The translations under genes and the position numbers were made by a program. A stretch of 64,000 nucleotides of DNA from Macrostomum lignano (taxonomy: Eukaryota), in contig NIVC01002675.1 in assembly GCA_002269645.1 (NCBI GenBank), positions 62,001 through 126,000 of the forward strand. Direction: 5' to 3'. Positions 1 through 64,000 of the stretch are shown piece after piece. Under the pieces are notes generated by a model, which did not search any database, was not told the origin of the DNA, and saw only the letters and a program-made list of their open reading frames with translations. The number at the start of each line of letters is the position of its first letter. Position 1 is the first letter of the stretch.

Positions 1-469
1 ACAAAATCTGAGAAGCCCCCGCAAGTTTCGACTCGAAAACTGCATTCCAAAACGGGCCTCCACGCGTGATCAGTAAGTACAAAATGAAGATCGGCAGCCC
101 CCGCCCCAGACATGGCGCTGGAAAATGGGGAAATGGGAAGACCTGCTCCCTGCATAGAGAGAGTCCACTGGCCGCCTCCTGGACCGCCTCCCTGCGTCCT
201 GGCACTTCAGCGAAGCGTGTTAATGCAAAGCTAAGCCCGGCTATAAGGAATTCCCGGGAGTCTGGGGGACGGGCACTTGCTCCCGGGCCGCCCCCGCCGC
301 CGCTCTGTTTAGCTCTCCGACTGTCAACTCGGCCGCTTTCTTGGCTAGCGCTGCTATATTACTCGATCTATCAGTCACTTGCTCACCCGGATCGGCTCTC
401 GCCATCTCTCTTCCTGCCCTGCCGCTGGGAGCTTAATATGAGCTGCGTGTACTCCAGCTGAGAGTGCTG

Positions 470-905
<436 letters not shown>

Positions 906-1350
906 AATATCTATGCATTACCTAGCCATTCATTATCAGCCGCTGCCATCACAATGAATAAATACAGCGAACATTGACCAAGACATTTTCCTCGACAGGC
1001 AAATGGCGGAGTGGAGGAGGAAGGCGAATGAGATGATGGCGATAGCCAGGGAGTCTGGGAAGCGGGGCGAGACGGGCGCTGGGTTGAGACAGCCCGAGGG
1101 GATATGGAGGGAGGCCCGGAGAAATGGAGAGCAGAGGCTGAACACTGGAGCCGAGTAGTATTTCTTCTCCCAATATCTTCTGCTCTAATCTACCTGAAAT
1201 GTCGCCAGTCCTTGGAGGGCGCAGCCGCTGACTGCATCGGAGAGTCCGAAACGGGTTGAGTTGTGCCATCTCGGGGAGAGGAGGGGCCGCGGTTGAAAAG
1301 CTGCGCATGAGCGCCGCTTTGTAGTAAATTGTCACCTCAGACACCTCAGT

Positions 1351-1612
1351 GTCGCCTCCTCAGTGTCACTCGCTCAGTGTCACTCGCTCAGTGTCACTCG
1401 CTCAGTGTCACTCGCTCAGTGTCACTCGCTCAGTGTCACTCGCTCAGTGTCACTCGCTCAGTGTCACTCGCTCAGTGTCACTCGCTCAGTGTCACTCGCT
1501 CAGTGTCACTCGCTCAGTGTCACTCGCTCAGTGTCACTCGCTCAGTGTCACTCGCTCAGTGTCACTCGCTCAGTGTCACTCGCTCAGTGTCACTCGCTCA
1601 GCGTCACCTCCT
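1351..1612. repeat. 14-bp minisatellite (CAGTGTCACTCGCT)n
   Basis: Direct tandem copies; explains repetitive ORFs 1329-1697. Confidence 0.95.
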
Positions 1613-1925
1613 CAGTGTTCTACTACATACACGTAATCTCGACCTCTGTCAAAGTAAAAATGTAAGCACTCTATGTATTAAAAAGAGACTTGAATAATTA
1701 TATCTCTGAAATTTGCGTCTCCCCAATGAAGACAGCCGACTGTTTAGAATGCAAGTAAGTAAGAGGGGGGCTGCTCACCTTGCCTTCTCTAGATCCTCTC
1801 CACCCTTCCTGTCTCTCACTCTCGCACTCGCTATCCGCCCCTGCTCACAGTGGGATAATCCTTCCCGGAATTTCTGCGAGCTCTTCGGGATTAAACCTCC
1901 ACCAGGGATTCCGACTTTGCAGCGC

Positions 1926-1930
<5 letters not shown>

Positions 1931-1998
<68 letters not shown>
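1931..1998. repeat. (CT)n microsatellite
   Basis: Direct reading. Confidence 0.97.
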
Positions 1999-2000
<2 letters not shown>

Positions 2001-2216
2001 GTCTCTGCAGTTCGCAACTGGCATTAGCTGAGCAAAATAGAGGTTCAGGGAGAAAAAGAGGCAAAACACAGTTGCCTGGGATGTGAAAGCCTTGGCGCTG
2101 AACTGCCAGGTCAGAGTCCCACCGCTTTTTTAAAGCAATTTTTGCTGCTTTTGCGTTCTTTATGGGGCTGAGTTGTTTGCTTTTGTACTAGTAGGCACAA
2201 CTTCCCATGTAAAAGA

Positions 2217-2520
2217 AAGCTGAGATAAGCATGACTTCTCATAGGAGAGAGAGCTGAGATAAGCATGACTTCTCATAGGAGAGAGAGCTGAGATAAGCAT
2301 GACTTCTCATAGGAGAGAGAGCTGAGATAAGCATGACTTCTCATAGGAGAGAGAGCTGAGATAAGCATGACTTCTCATAGGAGAGAGAGCTGAGATAAGC
2401 ATGACTTCTCATAGGAGAGAAAGCTGAGATAAGCATGACTTCTCATAGGAGAGAAAGCTGAGATAAGCATGACTTCTCATAGGAGAGAAAGCTGAGATAA
2501 GCATGACTTCTCATAGGAGA
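2217..2520. repeat. 34-bp minisatellite (GCTGAGATAAGCATGACTTCTCATAGGAGAGAGA)n, ~9 copies
   Basis: TGAGATAAG recurs at 2221, 2255 and onward (period 34); abuts the donor of the CUB exon. Confidence 0.95.
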
Positions 2521-2533
2521 GAGCGTCGCTCAC

Positions 2534-2753
2534 GTTGGCCCGAGGCCTTCGACGTTGAAGTTGACAAAGTCGAGCCGCACCCGCTGGCCTGGCGAGGCGG
2601 CGAGCCTGTAGCGGCAGCGCACGCTCTCCGGGTACGGCCGCGGCCAGCCCGGGCTGCTGATGAAGCCGTCAGCTGGCTGGCAGCTCGAGTTGCCGACGAA
2701 GCAGCTCTGGTTGGAGCCGCTGCGAATCACCAGGTCGCCCTGATCGCACCGGT
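2534..2753 (-). CDS. Internal exon encoding the N-terminal half of a CUB domain (parent gene unresolved)
   Basis: Translation RCDQGDLVIRSGSNQSCFVGNSSCQPADGFISSPGWPRPYPESVRCRYRLAASPGQRVRLDFVNFNVEG matches the CUB pattern G.I.SPgyP..Y....C.W.I....G.RV.L.F..F.lE. Acceptor ccccgcag| (phase 1), donor |gtgagc (phase 2), 220 nt. Confidence 0.85.
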
Positions 2754-2821
2754 CTGCGGGGAGAGGCGGAGAGCGCGACTCGAGTCACTATCGCGACTGC
2801 CACTCCTGGGTCTCTAATCGA

Positions 2822-3447
2822 TGAGTCACTCTCTGAGTAGTCACTCTCTGAGTAGTCACTCTCTGGGTAGTCACTCTCTGAGTAGTCACTCTCTGAGTAG
2901 TCACTCTCTGGGTAGTCACTCTCTGAGTAGTCACTCTCTGAGTAGTCACTCTCTGGGTAGTCACTCTCTGAGTAGTCACTCTCTGAGTAGTCACTCTCTG
3001 GGTAGTCACTCTCTGAGTAGTCACTCTCTGAGTAGTCACTCTCTGGGTAGTCACTCTCTGAGTAGTCACTCTCTGAGTAGTCACTCTCTGAGTAGTCACT
3101 CTCTGAGTAGTCACTCTCTGAGTAGTCACTCTCTGAGTAGTCACTCTCTGAGTAGTCACTCTCTGAGTAGTCACTCTCTGAGTAGTCACTCTCTGAGAAG
3201 TCACTCTCTGAGTAGTCACTCTCTGAATAGTCACTCTCTGAGTAGTCACTCTCTGAATAGTCACTCTCTGAGTAGTCACTCTCTGAGTAGTCACTCTCTG
3301 AGTAGTCACTCTCTGAGTAGTCACTCTCTGAGTAGTCACTCTCTGAGTAGTCACTCTCTGAGTAGTCACTCTCTGAGTAGACACTCTCTGAGTAGTCACT
3401 CTCTGAGTAGTCACTCTCTGAGTAGTCACTCTCTGAGTAGTCACTCT
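2822..3447. repeat. 15-bp minisatellite (AGTAGTCACTCTCTG)n, ~41 copies
   Basis: Direct tandem copies; explains ORFs 2788..3444 and 2821..3555. Confidence 0.96.
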
Positions 3448-4366
3448 GAAAGAGTCACTCCCATGACTGGTCGTCTGCGTGGCACCCGTACGGGTGACTT
3501 CTTTCGCGCCATCCCATTTTCCAGTTTTAATCTTGCAGCAACAAAAACTTTTTAAGTAGGTGTAAAAAAATCCCTAAAAAATATGTTCAGAAATCTGCAG
3601 TCTGTTTCTAAGAAATCGCACAGAAGCCGGCACGCAAAGGACGGCCGCAGCCGGCCCGGTCATTCCGAATTCATGACAGCTCGGCTTAGAAAAGAAACGA
3701 GAGGCCCCCCTGTTTTGCCAACAATTTAACTCCACCGCCAACCCCCCAAGTTCGATCCCCCGCTGCGAGGCCAGTCCAGCGGACCAAGTGCCCCGGCTCC
3801 CCTTGGCCAGTTAATTGAGGGGATATAGCCCCCACCCCCGCCAGTCCAGATCCGCGCCAAGCAGCTGATTGCATCAGAGAGAGATCACACTGACAGACAG
3901 GGGATCCGCAATTCCATAGTTTGGGGAATCTGTTTTCAACTCAGGGAGGTCCGGCCTCCCTGTCCCTCAATTCATCCCCTAACCGCCCTACGGGATAATC
4001 CTGCATGGGAGTTTATCCCCGCAGGCCCCGGGGGGTCAAATCCTCTCTTCTTTTCTTTCTGTCTTTCAGTTGCTGTTCGGGCCGAATCTTCTTACAGAAT
4101 CTTCAAGCTTTGGCGGAGGGCGACTAGCGGGGCCAAGTTGAGTTCATTCTGACGGCTGCTGACTTTGCCTTTTATTCCAGAAGGCTCTGAGCCCATGACC
4201 GCCCCCCAGCCATCTGTCACTTGGGGGCAGAGAGATTGAGACTCTTCTTCTAGTAGAGCAGGCAATTATCAGCTAGAGACCAGGTGAAAGCCAATTTCAT
4301 CATTGCGTGCATCGCTAGCGGCCATCTGGGCCCGCAATAACGACTGGGCAGATCGGGTTGTCATGA

Positions 4367-4494
4367 CGACCACAGGGAAGGGATCAATGACTAAAGGGAT
4401 ACAAGAGGTTAATCGATACCAGTTTGCTTGCGACCACAGGGAAGGGATCAATGACTAAAGGGATACAAGAGGTTAATCGATACCAGTTTGCTTG
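4367..4494. repeat. Perfect 64-bp tandem duplication
   Basis: CGACCACAGGGAAG...AGTTTGCTTG at 4367-4430 and again at 4431-4494. Confidence 0.9.
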
Positions 4495-4689
4495 CGAGCG
4501 CAAGAATGTCTCAGAAATATCGATTGAGACAGGGAATTATGTCTGACACTACAGAGACTTTGAGTGATGAGCGAATCGGGTCGCTTTACTTTATGCTGAG
4601 TCTTTGGCAAACTGGCACAATTATATTAATACATGCTTCTTGTGATGATGGCTTCTGGAGCTCTGCTTGCTGGTTTAATAATGGAGAGT

Positions 4690-5332
4690 GGGGGAAAGGG
4701 GAGAGGAGAAGGGGAGAGGAGAAGGGGAGAGGAGAAGGGGAGAGGAGAAGGGGAGAGGAGAAGGGGAGAAGAGAAGGGGAGAGGAGAAGGGGAGAGGAGA
4801 AGGGGAGAGGAGAAGGTGAGAGGAGAAGGGGAGAGGAGAAGGGGAGAAGAGAAGGGGAGAGGAGAAGGGGAGAGGAGAAGGGGAGAGGAGAAGGGGAGAA
4901 GAGAAGGTGAGAGGAGAAGGGGAGAGGAGAAGGGGAGAGGAGAAGGGGAGAGGAGAAGGTGAGAGGAGAAGGTGAGAGGAGAAGGGGAGAAGAGAAGGGG
5001 AGAGGAGAAGGGGAGAGGAGAAGGAGAGAGGAGAAGGGGAGAGAGGAAAAGGGGGAGAGTAGAAGGGAGAGAGGAGAAGGGGAGAGGAGAAGGGGGAGAG
5101 GAGAAGAGGAGAGGAGAAGGGGGAGAGTAGAAGGGAGAGAGGAGAAGGGGAGAGGAGAAGGGGAGAGGAGAAGGGGGAGAGTAGAAGGGAGAGAGGAGAA
5201 GGGGAGAGGAGAAGGGGAGAGGAGAAGGGGAGAGGAGAAGGGGAGAGGAGAAGGGGAGAGGAGAAGGGGGAGAGGAGAAGAGGAGAGGAGAAGGGGAGAG
5301 AAGGGGAGAGAGGAGAAGGGGAGAGGAGAAAG
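4690..5332. repeat. Polypurine ~13-bp minisatellite (GGGGAGAGGAGAA)n
   Basis: Almost purely A/G on the + strand; explains ORFs 4488-5694. Confidence 0.95.
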
Positions 5333-6254
5333 GCAGCAATAGTGTAACTCTCCAATTGTCTTCTCCGCAGGAACAAGATGGTAGAGAGCAGGAGAGGGGG
5401 AAAATGAGGGATAAAGCGACTGAGAGCAGGGCTCGCAGAGACAGGCGAGTTGATTGACAGAGGCGCGGCCGAGAGCTCATCACGCCGCGGGTTGGGTGGG
5501 GGTTGCAAGTGGCAAGCGAGCGACAAGATCGCGACGACAAGGCTCCGCCGCCGTGTATTAATATCGACCGGAGTCGCAGGACAGAAACACGGAGACAGAT
5601 AAGGGTGAACGGGAGGCTGGAGGCAGGTGCTGCTGGCTGGTTGGTTGCTGGGGGGGGGGGGGTAATCGATGGCCGGCTCCGAAGCTCCAGTCAAAGAAGT
5701 TTTTTATTATTGAAAAAAGCACAGCAGAGAGGCGGAGAGATAAGAGTGAGCAGGCTATTTTGGAAAGTGCGTCAATCTACCCCCCCCCTCAGTCTCAGCC
5801 TGCATCTCAGGGGTAGTGTGAGTGCAATCAGTGGGATCGGCCGGGGTAATCTCATTTTTCCCGCCCCAATCTCGAGAGCCCCCAGCCTGCCCAGCCTCCC
5901 GACTTCTGGCCGCCGGCGCAGGCAAACGGGCTGCTTGGCAAAAGCAACAAACTTCATGGCCGTGGGTCAGCCGGGCTCGGGAGGATGGGTGGGCGGGGGC
6001 ACTCGACAATGAGATTGGATCGATAATTCATCCAATTTGCTGCCGGGAACCCCCCGCCCACCACCAGTCCCCGGCCGAGCTGCGGTGTCAGATAGGTAAA
6101 AGGGCTCATGGGATCTAGTTGATGGGGGGATTCTGGAGAATAGAATCTCCTAAACTGGTCTCCCAATTGCCCAATCTGGGATTTTTGAGGCATTCTTGAA
6201 TTAGGGTTACCCTTCCACCATTGCCTCTGCTGTGATAATGCCTTCACTTCGGTA

Positions 6255-6990
6255 TTAGTTCTATCCACCTCTATCCACTGACTACGAGTGTCTGTATCCA
6301 CCTTTATCCACTTTTTATCCATGACTATTTGAATGTCTGTATCCACCTCTGTCCATCTCTATCCACCTCTATTCATGACTATTTGAATGTCTGTATCCAC
6401 CTCTGTCCACTGACTATTTGAGTGTCTGTATCCACCTCTATCTACTGACTATTTGAATGTCTGTATCCACCTCTATCCACTGACTATTTGAGTGTCTGTA
6501 TCCACCTCTGTCCATCTCAATCCACCTCTATTCATGACTATTTGAATGTCTGTATCCACCTCTGTCCACTGACTATTTGAGTGTCTGTATCCACCTCTAT
6601 CTACTGACTATTTGAATGTCTGTATCCACCTCTGTCCACTGACTATTTGAGTGTCTGTATCCACCTCTATCTACTGACTATTTGAATGTCTGTATCCACC
6701 TCTGTCCACTGACTATTTGAGTGTCTGTATCCACCTCTATCCACCTCTATCCATGGCTATTTGAGTGTCTGTATCCACCTCTATCTACTGACTATTTGAA
6801 TGTCTGTATCCACCTCTATCCACTGACTATTTGAGTGTCTGTATCCACCTGTATCCACCTCTATCCATGGCTATTTGAGTGTCTGTATCCACCTCTATCC
6901 ACCTCTATCCATGACTATTTGAGTGTCTGTATCCACCTCTATCCACCTCTATCCATGGCTATTTGAGTGTCTGTATCCACCTCTATCCAC
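6255..6990. repeat. Degenerate ~35-bp minisatellite (GACTATTTGAGTGTCTGTATCCACCTCTATCCACT)n
   Basis: Repeated TATCCACCTC and GACTATTTG cores with variable sub-units. Confidence 0.9.
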
Positions 6991-7539
6991 TTCCACCGTG
7001 TCCATGCCCGCAATTCAAACACTTATACATTTAGATTCGACTCTGCAGTGAGGAGAATTTGTTGAAAACCCGGCACCGGATATTCCATTAGGATTTCTTT
7101 CAAAAAAAACGTCGTTTTCACATGATTTTAACCTGCTTGCCTTCGGCCCCTGTTTCCGCAGCCCCCACCCGCCGGCAACCATCAGCTCGTCCATCAGTTG
7201 CGCAACCGAGGACTGACTTGCTCTGATGGAGCGCTTTGCAAGAAAAGCCACACTTCATTGCCACCTCACTACCTCTCTCCCACTTTCTCTCTCACTCAGG
7301 GCGCCTCCAATGATTGCATAATGGCCCATTGGCCACGCCTGATTTGCATGAGGAAATGGACTGGAGCCGCGGCAGCACTTCCAGTCTGCTTTGCCGCATT
7401 TCTCCTGTTCTTTTGTGTGCGGCCAAGCTTGAAGTAGGGGCTGCTGCCGCTTTTGGCTCTTGGCTGCAAGAACTCACACTTGGAGATCGAAATCTGCTGT
7501 GCTCATGTCGTTTCCAGATTATTGTCTTCTACGCATGCT

Positions 7540-8650
7540 GTGTCAGTCCCTGGATCTACTTTGTCGGTCAGTCCCTGGATCTACTTTGTCTGTCAGTCCC
7601 TGGATCTACTTTGTGTCAGTCTCTGGATCTACTTTGTCTGTCAGCCCCTGGATCTATTTTGTCTGTCAGCCCCTGGATCTACTTTGTCTGTCAGTCCCTG
7701 GATCTACTTTGTCTGTCAGGCGTCAGGATCTAACTTTTCTATCAGCCCCTGGATCTACTTTGTCTGTCAGTCCTTGGGTCTATTTTGTCTGTCAGCCCCT
7801 GGATCTACTTTGTCTGTCAGCCCCTGGATCTACTTTGTCTGTCAGCCCCTGGATCTACTTTGTCTGTCAGTCCCTGGATCTACTTTGTCGGTCAGTCCCT
7901 GGATCTACTTTGTCGGTCAGTCCCTGGATCTACTTTGTCTGTCAGCCCCTGGATCTACTTTGTCTGTCAGCCCCTGGATCTACTTTGTCTGTCAGTCCCT
8001 GGATCTACTTTGTCGGTCAGTCCCTGGATCTACTTTGTCTGTCAGCCCCTGGATCTACTTTGTCTGTCAGCCCCTGGATCTACTTTGTCGGTCAGTCCCT
8101 GGATCTACTTTGTCGGTCAGTCCCTGGATCTACTTTGTCGGTCAGTCCCCGGATCTACTTTGTCTGTCAGCCCCTGGATCTACTTTGTCTGTCAGCCCCT
8201 GGATCTACTTTGTCTGTCAGTCCCTGGATCTACTTTGTGTCAGTCTCTGGATCTACTTTGTCTGTCAGCCCCTGGATCTATTTTGTCTGTCAGCCCCTGG
8301 ATCTACTTTGTCTGTCAGTCCCTGGATCTACTTTGTCTGTCAGGCGTCAGGATCTAACTTTTCTATCAGCCCCTGGATCTACTTTGTCTGTCAGTCCTTG
8401 GGTCTATTTTGTCTGTCAGCCCCTGGATCTACTTTGTCTGTCAGTTCTTGGATCTACTTTGTCTGTCAGTCCCTGGATCTACTTTGTGTCAGTCTCTGGA
8501 TCTACTTTGTCTGTCAGCCCCTGGATCTACTTTGTCTGTCAGTCCCTGGATCTACTTTGTCTCAGTCTCTGGATCTACTTTGTCTGTCAGTCCCTGGATC
8601 TACTTTGTCTGTCAGTTCTTGGATCTACTTTGTCTGTCAGTTCCTGGATC
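7540..8650. repeat. 25-bp minisatellite (GTCAGTCCCTGGATCTACTTTGTCT)n with ~624-bp higher-order duplication
   Basis: GGATCT at 7801/7826/7851; variant CGTCAGGATCTAACTTTTCT at 7721 and 8345. Confidence 0.95.
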
Positions 8651-9504
8651 AAATCCTGCCACTCTTTAGATTTTCCTCTTGGTAGAAAAACGCCAGGTTC
8701 AATAGTTTTTTAGTTAAAAAAAACAATTTTCTGTACAGCTGCAATTTTTTTCTTTTCTACAGATGCTGAAAATGATGCACTCGTTGGCATTCGTTTCCAA
8801 ATTCGGCAAAAGAACTCCAAAGCTGTCCGCCTGCCAATTAGCAGATTCCTCTGTTCGCCTGGCTGTCTTGTCTTCAACTTTTCAAATAAAACCCATTTCG
8901 CAACGTGATGTGAAAATTCAATTTTTTATTTCAATTTTTTATTCAAAGACGTTTGCTTGTCCTCTGCCGAGCATCGGGGCATTGTCGAGGCCCGGGCCCA
9001 GCAGCACTGAGAATTAGGACCGGGCGGGGGGGGCGGAAAACGAGAGGCGAAGTCGGAAATCAGGGGGGGATTGGATGGGGAAGAGACGGAAGAGAGAGGG
9101 AATGAGGAAATGCTTGTCAGGCCTGGTAATTGGGACACTCGAGCGCAAGTGCATAGGGAGGGGCTCGAGCTGCAGCGACCCCGGCAGATGAGGGGATCTT
9201 AGGGCAGCGGAGAGAGGACGGGCAAGTCAAAAGTCGCCCAAACTGTGCGCTGGGATTTTTAGGAACGCCTGTCTGAGGACATGCGGCGAGATGGAGGGGA
9301 TGGGAGGGCAACAGTCGGCTGGGAAAGTGTGGAGGGGCTCTGGCGCAACCCAAACTGCACTTTCTGGCGCTGCTTTTCAGAGATTTACCCCGTCATTGTC
9401 CGATGACAGCTCAGGATGATGCACGGAGGTGGCAGCCTCCCCTTCATTGCCTTTCGGTTTAATACCTCTTTGATACTTCAGTAACTGACTCATTTACAGG
9501 CAAC

Positions 9505-11615
9505 GCCAAAATCATTCACAGATGGCGCCAAAATCATTCACAGAGGGCGCCAAAATCATTCACAGAGGGCGCCTAAATCGTTCACAGATAGCGCCAAAAT
9601 CATTCACAGATAGCGCCTAAATCATTCACAGATAGCGCCAAAATCATTCACAGATAGCGCCAAAATCATTCACAGATAGCGCCAAAATCATTCACAGATA
9701 GCGCCTAAATCATTCACAGATAGCGCCTAAATCATTCACAGATAGCGCCTAAATCATTCACAGAGGGCGCCAAAATCATTCACAGATAGTGCTAAAATCA
9801 TTCACAGATAGCGCCTAAATCATTCACAGATAGCGCCAAAATCATTCACAGATAGCGCCAAAATCATTCACAGATAGCGCCAAAATCATTCACAGATAGC
9901 GCCAAAATCATTCACAGATAGCGCCAAAATCATTCACAGATAGCGCCTAAATCATTCACAGATAGCGCCTAAATCATTCACAGAGGGCGCCAAAATCATT
10001 CACAGATAGTGCTAAAATCATTCACAGATAGCGCCTAAATCATTCATCATTCACAGATAGTGCTAAAATCATTCACAGATAGCGCCTAAATCATTCACAG
10101 ATAGTGCTAAAATCATTCACAGATAGCGCCAAAATCATTCATCATTCACAGATAGTGCCAAAATCATTCACAGATAGCGCCAAAATCATTCATCATTTAC
10201 AGATAGTGCCAAAATCATTCACAGATAGCGCCTAAATCATTCACAGATAGCACTAAAATCATTCACAGATAGCGCCAAAATCATTCATCATTCACAGATA
10301 GCGCCAAAATCATTCATCATTCACAGATAGTGCCAAAATCATTCACAGATAGCGCCAAAATCATTCACAGATAGCGCCAAAATCATTCACAGATAGCGCC
10401 AAAATCATTCACAGATAGCGCCTAAATCATTCACAGATAGCGCCTAAATCATTCACAGATAGCGCCAAAATCATTCATCATTCACAGATAGTGCCAAAAT
10501 CATTCACAGATAGCGCCAAAATCATTCACAGATAGCGCCTAAATCATTCACAGATAGCGCCTAAATCATTCACAGATAGCGCCAAAATCATTCACAGATA
10601 GCGCCAAAATCATTCACAGATAGCGCCAAAATCATTCACAGATAGCGCCAAAATCATTCACAGATAGCGCCAAAATCATTCACAGATAGCGCCTAAATCA
10701 TTCACAGATAACGCCTAAATCATTCACAGATAGCGCCAAAATCATTCATCATTCACAGATAGTGCCAAAATCATTCACAGATAGCGCCAAAATCATTCAC
10801 AGATAGCGCCTAAATCATTCACAGATAGCGCCTAAATCATTCACAGATAGCGCCAAAATCATTCATCATTCACAGATAGTGCCAAAATCATTCACAGATA
10901 GCGCCAAAATCATTCACAGATAGCGCCTAAATCATTCACAGATAGCGCCTAAATCATTCACAGATAGCGCCTAAATCATTCACAGATAGCGCCAAAATCA
11001 TTCACAGATAGTGCTAAAATCATTCACAGATAGCGCCTAAATCATTCACAGATAGCGCCAAAATCATTCATCATTCACAGATAGCGCCAAAATCATTCAT
11101 CATTCACAGATAGTGCCAAAATCATTCACAGATAGCGCCAAAATCATTCACAGATAGCGCCAAAATCATTCACAGATAGCGCCAAAATCATTCACAGATA
11201 GCGCCAAAATCATTCACAGATGGCGCCAAAATCATTCATCATTCGCAGATGGCGCCAAAATCATTCACAGATAGCGCCAAAATCATTCACAGAGGGCGCC
11301 AAAATCATTCACAGATAGTGCTAAAATCATTCACAGATAGCGCCTAAATCATTCACAGATAGCGCCAAAATCATTCACAGATAGCGCCAAAATCATTCAC
11401 AGATAGCGCCAAAATCATTCACAGATAGCGCCAAAATCATTCACAGATAGCGCCAAAATCATTCACAGATAGCGCCAAAATCATTCACAGATAGCGCCTA
11501 AATTATTCACAGATAGCGCCAAAATCATTCACAGATAGCGCCAAAATCATTCACAGATAGCGCCAAAATCATTCACAGATAGCGCCAAAATCATTCATCA
11601 TTCGCAGATGGCGCA
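9505..11615. repeat. 22-bp minisatellite (CGCCAAAATCATTCACAGATAG)n, ~2.1 kb
   Basis: Period 22 (9841/9863); variants with CCTAAA and a 7-bp ATCATTC duplication. Confidence 0.97.
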
Positions 11616-14600
11616 ATAAAACCTCTTTTGGGTGACCCGAAACTTTTTGTCAGAGAGCGCCCAAAATTGCTGTCAGGCAGCGCGAAAAATCCCGGGCCCA
11701 TGGTCAGGTGGCGCGAGCAGTTGGTGTCAAAGACAACTTCGACTCACCCACGAATGCCGCAGCAGCTAACTGAGGAGTCAGCAGCAGCAACAGCAGCAGC
11801 AGCATTCGGCTGAATTTCAATTCCGTCGGCAGTCCTGAAAAAATGTAAGAAAAAAGAATGTGTAAGCGAGCTCTGATTCTCTTAAAACAGCGTAGACAAG
11901 CGGCTGAGCAGCGGCTGAGCAGCCAGAAAGGAAAAGAGATTTTTTCTGCTTTACAGGTGTATCAATTTCTCTGCCGAGATGGCTGGCGGATGCCGGGTGA
12001 GAACAGAACTCTGCTCACAAGTGAGTAGCTATTGTTACCAAAAGCTCTCGCTGGCTGCCGATACAGGCACACACGCACACACACACACAACACTCACCGC
12101 TCCCCCCTCATGGCCTCATGGGAATTCGCTACTGAAGTGTCAGTCAGGTGAGTCATGCGCACACAGAGACATACCGGGGCTTGCAGGAACGCACAGACCA
12201 GGTTAAAGCAGCCCGGGGGGGGGGGTGGCCGCCAGGCTGCTGCTGGGAAGGCGACAGAGGGGGGAGAAGAGGATCTCCAGGAGCGGCTGTGCTGGCAACT
12301 GCGGCGCCTCCACTTTCAGAGTCGGGGAAGTCGCGACTTCTCTTCCTCGGAGCGGGGATCCCAGTTGCGTTTCACACGCCACCGCCGCGCGGCTTCCTCT
12401 CGAGAGCTTCCAGGCCTCATCCTCTGCCTCTCTCTCTCCCTCCTCTCCATCGTTTCCCCAAACTGCAGCAGCTCAAAGCTTAAAAAACACGGGCTGAGCC
12501 ACCGTCCCAACCCCGAGGCGATTCCGTTGATAGCAATTGCCCCAGCGGGATGCGGGAGGCTCCCGTCTGGGCAGGGGGAAACCCACCAATTAACCAAGAA
12601 GGCGAAGTTGCGTCACACGGAGCTGCATTGCTAGGGTACGGTCGGAATGTCCGAATCGCTAAACTGTTCCTGCTCGGGTCGGATTTTTGCGGAAGCAAAT
12701 GCCGAGAGTTGTCATAAAAGTTAACTGCGGATTTCGCCACTCGAGAGGAAAAATTGGGTAGGCGCGAGCGGAACCGCACCGCACATGGGGAGGGTCAGAG
12801 CTCCGGAGCGGTGAATCAATCGATTGCAGAGCGCATTCGCGACTCAAAAAAAAACTGCAACACTTGGGGCACGTGGAGCAACAGGAGCTCCGCGCGGCCC
12901 AGGTTTGAGAGTTGGGGACTGAAATTTCCAAGCCAAAGAGAGAAGGCGAAAGCAGACTGTGAAGCCGACCGCCTCAACCTCAGAAATTCTCCCAGCCCAG
13001 CGGGGATAAATAAAAAAGCGAGCTGCTGCAAAGGGAAGACTGTGTCTCAGCAGCAGCTGCAACATCTCGGATTGTACGGGACTTCATAGGACAGCCATCT
13101 GGTTCAAGCATCTGGGAACTTGCGTAGCAAAAACTGGCTTCATTTTAATGGCTGTATAGCGACAATCGTCCGCTTAAACTGGGAGGCTGGTGATGCAGAA
13201 GACAGACAGGCAGGCAGTTGAGGGTGACCGACAGGCGTTAGGCTTTATCGAGCGCATTTCAAGTTCAAAAAAGCCCTGCGCAGGAAGGGGATGGGGATAA
13301 GAAACTGCTAGTTTTTCCCAATGCCCATCCTCTGCAGCCTCCTTGCCAACTTTGGCACCGGCAGGTGGCCGATGATGAGGCCTTTGGGAAGCTGGGGCAG
13401 GCCGCTGTGAAAACACCGCCCAGTGACAGGCCTTCGACTTGAAGAAAGGCCACGGCAAAGTTTCATTCCCATCTGGGGCCTTGCGAAAGCTTTTCTCCCA
13501 GGAGCCAGGGCCATCCCCAGTCTCGCTGATCCCCTCATGCAGGCCGCAATTAGATGGCCGCGCGGCTAACCGATGGTTCCCCCTGCGCGCCTCATCAATA
13601 ATTGCGAGTGGGGTCGTAGGCGGATTACTCGAGTGGCGGGGGGGGGGGGGGGGTGGGGGTGCGAATAGGTGAGGCGGACCTCGAGCAGCACCCCTGACGC
13701 CGCCACCACTTAGCTGGAGCTGCGCGCGATCAGCCGTTTGCGACTAATCTAGGCCCTTCATGCAGGTTGTAGGGACTGCAGGACAACTGCCCCAGTGCCT
13801 GGGAGAATTATCCCCCATCATTTTCTTATTCTCGCAACCTCACAGCTCTCACACTGTGCTAGGCTGGTCCGCGATGGCTTCTCATCTCTCTAAATCTGGG
13901 GTCAGCAATCCCCAGAGCCTCTTTATTCGGCCCTCGGGTCCTTTCAAACTTCACAATAGCGATCCGGCCAAGCTCAAGTTTGCGTCTGTATGAGTTCAGT
14001 GCCTGCGTACAGTATTGGCGCGCTTGTGAGCTCAGGAGTCTGCGGAAGGGCCAGATTTGCAGAGACAATGTCGCCGATGTCAGAGAGCAGGGTGCTCAGC
14101 GAATATTTATTTTGTTTGATACATCGCCGTGAAGAACAGCAATGAATGAAAGCCAGGTTATAGAAATAACACAGCAAGTCACCCCCCGTTGACAGAAAAA
14201 GTAAATAGCATTTTTAACAGCTTTCCTGAAGCCACGCGCGGAGAGTCCGAGAGATGAGGTGAGACAGGTTGGATGGCGCAGGGCAACTGCTTGGTCCAAC
14301 ACTGCCGATTGACAGGTGACGGGCACAGAGAGATCGGGAGAATGAATGAAAGCTATATGGGCCATACATTATCTCTCCCCCAGCCAAGGAAAATTGCCAA
14401 AAGCCTATATAAACTCAGACTTCAGCTTCCTAGCAGCTTCCAATTTTCGGGACAATGGAGAAATGAGGCGAAAATGCGCTGCAACAACAATCTCTGTACT
14501 CCCTGCAGAACTCAGTGGCATCCTCAACACCCCTCCCTCCCTCCCCAGAAACAGGCCGTCACAAGTTGCACAGAACACTTTGCTATTTTCTATAACTCAT

Positions 14601-14679
14601 AATGCATATACAGTGTGAAATTTACTTAAGCACTCACCTGCAGAGGCGTGTACCCGAATTTCCGAACAGTTCCGCGAAT

Positions 14680-15012
14680 TTCCCGAATTGAGGCTTCTCT
14701 GTTTTCCGAATTGAGACTTCTCTGTTTTCCGAATTGAGACTTCTCTGTTTTCCGAATTGAGGCTTTTCTGTTTTCCGAATTGAGGCTTTTCTGTTTTCCG
14801 AATTGAGACTTCTCTGTTTTCCGAATTGAGGCTTCTCTGTTTTCCGAATTGAGGCTTCTCTGTTTTCCGAATTGAGGCTTCTCTGTTTTCCGAATTGAGA
14901 CTGCTCTGTTTTCCGAATTGAGGCTTCTCTGTTTTCCGAATTGAGGCTTCTCTGTTTTCCGAATTGAGGCTTCTCTGTTTTCCGAATTGAGGCTTCTCTG
15001 ATTTCCGAATTA
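14680..15012. repeat. 23-bp minisatellite (GTTTTCCGAATTGAGGCTTCTCT)n
   Basis: Period 23 (14701/14724). Confidence 0.95.
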
Positions 15013-15229
15013 AAGTTGTGCTCAGTTTTTCAGCCTGGTCTTTTGTTATGTTTTATGGATTTTATTTCCATATATGGATATCTCTGAACCTCTTTCCTTC
15101 TTTGCTAGTAGACACTGCTAATTGGCTAGCCAGATAACAGCAAAGCCTATTTCTCAGCCAACTTCGCCACTTTTAGTCCAAGTTTCAATCGTATAGCAGC
15201 AGTTTTTTAACCCAAACCACTCCTAGCTA

Positions 15230-15295
15230 TCTCTTCCAGCCAGCCAGCCAGCCAGCCAATCAGCGGCCAGGGCGAATCCTATTGGCTGACAAGGT
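15230..15295. promoter_or_regulatory. Possible promoter: (CCAG)n run followed by CCAAT boxes on both strands
   Basis: GCCAATCAG at ~15255 and CTATTGGCTG at ~15280, upstream (minus strand) of a strong orphan donor CAG|GTGAGT at 14638. Motif-only evidence. Confidence 0.25.
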
Positions 15296-15854
15296 CTTGG
15301 ATTCATTTTCAGCAATAGAAATATTGCATTATCATAAACTTCGAAATTAACGTTCGTTATATTTTTGCAGATTTTATTCATGCAATCCAATTTGAATGTA
15401 GTGATGTAGTGAAACTGCGCACATTGATTAATTAATAGCTGTACGAGCTAACTAATAGATTAAAGTTAAATAAAGTTGACAATAGCGTGACAGTATAAGA
15501 AAAAAGCAATTAATAGAGTGCGCGGAAGAAAAAAATTCTAGCAAAAGAAAAAACACAAGCAGACTTTAAAATTACATTCTATATAATAAATTACTTTTTA
15601 AAAACTAGCGAGTATACTTATTTTCAAGTGTTTATTAAGTGTTGTTGTTTTATACTCAGAAGTACATTTTGTGCTTCAACACTTTCCCACCAGGAATCGA
15701 AGTAACTAACGTACAATGGACCTTGTTTACTAATTGTACACAGCATCAGATCGCATGTAGGTCCGACACAAGACACCAATCAGCGGCCACAAACATTCCC
15801 TGTCCCAACTTGTGTACACCGGGTAGGGACTCCCTTCTTACTTTCCGTCCCTCA

Positions 15855-16065
15855 CTCAATCTACGCTCTGGAACCCCCCGCCCCAATCCTCACTCAATGT
15901 ACGCTCTGAAACCTTCCCCCCAGCCCCAATCCTCTCTCAATCTACGCTCTGGAACCCCCCCCGCCCCAATCCTCACTCAATGTACGCTCTGGAACCCCCG
16001 CCCCCAATCCTCTTCCAATCTACGCTCTGGAACCTCCGCCCCAATCCTCTCTCAATGTACACTCT
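15855..16065. repeat. Short degenerate tandem repeat (ACGCTCTGGAACCCC...CCCCAATCCTCACTCAAT)
   Basis: About 5 imperfect copies, downstream of the IF stop codon. Confidence 0.75.
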
Positions 16066-16305
16066 AGAACCCAACCGCCTCCAGACCTGTGATTTGTTTA
16101 TCAGTGATTGCTAATGAAATGAAACTATCATTAGAAACTTCGTAGAAGTACGAGTAACTCAACTGTGAATAATTATTAGTTGTGCAGCAACCTAAAGGTC
16201 CAAGCCTACGTGCGTGAAAATTATTTCAGGTCATTATACTATTAGTAATGACCAAATTCAGTAATCAATATAGTTAGTTCATTCCAGCTGCCGAGATAGC
16301 CATCT

Positions 16306-19300
16306 TCAGCTGGCCGAATAAGTTGTCTTCTGGATGTGGGTGGCGCGCTCCTGGATAAATATCGTTGTGTGTAAAATTTAGCGCCTATGCCAGACTCTGT
16401 GCCTCATCAACTGACTAACGCTTTAAAAGCAGACCAGTTAAAAAGAAAAGTCGGCGGCTACAAAGCTTGCTAAACAGTTCTAGCAAATCCCTAGCGTTCA
16501 TAGAGCTCAATCTTGAATGATTGATGGCTGCGCAATGCGAAGCCAGCCATCCCTGTTATTCTTGCGGCCTGTTATCTTGCCAAACGATTTAATTTAATCT
16601 CCCAGTCTGCCAGGCGGTTGCGTCACTCCCTACCTCTCCATCGGCGTTAGCCAGGGTGGTCAGGATGTTGCTGCCGATGCCCCAGGAGGGCTCGGCTGCC
16701 TCCAGCTCTTTGATGCCGGTGTTGGTTCCACCGGATGCGGCTAGGGACTCCGCTGGGGGCGGCTTTTGACCGGCGGCCCAGATCTGCGTGATCGCGTGGG
16801 GTGATGGAGGGCTTGAGTTTTGAGGTGACGGAGGGTAAGGGTTGAGTTTTGAGGTGACGGAGGGTAAGGGTTGAGTTTTGAGGTGACGGAGGGTAAGGGG
16901 TTGAGTTTTGAGGTGACGGAGGGTAAGGGTTGAGTTTTGAGGTGACGGAGGGTAAGGGTTGAGTTTTGATGTGACGGAGGGTAAGGGGTTGAGGTGACGG
17001 AGGGTAAGGGTTGAGTTTTGAGGTGACGGAGGGTAAGGGGTTGAGTTTTGAGGTGAAGGAGGGTAAGGGTTGAGTTTTGAGGTGACGGAGGGTAAGGGGT
17101 TGAGTTTTGAGGTGACGGAGGGTAAGGGTTGAGTTTTGAGGTGACGGAGGGTAAGGGTTGAGTTTTGAGGTGACGGAGGGTAAGGGCTTGAGTTTTGAGG
17201 TGACGAAGGGTAAGAGGTTGAGTTTTGAGGTGACGGAGGGTAAGGGGTTGAGTTTTGAGGTGAAGGAGGGTAAGGGTTGAGTTTTGATGTGACGGAGGGT
17301 AAGGGGTTGAGTTTTGAGGTGACGGAGGGTAAGGGTTGAGTTTTGAGGTGACGGAGGGTAAGGGTTGAGTTTTGAGGTGACGGAGGGTAAAGGGTTGAGT
17401 TTTGAGGTGACGGAGGGTAAGGGGTTGAGGTGACGGAGGGTAAGGGTTGATTTTTGAGGTGACGGAGGGTAAGGGGTTGAGTTTTGAGGCGACATAGGGT
17501 TTTCAGTTGACATTAGTACGATAATACACCAACCTTAATAGTTTTGCAGGTCGTGTCCAACACGGTGCCCTTCGGAAAGGTGTACTTCACCACCTGACGG
17601 CCATTGTCGATATTCCTTACGAGTGTCCAGTCGCTCAAGTCTTCCTTCTAAAATCGGGAAAGACACAAAAGCTTTACATATGAAGTACCATCGATTGCAA
17701 TGTCTGATTAAATAATTTTCACCTTCTTTCCCGTGAACTCGAGGGTGACAAACTTGCCATCGCAGCTGCAGTCCTGGATGCTGGTGCTGCCCTTGGCTGT
17801 GCGCTGGTAGGTGGTCTTGGCCGACATCTCGCCCTTGAGAATGTTGACTGCCATGCGGGGTGGGGTGCGAGTTCGAATTAGAATGTTGGATTGGCTCTGA
17901 GCAGCAATATGCAAAGTAGGTTAAGCAGGTTAAACGCCTGATATGCGACCTGTTATTCGTGCGCATTTAACTTGTTTGGTAGCAGATTGCGGTTCTAAAA
18001 GACTTGTTATGCTTGTGTTATAAGTTCAGCTATAAAAGTGTTTATCGCAGATGTTAGTTAGAACTGTTAGCAACCTACCTATCTACAACATAAAAAGCCT
18101 AACGCATCACAAACTACCCATCTACATCCCAAACTATCCATCTACATAAAAAACTACCCATCTACACCAAAACTACCCATCTACACCAAAACTACCCATC
18201 TACACCAAAACTAACCATCTACATCCCAAACTACCCATCTACATCACAGACTACCCATCAAAATCACAAACTTCCTATCCACATCACAAACTCCTCATCA
18301 ACATCACAAACTCCTCATCAACATCACAAACTACCCATCTACATCACAAACTACCCATCTACATCACAAGCTACCCATCTACACCACAAACTACCCATTT
18401 ACATCACAAACTACCCATTTACATCACAAACTACCCATCTACACCACAAACTACCCATCTACATCACAAACTACCCATCTACACCACAAACTACCCATCT
18501 ACACCACAAACTACCCATCTACATCAAAAACTACCCATTTACATCACAAAGTACCCATTTACACCACAAACTACCCATCTACACCACAAACTACCCATCT
18601 ACATCCCAAACTATCCATCTACATAAAAAACTACCCATCTACACCAAAACTACCCATCTACACCAAAACTAACCATCTACATCCCAAACTACCCATCTAC
18701 ATCACAGACTACCCATCAAAATCACAAACTTCCTATCCACATCACAAACTCCTCATCAACATCACAAACTCCTCATCAACATCACAAACTACCCATCTAC
18801 ATCACAAACTACCCATCTACATCACAAGCTACCCATCTACACCACAAACTACCCATTTACATCACAAACTACCCATTTACATCACAAACTACCCATCTAC
18901 ACCACAAACTACCCATCTACATCACAAACTACCCATCTACACCACAAACTACCCATCTACACCACAAACTACCCATCTACATCAAAAACTACCCATTTAC
19001 ATCACAAAGTACCCATTTACACCACAAACTACCCATCTACACCACAAACTACCCATCTACATCCCAAACTATCCATCTACATAAAAAACTACCCATCTAC
19101 ACCAAAACTACCCATCTACACCAAAACTAACCATCTACATCCCAAACTACCCATCTACATCACAAACTATCCATCTACGTCACAAACTACCCATCTACAC
19201 CACAAACTACCCATCTACATCGCAAACTACCCATCTACATCACAAACTACCCATCTGCGCCACAATCGCAGCAACACGGTTAAAACTCGCGAGCCGAAAT

Positions 19301-22300
19301 GAAGCAGCATGGAACAGAGGACACGAGCTATAAGTTATGCCTTGGACTCACTTTGCTGCCTCGCAGAACCTTGGAGAATGCAGGACGGGTAAACTCAATC
19401 AGTTACTCAGTCGCATGCTCATAAGACCAAGCATCAATAGTTATCAAAACGTTTTCTCTCAAAAGCAAATGAATATAAAATCAGCATTTCATGCTACTAA
19501 AAGTAACAAGAAGGAATGAGCAGCAGACCAAAGCAGTTAATAGAATGTGAAGAAGGCGCAGGCAAGACACGACACAGAAATTTCTGCTTTTAGAGAGCCC
19601 CTCTGCAAGAGACCTGCGGCGGAGGCGCCGTCTCCATCTGCCTGCCGCAGAGGCGGCGGTGGCGGCGGCGGAGGCGGCGGAGGCGTCGTCTTCTTCGGCG
19701 ACTTCAAAGCCTTCGGCTCCGGCGGCGGAGGCAGCGACGGTTGAGTCGGTGACTTCAAAGGTGACTTCGGAGTCTGCTGCTGCTGCGTCTGCGACAGTGG
19801 CGGCGGCGGTGGCGGCTCTGGCAGCTCAGCCGCGGTGGCATGAGTGACATCGTTCATGAGCGACTCCGCCTCCGCCTTGGCCTCGGGCTTCAGTCTGGGG
19901 TTTCGGGGGCGCGACGAGGATAAAAATTCTAGGGGAGATTTAGGAAGAAGGAAGACTGTTGTGTTAGAAGTTTATAAATGTGCCCATCAGCAAGTGAGTT
20001 TTGGTTTTTTAGCTTAGCTATGGTTAGTCTCTGTCTGCCTCGCAGTTGCTGGGATACCTTGATTGCGCTGCTCAGTGGTGCTCACTGTCTGCTCGCCCTC
20101 CATCAGCCGGGTGGAGACTGACTCTCGGCTGAGTCTTTCATTGTTCAGGCTGGCTCAGGTTTGTGTGTTCGGATGCAGATTAATGCTTATTGTCTGCTCA
20201 ATAGATGTACTGAAGTATTGCAAGGCTTAGAAATAGGATGGGGTGAGCAGGATGGGGTGAGCAGGATGGGGTGAGCAGGATGGGGTGAGCAGGATGGGGT
20301 GAGCAGGATGGGGTGAGCAGGATGGGGTGAGCAGGATGGGGTGAGCAGGATGGGGTGAGCAGGATGGGGTGAGCAGGATGGGGTGAGCAGGATGGGGTGA
20401 GCAGGATGGGGTGAGCAGGATGGGGTGAGCAGGATGGGGTGAGCAGGATGGGGTGAGCAGGATGGGGTGAGCAGGATGGGGTGAGCAGGATGGGGTGAGC
20501 AGGATGGGGTGAGCAGGATGGGGTGAGCAGGATGGGGTGAGCAGGATGGGGTGAGCAGGATGGGGTGAGCAGGATGGGGTGAGCAGGATGGGGTGAGCAG
20601 GATGGGGTGAGCAGGATGGGGTGAGCAGGATGGGGTGAGCAGGATGGGGTGAGCAGGATGGGGTGAGCAGGATGGGGTGAGCAGGATGGGGTGAGCAGGA
20701 TGGGGTGAGCAGGATGGGGTGAGCAGGATGGGGTGAGCAGGATGGGGTGAGCAGGATGGGGTGAGCAGGATGGGGTGAGCAGGATGGGGTGAGCAGGATG
20801 GGGTGAGCAGGATGGGGTGAGCAGGATGGGGTGAGCAGGATGGGGTGAGCAGGATGGGGTGAGCAGGATGGGGTGAGCAGGATGGGGTGAGCAGGATGGG
20901 GTGAGCAGGATGGGGTGAGCAGGATGGGGTGAGCAGGATGGGGTGAGCAGGATGGGGTGAGCAGAGGATGCAGTGAAGCCAGCTGCCTGTCCTCACCGGA
21001 TCTCCTCGCCCTCCAGCAGTTTTCTGTAGGCGTGGATCTCCAGCTCCAGGCTGAGCTTGGCATCCGTGAGGCTCTGCACCTCGGCCAGGTACTCCTCCAG
21101 GGTGGCGTTGGCGCCGGCCAGCTCGGCGCGGAGGCGGCCGTGCTCCATCTCAAACTGGCGCTCGGCGTCCTCGGCTTCGCGTCGAATCTCGTCGAGTTCG
21201 CGCTCGAGCTGCGCGCTGCGGGCCTCGAGCTCGGGCAGGCGGCTGCGGCTGGCCGCCTGCTGAGACTTGAGCCGCTTGTTCTCCTCCCGCAGGCGGGTCA
21301 GCTCGGCCGAGTCGCGGCTGCGGCCGGCGCGGGCCTCCTGCACCCGCAGACTGTACTGCGACTCCACCTCGGAGCGGGCGGCCTCCAACTTGGAGTCGTA
21401 TTCCCGCCGGATGTCGCTGAGAGCCTGGGCCATCTCGGCCTTCCAGAATTCGCGATTCTCTCCGGTGGTGTCGCGGTAGGCCAGGGCGGCCAGCTCCTTC
21501 AGCTCCTGGGCGTGGCCGTGTTGGTAATTTTAAGGGTATATTGGTAGTTTTGAGGGTAGATGGTAGTTTTGATGGTAGATGGTAGTTTTGATGGTAGATG
21601 GTAGTTTTGAGGGTAGATGGTAGTTTTGAGGGTAGATTGGTAGTTTTGAGGGTAGATGGTAGTTTTAAGGGTAGATGGTAGTTTTGATGGTAGATGGTAG
21701 TTTTGATGGTAGATAGTAGTTTTGATGGTAGATTGGTAGTTTTGAGGGTAGATAGTAGTTTTGAGGGTAGATTGTAGTTTTGAGGGTAGATTGTAGTTTT
21801 GAAGGTTGATTGGTAGCTTTGATGGTAATGGTAGTTTTGAGGGTAGATTGGTAGTTTTGAGGGTAGATTGGTAGGTTTGAGGGTAGATTGGTAGGTTTGA
21901 GGGTAGATTGGTAGGTTTTAAGGAGGATAGTTTTTAGATAGTTTTAAGGAGGATAAATTGGTAGTTTTTAGCTATTTCAGTTTTAGCGCTGACAGATTCG
22001 TGCAGCGCGCGCTGAAACTCCAGCTCCTCGCGCAGCGATTGGACACTGTTCTCAGCGTTGATGTGACCCAGGGTCTCGGAGTCCAGGTCCTGTGGGTGAG
22101 TGAAGAGGGTTCAACCACCTCAGTCGTTGTGTAGATTACGAGTATTTGGATTTTAAGAATAACTTTAGTGTAGATATACCGGTAGTGTATATGGATAAAA
22201 TTCACTTACATTTTTATTGAGCGTTTCTCTGCAATACCGTACCAATCTACCCTCAAAACCGCCTATCAACCCTCAAAGCTAACAATTAACCCTCAAGCAA

Positions 22301-25300
22301 CCCTTAGAACAACATATCTGCCATAAAACTACTAATCCGCTATTAAAACTACCAATTTATCAGAAAAAACTACCAATCTACCCTCAAACTACCAATCTAC
22401 CCTCAAACTACCAATCTACCCTCAAACTACCAATCTACCCTCAAACTACCAATCTACCCTCAAACTACCAATCTACCCTCAAACTACCAATCTACCCTCA
22501 AACTACCAATCTACCCTCAAACTACCAATCTACCCTCAAACTACCAATCTACCCTCAAACTACCAATCTACCCTCAAACTACCAATCTACCCTCAAACTA
22601 CCAATCTACCCTCAAACTACGAATCTACCCTCAACTACCAATCTACCCTCAAACTACCAATCTACCCTCAAACTACCAATCTACCCTCAAACTACCAATC
22701 TACCGAAAAATATTCCAATCTACTAATTTACCCTTAAAACTACGGATTTAGTCTCAAGCTAACACTAACCCTTAAAAGTACCAATCTACCTTCAAAACTA
22801 CCAATACATCCTCAAAATCCTCAAATCTACTCCAAAACTAATCAATCCACAATCAAAACTACCAGACTGTCAATCTTCATAAAAACGAAAAAACATTTAG
22901 AAAACTTTTACGAGCCGCTTGCGTTTTTCACGTTGCTCTGCAGCAGCACAAAGTGATTCAAAGACGCCAAGAGACAGACAGACTGAGGGAAAGCGAACTG
23001 CAGGCAGCTCAGCGGGGGAGCGCACGAAGAGCCACTCGCCTGAGCACTGAAAGCAGAAGAAGCGAAGCTGCGATGAGCAGCTCCTGTCTGGTATTTTGCT
23101 GCTTGCTATTCAAGCAATCTTCTGCTTTTAGAAGAGAGCTCAACAAAACAAAAAATTTCTTCGCTAGAAAAATTCTTTTTAGACTGGAGCTGTTTCGGTA
23201 CGCTTGACCTGAATCTGAGAGAACACCAAGAAAGATACCACAGACAGATAACCATGAGATATCCCATTTATATCTTCGAGAAACCTACAAATACTCAGAG
23301 TAGATAAAGATACCTTACAGACTACCCCAGAGATACCCCGGCGATACCCTAAAGATACCATGCAACAGATAACCCCAGAGAAAACCTCAAAGCAATACCC
23401 CTCAAAGAGATATCCCATGAAGGATAGATACCCAGGGATCCTTCATGAGAAAGAGATGCGTCATGAGAGATACTCCATGAGAGAGAGATACCCATGAAAG
23501 AGAGACACCCATGAGAGAAATACTCCATGAGAGAGAGACCCATGAGAGAGATACCCCATGACAGATTATTTAAGTGAGATACCCAGCGATCCCTCATGAG
23601 AGAGAGATGCCCACGAGAGAGAGATTCCCCATGAGTGATACCCCATGAGAGATACCTCATGAGAGATACCTCATGAGAGATACCCCATGAGAGAGATACC
23701 CCATAAGAGAGAGATACTCAGAGATACCTACTGAGAGAGAGATACCCAGGGTTACTCTAGAGATCCACAGCGCCCGTATTGCACCTGTCGCAGCCGGGCC
23801 ACCTCCTGCCGAAGCCGTTTCGTCTCGGCCTGGTCCCGGGTTCGCTCCTCGCCGAAGGCGGCCACTCGACGTCGAAGTAGCGACGTCTCCGCCTCGGCGT
23901 CCGACACCTGCTGGCAGAGCCGGTCGGCGGCTTCGCGGTCGGCCGCGCGCTGACGATTCGCCTCGTCCAGTCTAAGCGCGGTGAGAGGACGATTCTCAAT
24001 TCCTTGGTAAAGTTAATCACACTACATATCGGCGATGTCTGCACTGACTAGATCTATCTGGCTCATCCACCCAGACTCACAGCTGCTGCAGCTCACTCAG
24101 CTGGTCCCCCATCGAGGTGACTCGAACCTCCGCCCCAGCCTTGTACTGCTCAGCCTCCTCAAGCAGCCGGCGCATCTGCTGCAGCTCGCACTCGTACAGC
24201 TGCTTGACCTTCTCCGTCTCCTTGCCCCAGGACTCGCGCAGCTTCCGCAGCTCCTCGGACAGCTTCCGGTTCTGGGCCTCCAAAAAGCGGACCTGCAAAG
24301 CCGGAGAAGACCGGTAGCCGCTGCCTACGCTGTCTGGAGAGTTTCCGGCCAGACCGTCCATGGCCCGCTTCAAAAAGGCAAACTGGAACTGACAGCCGAA
24401 GCCTGCGCCGGCTCTGCGCCTCTGTTTTGTAGCGCCAGAGGGAAGCTCTAATTGTTGCTAGCGGAGTTCCGCCGCTCAAAAGTGGCTCTTCCGACAATTA
24501 CTGTGGAATCTGCGGTTTTGTCCCTCCACCCCGTTGCAGGAGAAACCCATCATCGATTTGAGCTCGTGAGATTAGCCAAGCCTCTAATAGCGGCTGATGC
24601 GAGTCGTAAAACAGCCAGTTTTTGGACTGGCCGGTTTCAACTGCGACTGGGTCCGGCTCGAACCGGGGTTGACTTTGATAGCTAACAAATATTCTATCTA
24701 TGCTTGATTTTAGTGCATAAAAAACTAAATTTTGTGACAGTTTAGAGGGCCAATTCACAGGGTTAAAGGATGATTCCTAGTGTGGTTTTGAAGGCCGATT
24801 CTCTGCTTGACTAAAATGCCTATTGTTTAGCATGATGAAAAAAGCCAATTGTCAGGGTGTTTTTGAAGGTCTATTGTCAGGGTGGCTTTGAGGGCCGATT
24901 GTCAGGGTGTTTTTGAGGGTCAATTGTCAGGGTGGTTTTGAAGGTCTATTGTCAGGGTGGCTTTGAGGGCCGATTGTCAGGGTGTTTTTGAGGGCCGATT
25001 ATCTGGGTGGTTTTGGGAGCCGATTATCTGGGTGGTTTTGAAAGCCGATTGCCTAGGGGTGGTTTTGAAGGCCGATTGTCAGGGTGGTTTTCAGGGCCGA
25101 TTATCTGGGTGGTTTTGAAAGCCGATTGCCTAGGGGTGGTTTTAAAGGCCGATTGTCAGGGTGGTTTTGAAGGCCTATTGTTAGGGTGGATATGAGGGCC
25201 GATTGCCTGGGGTGGTTTTGAAGGCCGATTACTAGGGTGGTTTTGAAGCCCGATTGTAAGGGTGGTTTTGAAGGCCGATTTTGTTGCACCGATTTTTAGC

Positions 25301-25720
25301 GGCGCCTACTGCAGACAAAGCTTCCGCATCAAGTGTTTGCAGCTCGTTGAGAAGGACATTGTAGGCAAAATCAGACATTGAAGCTGGACTCAAACTGCAT
25401 CATCGGCAATCACAATCTCACCTGTAGCCAATTCTCACCTTCTCAGTGTAGCTGGCGAACCGCTCGTTCAGCTCGCGCATCTCCTGCTTCTCTTTTTGCC
25501 GGCCGGTGAGCACACTGCTCAGCTCAGCCGAGCTGCTGCGCACAGCCGCTGCCGCCGTGGCGCCATCGACCAAGTCGACGAAGCTGCCGATCCCGACGCC
25601 AGCGCCTCGACGAGAAGTCGTCGCGACGGCCGCCGCAGGTGTCCGGTTGATGACGATGGTCTTGGCCGCGGCGATTGGCCCTCTGGCGCGGCTGACGCCG
25701 CCGTTCCCAGCTGCCGACAT
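16306..25720 (-). CDS. Invertebrate cytoplasmic intermediate filament protein (long coil 1b plus lamin-tail domain, no CaaX), 10 exons, 666 aa
   Basis: complement(join 25439-25720, 24081-24292, 23785-23971, 21994-22089, 20997-21505, 19614-19894, 17723-17847, 17534-17647, 16634-16783, 16306-16350) = 2001 nt, all GT-AG with matching phases. Motifs: KQEMRELNERFASYTEKVRFLEAQN (coil 1a), AALAYRDTTGENREFWKAEM (linker L12), LSLELEIHAYRKLLEGEEIR (rod end), LTD motifs DGKFVTLE, DWTLVR, YTFP, IWA, SWGIG, end GEERATHIQKTTYSAS*. The exon-6 donor (GTCTCT) is the least certain. Confidence 0.93.
16805..17490. repeat. 29-30-bp G-rich minisatellite (GAGTTTTGAGGTGACGGAGGGTAAGGGTT)n, IF intron 8
   Basis: Direct tandem copies; explains ORF 16647..17513. 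Confidence 0.95.
18090..19260. repeat. ~20-bp minisatellite (AAACTACCCATCTACATCAC)n with ~458-bp higher-order repeat, IF intron 6
   Basis: Variant ATCCCAAACTATCC recurs at 18126, 18603 and 19061. Confidence 0.95.
20236..20963. repeat. Perfect 14-bp minisatellite (GGATGGGGTGAGCA)x52, IF intron 5
   Basis: 728 bp = 52 copies with no variants seen; explains ORFs 20187-21153. Confidence 0.98.
21535..21965. repeat. 18-19-bp minisatellite (TTTGAGGGTAGATTGGTAG)n, IF intron 4
   Basis: Reverse complement of the array at 22240-22870. Confidence 0.93.
22240..22870. repeat. 19-bp minisatellite (CTACCAATCTACCCTCAAA)n, IF intron 3 (homogeneous core 22370-22705)
   Basis: Direct tandem copies with degenerate flanks. 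Confidence 0.93.
23410..23750. repeat. Degenerate (GAGATACCCCATGAGA)n repeat, IF intron 3
   Basis: Repeated CCATGAGAGA/GAGATAC cores. Confidence 0.85.
24785..25285. repeat. 25-bp satellite family (GCCGATTGTCAGGGTGGTTTTGAAG)n, IF intron 1
   Basis: Same unit also at 31790-32135, 33845-33910 and 35190-35890. Confidence 0.93.
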
Positions 25721-26033
25721 GATGATGAGGCTTGTCCGCTCGTCCGCAGCAGCCACAAATCTGTCAACTTTTCAATAGACCAGCCAGCCCGCCTTGCTCA
25801 ACTGCAGTTCCGGAGGGCAGGGCAGGGGCGGCTCCGGTCCAATGGGAGGCCACACAGTGGGCGGCTGAGTCAGAGGTTTGTCACCGCTGCACTCGCTACA
25901 CAATTACTGGGCTCGGCCATGTCAAATTTAGCTTTGGGCAGATTTTAACTTGGTGTAAAAATAGGGATTAGCCACTCCGCAGTGCTGCTTTACCTGCTAG
26001 TTGGCTCATTGTCTTCGATTTATTAAGTCTCAG

Positions 26034-26272
26034 TTAGTGAGTGAGTGAGTGAGTGAGTGAGTGAGTGAGTGAGTGAGTGAGTGAGTAAGTGAGTGAGTAA
26101 GTGAGTGAGTGAGTGAGTGAGTAAGTGAGTGAGTGAGTGAGTGAGTGAGTGAGTGAGTGAGTGATTGAGTGAGTGAGTGAGTAAGTGAGTGAGTGAGTGA
26201 GTAAGTGAGTGAGTGAGTGAGTGAGTGAGTGAGTGAGTGAGTGAGTGAGTGAGTATATATATATATATATAT
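26034..26272. repeat. (GTGA)n microsatellite followed by (TA)n
   Basis: Direct reading; adjoins the 3' end of the RTE-like LINE. Confidence 0.97.
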
Positions 26273-26274
26273 AA

Positions 26275-28335
26275 GGACGCAAAGATTATGGTAGGCATCT
26301 TGCGCGCACGCGCTCGCAGAAGAGACGAGAGGGACAGTTTGTGACAGATTGTGGGGTCAGGTTAATGGCTTGAAGGTCAGACTCAAGCGTGGCGGTCCGG
26401 CCTTGGCCCCGTCGGAGACGCTCGGTCAGCCGGCGCCGCTGGAGGGTGGCACTGAGCTGAGGCACGCGGGCTCTCGCCATCAGCAGGTCCGTCGGCAGCC
26501 GCTCTGGGTAATGGATGCCAAGGGCGAACCGCAGCAGCGATCGGTAGGCAGCATCCAGGGCTCGAGACCTCGAGTCGGTCATTGGCACTGCCTCCAGTCC
26601 GTACAGGAAGATTGGCTCTACGGCAGCGCGGAACAGGCGCATCTTCAGGTCGTCGTTGGCAGCTGAGCTGAAGACCTCCCTGAGGAGATGAGCCGCGCGC
26701 CAGGCTTGTGACCTCCGGTCAGCGATGATGGAGTCAGGGCTGCCTCATCACGAGGGAGCCCAGGTACCGGAAGTCTCTGCAGACTGAAATGACTTGCCCA
26801 TCTGGAAGGGTCAGGATTGGTGCTGCATCGGTGCCCACGTGCAGCACCTCCGTCTTGCGTGCGTTGATTTGCAGTCCGACTCGGGCGCTCTCCTCATAGA
26901 GTCTCGAGAGCGCTCTCTGGGCGGCAGTCGGACTGCGGCACAGCAGGGCGATGTCGTCGGCGTACGCGAGGGCGGGCAAAGGGGCAGCACCTCGGCGGGA
27001 GCTCCGGCGTGACGCCAGCAGGTAACTCCTCTGTGAGGCTTCGGCGCAGCACGTAGTCGACGACAAGAATGAAGAGCAGAGGGGCCAACGTGTCACCTTG
27101 GAGGACTCCGGAGCTGGTGCAGAAGTCCTCAGTTGGGCCATCGCTGGTTTGGACAAAGGCTTTGCTGTTGTTGTAGAGGTCCATAACTGCAGAGATAAGA
27201 GCCGGGGGGACGCCATAGTGCTCGAGCAGCAACGCGATCGCGCGCTGGCACACTGAGTCAAAAGCTTTGCTTTGTAAAGCTTTGTAAGTCCACAAAGACA
27301 ATTGACACAGCTCTTTGGTGAGTTTTACAGGCCTTGACGACTGCTCGAAGGGCTGCAATCTGCTCTGTTGTCGAGCGGCCGGGCCTGAAGCCACTTTGGA
27401 GGCTCAGGATCATTTGGTTGAGGCCAGGCAGCAGCCGATTACGCAGTATAGCATTGAGCAGCTTAGCCAGAGTGCATTCCAGAGCGATGCCGCGTTGGTT
27501 GTCCAGACTGGTGGATGCCCTTCTCGGGGATGGAGACGATCTTAGAGGTGCGCCAGTTGTCAGCAGCAGTAGCACCTGGGTTGCCTCCAACAGGACAGTG
27601 CTTGTTGAGCACAGTCGTGATGTCCTGTGTCAGCTCCGGCAGCTTGAGCACACTGGGTGGAATGCCATCTACTCCCGCGGCAGCGTCGGGGCGCATGATC
27701 TTGAGCACTCGGGGTTTACCTCGTAGACAGTCAGCGGGCCGGAGTTGAAAGTCGAGGGCTCAGCCGGAATAAAGTTTTCGATCGGCAGCAAATCAGCAGA
27801 GGGTGGTGGAGCGTTGAGCACATTGTGGTAGTGAGTGGCCAGCAGGGCTTTGCGATGGTGTATGGACTCAGCATCTACAGCGGCATTGGCCCTCTGCTTC
27901 CTGGCAGTCAGGCGGTTGATGGCGCGCCAGGCCGCTGTGTGCCGGTAGTTGTCTGTTGCTAGTTGAATTTCAGCAACAGCCTCCTGGACAAAGGCTTCGG
28001 TCCTCCGGGAATGTTAAAAGTGAAGATCGAGCGAGACAAAAATAACTGGCTCAGCACTCCATTCTATTCTTTCCTCCATGGTTGGGCCAGGGCTGTTTCA
28101 GCCTGCTCACTGTCTTGGCCAAAGACTGCGGTTGTTCTTTGCACGTCGCGCCTAGCGATGGAGATCTCTTCGTCGGAGTCCCAGAGGGCTTTTGGCTGGT
28201 GCGGTTTTCGTTTTGGTAGGATCGAGGCAGCTCTCTCAACAGCTCTGGTGAAGGCGTCCGCCGATTCATTCAGGGCCGGAGTAGCATTTTGCAGCTTTTC
28301 AATGAACGCACTGCGCGTGTCTGGGTTTCTCAGAT
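26275..28335 (-). mobile_element. Decayed, 5'-truncated RTE-like non-LTR retrotransposon (reverse transcriptase region)
   Basis: Frameshifted fragments: GIALECTLAKLLNAILRNRL, QSGFRPGRSTTEQI, VFVD..KAFDSV, GVLQGDTLAPLLFILVVDYVL, LAYADDIALL, GLQINARKTE, FRYLGS, LFRAAVEPIFLYGLE. A short duplication (CAAAGCTTT) disrupts the DxxKAFD motif. Clade assignment is inference. Confidence 0.88.
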
Positions 28336-28492
28336 CTGCCCAGAGGGGGTGCAGTAGGTCAGTCAGTGAGTCAGTGAGTCAGTAGGTCAGTCAGTGAGTC
28401 AGTGAGTCAGTAGGTCAGTCAGTGAGTCAGTGAGTCAATAGGTCAGTCAGTAGGTCAGTCAGTGAGTCAGTGAGTCAGTCAGTAAGTTATTG

Positions 28493-28523
<31 letters not shown>

Positions 28524-28650
28524 AGGTCAGTCAGTCCGTCAGTCAGTCAGTCAGTCAGTCAGTCAGTCAGTCAGTCAGTCAGTCAGTCAGTCAGTCAGTC
28601 AGTCAGTCAGTCAGTCAGTCAGTCAGTCAGTCACCCACTCACTCAAGTCA

Positions 28651-28684
<34 letters not shown>

Positions 28685-28851
28685 AGGTCAGTCAGTCAGT
28701 CAGTCAGTCAGTCAGTCAGTCAGTCAGTCAGTCAGTCAGTCAGTCAGTCAGTCAGTCAGTCAGTCAGTCAGTCAGTCAGTCAGTCAGTCAGTCAGTCAGT
28801 CAGTCAGTCAGTCAGTCAGTCAGTCAGTCAGTCACCCATTCACTCAAGTCA

Positions 28852-28885
<34 letters not shown>

Positions 28886-28992
28886 AGGTCAGTCAGTCAG
28901 TCAGTCAGTCAGTCAGTCAGTCAGTCAGTCAGTCAGTCAGTCAGTCAGTCAGTCAGTCAGTCAGTCAGTCAGTCACCCATTCACTCAAGTCA

Positions 28993-29026
<34 letters not shown>

Positions 29027-29104
29027 AGGTCAGTCAGTCAGTCAGTCAGTCAGTCAGTCAGTCAGTCAGTCAGTCAGTCAGTCAGTCAGTCACCCATTTA
29101 CTCA

Positions 29105-29135
<31 letters not shown>

Positions 29136-29446
29136 AGGTCAGTCAGTCAGTCAGTCAGTAAGTCATTGAGTCAGTCAGTCAGTCAGTCAGTCAGTAGGTC
29201 AGTCAGTCAGTCAGTCAGTCAGTCAGTCAGTCAGTCAGTAGGTCAGTCAGTCAGTCAGTCAGTCAGTCAGTCAGTCAGTCAGTCAGTCAGTCACCCATTC
29301 ACTCAAGTCAGTCAGTCAGTCAGTCAGTCAGTCAGTCAGTCAGTAGGTCAGTCAGTCAGTAGGTCAGTCAGTCAGTCAGTCAGTCAGCAGTCAGTCAGTC
29401 AGTCAATCAGTCACCCACTCACTCAAGTCAGTCAGTCAGTCAGTCA

Positions 29447-29478
<32 letters not shown>

Positions 29479-29595
29479 TTGAGTCAGTCAGTCAGTCAGT
29501 CAGTCAGTCAGTAGGTCAGTCAGTCAGTCAGTCAGTCAGTCAGTCAGTCAGTCAGTCAGTCAGTCAGTCAGTCACCCATTCACTCAAGTCAGTCA

Positions 29596-29638
<43 letters not shown>

Positions 29639-29752
29639 AGTCAGTCAGTCAGTCAGTCAGTCAGTCAGTCAGTCAGTCAGTCAGTCAGTCAGTCAGTCAG
29701 TCAGTCAGTCAGTCAGTCAGTCAGTCAGTCAGTCAGTCAGTCAGTCAGTCAG

Positions 29753-29787
<35 letters not shown>

Positions 29788-30003
29788 CAGTCAGTCAGTC
29801 AGTCAATCAGTCACCCACTCACTCAAGTCAGTCAGTCAGTCAGTCAGTCAGTCAGTCAGTCAGTCACCCACTCACTTAAGTCAGTCAGTCAGTCAGTCAA
29901 TCAGTCACCCACTCACTCAAGTCAGTCAGTCAGTCAGTCAGTCAGTCAGTCAGTCAGTCAGTCAGTCAGTCAGTCAGTCAGTCAGTCAGTCAGTCAGTCA
30001 GTC
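28333..30003. repeat. (GTCA)n compound microsatellite, ~1.7 kb, with 10 interspersed CACCCA(T/C)TCACTCAAG motifs
   Basis: Direct reading. Confidence 0.97.
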
Positions 30004-30589
30004 AGGCAGTTAAAAGAGGCAAACGCAAACGAATTGAGTTGGCATTTTGTTACACATGAATATTGTACACATATGAAGACAAAAATCCACCTCTTCGCTG
30101 TTAATATTGATATATTTAGCCAGTTAGATCTTATATTGCACAAATGATTTTAATTGATGTTATTAACTCAAAATAGCAGCATGATTACACCTACATGGAC
30201 AAATATAACACTGTACATGACCCCAAATCCTATATAGTGAAATGGAAAATGATTAAATGTTAAATCTGGGACAATCAGGCCACACCTCTACTCATAGTAA
30301 TATTTGAAAACCCGTTTAACATGCACACGGACATGCAAGGTGGGCAAGCACGCAGCTTAGATTTTTAACCAGTGAATGGCATGAAAGAAATTCAATATTT
30401 CGATCAAAAAAAGCCAATATCGAAGCACTTCTAGAAAAATACAATCCAAAATAGATCAATCAGATGCACAAGAGTCAGCAGGATAAAATCTTACAGATCA
30501 ATGTGCGCGCTTTACTTATTTTTATTAACTTGTCTATTCTCAGGCTGGCTGAGATGGCCCATGGCCGGTCGAAGCAAGTACATTCTGAG

Positions 30590-31262
30590 GAGAGGGGAAA
30601 GGGGTGAGTAAACTTTGAGGGGAGAGGTTGAAGGGGTAAGTACATTCCGGGGGAGAGGTTGTAGGGGTAAGTACATTCTGGGGGAAAGGTTGAAGGGGTA
30701 AGTACATTCTGGGGGAAAGGTTGAAGGGGTAAGTACATTCTGGGGGAAAGGTTGAAGGGGTAAGTACATTCTGGGGGAAAGGTTAAAGGGGTAAGTACAT
30801 TCCGGGGAGAGGTTGAAGGGGTAAGTACATTCTGGGGGAAAGGTTGAAGGGGTAAGTACATTCTGGGGGAAAGGTTGAAGGGGTAAGTACATTCTGGGGG
30901 AAAGGGGGAAGGGGTAAGTACATTCTGGGGGAAAGGGGGACGGGTGAGTACATTGTGGGGGAGAGGGGGAAGGGGTAAGTACATTCTGGGGGAGAGGGTA
31001 AAGGGGTAAGTACATTCTGGGGGAAAGGGGGACGGGTGAGTACATTCTGGGGGAGAGGGGGAAGGGGTAAGTACATTCTGGGGGAGAGGGTAAAGGGGTA
31101 AGTACATTCTGGGGGAAAGGGGGACGGGTGAGTACATTCTGGGGAGAGGGAAAGGGGTGTGTACATTCCGGTGAGAGGGGGGAAGGCGTGTACATTCTGG
31201 GGAGAGGGGGACGGGTGAGTACATTCTGGGGAGAGGTAAAGGGGTGTGTACATTCCGGGGAG
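30590..31262. repeat. ~31-bp G-rich minisatellite (GGGGTAAGTACATTCTGGGGGAAAGGTTGAA)n
   Basis: Direct tandem copies; explains ORFs 30475-31293. Confidence 0.93.
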
Positions 31263-31789
31263 AGGGCAGAGAACATTTAGTGCTCTGAGACAATTTGGTA
31301 CATTGTGTTCTGAAACATATGGGCTTTGATATATTGAGACATTTTGGCGGTCAACTCAAAAGTTGCTTTAACACTCGGTAGTTTTGATGAAAAAAAAAAT
31401 TTGATTGAATTTAAAAACGAGATGCATTACAATATAAAGGTCACAGCTGCCACACCCGCGTTTGATGATGACAGAGATGCTGGATGACCAGACAAATACC
31501 TGTTTTAAACCGAAAACCGCGATTAATATTTCGTATTACAGTAACAGTTCGATACAAAAAGCATTGCAATATCAAGCTCGAATATTGCGTCGTGTGTACA
31601 ACATATATGGATTGAGAATTTGACACAAGACTGATAGAAAACAATACCAATAAGTAGCTCGAAGTTTTTACTATATTAATACAAAACAACGGATATTACA
31701 AAGACACAATAGCTTGCTCATATGCTCCCGAAACTCACAACCATAACTCAAACAAGTCATATGACTATGGGCCGGGCCATTCAGTGCCG

Positions 31790-32135
31790 AATATTATCAG
31801 TGTGGTTTTCAGGGCCTATTGTCAGTGTGGTTTTGAAGGCCTATTGTCAGTGTGGTTTTAAAGGCCTATTGTCAGTGTGGTTTTGAAGGCCTATTGTAAG
31901 TGTGGTTTTGAAGGCCTATTGTCAGTGTGGTTTTGAAGGCCTATTGTAAGTGTGGTTTTGAAGGCCTATTGTCAGTGTGGTTTTGAAGGCCTATTGTCAG
32001 GGTGGGTTTGAAGGTTGATTTCTCAGGGTGGTTTTAAAGGCCGATTATTAGTGTGGTTTAGAAGGCCGATTATCAAGTGATTTGAAGGCCGATTCTCAGG
32101 GTGATTTTGGAGGCCGATTCTCAGTATGGTTTTGA
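31790..32135. repeat. 25-bp satellite family copy just downstream of the VKR stop codon
   Basis: GCCTATTGTCAGTGTGGTTTTGAAG units. Confidence 0.92.
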
Positions 32136-32222
32136 ATGCCGATCATCAACATGGTTTCAAAAAGCAATTCTCAGGGTGACTGCTTTGGCAAGCTAGTCAG
32201 GCTGTGCATAAGGAACTCCGTC

Positions 32223-33222
32223 TCAGTCAAGTACGCTGTGCGTCAAAGCAGCCAGCGAGTTGGTCAACGAGTCCGAGTCGCCGCCGCCTCCTTCGCAGGC
32301 GCCTGGCGGTGCCGATCCGGAGCTGTGCGGGTCCGGCTTCAGCCGAGAGCCCCGCCGGCTGGCTGCCGTCGCCTCTGCCGCAGTCCGGGCCGCAAAGACG
32401 CGCGTTTTTGCGCGGTCGCGCTTTCCTCCGCCTCCGCTACCGCTGCCACCGCCGCCACCAGACGGCCCCGAATTGAGCAGCGAGGCGGCCACCAGGGCGA
32501 TGGAGTTTGAGAATGACGAATTCACGCTCATGCCATTGAGCTGGCGCGAGCTGCCCGACAGACTCGACAAACCGTCGCGCGCCCCGGCGCCGCCGCTGGG
32601 CTGCCGACCGACAGTTCGCAGCGGGTCGCCGCCGCCGGCTCTGTCCAGCTCCTCCGGCGGCTGCATCGGTGGCGCCTCGTCCAGGCAGGGCGTGACGCAC
32701 TCGGGATTCTCGCGCAGGACAGCCACCAGCTCCGACATGGTTGGGCGCTCTTTCGGCTCGAACTGCCAGCAGCGGGACACGATGGCGTGCAGCACGGGGG
32801 TGGCGCCGGCTGGGAAGCGGGACAGCAGAGTCTCGCCGTGGTTGACCTGCGCCATGACCTGCTGCTGGCTCAGCTCCTCGAACGGGTACTTGCCGAAGGT
32901 GACCAGCTCGTACAGCACAACAGCGTAGGCCCAGACGTCGCTGTGCACGGTGAAGAAGTAGTACTGGATGGCTTCCGGCGGCATCCAGCGGACTGGCACC
33001 ATCTTCTGCGTCTGCGTGCGGTAATAGTCCTTCACGGTGCGGGCCAGCCCGAAGTCCCCGATTTTTACCTGCGCAATTTGGGGCGCGATTGTCGGAGTTG
33101 CCCGTCTGTCTGTCTGTCTCTCTGTGTGTGTGTCTGTCTTTCTGTCTGCCTGTCTGTCTGTCTGTGTGTGTGTCTGTCTTTCTGTCTGCCTGTCTGTCTG
33201 TCTGTCTTTCTGTCTGCCTGCC

Positions 33223-33273
<51 letters not shown>

Positions 33274-33340
33274 GTGTGTCTGTCTTTCTGTCTGCCTGTC
33301 TGTCTGTCTGTGTGTGTGTCTGTCTTTCTGTCTGCCTGCC

Positions 33341-33393
<53 letters not shown>

Positions 33394-36300
33394 GGCCATT
33401 CTCAGACGACAGTACCCAAAGCCAGACCTGGAAGTACTCGTTGATGAGGCAGTTCCGCAGTGCCAGATCCCTGTGCACAAAGTGCCTACTGTGCAGGTAC
33501 TCCACTCCGCACGCGATGTCCAGTGCGTAGCGAGTCAGGGCTTCTGGCGAAGTCTCCGGAGCAGCCGGCATGGATAGAGCCTGGGTGCGCCGCGCCATCA
33601 GGAAGCCCTTCAGGTCGCCATGCAGGCACATCTCCATCAGAATGTAGTAGGGACTGACCTCCGTGCACACGCCTAGCAGTCGGATGACATTCTCGTGCTG
33701 CACGCTGGTCAGGGAAACTGCCTCCTTCAGCAGCTGCACCACCGACTCCTGCTTGTTTTCGTCGTTGGCGACCTGCTCGAGGAAAATTTGCAAGTACAAT
33801 CTGATTGATTTTGAGCTCATAACTAAAAGCGGCAAGATGGCAAATCAGGGTGTCAGGATGGTTTAGAGGACCGATTCTTAATGTGATTTTGAAAGCCGAT
33901 TCTCAAAGGTCACACCCTTTGCCGACAGCTGGCTGGCACGATTTCGTGCCAAGTGCATGAGTGTCAGAATTTCTACCCCCCGTTCCAGACGGCAGCTAGC
34001 TTCACAAGTATACCCGTATGTAACAAAGCCGCTTAACCAAAAGATAATTTGTCTATGGCTGTGGACCAAATGCTATGGCTGCATGTCTTTCATTCATGAG
34101 AAAACCTTACAGGGGAATATGGAAAGGGCACTATTTTCGGCCATAGATTTTTATTGAAATCACTGTCGTGCTCATAATAGTTCTGCCAAGGACCTGCTTC
34201 AGAAATACAGAAACAGTCTTATTATACTATTGGATATTTTAATCCTCTGTCTACCCAAAGCACCAAGCAAATCGCTCCTGAGAATCATTACATGGCGTTA
34301 GACTTTGACGGAGACTCGGAGTGAGCTGGTTCACTGCTGATGATGAGTCAATTGACGGATCCGAAGTTGAAAATCCCCACAGTGGCCTAGAAGAAGGGCA
34401 GGATGAGTCACTTGTAGGAGAACAGTGGCATTTTGTTGAAGATGGCGCTGATGCCAGGCCAGCACCTCTGCCTGAGTTCCTCGGAGTACCAGGAGTCAGG
34501 CCCGATTTGCAGCTTCCTGAGATCGCCGACGGAAACGAGAGTGATTTTATCAAGCTGTATTTGACAGACGGGTTGATGGAGAACATCAAGAACTGGACAA
34601 AGAACCTAACTGTTAGAACCTAACTGACCATGGTAGGATGAGCAACTTTTGTGTTAAAAAAAACAATGAAGTTTTGGCGGCCCAATGCGCACTTCTATTT
34701 ATTCATGATCTGAATTCCCTTTTTTTGTCACCTATTCTACTGTGTTTTTCTGTTCGAATGCAGTTCAATTACACACAGCTCGTTCTATTTATTAATAGTC
34801 AAGACTACTTCATAAAAACTAATGCTTTTTGCGTTAGTTTGTGTTATCAATACAGAAAGCATGATCTACGTTCGTGTTATACTATACTACGTATAAGATA
34901 CAAATGTACTAACTACTTCAAATACTATTATTCGTTTTTAATATACGCAGGTGTGCATTTGGTCCTGGTCCTATAATTCTTGATCTGTGATGATTGCCAT
35001 AGACAGTGCCACCTAACCTATAGGAAAATAAGCAGCTTTCCAACAAAAACGAACGTGGCACGTTTTTGAGCCATGTCAGTCGGCAACGGGGGTATTAAAT
35101 TCTGCAATCTACGATTGCCCTAGACACCAAGATTCGGTTCCGTCAATAACTATGATTACTTTATGGCAAGAAATCGTGCCATCCGTCTTCTGCCGGTTAG
35201 GCCGATTGTCAGGGTGGTTTTGAGGGCCGATTGTCAGTGTGATTTTGAAGGCCGATTGTCAGGGTGGTTTTGAGGGCCGATTGTCAGTGTGATTTTGAAG
35301 GCCGATTGTCAGGGTGGTTTTGAGGGCCGATTGTCAGTGTGATTTTGAAGGCCGATTGTCAGGGTGGTTTTGAGGGCCGATTGTCAGTGTGATTTTGAAG
35401 GCCGATTGTCAGGGTGGTTTTGAGGGCCGATTGTCAGTGTGATTTTGAAGGCCGATTGTCAGGGTGGTTTTGAGGGCCGATTGTCAGTGTGGTTTTGAAG
35501 GCCGATTGTCAGGGTGGTTTTGAGGGCCGATTGTCAGTGTGATTTTGAAGGCCGATTGTCAGGGTGGTTTTGAGGGCCGATTGGCAGGGTTGTTTTGAAG
35601 GCCGATTTTCAAGGTGATTTTGAAGGCCGATTCTAAATGTGGTTTTTAAGGCCGATTCTCAAGGTGATTTTGGAGGCCGATACTCAATGTGATTTCCGAT
35701 TCTCACAGTGATTTTGAAGGCCGATTCTTAATGTGGTTTAAAGGGCCGATTCTTAATGTGGTTTTAGGGCCGATTTCCAAGGTGGTTTAGAGGGCCGATT
35801 CTCCAGATGGCTTTAAGTTTCTGGGTGGTTTTGAAGGCTGATTCTCAAAGGCAGCTTAGAGGACCGATTCTCCAGGTTTTGAAGGCCGATTCTTATAGAT
35901 CGGAGACAGATCAGAGGGGCAACTGCGTGGACCGTCAGGGATATTTTTCAGAGCCTTCAAACGGTTTTAAGGGCAGAACACAATTGTAGCAGAGAGCTCA
36001 GAGGAGCTAAAGTTCACACTTAACGCACCTTGATAACGCAAGAGGTCCACGCGGACACTTCGCCGCTGACCCGGCCAGCCAGATTGACCTCTCCGCCGTA
36101 CACAGTGCCAAAATACCCAGCGCCCATTTTCCTGTTGAGCACGACCAGCGACCTGTCCAGCTCGTACTTGACCAGCTGATCGCGCAGCAGCTGAAACGGC
36201 TGTGCCCTCAGCTGATACTCGCGCTGCCGATAGTGGCGCAGCAGCACGAAGAACAGCAGCATCAGCGCCAGCAGGATGATGAAGAACACCAGGCAGCCCA

Positions 36301-39300
36301 GAGCTACGATGGACTCGGAGCAGCGCATGCCGGTTCTCAATGCCGACAGCAGGCCCTGGTTGCAGCTGTACGGCTCCCTGAGCAGCTGGATGAACAGCTC
36401 ATTCTCTGTGGCATAGCGCACAGTGGCTGTGGGCTTGAAGCGGTGCTTCACCTCCACCCGGCCATTGGGCAGGCGCTGCCAGACGAAGCCGTCAAGAACC
36501 TGCGTCTTCATGAACTGCTCGCCTCTGCTGATCTTCTTTATCGTGCGCAGCTCTTCGAATTTATCCATCCTGACTGAGTCGAAGAAGCTTTTAGTCGTGT
36601 TCTTGAACTGGTTGTAGCGGCGCAGTATGACCTGGGAAACACCAAGTTTGTTAAGTTCGATGGTAATAGTGTTTAGCGTTACAATATCTGTATCTATAGC
36701 TATCTGGGGATCCAGGGTCCAGGAATAAGTCCCGAGGCGATCTGGGGATCCAGGGTCCTGGAATAAGTCCCGAGGCAATCTGGGGATCCAGGGTCCAGGA
36801 ATAAGTCCCGAGGCGATCTGGGGATCCAGGGTCCAGGAATAAGTCCCGAGGAGATCTGGGGATCCAGGGTCCAGGAATAAGTCCCAAAGCTTATCTGGGG
36901 ATCCAGGGTCCCGGAACGAGTCCCGAGGCGATCTAGGATAGATCTCGTAACTCTTGAGGCTACCTGGGGATCCAGAAAAGAGCGCCAGCTATCGTAGGAT
37001 GTAGGGTCTTAAAGAGTAAGATCTGAGGATTCAATTGGGAGATCTAGGGTCCAGAAGAACAAGTACACAGAGTGCTAGCTAGATCAGAGGATCCAGGGTC
37101 CAGAGAACAAGTACACAGGGTGCTAGCTAGATCAGGGGATCCAGGGTCCAGAGAACAAGTACACAGGGTGCTAGCTAGATGAGGGGATCCAGGGTCCAGA
37201 AGAACAAATACACAGAGTGCTAGCTAGATGAGGGGATCCAGGGTCCAGAAGAACAAATACACAGAGTGCTAGCTAGATGAGAGGATCCAGGGTCCAGAAG
37301 AACAAGTACACAGGGTGCTAGCTAGATCAGGGGATCCAGGGTCCAGAGAGCAAGTACACAGGGTGCTAGCTAGATGAGGGGATCCAGGGTCCAGAGAACA
37401 AGTACACAGGGTGCTAGCTGGATGAGGGGATCCAGGGTCCAGAAGAACAAGTACACAGAGTGCTAGCTATAGATCAGGGGATCCAGGGTCCAGAAGAACA
37501 AGTACACAGAGTGCTAGCTATAGATCAGGGGATCCAGGGTCCAGAAGAACAAGTACACAGAGTGCTAGCTATAGATCAGGGGATCCAGGGTCCAGAAGAA
37601 CAAGTACACAGAGTGCTAGCTATAGATCAGGGGATCCAGGGTCCAGAAGAACAAGTACACAGAGTGCTAGCTGTCAGTCCGCAGCCTGTCGCTCACATTG
37701 ATAGCTCCCCGGCCAATATCGTGCCTGCTGTCAATCATTAGAAGCGAGTTGTCGCTAGCAAAGGTGGTGGTTTCCAGAGCCGCCTTAAACCTCGCGGCCA
37801 CGCTCGGGCTGTTGAGATTGTAAACTGCCGACGGCTGGTCCTCCGCTAGCTTAGTGACTGCCCGGGTGACCAGCAGGATAGCCTGCTGAGTATAGTACTG
37901 AAAGTAGTCTACCATCAATGATTTCGACTCAATAACTGGCCTGGCAGCCTCGGTGCCGGGCTTCGTCAGCTCCCTGGGCACCTGGCGAACAATCAGATGA
38001 CCGTCGGCCACTTCGCGCAGGTTGGTCTCTGTGCAGCCGTCCGTGTTGTTGTTGTCCTGCATTGCGCCAGTGTTGGCGCAGAAGACTGTGTAATTGAAAA
38101 TGTTTCTGGCGCTGCGGGTTGGGATAGCGAAAGCAAAATGGAGAGGAAGACTACAGACAGGAATCAGTACTGCTGTTACACATTCTGGAGAAATAGAATC
38201 TAAAAGTACACAGTCTGAAGCCTTCATAGCATAAAATCACACATTCTGAAGGCATCAAACTTTAAAAGTACATATTCTGCAGGCATCAGACTTTAAAGTA
38301 CACATTCTAAAGGCATCATATCCTAAAAGCACACACCTGAAGGCATCATCCTAAAAGTACACATCTGAAGGCATCATATCCAAAAAGTACACATCTGAAG
38401 GCATCATATCCTAAAAGTACACATCTGAAGGCATCATATCCTAAAAGTACACATCTGAAGGCATCATATCCAAAAAGTACACATCATATCCTTTGGTTGC
38501 ACACGATGGCCGAACAAGACAAGCTAAGTTCAGAATAAAATAATAATAAGTTGAAGCGCACCTGTCGCTCAAAATAAACATATAGTTATTCTTTGGGAGC
38601 ATATTATGCTTGTAGGCAGCGCACAGATAAAGGCAGGTGCCACGCCGCAAATAGTCCATTACAAACATCTGGCACCGCTTTTTTTTCGCGTTTTCTAAAT
38701 TATCCTTGGCCTGCAATGCGTGATTTGTAGTTAAAACATTAGACTGAAATTTCACAATATTTCTACTGACATCGCATACTAGTAGTATAAAATGCGTTTA
38801 AAAGTAAGCTTAAGTTGAAATTACTTAACTACAGAATAGTGTAGAGTTAACACACTTGGCTTAACTAGTCAATCAATCAATTAGCCAGGGTTCGGGCACA
38901 GCTGCCACATCTGGCTATCAGGGTTCAGGTGCAACTGCCACACCTGGCTATCAGGGTTCAGGTGCAGCTGCCACATCTGGCTATCAGGGTTCAGGTGCAG
39001 CTGCCACATCTGGCTATCAGGGTTCAGGTGCAGCTGCCACATCTGGCTATCAGGGTTCAGGTGCAGCTGCCACACCTGGCTATCAGGGTTCAGGTGCAGC
39101 TGCCACATCTGGCTATCAGGGTTCAGGTGCAGCTGCCACATCTGGCTATCAGGGTTCAGGCACAGCTGCCACACCTGGCTATCAGGGTTCGGGCACAGCT
39201 GCCACACCTGGCTATCAGGGTTCAGGTGCAGCTGCCACATCTGGCTATCAGGCTTCAGGTGCAGCTGCCACACTTAGCTATCAGGATTCAGGTGCAGCTG

Positions 39301-42300
39301 CCACACCGGCTATCAGGGTTCGGGTAGCCAAATGTATAACATATAAATCACCTGTTTCAGCGTAAGAGACTCCTCACTAACAACGTCCTCAAAGCAGACA
39401 GTGAGCCCGTTCTTCTTGCCCTCGAACTGTTCCCGCCGAAGGAAGAGCTTGCCGCTGGACAGCAGCGCCACGTCGGGCCAATTGTGGCGCTTTAGAAACT
39501 GAGTGACAACTTCGGCATAGGCATCCAGGCTCGGTATAGTGCGGAAGAAGTAGGGGTAGGCGGTGGGATCGTTATAGATTGTAGATTCGACTGTAGGCGA
39601 GATGACCACACTGCGCATCTCCGTGCTGAGCTCGGCAATGGGCTGCACAGTGTCCGAGCAGGTGGCGGCCAGCAGGCCAAGCAGAGGCCCGTTGGCTCGG
39701 CCGCGGCGCTGGCCAGGACAGACAGAGTCGGCAAAGAACTGCAGCGCGTCAGCTTTGTTGCAGTCCAAGCCGCGGGACTCCAGACTGAGCCGCAGGCCGG
39801 CCCGCCGCAGCCTGATTGAATCATTGCGAAGCGCTTCGTACGGCGTGCTGGGCACCGTCGTGGCATTCGGCAGAGGCGCCGCGTCCTCCGGGTTGATTGG
39901 ATCGCCGTTGAGCTGGGCGACAGTCCGCCTGGCCCAGTGCAGAACCTGATTGTCGTACAGCTTGCTGCCGTTCGGCCACATGAGCGCCAGGCGCAGGGGC
40001 TGCAGGTAGGCGGATTCGTTCAACTGCGGGACGCTCCAGTAGCCTTTGGGAGCGGCCGCGGTCGCTGTTTGGTTTCGCTGCTTCAGTAGCTCCTTAAGAG
40101 TAAATCTGAATGTTGGTTGGATCAAAAAAGGTGGTAGAAGAACAAAGACTTGGCAAGGATGCAGACGGTTGGTAGAAGAACAAAGACTTGGCAAGGATGC
40201 AGACGGTTGCCAGAAGGACAAAGACTTGGCAAGGATGCAGACGGTTGGTAGAAGGATAAAGACTTGGCAAGGATGCAGACGGTGGTAGAAGGACAAAGAC
40301 TTGGCAAGGATGCAGACGGTGGTAGAAGGATAAAGACTTGGCAAGGATGCAGACGGTGGTAGAAGGATAAAGACTTGGCAAGGATGCAGACGGTGGTAGA
40401 AGGATAAAGACTTGGCAAGGATGCAGGAATAAGACAGGAACGGTAGCAGTGCGTGTAAAGCTGGCACAAAGACCTAGGCGAACGGCTTACTCGCACAGAC
40501 TGGCGCCGGGAGACAGAGCGGCTGGATCAGGCAAGGAGAAAGAAGTTAGAAAGGCCCGCAGTTCCGGGTCTCTAGCGGCCAGGTTAGTCAACAGCAGCTT
40601 CTTCTGCTGGCTGCCGATGCCGGAGACGTGCGCGTAGCCGCCAGACTCAGTCAGACGACTTGGCAGGGTGGAGCCGCTGTCGCAGGAGTCCTTGAGCCGC
40701 TGGATGTAGGTCGGATTGAGAATGAAGTCGTGCTCCAACGAGTTCAGTGGACAGTGCGGGCGACCTAGCGACGAGTAGATGTAGCTGCAGGGGAGGCATT
40801 GGGGATTGAAGACTTAGCGGCTATGGAGACTGGATCCACCGTTTGGCTAATCAGTGGGTCAGCGCCATCCTGTGGCTAATCAGTGGGTCAGCGCCATTCT
40901 GTAGCTAATCAGTGGGTCAGCGCCATTATGTAGCTAATCAGTGGGTCAGCGCCATTCTGTAGCTAATCAGTGGGTCAGCGCCATTATGTAGCTAATCAGT
41001 GGGTCAGCGCCATCCTGTGGCTAATCAGTGGGTCAGCGACATTCTGTGGCCAATCAGTGGGTCAGCGCCATTCTGTAGCTAATCAGTGGGTCAGCGCCAT
41101 TCTGTGGCTAATCAGTGGGTCAGCGCCATTCTGTGGCTAATTAGCGGGTCAGCGCCATTCTGTGGCTAATCAGTGGTTCAGCGCCCATGCCCACTGGCTA
41201 ATCATTGGGTCAGCGCCCATGCACACTGGCTAACCAGTAGGTCAGCGCCATTCTGTGGCTAATCAGTGGGTCAGCGCCATTCTGTGGCTAATTAGCGGGT
41301 CAGCGCCATTCTGTGGCTAATCAGTGGTTCAGCGCCCATGCCCACTGGCTAATCATTGGGTCAGCGCCCATGCACACTGGCTAACCAGTAGGTCAGCGCC
41401 ATGCTGTGGCTAATCAGTGGGTTAGTGGATAACTGCCACGATCTCAGAAGCGAGTCACCAACCCGTGTTGTTAATAGCATGGTATACACTGTATAGTTGA
41501 ATTAAATGGAATTTGCAACATTCTTGACGCAGAATATGCTTTAGCCGAACCGACAAGATGGTTGGCAGGGAGCAGACAAACACAAAAGAAGTAAAGCGAG
41601 CCTTCAAGTGCAAAAGTTTAGTAACGAAGGCCTGTCTCTGCAAAATACAGCCACATAGACGGGCATCAGTCAAGGACTGCAGAAACCCCAGGCCCATTAT
41701 ATCGCATTCACACATTAGAGGACGAACGAACCGGGTTTTTCTAAAGGAAAGCAGAAATTTTGCTACAAGTTGCAATATCAACCATTGAAATGTAGAACAC
41801 ATATTGAATCAGTTCTGCCTACATTATACACAAGCCACAATCGGACGGAAAGACAAGGATCTCTCACAATCGGACGGAATGGCAAGGATCTCTCACAATC
41901 GGACGGAATGGCAAGGATCTCTCACAATCGGACGGAATGGCAAGGATCTCTCACAATCGGACGGAATGGCAAGGATCTCTCACAATCGGACGGAATGGCA
42001 AGGATCTCTCACAATCGGACGGAATGGCAAGGATCTCTCACAATCGGACGGAATGGCAAGGATCTCTCACAATCGGACGGAATGGCAAGGATCTCTCACA
42101 ATCGGACGGAATGGCAAGGATCTCTCACAATCGGACGGAATGGCAAGGATCTCTCACAATCGGACGGAATGGCAAGGATCTCTCACAATCGGACGGAATG
42201 GCAAGGATCTCTCACAATCGGACGGAATGGCAAGGATCTCTCACAATCGGACGGAATGGCAAGGATCTCTCACAATCGGACGGAATGGCAAGGATCTCTC

Positions 42301-43832
42301 ACAATCGGACGGAATGGCAAGGATCTCTCACAATCGGACGGAATGGCAAGGATCTCTCACAATCGGACGGAATGGCAAGGATCTCTCACAATCGGACGGA
42401 ATGGCAAGGATCTCTCACAATCGGACGGAATGGCAAGGATCTCTCACAATCGGACGGAATGGCAAGGATCTCTCACAATCGGACGGAATGGCAAGGATCT
42501 CTCACAATCGGACGGAATGGCAAGGATCTCTCACAATCGGACGGAATGGCAAGGATCTCTCACAATCGGACGGAATGGCAAGGATCTCTCACAATCGGAC
42601 TGAATGGCAATGATCTCTCTCAAGCCACAGTCGGACCGAAAGCAAGGATCTCTGAGAATTTTTAGGTACTCAGTCTTTTCACTCTCAGAGAACAGTCTTA
42701 GAACGCTAGTCTCAGTCTAACATTTATCGATCTACGCTTGGACCTTTATTGGTTTGTGTTTCAGTCACTTTATAAGCTTGACCCTCTTTCGCTTTAGTGA
42801 AAATAACAATAGAGACCATTCGACGATGTGAAATTTTTAGGTTACAAAACGCCTCCTCACTAAAGCTGATTTGAGAGGCACTCACTGCTGTCTGTCGCGA
42901 TAAAGAAATCCGCTATCAATATAGTGATTGCCCCAGACCGGCTGAGCCAAGTCAAGCCGGATTAGGCAGGCGTAAGGAAATTTGCACGGATAGTCGTAGG
43001 GCAGTATTGTCGTGCTGTCATAGCGAAATATCTCCCTGAGGACAATGCCAAGTACTTCGGCGCCAAGTCCGAGAGCGCCAGGGCCTGGCGCCACGATAGT
43101 GATGGGCACGTCCGCCTCGTCCGCCGTGGAGTTGAACAGGTAGCGGGCGCGGGATGACACGTCTAAAAGGTGCATGTAGGGCGGTGTGGAGTTGGAGACT
43201 GGGTGACCAATGTGAAAGCGGTTGTGACCAATGTGAGTGGTTGGTGACCAAATGTGACACTGGTTAGTGACCAAAATGTGACACTGGTTGGTGACCAATG
43301 TGACACTGGTTGGTGACCAAATGTGACACTGGTTGGTGACCAAATGTGACACTGGTTGGTGACCAAATGTGACACTGTTTAGTGACCAAATGTGACACTG
43401 GTTAGTAAACAAATGTGACACTGGTTGGTGACCAAATGTGACACTGGTTGGTGACCAAATGTGACACTAGATGGTGACCAAATGACACTAGTTAGTGACC
43501 AAATGTGACACTGGTTGGTGACCAAATGTGACACTGTTTAGTGACCAAATGTGACACTGGTTAGTGACCAAATGTGACACTGGTTAGTGACCAAATGTGA
43601 CAGTGGTTGGTGACAAAATGTGACAGTGGTTGGTGACCAAATGTGACAGTGGTTGGTGACAAAATGTGACACTGGTTGGTGACCAATTGTCGAGCTCACA
43701 TGAGTTGATGCGAGAGTCCAGGTGAAAGTTGCAGACAGGCTGCAGAGGCGGCGGCAGTGGCCTGACAGACGGACTGGCGAAAGGCAGCAGCAGCAACAGC
43801 TGTATCAAGAGTATCGCAATAAGCGAACTCAT
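32223..43832 (-). CDS. VKR: Venus kinase receptor-like RTK: signal peptide, N-terminal extension, Venus-flytrap (ANF/GABA-B-like) domain, TM helix, tyrosine kinase; 9 exons, ~1271 aa
   Basis: complement(join 43700-43832, 42886-43162, 40491-40784, 39352-40105, 38562-38710, 37697-38111, 36029-36631, 33428-33772, 32223-33068) = 3816 nt, phases consistent. Signal peptide [20 protein letters not shown]; VFT motifs [42 protein letters not shown]; [26 protein letters not shown]; kinase [61 protein letters not shown]. The exon-6 acceptor could instead be 38105 (same frame). Confidence 0.88.
33103..33393. repeat. (TCTG)n/(TG)n compound microsatellite, VKR intron 8
   Basis: Direct reading; splits the kinase domain between HRD and DFG. 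Confidence 0.96.
33913..35200 (+). mobile_element. piggyBac-like non-autonomous relic in VKR intron 7
   Basis: ORF 34321..34623 has an acidic N-terminus and FLGVPG...[19 protein letters not shown], resembling the start of piggyBac transposases. Inverted motifs: CCCTTTGCCGAC (33915) vs GTCGGCAACGGG (~35079) followed by TTAA at 35095; TGGCACGATTTCGTGCCA (33934) vs TGGCAAGAAATCGTGCCA (35164, 17/18). Left TTAA not intact; boundaries approximate. Confidence 0.6.
35190..35890. repeat. 25-bp satellite family array with an alternating 50-bp dimer, VKR intron 7
   Basis: GCCGATTGTCAGGGTGGTTTTGAGG alternates with GCCGATTGTCAGTGTGATTTTGAAG from about 35200 to 35580. Confidence 0.93.
36700..37670. repeat. 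Two adjacent minisatellites (38-bp, then 49-51-bp) sharing the core GGGGATCCAGGGTCCAG, VKR intron 6
   Basis: Direct tandem copies at 36700-36970 and 37030-37670. Confidence 0.92.
38270..38485. repeat. ~30-bp minisatellite (AGGCATCATATCCTAAAAGTACACATCTGA)n, VKR intron 5
   Basis: Direct tandem copies. Confidence 0.88.
38885..39325. repeat. 33-bp minisatellite (CAGGGTTCAGGTGCAGCTGCCACATCTGGCTAT)n, VKR intron 4
   Basis: Direct tandem copies; explains ORFs 38881..39273 and 38929..39327. Confidence 0.95.
40130..40425. repeat. ~37-bp minisatellite (GAAGGATAAAGACTTGGCAAGGATGCAGACGGTGGTA)n, VKR intron 3
   Basis: Direct tandem copies. Confidence 0.93.
40845..41425. repeat. 29-bp minisatellite (GTGGCTAATCAGTGGGTCAGCGCCATTCT)n, VKR intron 2
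   Basis: Direct tandem copies. Confidence 0.93.
41835..42630. repeat. Near-perfect 29-bp minisatellite (CAATCGGACGGAATGGCAAGGATCTCTCA)n, ~26 copies, VKR intron 2
   Basis: Period 29 (41881/41910); explains ORFs 41770-42665. Confidence 0.97.
43200..43685. repeat. 23-bp minisatellite (GTGACCAAATGTGACACTGGTTG)n, VKR intron 1
   Basis: Direct tandem copies filling almost the whole intron. Confidence 0.95.
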
Positions 43833-44034
43833 TTTGCTGCAAGAGCAGTGCCTATAGCAATCGTTACGCATCTGTTGCAGTCTCTGCTCCAATGCTTTCT
43901 GGCATTCTGCCGCCTCGGATGCCTGGCTGTGTGGCGTTGAAAAGCCAAACTACGCATGAAGTGGCATATGATGTCCAACAAATTTTGCAGTAGAAATAAA
44001 AAAGCATGGCGAAACTGACTTCACTCTGCTACTC

Positions 44035-44800
44035 TTAGTGTGAATTGGGGGGGGGCTGCTACTCCTAGTGCACATTAAGGGGGGGGGGCTCTACTCCTAG
44101 TGCACATTGGGGGGGGGGGGCTGCTACTCCTAGTGCACATTTGGGGGGGGGCTGCTACTCCTAGTGCACATTAGGGGGGGGCTGCTACTCCTAGTGCACA
44201 TTAGGGGGGGGCTGCTACTCCTAGTGTACATTAGGGGGGGGGCTGCTACTCCTAGTGCACATTGGGGGGGGGGCTGCTACTCCTAGTGTACATTAGGGGG
44301 GGGCTGCTACTCCTAGTGTACATTACGGGGGGGCTGCTACTCCTAGTGCACATTAGGGGGGGGGGGCTGCTACTCCTAGTGCACATTAGGGGGGGCTGCT
44401 ACTCCTAGTGTACATTAGGGGGGCTGCTACTCCTAGTGCACATTAGGGGGGGGGGGCTGCTACTCCTAGTGTACATTAGGGGGGGCTGCTACTCCTATTG
44501 CACATTAGGGGAGGGGGCTGCTACTCCTAGTGCACATTAGGGGGGGGGGGCTGCTACTCCTAGTGCACATTAGGGGGGCCTGCTACTCCTAGTGCACATT
44601 GGGGGCTGCTACTCCTAGTGCACATTGGGGGCTGCTACTCCTAGTGTACATTACGGGGGCCTGCTACTCCTAGTGCACATTGGGGGCTGCTACTCCTAGT
44701 GCACATTGGGGGCTGCTACTCCTAGTGTACAATGTATCCTAGTGTACACTTCTAGTATACATTGGGGACTGCTACTTCGATAGTAAATCATGAGGTGCTA
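44035..44800. repeat. Minisatellite (CTGCTACTCCTAGTGCACATTA-G5..10)n with variable poly-G, between VKR and the ZF gene
   Basis: Constant core with G runs of variable length. Confidence 0.93.
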
Positions 44801-45025
44801 CTTCTAGTGTACACTATATAAAACTTGTTTAAACTAAAAACAAAAACAAAAGCAATAAAAGTTTAAGTGCTATTTAAGAATGCATTTCACTAAAACAAAG
44901 TTATTAGAAGAAACAGAGATTTACTAACAAAAAAACACGGTAAATGCAGTTACTTCGGTCAAATTTTAGCTAGCCATGGTACACCAAATTGGCAACAGAT
45001 ATACAGAAACCAACTCAAAGAGTGA

Positions 45026-48000
45026 TTAAAGCAGCGCGGACATCCGCGTCAGTCGAACGCTGCACGGTCGCAGGTGTTCCCGAATCACGTGACCAACAAA
45101 ATTCGGGCCGACCAGGAATCGTTTAGCACAGATCGGACACCTGGAGTTAGTTAGGGCACCGGTGATTCAACAGTTTAGACCTTTGATTTGATTATTATTC
45201 AAGGTCATTGTTGAGAATACTTTGAGAATAGTAAACAGAACACGAACTGCTGGGCACTGAGAGGATCGCTAGCTAGTGTTGCAAATTGAGCAGACAGATT
45301 TGGCCCAATGACTACTCAAGTAGAAAAACGGGAAGCCTTGTTTCTTATACATATCAAAAGATGAACATGAGGTCTGCTTCCTATCAAAAGCAATAACAAT
45401 TTTCTATCTCTGGAGTGTATTTTTTGGAAAACCTAGAATATAAAATTTTCCAAGAAACATACAGTTTCCAGTCCTTCTACTTGAGTAGTCCTTGACTTTG
45501 CCATGACTAGTGCTTTCACACCTTCGACTTGGGATCACTGGATTCGGGACTGGGATCTTTCCACTAGGGATTTCGATATGTCAGGATTTATAATTTGAAT
45601 CTATTCAGGACTTGAACATTGGGGATGCTATGTAGATGTACATTTTGAGTTCCCCAATTATCAGGGAGGTCTGACATGCGCTATTCAATAGTAATGTTAA
45701 GCGCTGAAATCCTGCTGTTCGATTCAATGCAACTCGCCTGTCCATGTCGGCCCCGTGCGCCACCCTCAGGTGGGCCAGCCAGGCCTCGCGGCAGAGGAAT
45801 TCAACGCCTGGTCGGCCCAGCCGGCGGCACCGTCGGCAGGTGAGGCGGTGCCCGCTGACGGCGGCGTGTCTTGTCAGCGACTGCGGCTCGGAAAAGCTCG
45901 CCTGACAGGCGAGGCAGTTGAACCGCTGCAGATTTGACAGGCGCCGCCGATGGTCGAAGTGCAGCTCGCCGCCGCGCAGGCCGACAGAGCGAAGGCCGTG
46001 CCGGCTGCCCAGGTGCCGAAGCAGGTCGGCAACCGAGGGGAAGCCACCGAGACGACAGGCGGCGCCAGCTGCAGCCGCAGGCGGGCAGATCGGGCAGTGC
46101 AGCTTGGCCAGGCGGTCCAGCAGCTCCGCAGGGTGCCGCAGGCGGAGATGGGCGCACAGAGCCTCGGCGTCGGCAAGTCGGCAGCCGCAGTGCCGGCAGC
46201 TCGGCCGAGACTCCGCTAGGCAGCTGGCGCCGCCGCCCCAGGCCAGGTGCAGCGCCATGCCGCTCCTAGTGAGAAATCGGCGCCCACAGCCGGGGCAGCG
46301 CCGGCCGGCGGGCGAGCGGAGCGCCGCCTCGAGCCGGTCTGGCGGCTCCCGGAAGCCGTGGGCGGAGCGCAGGTGATGGGCCAGAGAGCGGAAGGAGCGG
46401 ACGGCGCCCCGGCACAGCTCGCACAGCACAAAAGGCGGCCGGTCTGGCCCGGCTGCGGGTGTGAAAGAGGGGAGTAGGACTCAGGACATGATTTGGGACT
46501 TAGACTTTCACTGGAATCTCAGGATTTGAATTGGGACTGAAGGAATTTCTTTGGGATCTCATGATTTGGGACTGCAGGACTTTCTCTGGGATCTCCGGAT
46601 TCGGGACTGCAGGACTTTCCCTGGGATCTCTGGATTCGGGACTGCAGGACTTTCCCTGGGATCTCTGGATTCGGGACTGCAGGACTTTCCCTGGGATCTC
46701 TGGATTCGGGACTGCAGGACTTTCCCTGGGATCTCTGGATTCGGGACTGCAGGACTTTCCCTGGGATCTCGGGATTTTTATCGGTACTGGAACTTCCTCT
46801 AGGGATCTTAGAATTTGGGAGTTCAGTTAGGACCGCGACTTGGGATCTTGAAATTGAAGTCAAACGAAGATTCTAAGGCTAGGTGATCATGCTTTAACTG
46901 GGATTCAGACTGCAACTTTAAGGTCGAAAGCAGCTGGCTCACCATAGTTCCGCAGGCGCACAGGTTGGGCCGAAAAACTTCGCATTGGCGGCTGCCACCA
47001 CAAATTCTGCCTATCTGCACTAACACTAGCACTATCATTAGCATTAGCACTAGCCACAGCAGCCTGAGACATTACAATTCTCTTCCCATAGAAAGTGCCC
47101 CGCTCCAGTCTACCGTGCATTTCGGTGACGCCAAACAGGTGCAAACTGTCCAGCTGCAGACAGCAGGCAACCGGTTGAGATTCAACAGCGTCGGGCGCCA
47201 GAGGCCGCGACCCCAGGCCGGGACAGGCGTGCCTAAAGAATTCACCGGGCGTGGCGCAGTCGCTGACGCAGAGTTCGCACTGGTAGGCGCCTGGCAGCGC
47301 CGGCGGCAGTCCGGGCAGACGGTGGCCGCTGCGCATGTGCGAACGAAAGGTTTCGGGATCGCGGCAGCTGAACTTGTCCAGGGCGCACCTGGGATTGGGG
47401 CGGTAAGATGAGTTTGCACATGAATAGCAGTATGGTTAGACTTGCAGTTAGACTAGTAAAATACCCGAGATAAACTACCACCTAAAAAAAAGATAAAAAA
47501 GGGGGGGGGGCCGTAGCCCAGCGGTAGCGCAGCTGCTCTGGTGTGCCGCGACCCAGGCTCGATTCCAAGTGCAGCCACATTAATTTGGGGCGGAATTAGA
47601 ATTTCGGCTTGGCTGGCTTGTGCAATTAACGGCCTTGAGAGCCAACCCAAGGCACAGTGAAGTGTACATGCCTAACGATTGATAAAGTTAGGGCCGCTGT
47701 ACACTCCTGTGTGAGTGTGTGCCTGCGTACGTATCCGCGCGCTTGTATGCCTGCTCAGGGGAGTCGGCGGAATGGGCAGCAATGCCTCTCGCCGGTTGTG
47801 TGCCTATGTCGCTTCAAGTGCGCCAGGGTGCACACAACCCCCCTGCCTCTAATAAAAAAATAGACTAGTAAAATACCCGAGATAAACTACCTGATCAATG
47901 GTCAATATAAAGCCTAGCATACATGCGCAACCTTGGGAATCACCCGGCCGTTTCTATTGGCAACACACGCACACATGTAAGTCGCTATTGGCTGAGAGCA

Positions 48001-49123
48001 GTCACGTGACCACTATTCTGTCCAATTACGACTTTATCTACATAATGCAATCGTTACACTCCGAGTAAGGTGTGTTAGACGCACCGGGGGGGGGGGTGCG
48101 GTACACGCCTCTGTACTCCGGTGGGGGTTGAAGTGTGGGTTGTTGGCCACGCCGGCCGGTTTTAAGCTCCAGCACCCGGCCCGTTATTTATACAAATAGC
48201 TCCCTCAAAAGAATGCTTAAACTTTTACATAATACACTGCCTACATACCATAGACCATTTATATCATTGAAAATACTAAAATATAGAAAATATTTACTTT
48301 GTTATTGCAATATAATATTAAAACACTACAAATAGTTGTTATATTTGTATCCTTGAGCAAGGCACTTAACTTTGCATTGCTTCAGTCCACCCATCTGTAA
48401 AATGGGTGCCAGCATTAGCTGGGGTAATTGAGGGTGTGTTTGGCGACCTCCCAGTCCTTGGACTGAACAGCCGTACGCAGCCTTCAGATGCGCTGCGCAA
48501 TAGCTGCGGCTGAGCTGTCGGTTGCACATTTGGCCCAATTGGGGCAGGTGCAGTCAATTGTTATTATTATGCACTACTAAACTGCCAAGCGTGACTGATG
48601 AGGCCCTTTAGTCTCACCTGTACAGACCCTCCGGGCTGAGGTGGCCGCGCTGGTAGTGCAGCAGCACGGCCAGCTCCGTGTCCGCTCGGAACGGACAGGT
48701 GGCGCATCGAAATCGAAACGGCGTAACCAGGTGCGAAACTGTGGGCAGCTTCTGATCTTCATCAGCAGCGTCACGCCGATCCCTAGCAGCTGGATAATGA
48801 TGCAGCACCAAGGCCAGGCCGATGTCGCGCAGGAAGCTGGCCACGGGTCTCAGCTCCCTGCCGCAGCCACTTGCAAGCAGTTGAAGATTTTTAGTGTGCA
48901 CAAATATGTCCCCAACGCGGTGCCGCACCATGCTGTAGTTCAGCAGCACCAGCTCGTCATCGGGCTGGAGAGCCGCTTCGCCTTCGCAACAGGGAGCGGC
49001 GGCTGCTGCCAACGAAGCTGCAGGTGCTGCTGGGCCATCGACAGTGGAATCCTCATTGTTGCTCAGATCAATCACTTCCTGAGCCTGGCCTTTGCAGACT
49101 CCATCATCTGCTAGCATGGCCAT
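45026..49123 (-). CDS. Multi-C2H2 zinc-finger protein, 4 exons, ~593 aa
   Basis: complement(join 48618-49123, 46943-47388, 45738-46452, 45026-45140) = 1782 nt. Fingers include CATCPFRADTELAVLLHYQRGH, CELCRGAVRSFRSLAHHLRSAH, CPGCGRRFLTRSGMALH, CRHCGCRLADAEALCAHLRLRH, CLACQASFSEPQSLTRH and, in the last exon, CPICAKRFLVGPNFVGHVIREH. Intron 3 uses donor AG|GCGAGT (GC-AG). Confidence 0.85.
46540..46770. repeat. 35-bp minisatellite (GGGACTGCAGGACTTTCCCTGGGATCTCTGGATTC)n, ZF intron 2
   Basis: Direct tandem copies; a related degenerate unit lies at ~45525-45600 in intron 3. Confidence 0.9.
47480..47860 (+). mobile_element. tRNA-derived SINE with A-rich tail, flanked by a 31-bp direct repeat
   Basis: A box TAGCCCAGCGG (47514), B box GGCTCGATTCC (47556), tail AATAAAAAAA (47851-47860); TAGACTAGTAAAATACCCGAGATAAACTACC at 47449-47479 and 47861-47891. 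Confidence 0.85.
48346..48572 (+). mobile_element. 5'-truncated CORE/MIR-like SINE fragment with (TTA)n tail
   Basis: TGTATCCTTGAGCAAGGCACTTAAC...CCCATCTGTAAAATGGGT resembles the CORE-SINE conserved segment (TGTGACCTTGGGCAAGTCACTTAAC...CATCTGTAAAATGGG); TTATTATTAT at 48561-48570. Confidence 0.7.
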
Positions 49124-50858
49124 TCAGCAACAAAAATGTGGATAGCTTAAGGCTAGAACAGTGAGATCTGATCAATGATCACTCGCTCTATAATCTCACT
49201 TTATGTACTTTTTAATAACATGAATTCACAATTTTCAGCTTTTCTGTAATAAAGGATCAGTTCAGTTCACTTTCAGTTCAGTAGTAAGTTTAACAGAAGC
49301 ATTTTAATGTATTTTAAAGCCAACTTTAATTTACTGGCTCTTACCCCCGGCTTAAACCTTTCAACCGCACTTTTCAATACCCCCACACCACCCCACTTTT
49401 TATTAGGTCTTCCTTGGTTGTTCATTGGCCAAAATCTGCCTTGTATATTTCAGTGGAAAATGTACATTGTGACTGAACCAATTAGCAAGCTTGACTTCTA
49501 AACTTATCACCACCCCAATATTGACACCTGCCATCTGTTTTCTATTGTATTATGCTATATATCATACCTTAGTTTTTATAATTTTCTAAAATCTTGTGCC
49601 TTAATCTCAAAATCTTTTTCATTTTTCACTTTGCAATTGCATTGTTATTGAAATAAAGACTCATGTTATTGGGTCATGGCTAGTCATTTAACATTTGTTA
49701 TAATCCTATATAATAACCATACTAGTATCTGCCAAGCCAATAAACTTGTTTTCTTGTTTAAAAAATCAAGTATTAATTGTTATATATTTCTTAGTTATTT
49801 AATTCCTTTTTATCTTGACCTATCCTATAAATGCTATAAACTCTAGGCTAATATCTAGGTCTACTTTATTGTTATTACTTTGTTTAGGTATACTTTTAGG
49901 TTGGAAATTGAAGTTGGCATATAGTTGATTTTCATAAGGCCAATGCTAAAGAAATTATAAGGGCTATCCAAGAATAGTATTACTTTTAAAGATCTTTCCT
50001 TCTGATGATCCAAAAAACATTTGCTATTTTGTTTTTTAGACATAGCAAAAATAAAAGAACAAAAAAGCAATGAAACTAAAACCTAGTAAGAAATATTCTG
50101 CTGCTTTAAAAGTTTTGTTTTTTTTTTTATAGATATCTCTTTATCATAGCTGCTTAACAAAGAAGTTTAAATGTATTCAATCAAGTTCTTTTGCTACTTT
50201 TCACTAGCTTATTTAACTTACTCTAAGTCTATAGTTAAGTTCCTGCCATCTGCTAGAGTTTCTACAAAAAATGTGTACAAATGTTATTTGGATCATCAGA
50301 ACAAAATGAAAATTAAAAGTGATATTATTTTTCAAGATAGGTCAAGTGTTATTCTAGTATGTGGCACTTTTTAGTATTATATATATATATTGATATAAAA
50401 TATCCATTTATTACAATACTAGACCTTTTCTAAGTCTATTTATGACCTTTTGATTTTACATAACCCTTACGCCCTAAAGAAAGACCCCTTGGCAATTTTT
50501 TTTTGTATTTTTTATATACTAGCCATAGTCAGAAAGGTGCACCATGTGTAAAGGAATAAATTTCACTTTGTATCATCATGTGCCATGCACTAAAGCAATT
50601 TAATTAATTGTGTTATGCACTAGTATTGAGGTTGTAAAATTCCAAAAACAAAGTTTAAAAAGCTACTTATAGATTTATTCTAACTCCTAGATCAATCACT
50701 TGCAAAGGCTTCATTTCTGTCTAATTTGAATTTGTTTGTCCTAATAACAATATTAATAATTGTCATATAAGTTTTCATTGTAAATTGTAAATATTGTTAT
50801 ATAAATTGTGATTATAATTATAACAAAGAAATTCAGGTAAAGTTGCTTGCTTGGCAAG

Positions 50859-51600
50859 TAGTGATGGATTGAAATTATTTTTCAAATCGAAATTGAAATC
50901 GAAATTTTCGGTTCCTTAGAATTGAAATTGAAATTAAAATCGAAATCGAAATCGAAATTTTTGAGCTTAACTAATTTTTACTTTTTCACTAATCATGCAA
51001 AAAGGTTAACACCTTGCCTCTGCATGTATGAGCTGACATGTTTTATAAAAAGTATCTTTGATATGTTCAAACCAGAATACTTAAGATTTAACTTACTTTA
51101 AAAATACAAAATAGAAAATGCTGGTATATTATGTATTATACACTCGTACATTGAAATATAGTAGAAGTTGTATTATACTTCACCGCTGTTTAAGCTGAAG
51201 ATCTAGATACGAGTAGCCTATATCCATTTCATTAAGGCTTTAAGTCTTTAGCCAATTAAAATCCACGCCGATGAGTTCAGCCAGTGGGCTTGTGGAGGTT
51301 GAGGTGGGTGCAGCACAAGGCCTGGAACAGTGTGTGCCCCCGCACAATCTTTCTTGTAGAAAAGGCGATTCTCACCTCCCCACTGAGTCTTTGAACCGCA
51401 CTTCCTTTCACTTCCTATAGATTTTCTTCCTTGTGTAGCATGATCATCAATGTCTAAATTGTTAAAATATAACCAAAATTTCGATATGATTTTCGATGAA
51501 TGGTGTCGAAATTTGAAATCGAAATCGAAATTATTTCGATGCAAAATTAGTTTTGAAATTCGGAATATCGAAATCGAAATCGAATTTCAATCTATCACTA
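50859..51600. mobile_element. hAT-superfamily MITE, 742 bp
   Basis: 8-bp TSD TTGGCAAG at 50851-50858 and 51601-51608; TIRs TAGTGATGGATTGAAATT / AATTTCAATCTATCACTA (17/18); subterminal (ATCGAA)n clusters at both ends; no ORF. Confidence 0.92.
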
Positions 51601-51636
51601 TTGGCAAGCAGGATAAATAGGAAGGCGAAAATCAAC

Positions 51637-53309
51637 ATTTAATTAACGATGCATTTTGCATGATATTGTGCATATTCAGGTTTATTTTTGAGCAAAAAAA
51701 ATGAGTGAGATTGGCAAGAAATAAATACAAAATTTTGGGTTGTAAATTCAATCAATATTTTATATATAAAGTACATGTTTGTTGGTTCAGAAGCTGAGAG
51801 GCAAAGTCCAGGGATGGAATGATAGTCAAAATAGTTAGAAGTTTAGAAATAACTAGAATTAATAGTTAGTTCCATCCCTAGACTTTGCCTAGATTCACGA
51901 AACACTTATTTGAAAGCAACTTAAACTCAATTGCCACAAACATCAGACCCTGCAAAGTCAAATTTGAGGTTTGAAAGATAACCTAAGACCTAGACTAGGT
52001 CTCATCACTTTCTCTGTCCTATGCCACCTCATCAACAAGAAGACTAGCCACAACATTGCCGCAGAAAAGACCAGACTAGAAAAGAAGCTCCAAAAAAGAA
52101 GACTGTCTCATTGGGAAACCAATGATTGGATGACTCTTGACTGCACACCCAAATTCTATAGGCGGTATGTTGACAATACCTTTACCATCTTTGATAACAA
52201 GAACAAAATTGACCATTTCTTCAACACTCTCAACTCTACTCACACTAACATCAAGTTCACTTCTGAGGTTGCTTCCAACCAGAGGCTCCTGTTCCTTGAC
52301 CTTGACCTTGATTTTAATTGCAGAACCTTTCCACCAAAGTTTTTTAGAAAAGCATGCTTACTAATCTCATCCGCAACTTCAATTTTTTATGTCCAAGACA
52401 GTGGAAATCTGGCCTGATTAGATGTTTGCTTCATAGAGCTTTTAGTGTCTGCATTGCCTGGACTAACTTTGACCAAGAAGTGAATTTTCTGACAAAATGT
52501 TTTAACAAAATGGTTATCCTCGTGCGTTTATCCACTCTTACATTTGCAAATTTGTCTCTGAGAAAATTGCCAATCAGCCTAGCACTAAAGCCGATCACAT
52601 CAATCTCAACGAACCAACTCTTGTCCTCCTTTTCTTTGGCTATCCTTCTTAACTTTTTAAAAATAAAATCTGCAAATTATTCTGCAACTCACTTAATTGC
52701 AACATCCGTGTCATCTTTTGTTCTGCTAAGGTTGGCAACTTTGTTGGTCGGTTGAAGTCACATGTTTCCTGTGCTCTTTGTGCTGGTGTCATTTATTAGT
52801 TCAACTGCTCTGATGACCAGAGCATCTCTTACGTGGGGAAAACAAAAAGGCACCTGCACACTAGAATCAGGGAGCACTAGCTTAAAAACCGTCGGCTATC
52901 CAAAACCATCTCTTAGAGTGTAACAGTTGCTCTAACTGCAAACCCAAAGAGCGCTTCAAAGTCATTGATCAATGCTCATTTGACTTCAAACTCCAGATAC
53001 TTGAAGTGCTGTACATTAAAGAACATTCCCCCAACCTCAACATTCAACTCCAACATAGTGGCGCGGGACATGTCCCCCGTGTGTTCTGAGGGAAAGGGCA
53101 CTAGATGTATATTATTATACTTCTAACTATTTAAACTATCATTTCATCTCGACTTCTGAACCAACAAACATGTACTTTATATATAAAATATTAATTGAAT
53201 TTTTAACCCAAAATTTTGTATTTATTTCTTGCCAACCTCATTTATTTTTTTTGCTCAAAAATAAATCTGAAGATGTACAATATCGTGCGAAATGTGTCGC
53301 TAATTAAAT
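51637..53309. repeat. Pair of 163-bp AT-rich inverted repeats (51637-51799 and 53147-53309) enclosing the Penelope fragment
   Basis: TTGGCAAGAAATAAATACAAAATTTTGGGTT...TATATATAAAGTACATGTTTGTTGGTTCAGAAG is mirrored in reverse complement, with scattered mismatches. Confidence 0.9.
51900..53050 (+). mobile_element. Decayed Penelope-like retroelement (RT C-terminal part plus GIY-YIG endonuclease)
   Basis: PKFYRRYVDNTFTIF...LNSTHTNIKFTSE...LLFLD (PLE RT, YVDD changed to YVDN); WKSGLIRCLLHRAFSVC; GVIY*FNC...SYVGKTKRHLHTRIREH* (GIY-YIG). Stops, frameshifts and a large internal deletion. Confidence 0.88.
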
Positions 53310-53519
53310 TAAAAAAAATAGCAAAAACTTTTTATACTAATTAGGCCTATTTATCAAGGGAATCTAGGCCATATGCTAACTATGCCAATTTGCAAATCCT
53401 TATTTCTCTTTTTGTACCAAATATACCAAAGAAATAGCTTATTTAATCTGGAAAATTTTGGTACAATCTACCATCTTGACTATGATATATTAATACCAAA
53501 GAGAAATGTCAAGTTTTAT

Positions 53520-55690
53520 GGCACTTGGTTTACATTTAGTAGGCCCTATGTCAAACATAAGATGCATTATGTAAAACATCAGAGACACTATATAAAACAT
53601 AAAATAAGTGTGATGTCAAACAAAAAGAAAGCATCATGTTGAACATAAAAGAGACATCATGTCAAGCATAAAGAAGCATCACCTTAAACATAAGAGTTAT
53701 CATATGAAACATAAACAAAGTGTCATGTAACACTTAAAGAAACATTATGTCAAACATAAGAGTCACCATATAAGCATAAAAGTGGCACCAAATAAATAAA
53801 GCATGAGAGGAATGATGTAAAACAGGAGCACAAGAGATGCCCGCAGACGAATTGCCCGCCGAGATTTGCCTGCAGGAGATTTGCCCACCGAGCTTTTCCC
53901 GCGGAGATTTGCCCGCAGTGCATTTTGCCCTTGGAGATTTGCCCGCCGAGAATTGCCCGCCGAGATTTGCCCGCAATGCAGTTTGCCCGCGAGCGAGTTG
54001 CCCGCCGAGTTTTTTCCCGCCGAGGTTTGCCCGCAATGCTTTTTTCCTGCAGCGCATTTGGCAGCTAGATTCTGTCTGCATTGCCCCCCAAAAAAATATG
54101 CATTTGATATGCAGTTACTATCAAAACGTTTTGATCGTGTAAATCTCTTTATTGAGATTAACACATATTGGTTTTTGCGAGCTATCTCAGGCAAGGAGCA
54201 AGCAAACTCATCTATCCCATAGATTTCAATACGACGAAGGAGGTGGTTTGAACTGTAGACTATCACGTTTTTTCAACCAAACTCATCCAACAGGCGAGCA
54301 ATCTCAGCCATAGCTTGTCTGCCCATTCATTTCCTCTTCCCTTCTTTCTTTCCTCCTCCTCCAATGGCTCAGTTGCGACAAACATCCAACTCCGACAGAG
54401 AGAAGCTAATCAACGCATGGAATGACGGACAAAATTTGAGCACTGCTTCACGCATTCTCGGGATAAAGCTGAAGACGTCCAGACATATAATCTGGACTTA
54501 CATAGCTACTGGAAGAATTGCTGCTCTCCAACGTGGCGGAATAAGGGAGGAATCAAGCAAGATTGATGTGCTGCTCTATCATAAAGTCTCTTATATACGA
54601 ACCAATTAAATTTTTCGCTTAATAAACAAGCTATGGCTGAGATTGCTCACCCGTTGGATGAGTTTGGATGAAAAAACGTGATAGTCTATGGTTCAAACCA
54701 CTTCCTTCGTCATATTGAAATCTATGGGATGGATGAGTTTGCTTGCTCCTTGGAGCTCGCAAAAACCAATACTAAGCATTGGGAAGGCAATGCAGACAAA
54801 ATCTGCCGCGTCGCTAAATGCGCTGCAGGAAAAAAGCATTGCGGGCAAACCTCGGCGGGAAAAAACTCGGCGGGCAACTCGCTTGCGGGCAAATTGCACT
54901 GCGGGCAAATCTCGGCGGGCAATTCTTGGCAGGCAAATCTCCACGGGCAATTCACTCACGGGCAAAATGCACTGCAGGCAAATCTCCGCGGGAAAAGCTC
55001 GGCGGGCAAATCTCCACAGGCAAATCTCCTGCGGGCAAATCTCGGCGGGCAATTTGTCTGCGGGCAATTCTTATGGACCCATGTAAAACATAAGAGACAC
55101 AATGTCAAACATAAAGAGGCACCATGTTAAACATCAAAAAGACCATGATACCATGTTAAATGTAAAAAGCATCAGGTGAAATGTGAGTTATCATGTGAAA
55201 TATAAACAAAGCACCATGTAACACTTGAAGAAGCATCATGTCAAACATAAGAGGCACCATGCAAAAAACAGAGGTGCCATGTCCAAAATAAAAGAAGCAT
55301 CTTGTTGGACATAAAAGTGGCACCTGGGGTCTCTTTTATGTAAAACATAAAAAAGAGACCCCATGTCAAACATAAAAAAGGGACCATGTAAATCATAAAA
55401 GACCCCATGTAAAATATAGGAGTTACAATAAAAAAGAGGCCCCATGTTAAACATAAAAGAAGCAGCATGTTGAACAAAGAAAAAGCATCATGTAAAACAT
55501 ATAAGAGTCACCATGTAAAACATAAAAGAGTCACCATGTAAAACATAAGAGGCACCATACAAAACAAGAGGCACCATGTACTAAATAAACAAAGCATTAT
55601 ATCAAACATAAAAGAAGTATCATATAAATCATAAAAGAGACACAATATAAAACATAAAACCATGTTAAACATAATAAGAGTCACTAAAGT
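53520..55690. repeat. A-rich degenerate minisatellite (CATGTAAAACATAAGAGGCAC-like), in two blocks (53520-53830, 55075-55690) split by the foldback element
   Basis: Both blocks have the same orientation and the same AAACATAA/CATGT cores. Confidence 0.8.
53833..55071 (+). mobile_element. Foldback, internally deleted DNA transposon with ~450-490-bp TIRs and a Tc1/IS630-like HTH remnant
   Basis: Arms 53833-54318 and 54626-55071 are reverse complements rich in TTGCCCGC motifs. Spacer ORF 54364..54609 MAQLRQTSNSDREKLINAWNDGQNLSTASRILGIKLKTSRHIIWTYIATGRIAALQRGGIR resembles a transposase N-terminal HTH. TA follows the right end, CA precedes the left. Superfamily is inference. Confidence 0.8.
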
Positions 55691-58600
55691 ATTAAGTATT
55701 TATACTTTATATTTTATATACTTTTATTGAAAACAATGGAAGCAAAATATGATTAGCTTTATAAACAAGTTAAGATAGGCTACCTAGGCTTATTGCATGC
55801 TAATTTTTATATAGGCCTAAGTTCACTATCCTGCAGAATCATTTGTTAAACTTATTGTACACATATTTTTTTTAGCTATTGACACCAAACTTGCCAAAAA
55901 TGAATATTTTCATTATGCCAACATTTTAGAAATGTTTTGGCATTAAAATTCAATTTTTAAGGGGCTGAAATGTAACTTTTTATAATTTCTAGGTTTTGCT
56001 GAATTTTAATAACTATTAATGATTATACAATTTTGAATTTTGTATGCTAATGTCTTGGCAAAAAATGTGTCTATGGCCAAAATTAATAACAAACTCTGGG
56101 GCTTTAAGGAAAGTAGCACTCCTAAGCTGCAAATAAAATGATTTCTACTTAAAAATGGCTGGCAGATGACCTTCTACCCTAGCATAGATTGAGCCACCTT
56201 GAGGTTTGCCTAGCCCTTGAACTAACAAATATAAATATATCTAAAGACTTCTAAAATGTTGGCATAATTAAAATATTCATTTTTTGTAAAGTTTTATGTC
56301 AATAGGCCTAGCAAAAAATATGCGCATAGTAAGTTTAACAAACAATTCTGCAAAATAGCTGCCTAAGTCTAGCATATTTAGAGATAACATAAAAAATTCA
56401 ATAAAAATAGTTTGTTTATTAGCCACTTTTAACAATATATATTGGCTCATTCCATATAAGATGGACATTTTTGGAAAATAGAAAAAAGTCAATATTTTTG
56501 CTTGCCATTGCCTTATCAGCCAATTTTTTTACCAAATGTTTTTTATGTGTAATATCTACAATCTAAGAATAAATGAATGATAAAATGTTAGATTAGTATG
56601 CTATCAAGTGGCAAAAAGTCATTTTTGTAAAAATTTAGACATTTTTCTAAGCAAATGACATCATTAAGTTTGTGTACCTTTTAAAAACAAATAGAAAGCT
56701 TTGGAAGGTTGAAACAAACTATAGATAAAAGTATAGTACTTGCATCATCAGATAAAAGTATTGGTGACCAAATAATCTATTATATTTTTAATATATTGGT
56801 ACCTCAAAGTTACTGAATTGACAGAAAAAAATATGTTACGACCATAATGTTACGACCATAAGGCTGCCTTTTCTTTTGTATTTTTGTTGCCTTTTTGAGT
56901 TTATATATTCTACAAAAAGAGTATGATTACTAAAGATGTTCTAAGTCAAATTTTAAAAAATGTATTGCAAAATATCAAAAATAAAAATGTTATAAGACTT
57001 TTACCTTTTAGTTTCTATATGTCAAAAATCCTGTTGTTACGACCATAAGTGCCATTCAAGGTTTAATAGCATCTATACTAATGATGATATCTACATGAAA
57101 CTCTATAAAAATATTTTTGACAAAATTATCTTTCATTTAAAATATTGGTTTAGTATATTCTATTATTATATTTCATTTTATAAGTAAAAATAGCCTGTCA
57201 TGTTACGACCATGCTTATATGAAATGAGCCTATTGCTCTTTGAATATTGGCGATCTGACTAAAAATAAAATCATTAATGCTAATGTCAATGACATAGCAT
57301 AAAAATAAAATAAAGCTTAATTGGACATAACAAAACTTGTTTTTTAAGAAAATTATAATAGGGGGGGCCTAGGCCTATAAACACATTTACATTTCTTAAA
57401 CTAGGTCTAGTTTAAACTATATTAGGCTAGGCCTATACAAATAAATCAAGTGTTAAATTTACATTAAAAGATAAACATGCCTGCCCTAGGCCCCTATCCT
57501 AGGCCCTATCCCAAGTTTTGGTAACAGCAATAGGGCAGGGCCTAGAATAAATATGATAGCTTTTATGAAAACTAAGCTAGGCCTAGGACAAAATTAGGAT
57601 TCTTATAAAAATTTTAGTAGGAGGCAGGGTACAGCCTAGGTCTATTTTCAAGACAATGCAAATACTTAAAGTTAAGAGCTATGCCTAGCCTATAACAACA
57701 TTTTGTATCAGTATGAGGTTTAGTATAAAGCTAAAGAGGAGGCCCTCTAAGCCTAAGCATGTCTTTTGTCCTTTTAACATTTGATTTTCTGCACAATGCT
57801 ATTTATAGACTGACATCGAGTACAGGCACCGCCAGCACCGGTCGCCGTCGGTTGTATCCTTTATTTTTATTACAATTAGGCCTACTGAATTAGCTATTAG
57901 CTAGCTGTCATCATGTTCTAAAAAGCTGCAAGAAAATTTACAATTGCAAAAATCTGGCAGCTAGGCCTACTAGCAACCGAGAGACAAATCATAAAGTTTT
58001 AATAGTTTGCATGAACTATAAAGATTGGGTGCAACTAATTTAAATACGGGTTATCTCGCCCACGAGTCCTGACCCGACCTACATGTCCATGGACATGTGA
58101 CTATCGCACCGATTTAAACTTGTTGTAAACGTTCAAACAGTAAAATAAATAATAGGTAGATTTCTACTTCTTTCATTTGAAATGGAACCTTTCGATCAGT
58201 AAAAAAACCATCTACAAACAGAAACAACAAATTTTCAAACTTTTGTACATAACTCCCGACATCACAGTGGCAGATGTGGTGGTATCTTGGTATTTAACCA
58301 TTACTGGGATTAAGTAGGAAAGATGGAACAATACAAAAGAGAGATAGCGCTAGAATACTGACTACAGGTATTCTGGTTCTTGGCTACTATCAAAAGACAA
58401 CTTAGAGTCAAATTTCGAGCCGCAAGAGCCCTTCACGTTAATATGAAGTTACTAAATGACGCGTACGAAATTCATTACAATGAATCCTACATGAACATAT
58501 TGCACAAATTATGCGTCGTGCAAGTGCATTCCAGAATTAGATTGCATGCAGATGACTTGTATAATAGATTGCAAAACCGTTAGTGTTCAATGGTATTTAT

Positions 58601-59600
58601 ACATGACAAGACATGCCGATCGATGAATTTGCAACTTGCAATTACATGTACATGTAAACAAGTGCGACATCTCAACTTGACTACGAGTACATGTACATGT
58701 AGCAGGGGCGGGAAGGCGAATTCCCAAATAGCCAATGGCGTGCGAAATAAGTAAGTGCTCTCTACAATAGCTGCGGCGTGTATATACGTACAGCTGTGTG
58801 GTGTTTATCCACGTGACATTTATATACGTATTTCTTGGCAAACGTTTATGCATGCGCTCGTAGCTAATGCACGATAATCAGCAGTTTAGCCTAGGAATTC
58901 GTTTTCCCAAAAAAGCTTATAGGAGAATGCGGATCAAATTTTTAAACTATGGTACGCTTAATTACGCTTCATTCACATACGGTAATCGGTAAGCAAACTT
59001 TTAAATGAAGACTATATATATATATACTCGTAAGCTCAACTGTTGGCCTGTTGCAAATGGCGAGGGAAATAATTTAAGGGAGGCAACAACTTACGAAGCA
59101 TATGTTCAATACAAATTAACCTCGAAGAATCAGCACACAGCAGTTCACACATCTACAGTATAGTAGCCTGATAGTAACCCGATGCCCGTGACTCATCTCT
59201 GCTTTCGACTAGGGCAAATACTCGAATATTGTGGCCTAAATCTTCGCGCATTGGTCCCCATCTGGACTATAACGAAATTGCGTGGGCGTCAGACAGTGCA
59301 AGCAAACGAAAGCACATGACTATCATCATATGGAGTTCAGTGGGTGCAATGAGGATCTATGCTATTTCAATAATACATGTAAATGCATTCAGGCATAAAT
59401 AATCACACAAATTTTGAAGATTTATCGACTTTTATACATTGCTTATGCAGTAATGAATAGCGGACCAATAAAAAACAGTTTTATTTATTAATAACCACTA
59501 GTTAGAATTAGGGGTTAGGCGAGTGACGAAGACCGAACGCAGAACGTGGGCACAAAGCAGCGAGCAGGGGAGCAACCCCAAACTCCAAAAAGCAGGCGAG

Positions 59601-60626
59601 TCAGAGGGGAGAGGAGGCAAATGATGAACAGTAGGAGCCAAGGCAAGCAGACATAGATCGACGGGCCGCTAGGTTACCGGCATTGCCATCAGAGATGTAC
59701 CGCGAAACTGCCGAGCTGCGCCAATCTCCCAGCAGCTTGATGCGGTCCACGCTCAGCCCAGCATTGAAAGCAAACGTCGCTCCACCACGCCGGAGCGAGT
59801 GCGCCGAGAAGCTAGAAGCTTCCAGTCCGGCCTTGCAGAACAGGCGATGCAGGCGGTGGCGAACCCCCCGCTGAGTCAGAGGCCGCCAGGATCGCGGCGC
59901 TGATGAAACTGAGAATATGGGCAGACTGTGAGACGCATCAAAAAGGCGATTCAGCTGCCAGTGATGTCGGAGCGCAGCCACAGGACACAATCTGAGAGCA
60001 GCTGCTGAGCTCGGGCCCATAACCGGGAGCTGGATGGTGTGAATGCGCTCACCGAACTGCACTGTCTTTGAACGGGCTACAAAGATGGTAACACCAGCGC
60101 GGCTGAACTTGACATCAGATATCCTTATCGCGCTCGCCGAGTCACCCGATTTCTTGCGGGCGCACAGATTATCGAGGCGAAGCATGCCGAACCAGCCCGT
60201 GAGCACGAGAGCCCACAGAGCAGCATCTGCCGGATCTGACAGCAGCAGGTGCTGGCGAATGCGCATCAGATGCTCCGGCCGGAGTGGTTGCTTAGTGGCT
60301 GGGGTCCACGACTTGCTTAGGTCCCGTCTGATTCCTTTTAGGATGAGTGGCAGAATTGGAGCTCGCGCGACTTCGTCAAGACCGAGGCAGCGGCAATACC
60401 AGCTCAACGCTTGCAGATGAAGCTGAACACTGTTGAACGAAAGTAGGCGAAGAGAGATGTCGGACAGGTAGAGAACGAGAAGCTCCACCGTGGGCTGCTC
60501 AGGTCGTTCATTTAGCCCTTGACAGAAACGACACCAGGCTCGCCAGACAGACTCGTAGGTCAGCCGTGTCGACTCCGCCAGAGACAACTCGATCAGACGA
60601 GCCGCCCGCCCCCGAAGCCGCCGCAC
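59601..60626 (-). CDS. Tyrosine recombinase of the YR retrotransposon (ORF starts at GTG, no early ATG)
   Basis: N-terminal LAESTRLTYESVWRAWCRFC; catalytic R (GMLRLDN), KT (RSKTVQ), HSLRRGGA, GDWRS and SRYI. Confidence 0.93.
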   Translation of the reverse strand: MRRLRGRAARLIELSLAESTRLTYESVWRAWCRFCQGLNERPEQPTVELLVLYLSDISLRLLSFNSVQLHLQALSWYCRCLGLDEVARAPILPLILKGIRRDLSKSWTPATKQPLRPEHLMRIRQHLLLSDPADAALWALVLTGWFGMLRLDNLCARKKSGDSASAIRISDVKFSRAGVTIFVARSKTVQFGERIHTIQLPVMGPSSAAALRLCPVAALRHHWQLNRLFDASHSLPIFSVSSAPRSWRPLTQRGVRHRLHRLFCKAGLEASSFSAHSLRRGGATFAFNAGLSVDRIKLLGDWRSSAVSRYISDGNAGNLAARRSMSACLGSYCSSFASSPL

Positions 60627-62389
60627 CGCAGGGTCAGGACCTGTAAAAGCAGAAAATGGGAGGCAGCAGAGGCCAGCGCGTGGGAGGCAAATTCAAGCGG
60701 GCACACTTGCACAGTGCCATAAAAACGCATGCAAAAGTTAATGAGGCCACTCCGAGAATGAAGACGCGAAATGGGGTCAGCATAGGTCTGAAACCAGCCC
60801 GGCACATGAAAGAAGCTTAACACAACTTTGTTAGCGAAACAGAAGAGACCAATGGTCTGAAGCAGGCGCAGCAGCTCAGGGTCCTTAGAAGCAGCCTTGT
60901 TGAGGATGAAGACAGCTGGGTCATTGTCAACGTAGCATACAACCTTGCACTGGCTCAGCAGCGGGCGCAGCACCATCAGAGTGAGAAGCGGCACGAGAGC
61001 TTCTTTGTAGTTGATCGGGTACTTGGCAAACTGGCCATTGAAGTCCTTCTCCCAGTCGATGAAGATCCAGTCACAAAAATTGTGGCTGCGGACGATGCAG
61101 CCGCCCGCCTTCTCGGATGAGTCACTCTCCAGCACCCACTCGTTGAGATACTTGGGCCAGAGCTCGCGGCCATTCAGCTTTCGGATAGCCAGGGTCCACC
61201 ACTCCAGCTCGCCACGCAGCGACTCATCCATACGGACGCAGTGCCTAGGATGAGCTAGAGAGTTAACTCTGGAGATAAGGTTGCGCAGGAAACTTCTACC
61301 CACGGGAGGAGCGACCTGGCACCACCAGTTAATCTTGCCACACAGCTTCTGAAGCTCCCGCTTAGTCAACCGAGACTTCAGCTTCATCTGCTGGACGAGG
61401 TTGACAGTCAGATCGATCTTATCATGGGGCAGGCAAAGCAAACCAGAACTCGTGTCGATGTTCACACCGAGGTAGGTGACGGTCTGGGCTGGGGCGCTGC
61501 TCTTCTCCCAGTTGATGTCGAACCCGAGACGTTGGAGAAGGCCAGTTAAAAACTCAAAGGCCTCTTCACACTTGGCTCTACTGTCAAAGGCAAGGCCAAA
61601 GTCGTCCAAATAACCAACGACATTGCTAAAGCCAGACCGCTGCATAATTCGGACAATCGCCTGCGAGATTCTGTGAAAAATGGACACGGAGGCAGCTGCG
61701 CCAAACATCAGCCGGGTGTCAACCAGGTAGCGCGGCGAGTCGGCTCCTTTGAATTTCCATTGTAGACCGGCTGCCGGGTAGCAAGAAGGGTGAATGCCAA
61801 CGGAGCGATAGGCATGCTTGATGTCGACTTTAGCCACAAAGCAGCCAGGACGGAGCAGACGATAAAATTCATCGATAGACTGAAAGCGGATGCGTTCCTG
61901 CTGATGGTAGTGACTGTTGATAGAATTTCCATACGGAGCGCTGGCGTCGTGAATCAGCCGGATTGATGAGCTGCCCTTAGGGATTGCTGCCAGCGGGCTG
62001 ACCTTCGTAGGCTTTGTGGAAGACATCACATAGCGGCCTGTTCTTAGCTCTTCTTTAATTTGCTTATCCACGAGCTCCTGGTGCGCGAGCGCAGAGTTGT
62101 AGTTAGGCTTAAAGCTTTCGCAGAATTTGGTATCATCAGTGATCATAAACCCGGCACTAATACCATTTAAGAGAAACTCGGCATCTCTGTCTTCATCAAG
62201 ATACTTCGACCATTCACAAAAGCGCATGTCACCACAGCTGGATGTAGGAAAATTATCAGGAATAAAATCGCGGATTGATGAACTATTTACAATGGCGGGC
62301 GGGCGGTCATCTAGTTTTTTGACGCTGAAGCGTGCAGATGACCCGGATGGTCCCTTCTGCAGATGACGCAAGCATGCTGAAATTTGCAT
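60593..62389 (-). CDS. Reverse transcriptase - RNase H of the YR retrotransposon, 598 aa
   Basis: RLIHDAS, KVDIKHAYR, LMFG, GYLDDFG, YLGVNID; RNase H residues ESDSS, YKEA, VDND, ADPISR. No stops. Confidence 0.93.
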   Translation of the reverse strand: MQISACLRHLQKGPSGSSARFSVKKLDDRPPAIVNSSSIRDFIPDNFPTSSCGDMRFCEWSKYLDEDRDAEFLLNGISAGFMITDDTKFCESFKPNYNSALAHQELVDKQIKEELRTGRYVMSSTKPTKVSPLAAIPKGSSSIRLIHDASAPYGNSINSHYHQQERIRFQSIDEFYRLLRPGCFVAKVDIKHAYRSVGIHPSCYPAAGLQWKFKGADSPRYLVDTRLMFGAAASVSIFHRISQAIVRIMQRSGFSNVVGYLDDFGLAFDSRAKCEEAFEFLTGLLQRLGFDINWEKSSAPAQTVTYLGVNIDTSSGLLCLPHDKIDLTVNLVQQMKLKSRLTKRELQKLCGKINWWCQVAPPVGRSFLRNLISRVNSLAHPRHCVRMDESLRGELEWWTLAIRKLNGRELWPKYLNEWVLESDSSEKAGGCIVRSHNFCDWIFIDWEKDFNGQFAKYPINYKEALVPLLTLMVLRPLLSQCKVVCYVDNDPAVFILNKAASKDPELLRLLQTIGLFCFANKVVLSFFHVPGWFQTYADPISRLHSRSGLINFCMRFYGTVQVCPLEFASHALASAASHFLLLQVLTLRCGGFGGGRLV

Positions 62390-63317
62390 TCCTCGCCAAA
62401 CTTACAGCCGGTATCGCGGTTGAAGAGCAGGCAGATTTGGCGATTCCTCCTATTCTGTGGCTGCTTTCTACGCTGCAAGTTGCTGTCTATAGCGCTAAGC
62501 CGATTCGGAGCAAGCAGGTGTCGTGAGAGCAACTGGAAAGACTCGTTGTCCCAGTGACGACTGGTTTCATGCTGGAGCCTCCGAAAGCTGTCATCATAGA
62601 GCAGGACATTACTGACGTCAAATCCACTATTCAGCAGTTCGCCTAACTGGCGGTTGTAGGCAAGGTACTCATGCAACCTTGGAGCAGCGCGCGCTTCCCA
62701 GTCAATCATCTCGCCAGATTCGATCAGGGACTGGAGAATTCTCGCATTCGCACTTATCCACTCGCCGATGCTAATCTGCTCCAGAGGCTTCTGTCTGGTA
62801 TTTGTTCCTTTCTTATTGCCAGCGCTGACATTTCCGGAGTCTTCGACGAAGTCAGGTATGAGAAGTGGGCCCCTCTTGGTGGGGTCAGCATCTTGCTCCA
62901 GGAGGGGAATATTCTCCAAGGCAGAATGGGCGGCGCCCCAACTAGCAGAAAAAGCTGGCTTACCATACGTCTTCGTGCCATGGCGTCTGCCGCTGAGCTC
63001 GGCTGTCAATTCCGCTTCCTCCTTTTGGAGCCTCAGTAGCCTGATGCGTTCCTCGGTCGCTTCGATCTCATCGCGCAGGTCCTGACCCTTCGTCGAGCGG
63101 TGGCGGTTGGGGGCGGTGGCTGGGGCTGCGGTTGGCTGTCGGTCTCGCTGTCAGTTGATTCTTCTCGTCTGCTGGTTGAGTCGTCTTGTTCAGGGTCTCT
63201 ACCTTGCAGACTTTTCAGGCGCGCTAACAGAGTTCTCTTGTTACCATTAGTTGGCTGGCCAGCCGCGGAGAGTTGGGCTTTCAATTCTCGGGCTGTAAGT
63301 TTAGCAAGGCTAGCCAT
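62311..63317 (-). CDS. Gag-like ORF1 in two frames: ATG/SAP-domain leader (63317-63033) and Gag body with C-terminal zinc finger (open frame ~63220-62311)
   Basis: LTARELKAQLSAAGQPTNGNKRTLLARL fits the SAP consensus. The body has a coiled coil (LRDEIEATEERIRLLRLQKEEAEL), ISIGEWISANARIL, LLYDDSFR and CLLFNRDTGCKFGEECKFQHACVIC, and is +1 relative to the leader. Confidence 0.75.
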
Positions 63318-64000
63318 CGCGCAAAAAAATTGAGCAGGTGTGCGACACCGCGAGCAGAGCACAAGCTGGGGGTTAAAAGCTAGCCGCCCCGCGACAACCC
63401 CCCCAACGCAGACGCCACCCCGCCACCCCTAACACACTTTGTACGCGGCCTACGGCCGCCCACAAAGCACACTTATAATAATTAACCATAATGGAAAACT
63501 GCAAGTCATTATGAATATAAGCATGCAAGCAAAAGTTGCTACCGTACGTCAGGCGACCTGATTAATGCAAAATAAATATATAAATAAAATTTGATAACTT
63601 TTATTTGAGGAATACTAAAGCTTGAACGATGAAAAAAATTAAATAAAAACAAGTTTCATACACACTACCATACTAGGTAACTAGATCTGCGAAGCTGTAG
63701 AATCGTACAGGCTTACAAATTTAAATAATTAATTATATTATTATAACAACAAATTTCATACTATGAATAGCAGACTTATTAAAGCATAAATCTCAACAGT
63801 AGGCAAAAATAAATATGGTTCAAATTAATTTGGGTGCATGCCGCAGCTTCAGGCAGAGGCAAGCAAAGTTAGATCGAGGTGAAACAAATAAGAATTATTG
63901 CTATTAAAGCAGTTAAAGCAGCAAACAGGAGCGATGAAAGTTAAAGAATTAAAAAAGCTAAAAACTGATAAGCGCGAGATGACAAATCTGCAATTAATGC

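What the first reader, a model, noticed from the sequence alone, without database searches (positions are those of the whole stretch)
60640..63317. Candidate splicing-based expression system: one SAP leader exon joined to the YR, Gag or RT ORFs of the retroelement
Seen (minus strand): ATG at 63317, then 38 codons + 1 nt, then CAAG|GTAGAG (exon end 63203, phase 1), similar to the host donor GAG|GTAGGG in the IF gene. Just 14 nt upstream of the YR ORF, which has no start ATG, is a textbook acceptor CCCATTTTCTGCTTTTACAG|G (60640), also phase 1. Joining them gives ...LKSLQ-G-PDPAVRRLRGRAARLIEL..., a 384-aa SAP-YR fusion. The same donor restores the +1-shifted Gag through AGs at 63147 or 63135 (55- or 67-nt introns, CTGAC branch-like motif, poor pyrimidine tract) and reaches the RT frame via AAATTTCAG| at 62376. 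Known: DIRS-group ORFs overlap and how the downstream ORFs are translated is poorly understood. Inference: alternative splicing could give all three proteins a shared DNA-binding leader. I am not aware of this being described but could not search. The YR acceptor is strong; the Gag and RT acceptors are weak and could match phase by chance.
Basis: partly seen in the sequence, partly recalled or inferred. Interest (0 to 1): 0.8.

Follow-up and report, generated by a model that had tools for sequence, protein, structure and literature searches.

The report
Spliced Gag–recombinase mRNA in a retrotransposon

Summary
The element (minus strand, about 63475-59500) is a Ngaro/DIRS-type retrotransposon with the order SAP-Gag, RT/RNase H, tyrosine recombinase (YR).

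**Confirmed:**
- ATG at 63317 and a SAP domain.
- A YR frame with no ATG.
- A strong acceptor at 60641|60640, the best of 259 sense-strand AGs.
- The in-frame 384-aa SAP-YR join.

**Refuted or weakened:**
- The Gag "acceptors" at 63147/63135 give the wrong frame, with stops after 64/60 aa.
- Relatives have one continuous SAP-Gag ORF, so the offset is a lesion of this copy.
- RT is reached through a conserved A_AAA_AAC -1 frameshift site (62320-62314).

**What is there instead:** a family-conserved donor in the Gag frame, TATG|GTAAGC (62964|62963, rank 1 of 216).
- Across about 80 related loci, the best Gag donor is phase 1 in 56/67.
- The pre-YR acceptor is phase 1 in 48/54, whatever the RT/YR frame relation.
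- Four RefSeq gene models (limpet, acorn worm, two amphioxus) contain exactly this phase-1 intron, which spans the RT region (and the Gag core where checked).

No RNA data were seen. I found no description in the searchable literature.

The parts
63318..63475 (-). 5' terminal/untranslated region, with a conserved hairpin (CTTTGTGG-GCGGCC...GGCCGC-GTACAAAG)
   Evidence: Similarity to the 5' end of relative L001 starts at TAAGTGT(G/A)CTTTGTGGGCGGCC. The hairpin folds at -14 kcal/mol, z = -5.2 in the window and z = -1.8 in L001.
63033..63317 (-). ORF from ATG 63317 carrying the SAP domain (residues 4-36, nt 63308-63210). In this copy it ends prematurely at the stop 63035-63033.
   Evidence: Pfam SAP 26 bits against a cutoff of 23.9.
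63197..63206 (-).
   Evidence: PWM 5.5, rank 7 of 216. No GT at the homologous place in L001.
63085..63150 (-). Zone holding the frame lesion between SAP and the rest of Gag (net -1, for example a 1-nt deletion), most likely within 63115-63085, between the PPPP and GQDLRDEI stretches
   Evidence: The SAP frame and the Gag frame are both open only here. Relatives P0010/L001 and P0134 read straight through as a continuous SAP-coiled coil-Gag ORF.
62311..63150 (-). Gag-frame ORF: coiled coil, Gag core (PLLIPDFV...), zinc knuckle (62433-62338), stop TAG at 62313-62311
   Evidence: 45% identity and 99% coverage to the 313-aa SAP-Gag protein P0010.
62958..62966 (-). Family-conserved 5' splice site ATG|GTAAGC: exon 1 ends at 62964 (first base of a Gly codon, phase 1 in the Gag frame), intron starts with GT at 62963-62962
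   Evidence: PWM 9.2, rank 1 of 216 sense-strand GTs. Same position as L001 CAATG|GTGAGT, 18 residues after LRL(Q/R)KE. Phase-1 donors occur in 56 of 67 relatives, a median of 207 codons before the Gag stop.
60641..62963 (-). Predicted 2323-nt phase-1 intron, containing the Gag core and all of RT/RNase H
   Evidence: Inferred from the donor and acceptor. The same architecture is annotated in four RefSeq gene models, with introns of 2248-3291 nt containing RT.
62314..62320 (-). -1 ribosomal frameshift heptamer A_AAA_AAC in the Gag frame, immediately before the Gag stop; it leads into the RT frame (..KKLDDRPP..)
   Evidence: The identical heptamer plus stop occurs in L001 and L002, and a canonical heptamer is present in 21 of 23 relatives whose RT is in the -1 frame.
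60593..62320 (-). RT / RNase H coding region; stop TGA at 60595-60593; no methyltransferase, protease or DDE integrase domain
   Evidence: Pfam RVT_1 1e-13, with weak RVT_thumb and RT_RNaseH matches; 126 homologues.
62365..62395 (-).
   Evidence: It is in frame, but its purine-rich upstream run is not a pyrimidine tract, and its sequence is explained by the conserved CKFQHAC (L001 has AAGTTCCAG). RT has a conserved frameshift route instead.
60641..60660 (-). Conserved 3' splice site: pyrimidine tract plus CAG (CCCATTTTCTGCTTTTACAG)
   Evidence: Rank 1 of 259 sense-strand AGs. The homologous site is phase 1 in 48 of 54 relatives, 23-74 nt (median 57.5) upstream of the conserved YR domain, whatever the RT/YR frame relation.
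59601..60640 (-). Exon 2: tyrosine recombinase coding sequence, beginning with the last two bases of a Gly codon; no ATG; stop at 59603-59601
   Evidence: Pfam Phage_integrase 27.4 bits against a cutoff of 27.1; 8434 homologues at E <= 0.001.

Best explanation
The window holds one copy of a Ngaro/DIRS-type tyrosine-recombinase retrotransposon. Its family appears to express three proteins from one transcript by three routes.

(a) Gag is translated from the first AUG as one ORF: SAP domain, linker, coiled coil, Gag core, zinc knuckle.

(b) Gag-RT/RNase H is made by -1 ribosomal frameshifting at A_AAA_AAC, just before the Gag stop.

(c) The recombinase has no start codon of its own. This removes the Gag core and all of RT/RH (2323 nt). 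The product would be a fusion of about 464 aa: SAP, coiled coil, YR.

Shown here:
- The sequence signals, and their rank within the element.
- Their conservation of position and phase across relatives.
- The continuous SAP-Gag ORF in relatives.
- The identical intron in four RefSeq gene models from three phyla.

Inferred:
- That the intron is actually spliced.
- That the shared N-terminus serves DNA or chromatin binding (SAP), or co-assembly with Gag through the coiled coil.

This particular copy carries a net -1 frame lesion between SAP and the coiled coil (63150-63085). As it stands, it could make neither full Gag nor the canonical fusion from its AUG, unless the lesion is an assembly error.
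For: In the window, the conserved donor ranks 1 of 216 GTs and the acceptor 1 of 259 AGs. Both are phase 1 in their own frames, and the join is open to the YR stop.

The donor is positionally homologous to L001 CAATG|GTGAGT. The acceptor is homologous to those of L002 and L083.

Across 80 loci fetched with the RT alignment, plus L001 and L002 (RT 32-45% identical):
- The pre-YR acceptor is phase 1 in 48/54 (p = 3e-17). The best acceptors inside RT as a control split 30/26/27 across the three phases.
- The best in-Gag donor is phase 1 in 56/67 (p = 9e-13 even against the RT-internal control rate of 34/83).
- That donor is the best GT of the whole contig in 37/67, and lies a median of 207 codons before the Gag stop (IQR 195-215).
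- Donor and acceptor phases agree in 36/44 (p = 5e-11; 29/37 after dereplication).

The YR frame relative to RT is +1 in 25 loci, -1 in 22 and 0 in 7. Of the 48 phase-1 loci, 22 have no ATG anywhere upstream of the YR domain in its frame. No single recoding mechanism fits that spread.

RefSeq models map onto their genomes as two exons with one GT..AG phase-1 intron of 2248-3291 nt that contains RT (with a Gag-core match too in Patella). The models are XP_050388701.2 (Patella vulgata), XP_077986280.1 (Glandiceps talaboti), XP_078682739.1 (Branchiostoma hybrid, the same 503-aa length at 4 loci) and XP_019639177.1 (B. belcheri). The N-terminal exon of the Patella model is homologous to Gag N-termini (E = 2e-7).

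The SAP-Gag ORF is continuous in P0010/L001 and in the Macrostomum protein P0134.

The frameshift heptamer is conserved.
Against: - No RNA evidence of any kind was available: no junction reads and no spliced contig. Exact-protein look-ups of the fusion proteins found only genome records.
- RefSeq models are automatic predictions, and their RNA support could not be inspected.
- The donor and acceptor were picked with simple consensus scores, so their consensus-likeness is partly circular. Phase and position are not.
- The relatives are phylogenetically related, so the counts are not independent events.
- In a few relatives YR is fused in frame to RT (L080, P0019) or separated from it by a single stop (L011, L012, L030, L071); L039 and L068 are also in the same frame but a little further apart. 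In these, an RT-YR polyprotein is also possible.
- In this copy, the frame lesion makes the canonical product untranslatable from the AUG.
- MFE folding found no stimulatory hairpin downstream of the slippery site (z = +1.76).
Confidence: 0.72

Rival explanations
1. One reading: a short SAP-only leader exon ending at 63203 is alternatively spliced to the YR (60640), Gag (63147/63135) and RT (62376) ORFs.
For: The 63203 donor exists, is phase 1, and joins in frame to YR (384 aa) and to the RT frame. In this frameshifted copy it is the only donor that links the AUG to YR in frame.
Against: The Gag joins are out of frame, with stops at aa 64 and 60. The donor is weak (PWM 5.5, rank 7 of 216) and absent at the homologous site in L001. 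Relatives have a continuous SAP-Gag ORF. Relatives place the donor after the coiled coil, about 207 codons before the Gag stop. RT has a conserved -1 frameshift site, and the 62376 site is zinc-knuckle coding sequence with no pyrimidine tract.
Confidence: 0.07
2. YR is translated from the unspliced RNA: by -1 frameshifting from the RT frame within the 97-nt overlap, by termination-reinitiation, or by non-AUG initiation (for example GTG at 60626). On this view the splice-like motifs are by-products of coding for the conserved RT C-terminus (FLxLQ).
For: YR is -1 relative to RT here, in L002 and in L083. The pyrimidine tract encodes the conserved ..FL(L/S)LQ. Published descriptions speak only of overlapping or frameshifted YR ORFs (PMC3783388, PMC3266345).
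Against: There is no X_XXY_YYZ heptamer in the RT frame within the overlap. Across relatives the YR/RT frame relation is +1, -1 or 0 in 25/22/7 loci, yet the acceptor keeps phase 1 relative to YR. This view does not explain the matching phase-1 donor at a fixed place in Gag, nor the RefSeq two-exon models.
Confidence: 0.13
3. Nothing functional: this is a dead single copy, and the GT/AG matches and the gene models are coincidences or prediction artefacts.
For: This copy has a frame lesion. No terminal repeats were detectable. There is no second copy in the window. RefSeq models are automatic.
Against: The Gag, RT and YR frames are otherwise fully open. Position and phase of both sites are conserved in dozens of elements at 32-45% RT identity, against flat controls. 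That is hard to obtain without selection.
Confidence: 0.05

Closest known systems
Ngaro / DIRS-order tyrosine-recombinase retrotransposons (Goodwin & Poulter; reviews PMC3266345, PMC3783388, PMC6681497)
   Same: Gag-like ORF1, RT/RNase H, a phage-integrase-type YR at the 3' end, no protease or DDE integrase, no methyltransferase (Ngaro-like), and a YR ORF that overlaps or is frameshifted relative to RT.
   Different: The descriptions I could read attribute YR expression only to 'overlapping/frameshifted ORFs' and contain no mention of splicing or introns. Here a conserved donor/acceptor pair and a Gag-N-YR fusion are proposed. Split direct repeats were not found in this copy.
Retroviral spliced subgenomic mRNAs, for example avian leukosis/Rous sarcoma virus env mRNA, in which the first gag codons are spliced onto env (from my own knowledge)
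   Same: One transcript; unspliced RNA serves for Gag and Gag-Pol by recoding; a 5' donor inside gag joined to an acceptor before the 3' ORF makes the downstream protein start with Gag residues.
   Different: Here about 118 codons are donated (124-173 in the RefSeq relatives), comprising whole domains (SAP plus coiled coil), and the downstream gene is the integration enzyme rather than an envelope protein. In retroviruses integrase is part of Pol.
Foamy-virus Pol, errantivirus (gypsy) env and Drosophila copia: retroelement proteins made from spliced RNAs (from my own knowledge)
   Same: Splicing is used to set the dosage of a retroelement protein independently of Gag.
   Different: These are different element classes (LTR/DDE integrase), and none has a Gag-enzyme fusion through a phase-matched intron.
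Gag-Pol -1 frameshifting at A_AAA_AAC (as in MMTV, HTLV and BLV; from my own knowledge)
   Same: The same heptamer in the correct frame just upstream of the Gag stop, conserved in relatives.
   Different: No downstream stimulatory structure could be demonstrated here; pseudoknots were not testable.

Membership tests
DIRS order (tyrosine-recombinase retrotransposons) | Reverse transcriptase plus RNase H related to Ty3/gypsy-type RT | tested here: met
   Pfam RVT_1 E = 1e-13, with weak RT_RNaseH and RVT_thumb matches; 126 RT homologues.
DIRS order (tyrosine-recombinase retrotransposons) | Tyrosine recombinase in place of a DDE integrase; no protease | tested here: met
   Phage_integrase 27.4 bits against a cutoff of 27.1, with the HSLRRGGAT...GDW...Y motifs visible. 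No protease or rve hit in any ORF.
Ngaro superfamily | Order Gag - RT/RH - YR with no methyltransferase domain | tested here: met
   ORF order. Only about 85 residues follow RNase H, and there is no MT hit.
Ngaro superfamily | Split direct repeats (A1 ... B1-A2-B2) | tested here: inconclusive
   No repeat between the 5' region and the 3' region. The best local alignment of the flanks is no better than shuffles (score 22 against a mean of 23). Only about 520 nt lie upstream of the element before the window ends.
DIRS1-like superfamily | Inverted terminal repeats plus an internal complementary region, and an MT domain | tested here: not met
   No MT domain and no terminal inverted repeats.
Retroelement with a spliced subgenomic mRNA | Canonical GT donor and pyrimidine-tract AG acceptor on the sense strand, phase-compatible with the ORFs joined | tested here: met
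   62964|62963 and 60641|60640 rank 1 of 216 and 1 of 259, both phase 1. Conserved in relatives.
Retroelement with a spliced subgenomic mRNA | Spliced RNA or fusion protein actually observed | not testable with these tools
   Only automatic RefSeq gene models with this intron were found. No transcript contig carrying the fusion was found.
-1 programmed ribosomal frameshifting (Gag-Pol type) | X_XXY_YYZ heptamer in the upstream frame within the overlap | tested here: met
   A_AAA_AAC at 62320-62314. The same heptamer is in L001 and L002, and a canonical heptamer is present in 21 of 23 relatives with RT in the -1 frame.
-1 programmed ribosomal frameshifting (Gag-Pol type) | Downstream stimulatory RNA structure | tested here: inconclusive
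   The MFE of the 108 nt from the site is weaker than shuffles (z = +1.76). Pseudoknots are not modelled.

The most novel reading that the evidence does not exclude
A conserved phase-1 spliceosomal intron, spanning the Gag core and the whole RT/RNase H gene, is the general way in which Ngaro/DIRS-type retrotransposons of animals (flatworm-like, mollusc, hemichordate and cephalochordate elements) express their recombinase: as a fusion to the N-terminal DNA-binding/oligomerisation module of Gag. On this reading, the 'overlapping, frameshifted, ATG-less YR ORF' long noted for these elements is a splicing signature, and the mechanism has not been described before.
Probability: 0.45. Interest if true: 0.8.

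Novelty: new variant of a known kind. Interest (0 to 1): 0.68.

Why it matters
How tyrosine-recombinase retrotransposons translate their downstream ORFs has been left at 'overlapping or frameshifted ORFs'. A conserved Gag-to-YR splice gives a concrete, testable answer.

- It predicts the true recombinase protein: about 450-500 aa carrying a Gag N-terminal module (SAP plus coiled coil in this subfamily). That matters for any biochemical or structural work on these enzymes.
- It explains why the YR frame is uncorrelated with the RT frame.
- It shows these elements using the retroviral combination of recoding for Gag-Pol and splicing for the 3' gene.
- It gives annotators a rule for telling real TE-encoded Gag-N-YR transcripts from supposed host 'xerD homolog' genes in RefSeq.

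Tried and rejected
I translated both joins; they are out of frame. The AGs that would restore Gag (introns of 59, 77, 83 or 143 nt) have no pyrimidine tract.
- **A second copy in the window.** None was found by blastn or tblastn.
- **Terminal repeats.** None were found.
- **A short frame-correcting intron inside the RT C-terminus ending at the same acceptor.** By my own count on the sequence, the upstream GTs give introns of 72, 66 and 64 nt, none of them 2 mod 3. Rejected.
- **-1 frameshifting from RT into YR.** There is no slippery heptamer in frame.
- **Programmed frameshifting from SAP into Gag.** By inspection of the sequence I saw no canonical heptamer in the overlap, and relatives are continuous. 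I treat the offset as a lesion.
It returned only YR-only hits.
- **Direct evidence for spliced transcripts.** Exact-protein look-ups of four fusion proteins found only genome records.
- **A hairpin downstream of the slippery site.** Not supported.
- **Literature.** Four full-text searches and eight papers checked for these terms found no natural splicing reported for DIRS, Ngaro or PAT elements. The original Ngaro paper (doi 10.1093/molbev/msh072) is not held, so an earlier description in subscription literature cannot be excluded.
Full report
**What is in the window.** On the minus strand, about 63475-59500, lies one GC-rich element set in AT-rich DNA. Three-frame translation and Pfam give the following:
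- An ORF from ATG 63317 with a SAP domain (26 bits, cutoff 23.9).
- A Gag-like frame open from 63150 to the stop at 62311, with a coiled coil, a core and a CCCH/CCHC-type knuckle.
- An RT/RNase H frame ending at 60593.
- A tyrosine-recombinase (YR) frame open from about 60695 to the stop at 59601, with no ATG.

Each frame is -1 relative to the one before. There is no protease, DDE integrase or methyltransferase. This is a Ngaro-like member of the DIRS order. I found no terminal repeats and no second copy in the window.

**Checking the observation.** The coordinates hold:
- ATG 63317, then 38 codons + 1 nt.
- CAAG|GTAGAG, with exon end 63203.
- CCCATTTTCTGCTTTTACAG|G, with exon start 60640.
- An open 384-aa SAP-YR join.
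- An in-frame join to 62376 for RT.

The Gag part is arithmetically wrong. Gag is +2/-1 relative to SAP, so only introns of length 2 mod 3 restore it. The proposed 55- and 67-nt introns are 1 mod 3, enter the third frame, and stop after 64 and 60 residues.

**SAP is the N-terminus of Gag.**
- A protein search with a frame-corrected SAP+Gag query found P0010. This is a single 313-aa ORF on a Logan contig (L001), 45% identical over 99% of the query, with a Pfam SAP domain (38.9 bits).
- A Macrostomum lignano protein named 'SAP domain-containing protein' (P0134) also runs SAP, coiled coil and Gag in one frame.
- The window's offset, confined to 63150-63085 and probably 63115-63085, is therefore a lesion of this copy or an assembly error.

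**RT does not need splicing.**
- In the Gag frame, just before the stop, the window reads TC A_AAA_AAC TAG (heptamer at 62320-62314). Slipping -1 gives ..KKLDDRPP.., which is the RT frame.
- L001 and L002 have the same heptamer plus stop.
- Of 49 relatives with a readable junction, 23 have RT in -1, and 21 of those carry a canonical heptamer in frame, mostly AAAAAAC. Another 20 have a single in-frame stop, as in readthrough.
- MFE folding gave no stimulatory hairpin, so that part of the frameshift signal remains unproven.

**The acceptor is real and ancient.**
- The closest RT relative, L002 (44% identity), also has YR at -1, no ATG, and TTCCTTTCTTTGCAG|A at the same place. L083 is the same.
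- I fetched 80 further loci with an RT alignment (RT 32-45% identical).
- In 54 loci with both the RT C-terminus and the YR N-terminus, the YR frame is +1, -1 or 0 relative to RT in 25, 22 and 7.
- Yet the best pyrimidine-tract AG in the 120 nt before the YR domain is in phase 1 relative to YR in 48 of 54. It lies 23-74 nt (median 57.5) upstream of the conserved domain.
- It is the best or second-best acceptor of the whole contig in 29 of 54, and rank 1 of 259 in the window.
- The best acceptors inside RT, used as a control, split 30/26/27 over the three phases.
- Of the 48 phase-1 loci, 22 have no ATG anywhere upstream in the YR frame.

**The matching donor is elsewhere.**
- In 56 of 67 loci the best GT donor inside the Gag ORF is in phase 1. 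The RT-internal control gives 34 of 83, so p = 9e-13.
- That donor is the best donor of the entire contig in 37 of 67.
- It lies a median of 207 codons before the Gag stop (IQR 195-215), just before the Gag core.
- Donor and acceptor phases agree in 36 of 44 loci, or 29 of 37 after dereplication.
- In the window this donor is TATG|GTAAGC, with exon end 62964, in the Gag frame. It scores 9.2 and ranks 1 of 216.
- The conserved donor is at exactly the same position as L001 CAATG|GTGAGT, 18 residues after LRL(Q/R)KE.
- Joining 62964 to 60640 gives ...GTKTY-G-PDPAVRRL..., open to the YR stop.

**Independent support from gene models.**
- An exhaustive search with the window's YR returned, among ordinary YR-only ORFs of about 320 aa, proteins of 400-550 aa with an N-terminal extension.
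- These are NCBI RefSeq models from Patella vulgata, Glandiceps talaboti, Ptychodera flava and several Branchiostoma genomes. One 503-aa Branchiostoma model recurs at 4 loci within a single 90%-identity cluster.
- The N-terminal extension of the Patella model is homologous to Gag N-termini (E = 2e-7), and so is that of the B. belcheri model (E about 1e-4). The other extensions gave no match.
- I mapped four models onto their genomes. Each has exactly two exons and one phase-1 GT..AG intron of 2248, 3097, 3291 or 2833 nt.
- The four donors are CAA|GTATGT, AAG|GTAAGC, CAG|GTAATG and AAG|GTAAGG, each paired with a pyrimidine-rich acceptor.
- The intron contains RT in all four, and a Gag-core match as well in Patella.
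- Exon 1 is 124-173 codons.
- Two of these elements have RT only about 25% identical to the window's, so the arrangement extends well beyond the window's subfamily.

**Mechanism proposed.** The unspliced RNA gives Gag, and gives Gag-RT/RH by -1 frameshifting. A spliced RNA gives a fusion of the Gag N-terminal module to YR, about 464 aa here once the lesion is corrected.
- *Shown:* the signals, their phases and conservation, and the gene models.
- *Inferred:* that splicing occurs, and that SAP (DNA/chromatin binding) and the coiled coil (association with Gag) are what the recombinase gains.

Exon 1 differs between subfamilies. It is SAP here and in L001, and a weak SAM-like match below the Pfam cutoff in L004.

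As sequenced, this copy cannot translate Gag or the canonical fusion from its AUG. In this copy the 63203 donor would link the AUG to YR in frame, but that has a 1-in-3 prior and no comparative support.

**Novelty.** Four full-text searches and eight papers on DIRS, Ngaro, PAT, VIPER and Crypton elements mention only overlapping or frameshifted YR ORFs. The only splicing they mention is of artificial marker introns. The founding Ngaro and DIRS papers are not in the library, so a prior description cannot be ruled out. Splicing to express a 3' gene is well known for retroviruses and errantiviruses. I therefore class this as a new variant of a known kind.

**Limits.**
- There is no RNA-level evidence.
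- The splice-site scores are simple consensus matrices.
- The relatives are not independent samples.
- The host and the family's other copies could not be examined.

Noticed in passing
window 62314-62320 (minus strand); L001 1145-1151; L002 173-179: A conserved A_AAA_AAC heptamer sits directly before the Gag stop and leads into the RT frame. Of 23 relatives with RT in the -1 frame, 21 have a canonical slippery heptamer, and 20 other relatives have Gag and RT in one frame separated by a single stop codon (readthrough type).
   Followed up: partly
window 63436-63468 (minus strand); L001 about 26-56: A conserved 5'-terminal hairpin (CTTTGTGG-GCGGCC-GTA-GGCCGC-GTACAAAG). It folds at -14 kcal/mol, z = -5.2 in the window, with a weaker equivalent in L001 (z = -1.8). 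It could be a recombination or priming signal.
   Followed up: partly
L031 1-576 and L034 388-984: In these two related contigs a YR coding segment lies upstream of Gag on the same strand. This suggests tandem copies or circularly permuted (circle-junction) sequences.
   Followed up: no
L089 (Branchiostoma belcheri KV411955.1) 1-10282: The element with the Gag-N-YR gene model sits, on the opposite strand, inside an intron of a Laminin-G/EGF/cadherin-type host gene. RefSeq also calls a separate 309-aa gene inside the element's intron.
   Followed up: no
P0134 (UniRef A0A1I8G0Z6, Macrostomum lignano): This 758-aa gene model runs SAP, Gag and the first ~100 residues of RT, then jumps directly into YR at the usual place. 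It is probably a mis-joined model that still uses the conserved YR acceptor. It is the only named SAP-Gag relative recovered, and a Macrostomum protein (P0014) is also the second-best RT hit, which hints at a flatworm-like lineage for the family.
   Followed up: partly
window 464-907, 2788-3555, 7453-8713, 16647-17513, 20187-21153, 30475-31293, 33037-33577, 38881-39327, 41770-42665: Very dense minisatellite arrays, seen as long repetitive ORFs in several frames, with extreme local GC skew (for example -0.88 at 18001-19000).
   Followed up: no
window 20993-21433 (-), 26734-27394 (-), 32223-33835 (-), 45605-46429 (-): By eye from the ORF translations: host or other-TE coding pieces, namely an intermediate-filament/lamin-type rod exon (ending ...LLEGEEIR|GTGAGG), a LINE-like RT fragment, protein-kinase exons resembling a receptor tyrosine kinase, and a Cys/His-rich, zinc-finger-like ORF.
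   Followed up: no
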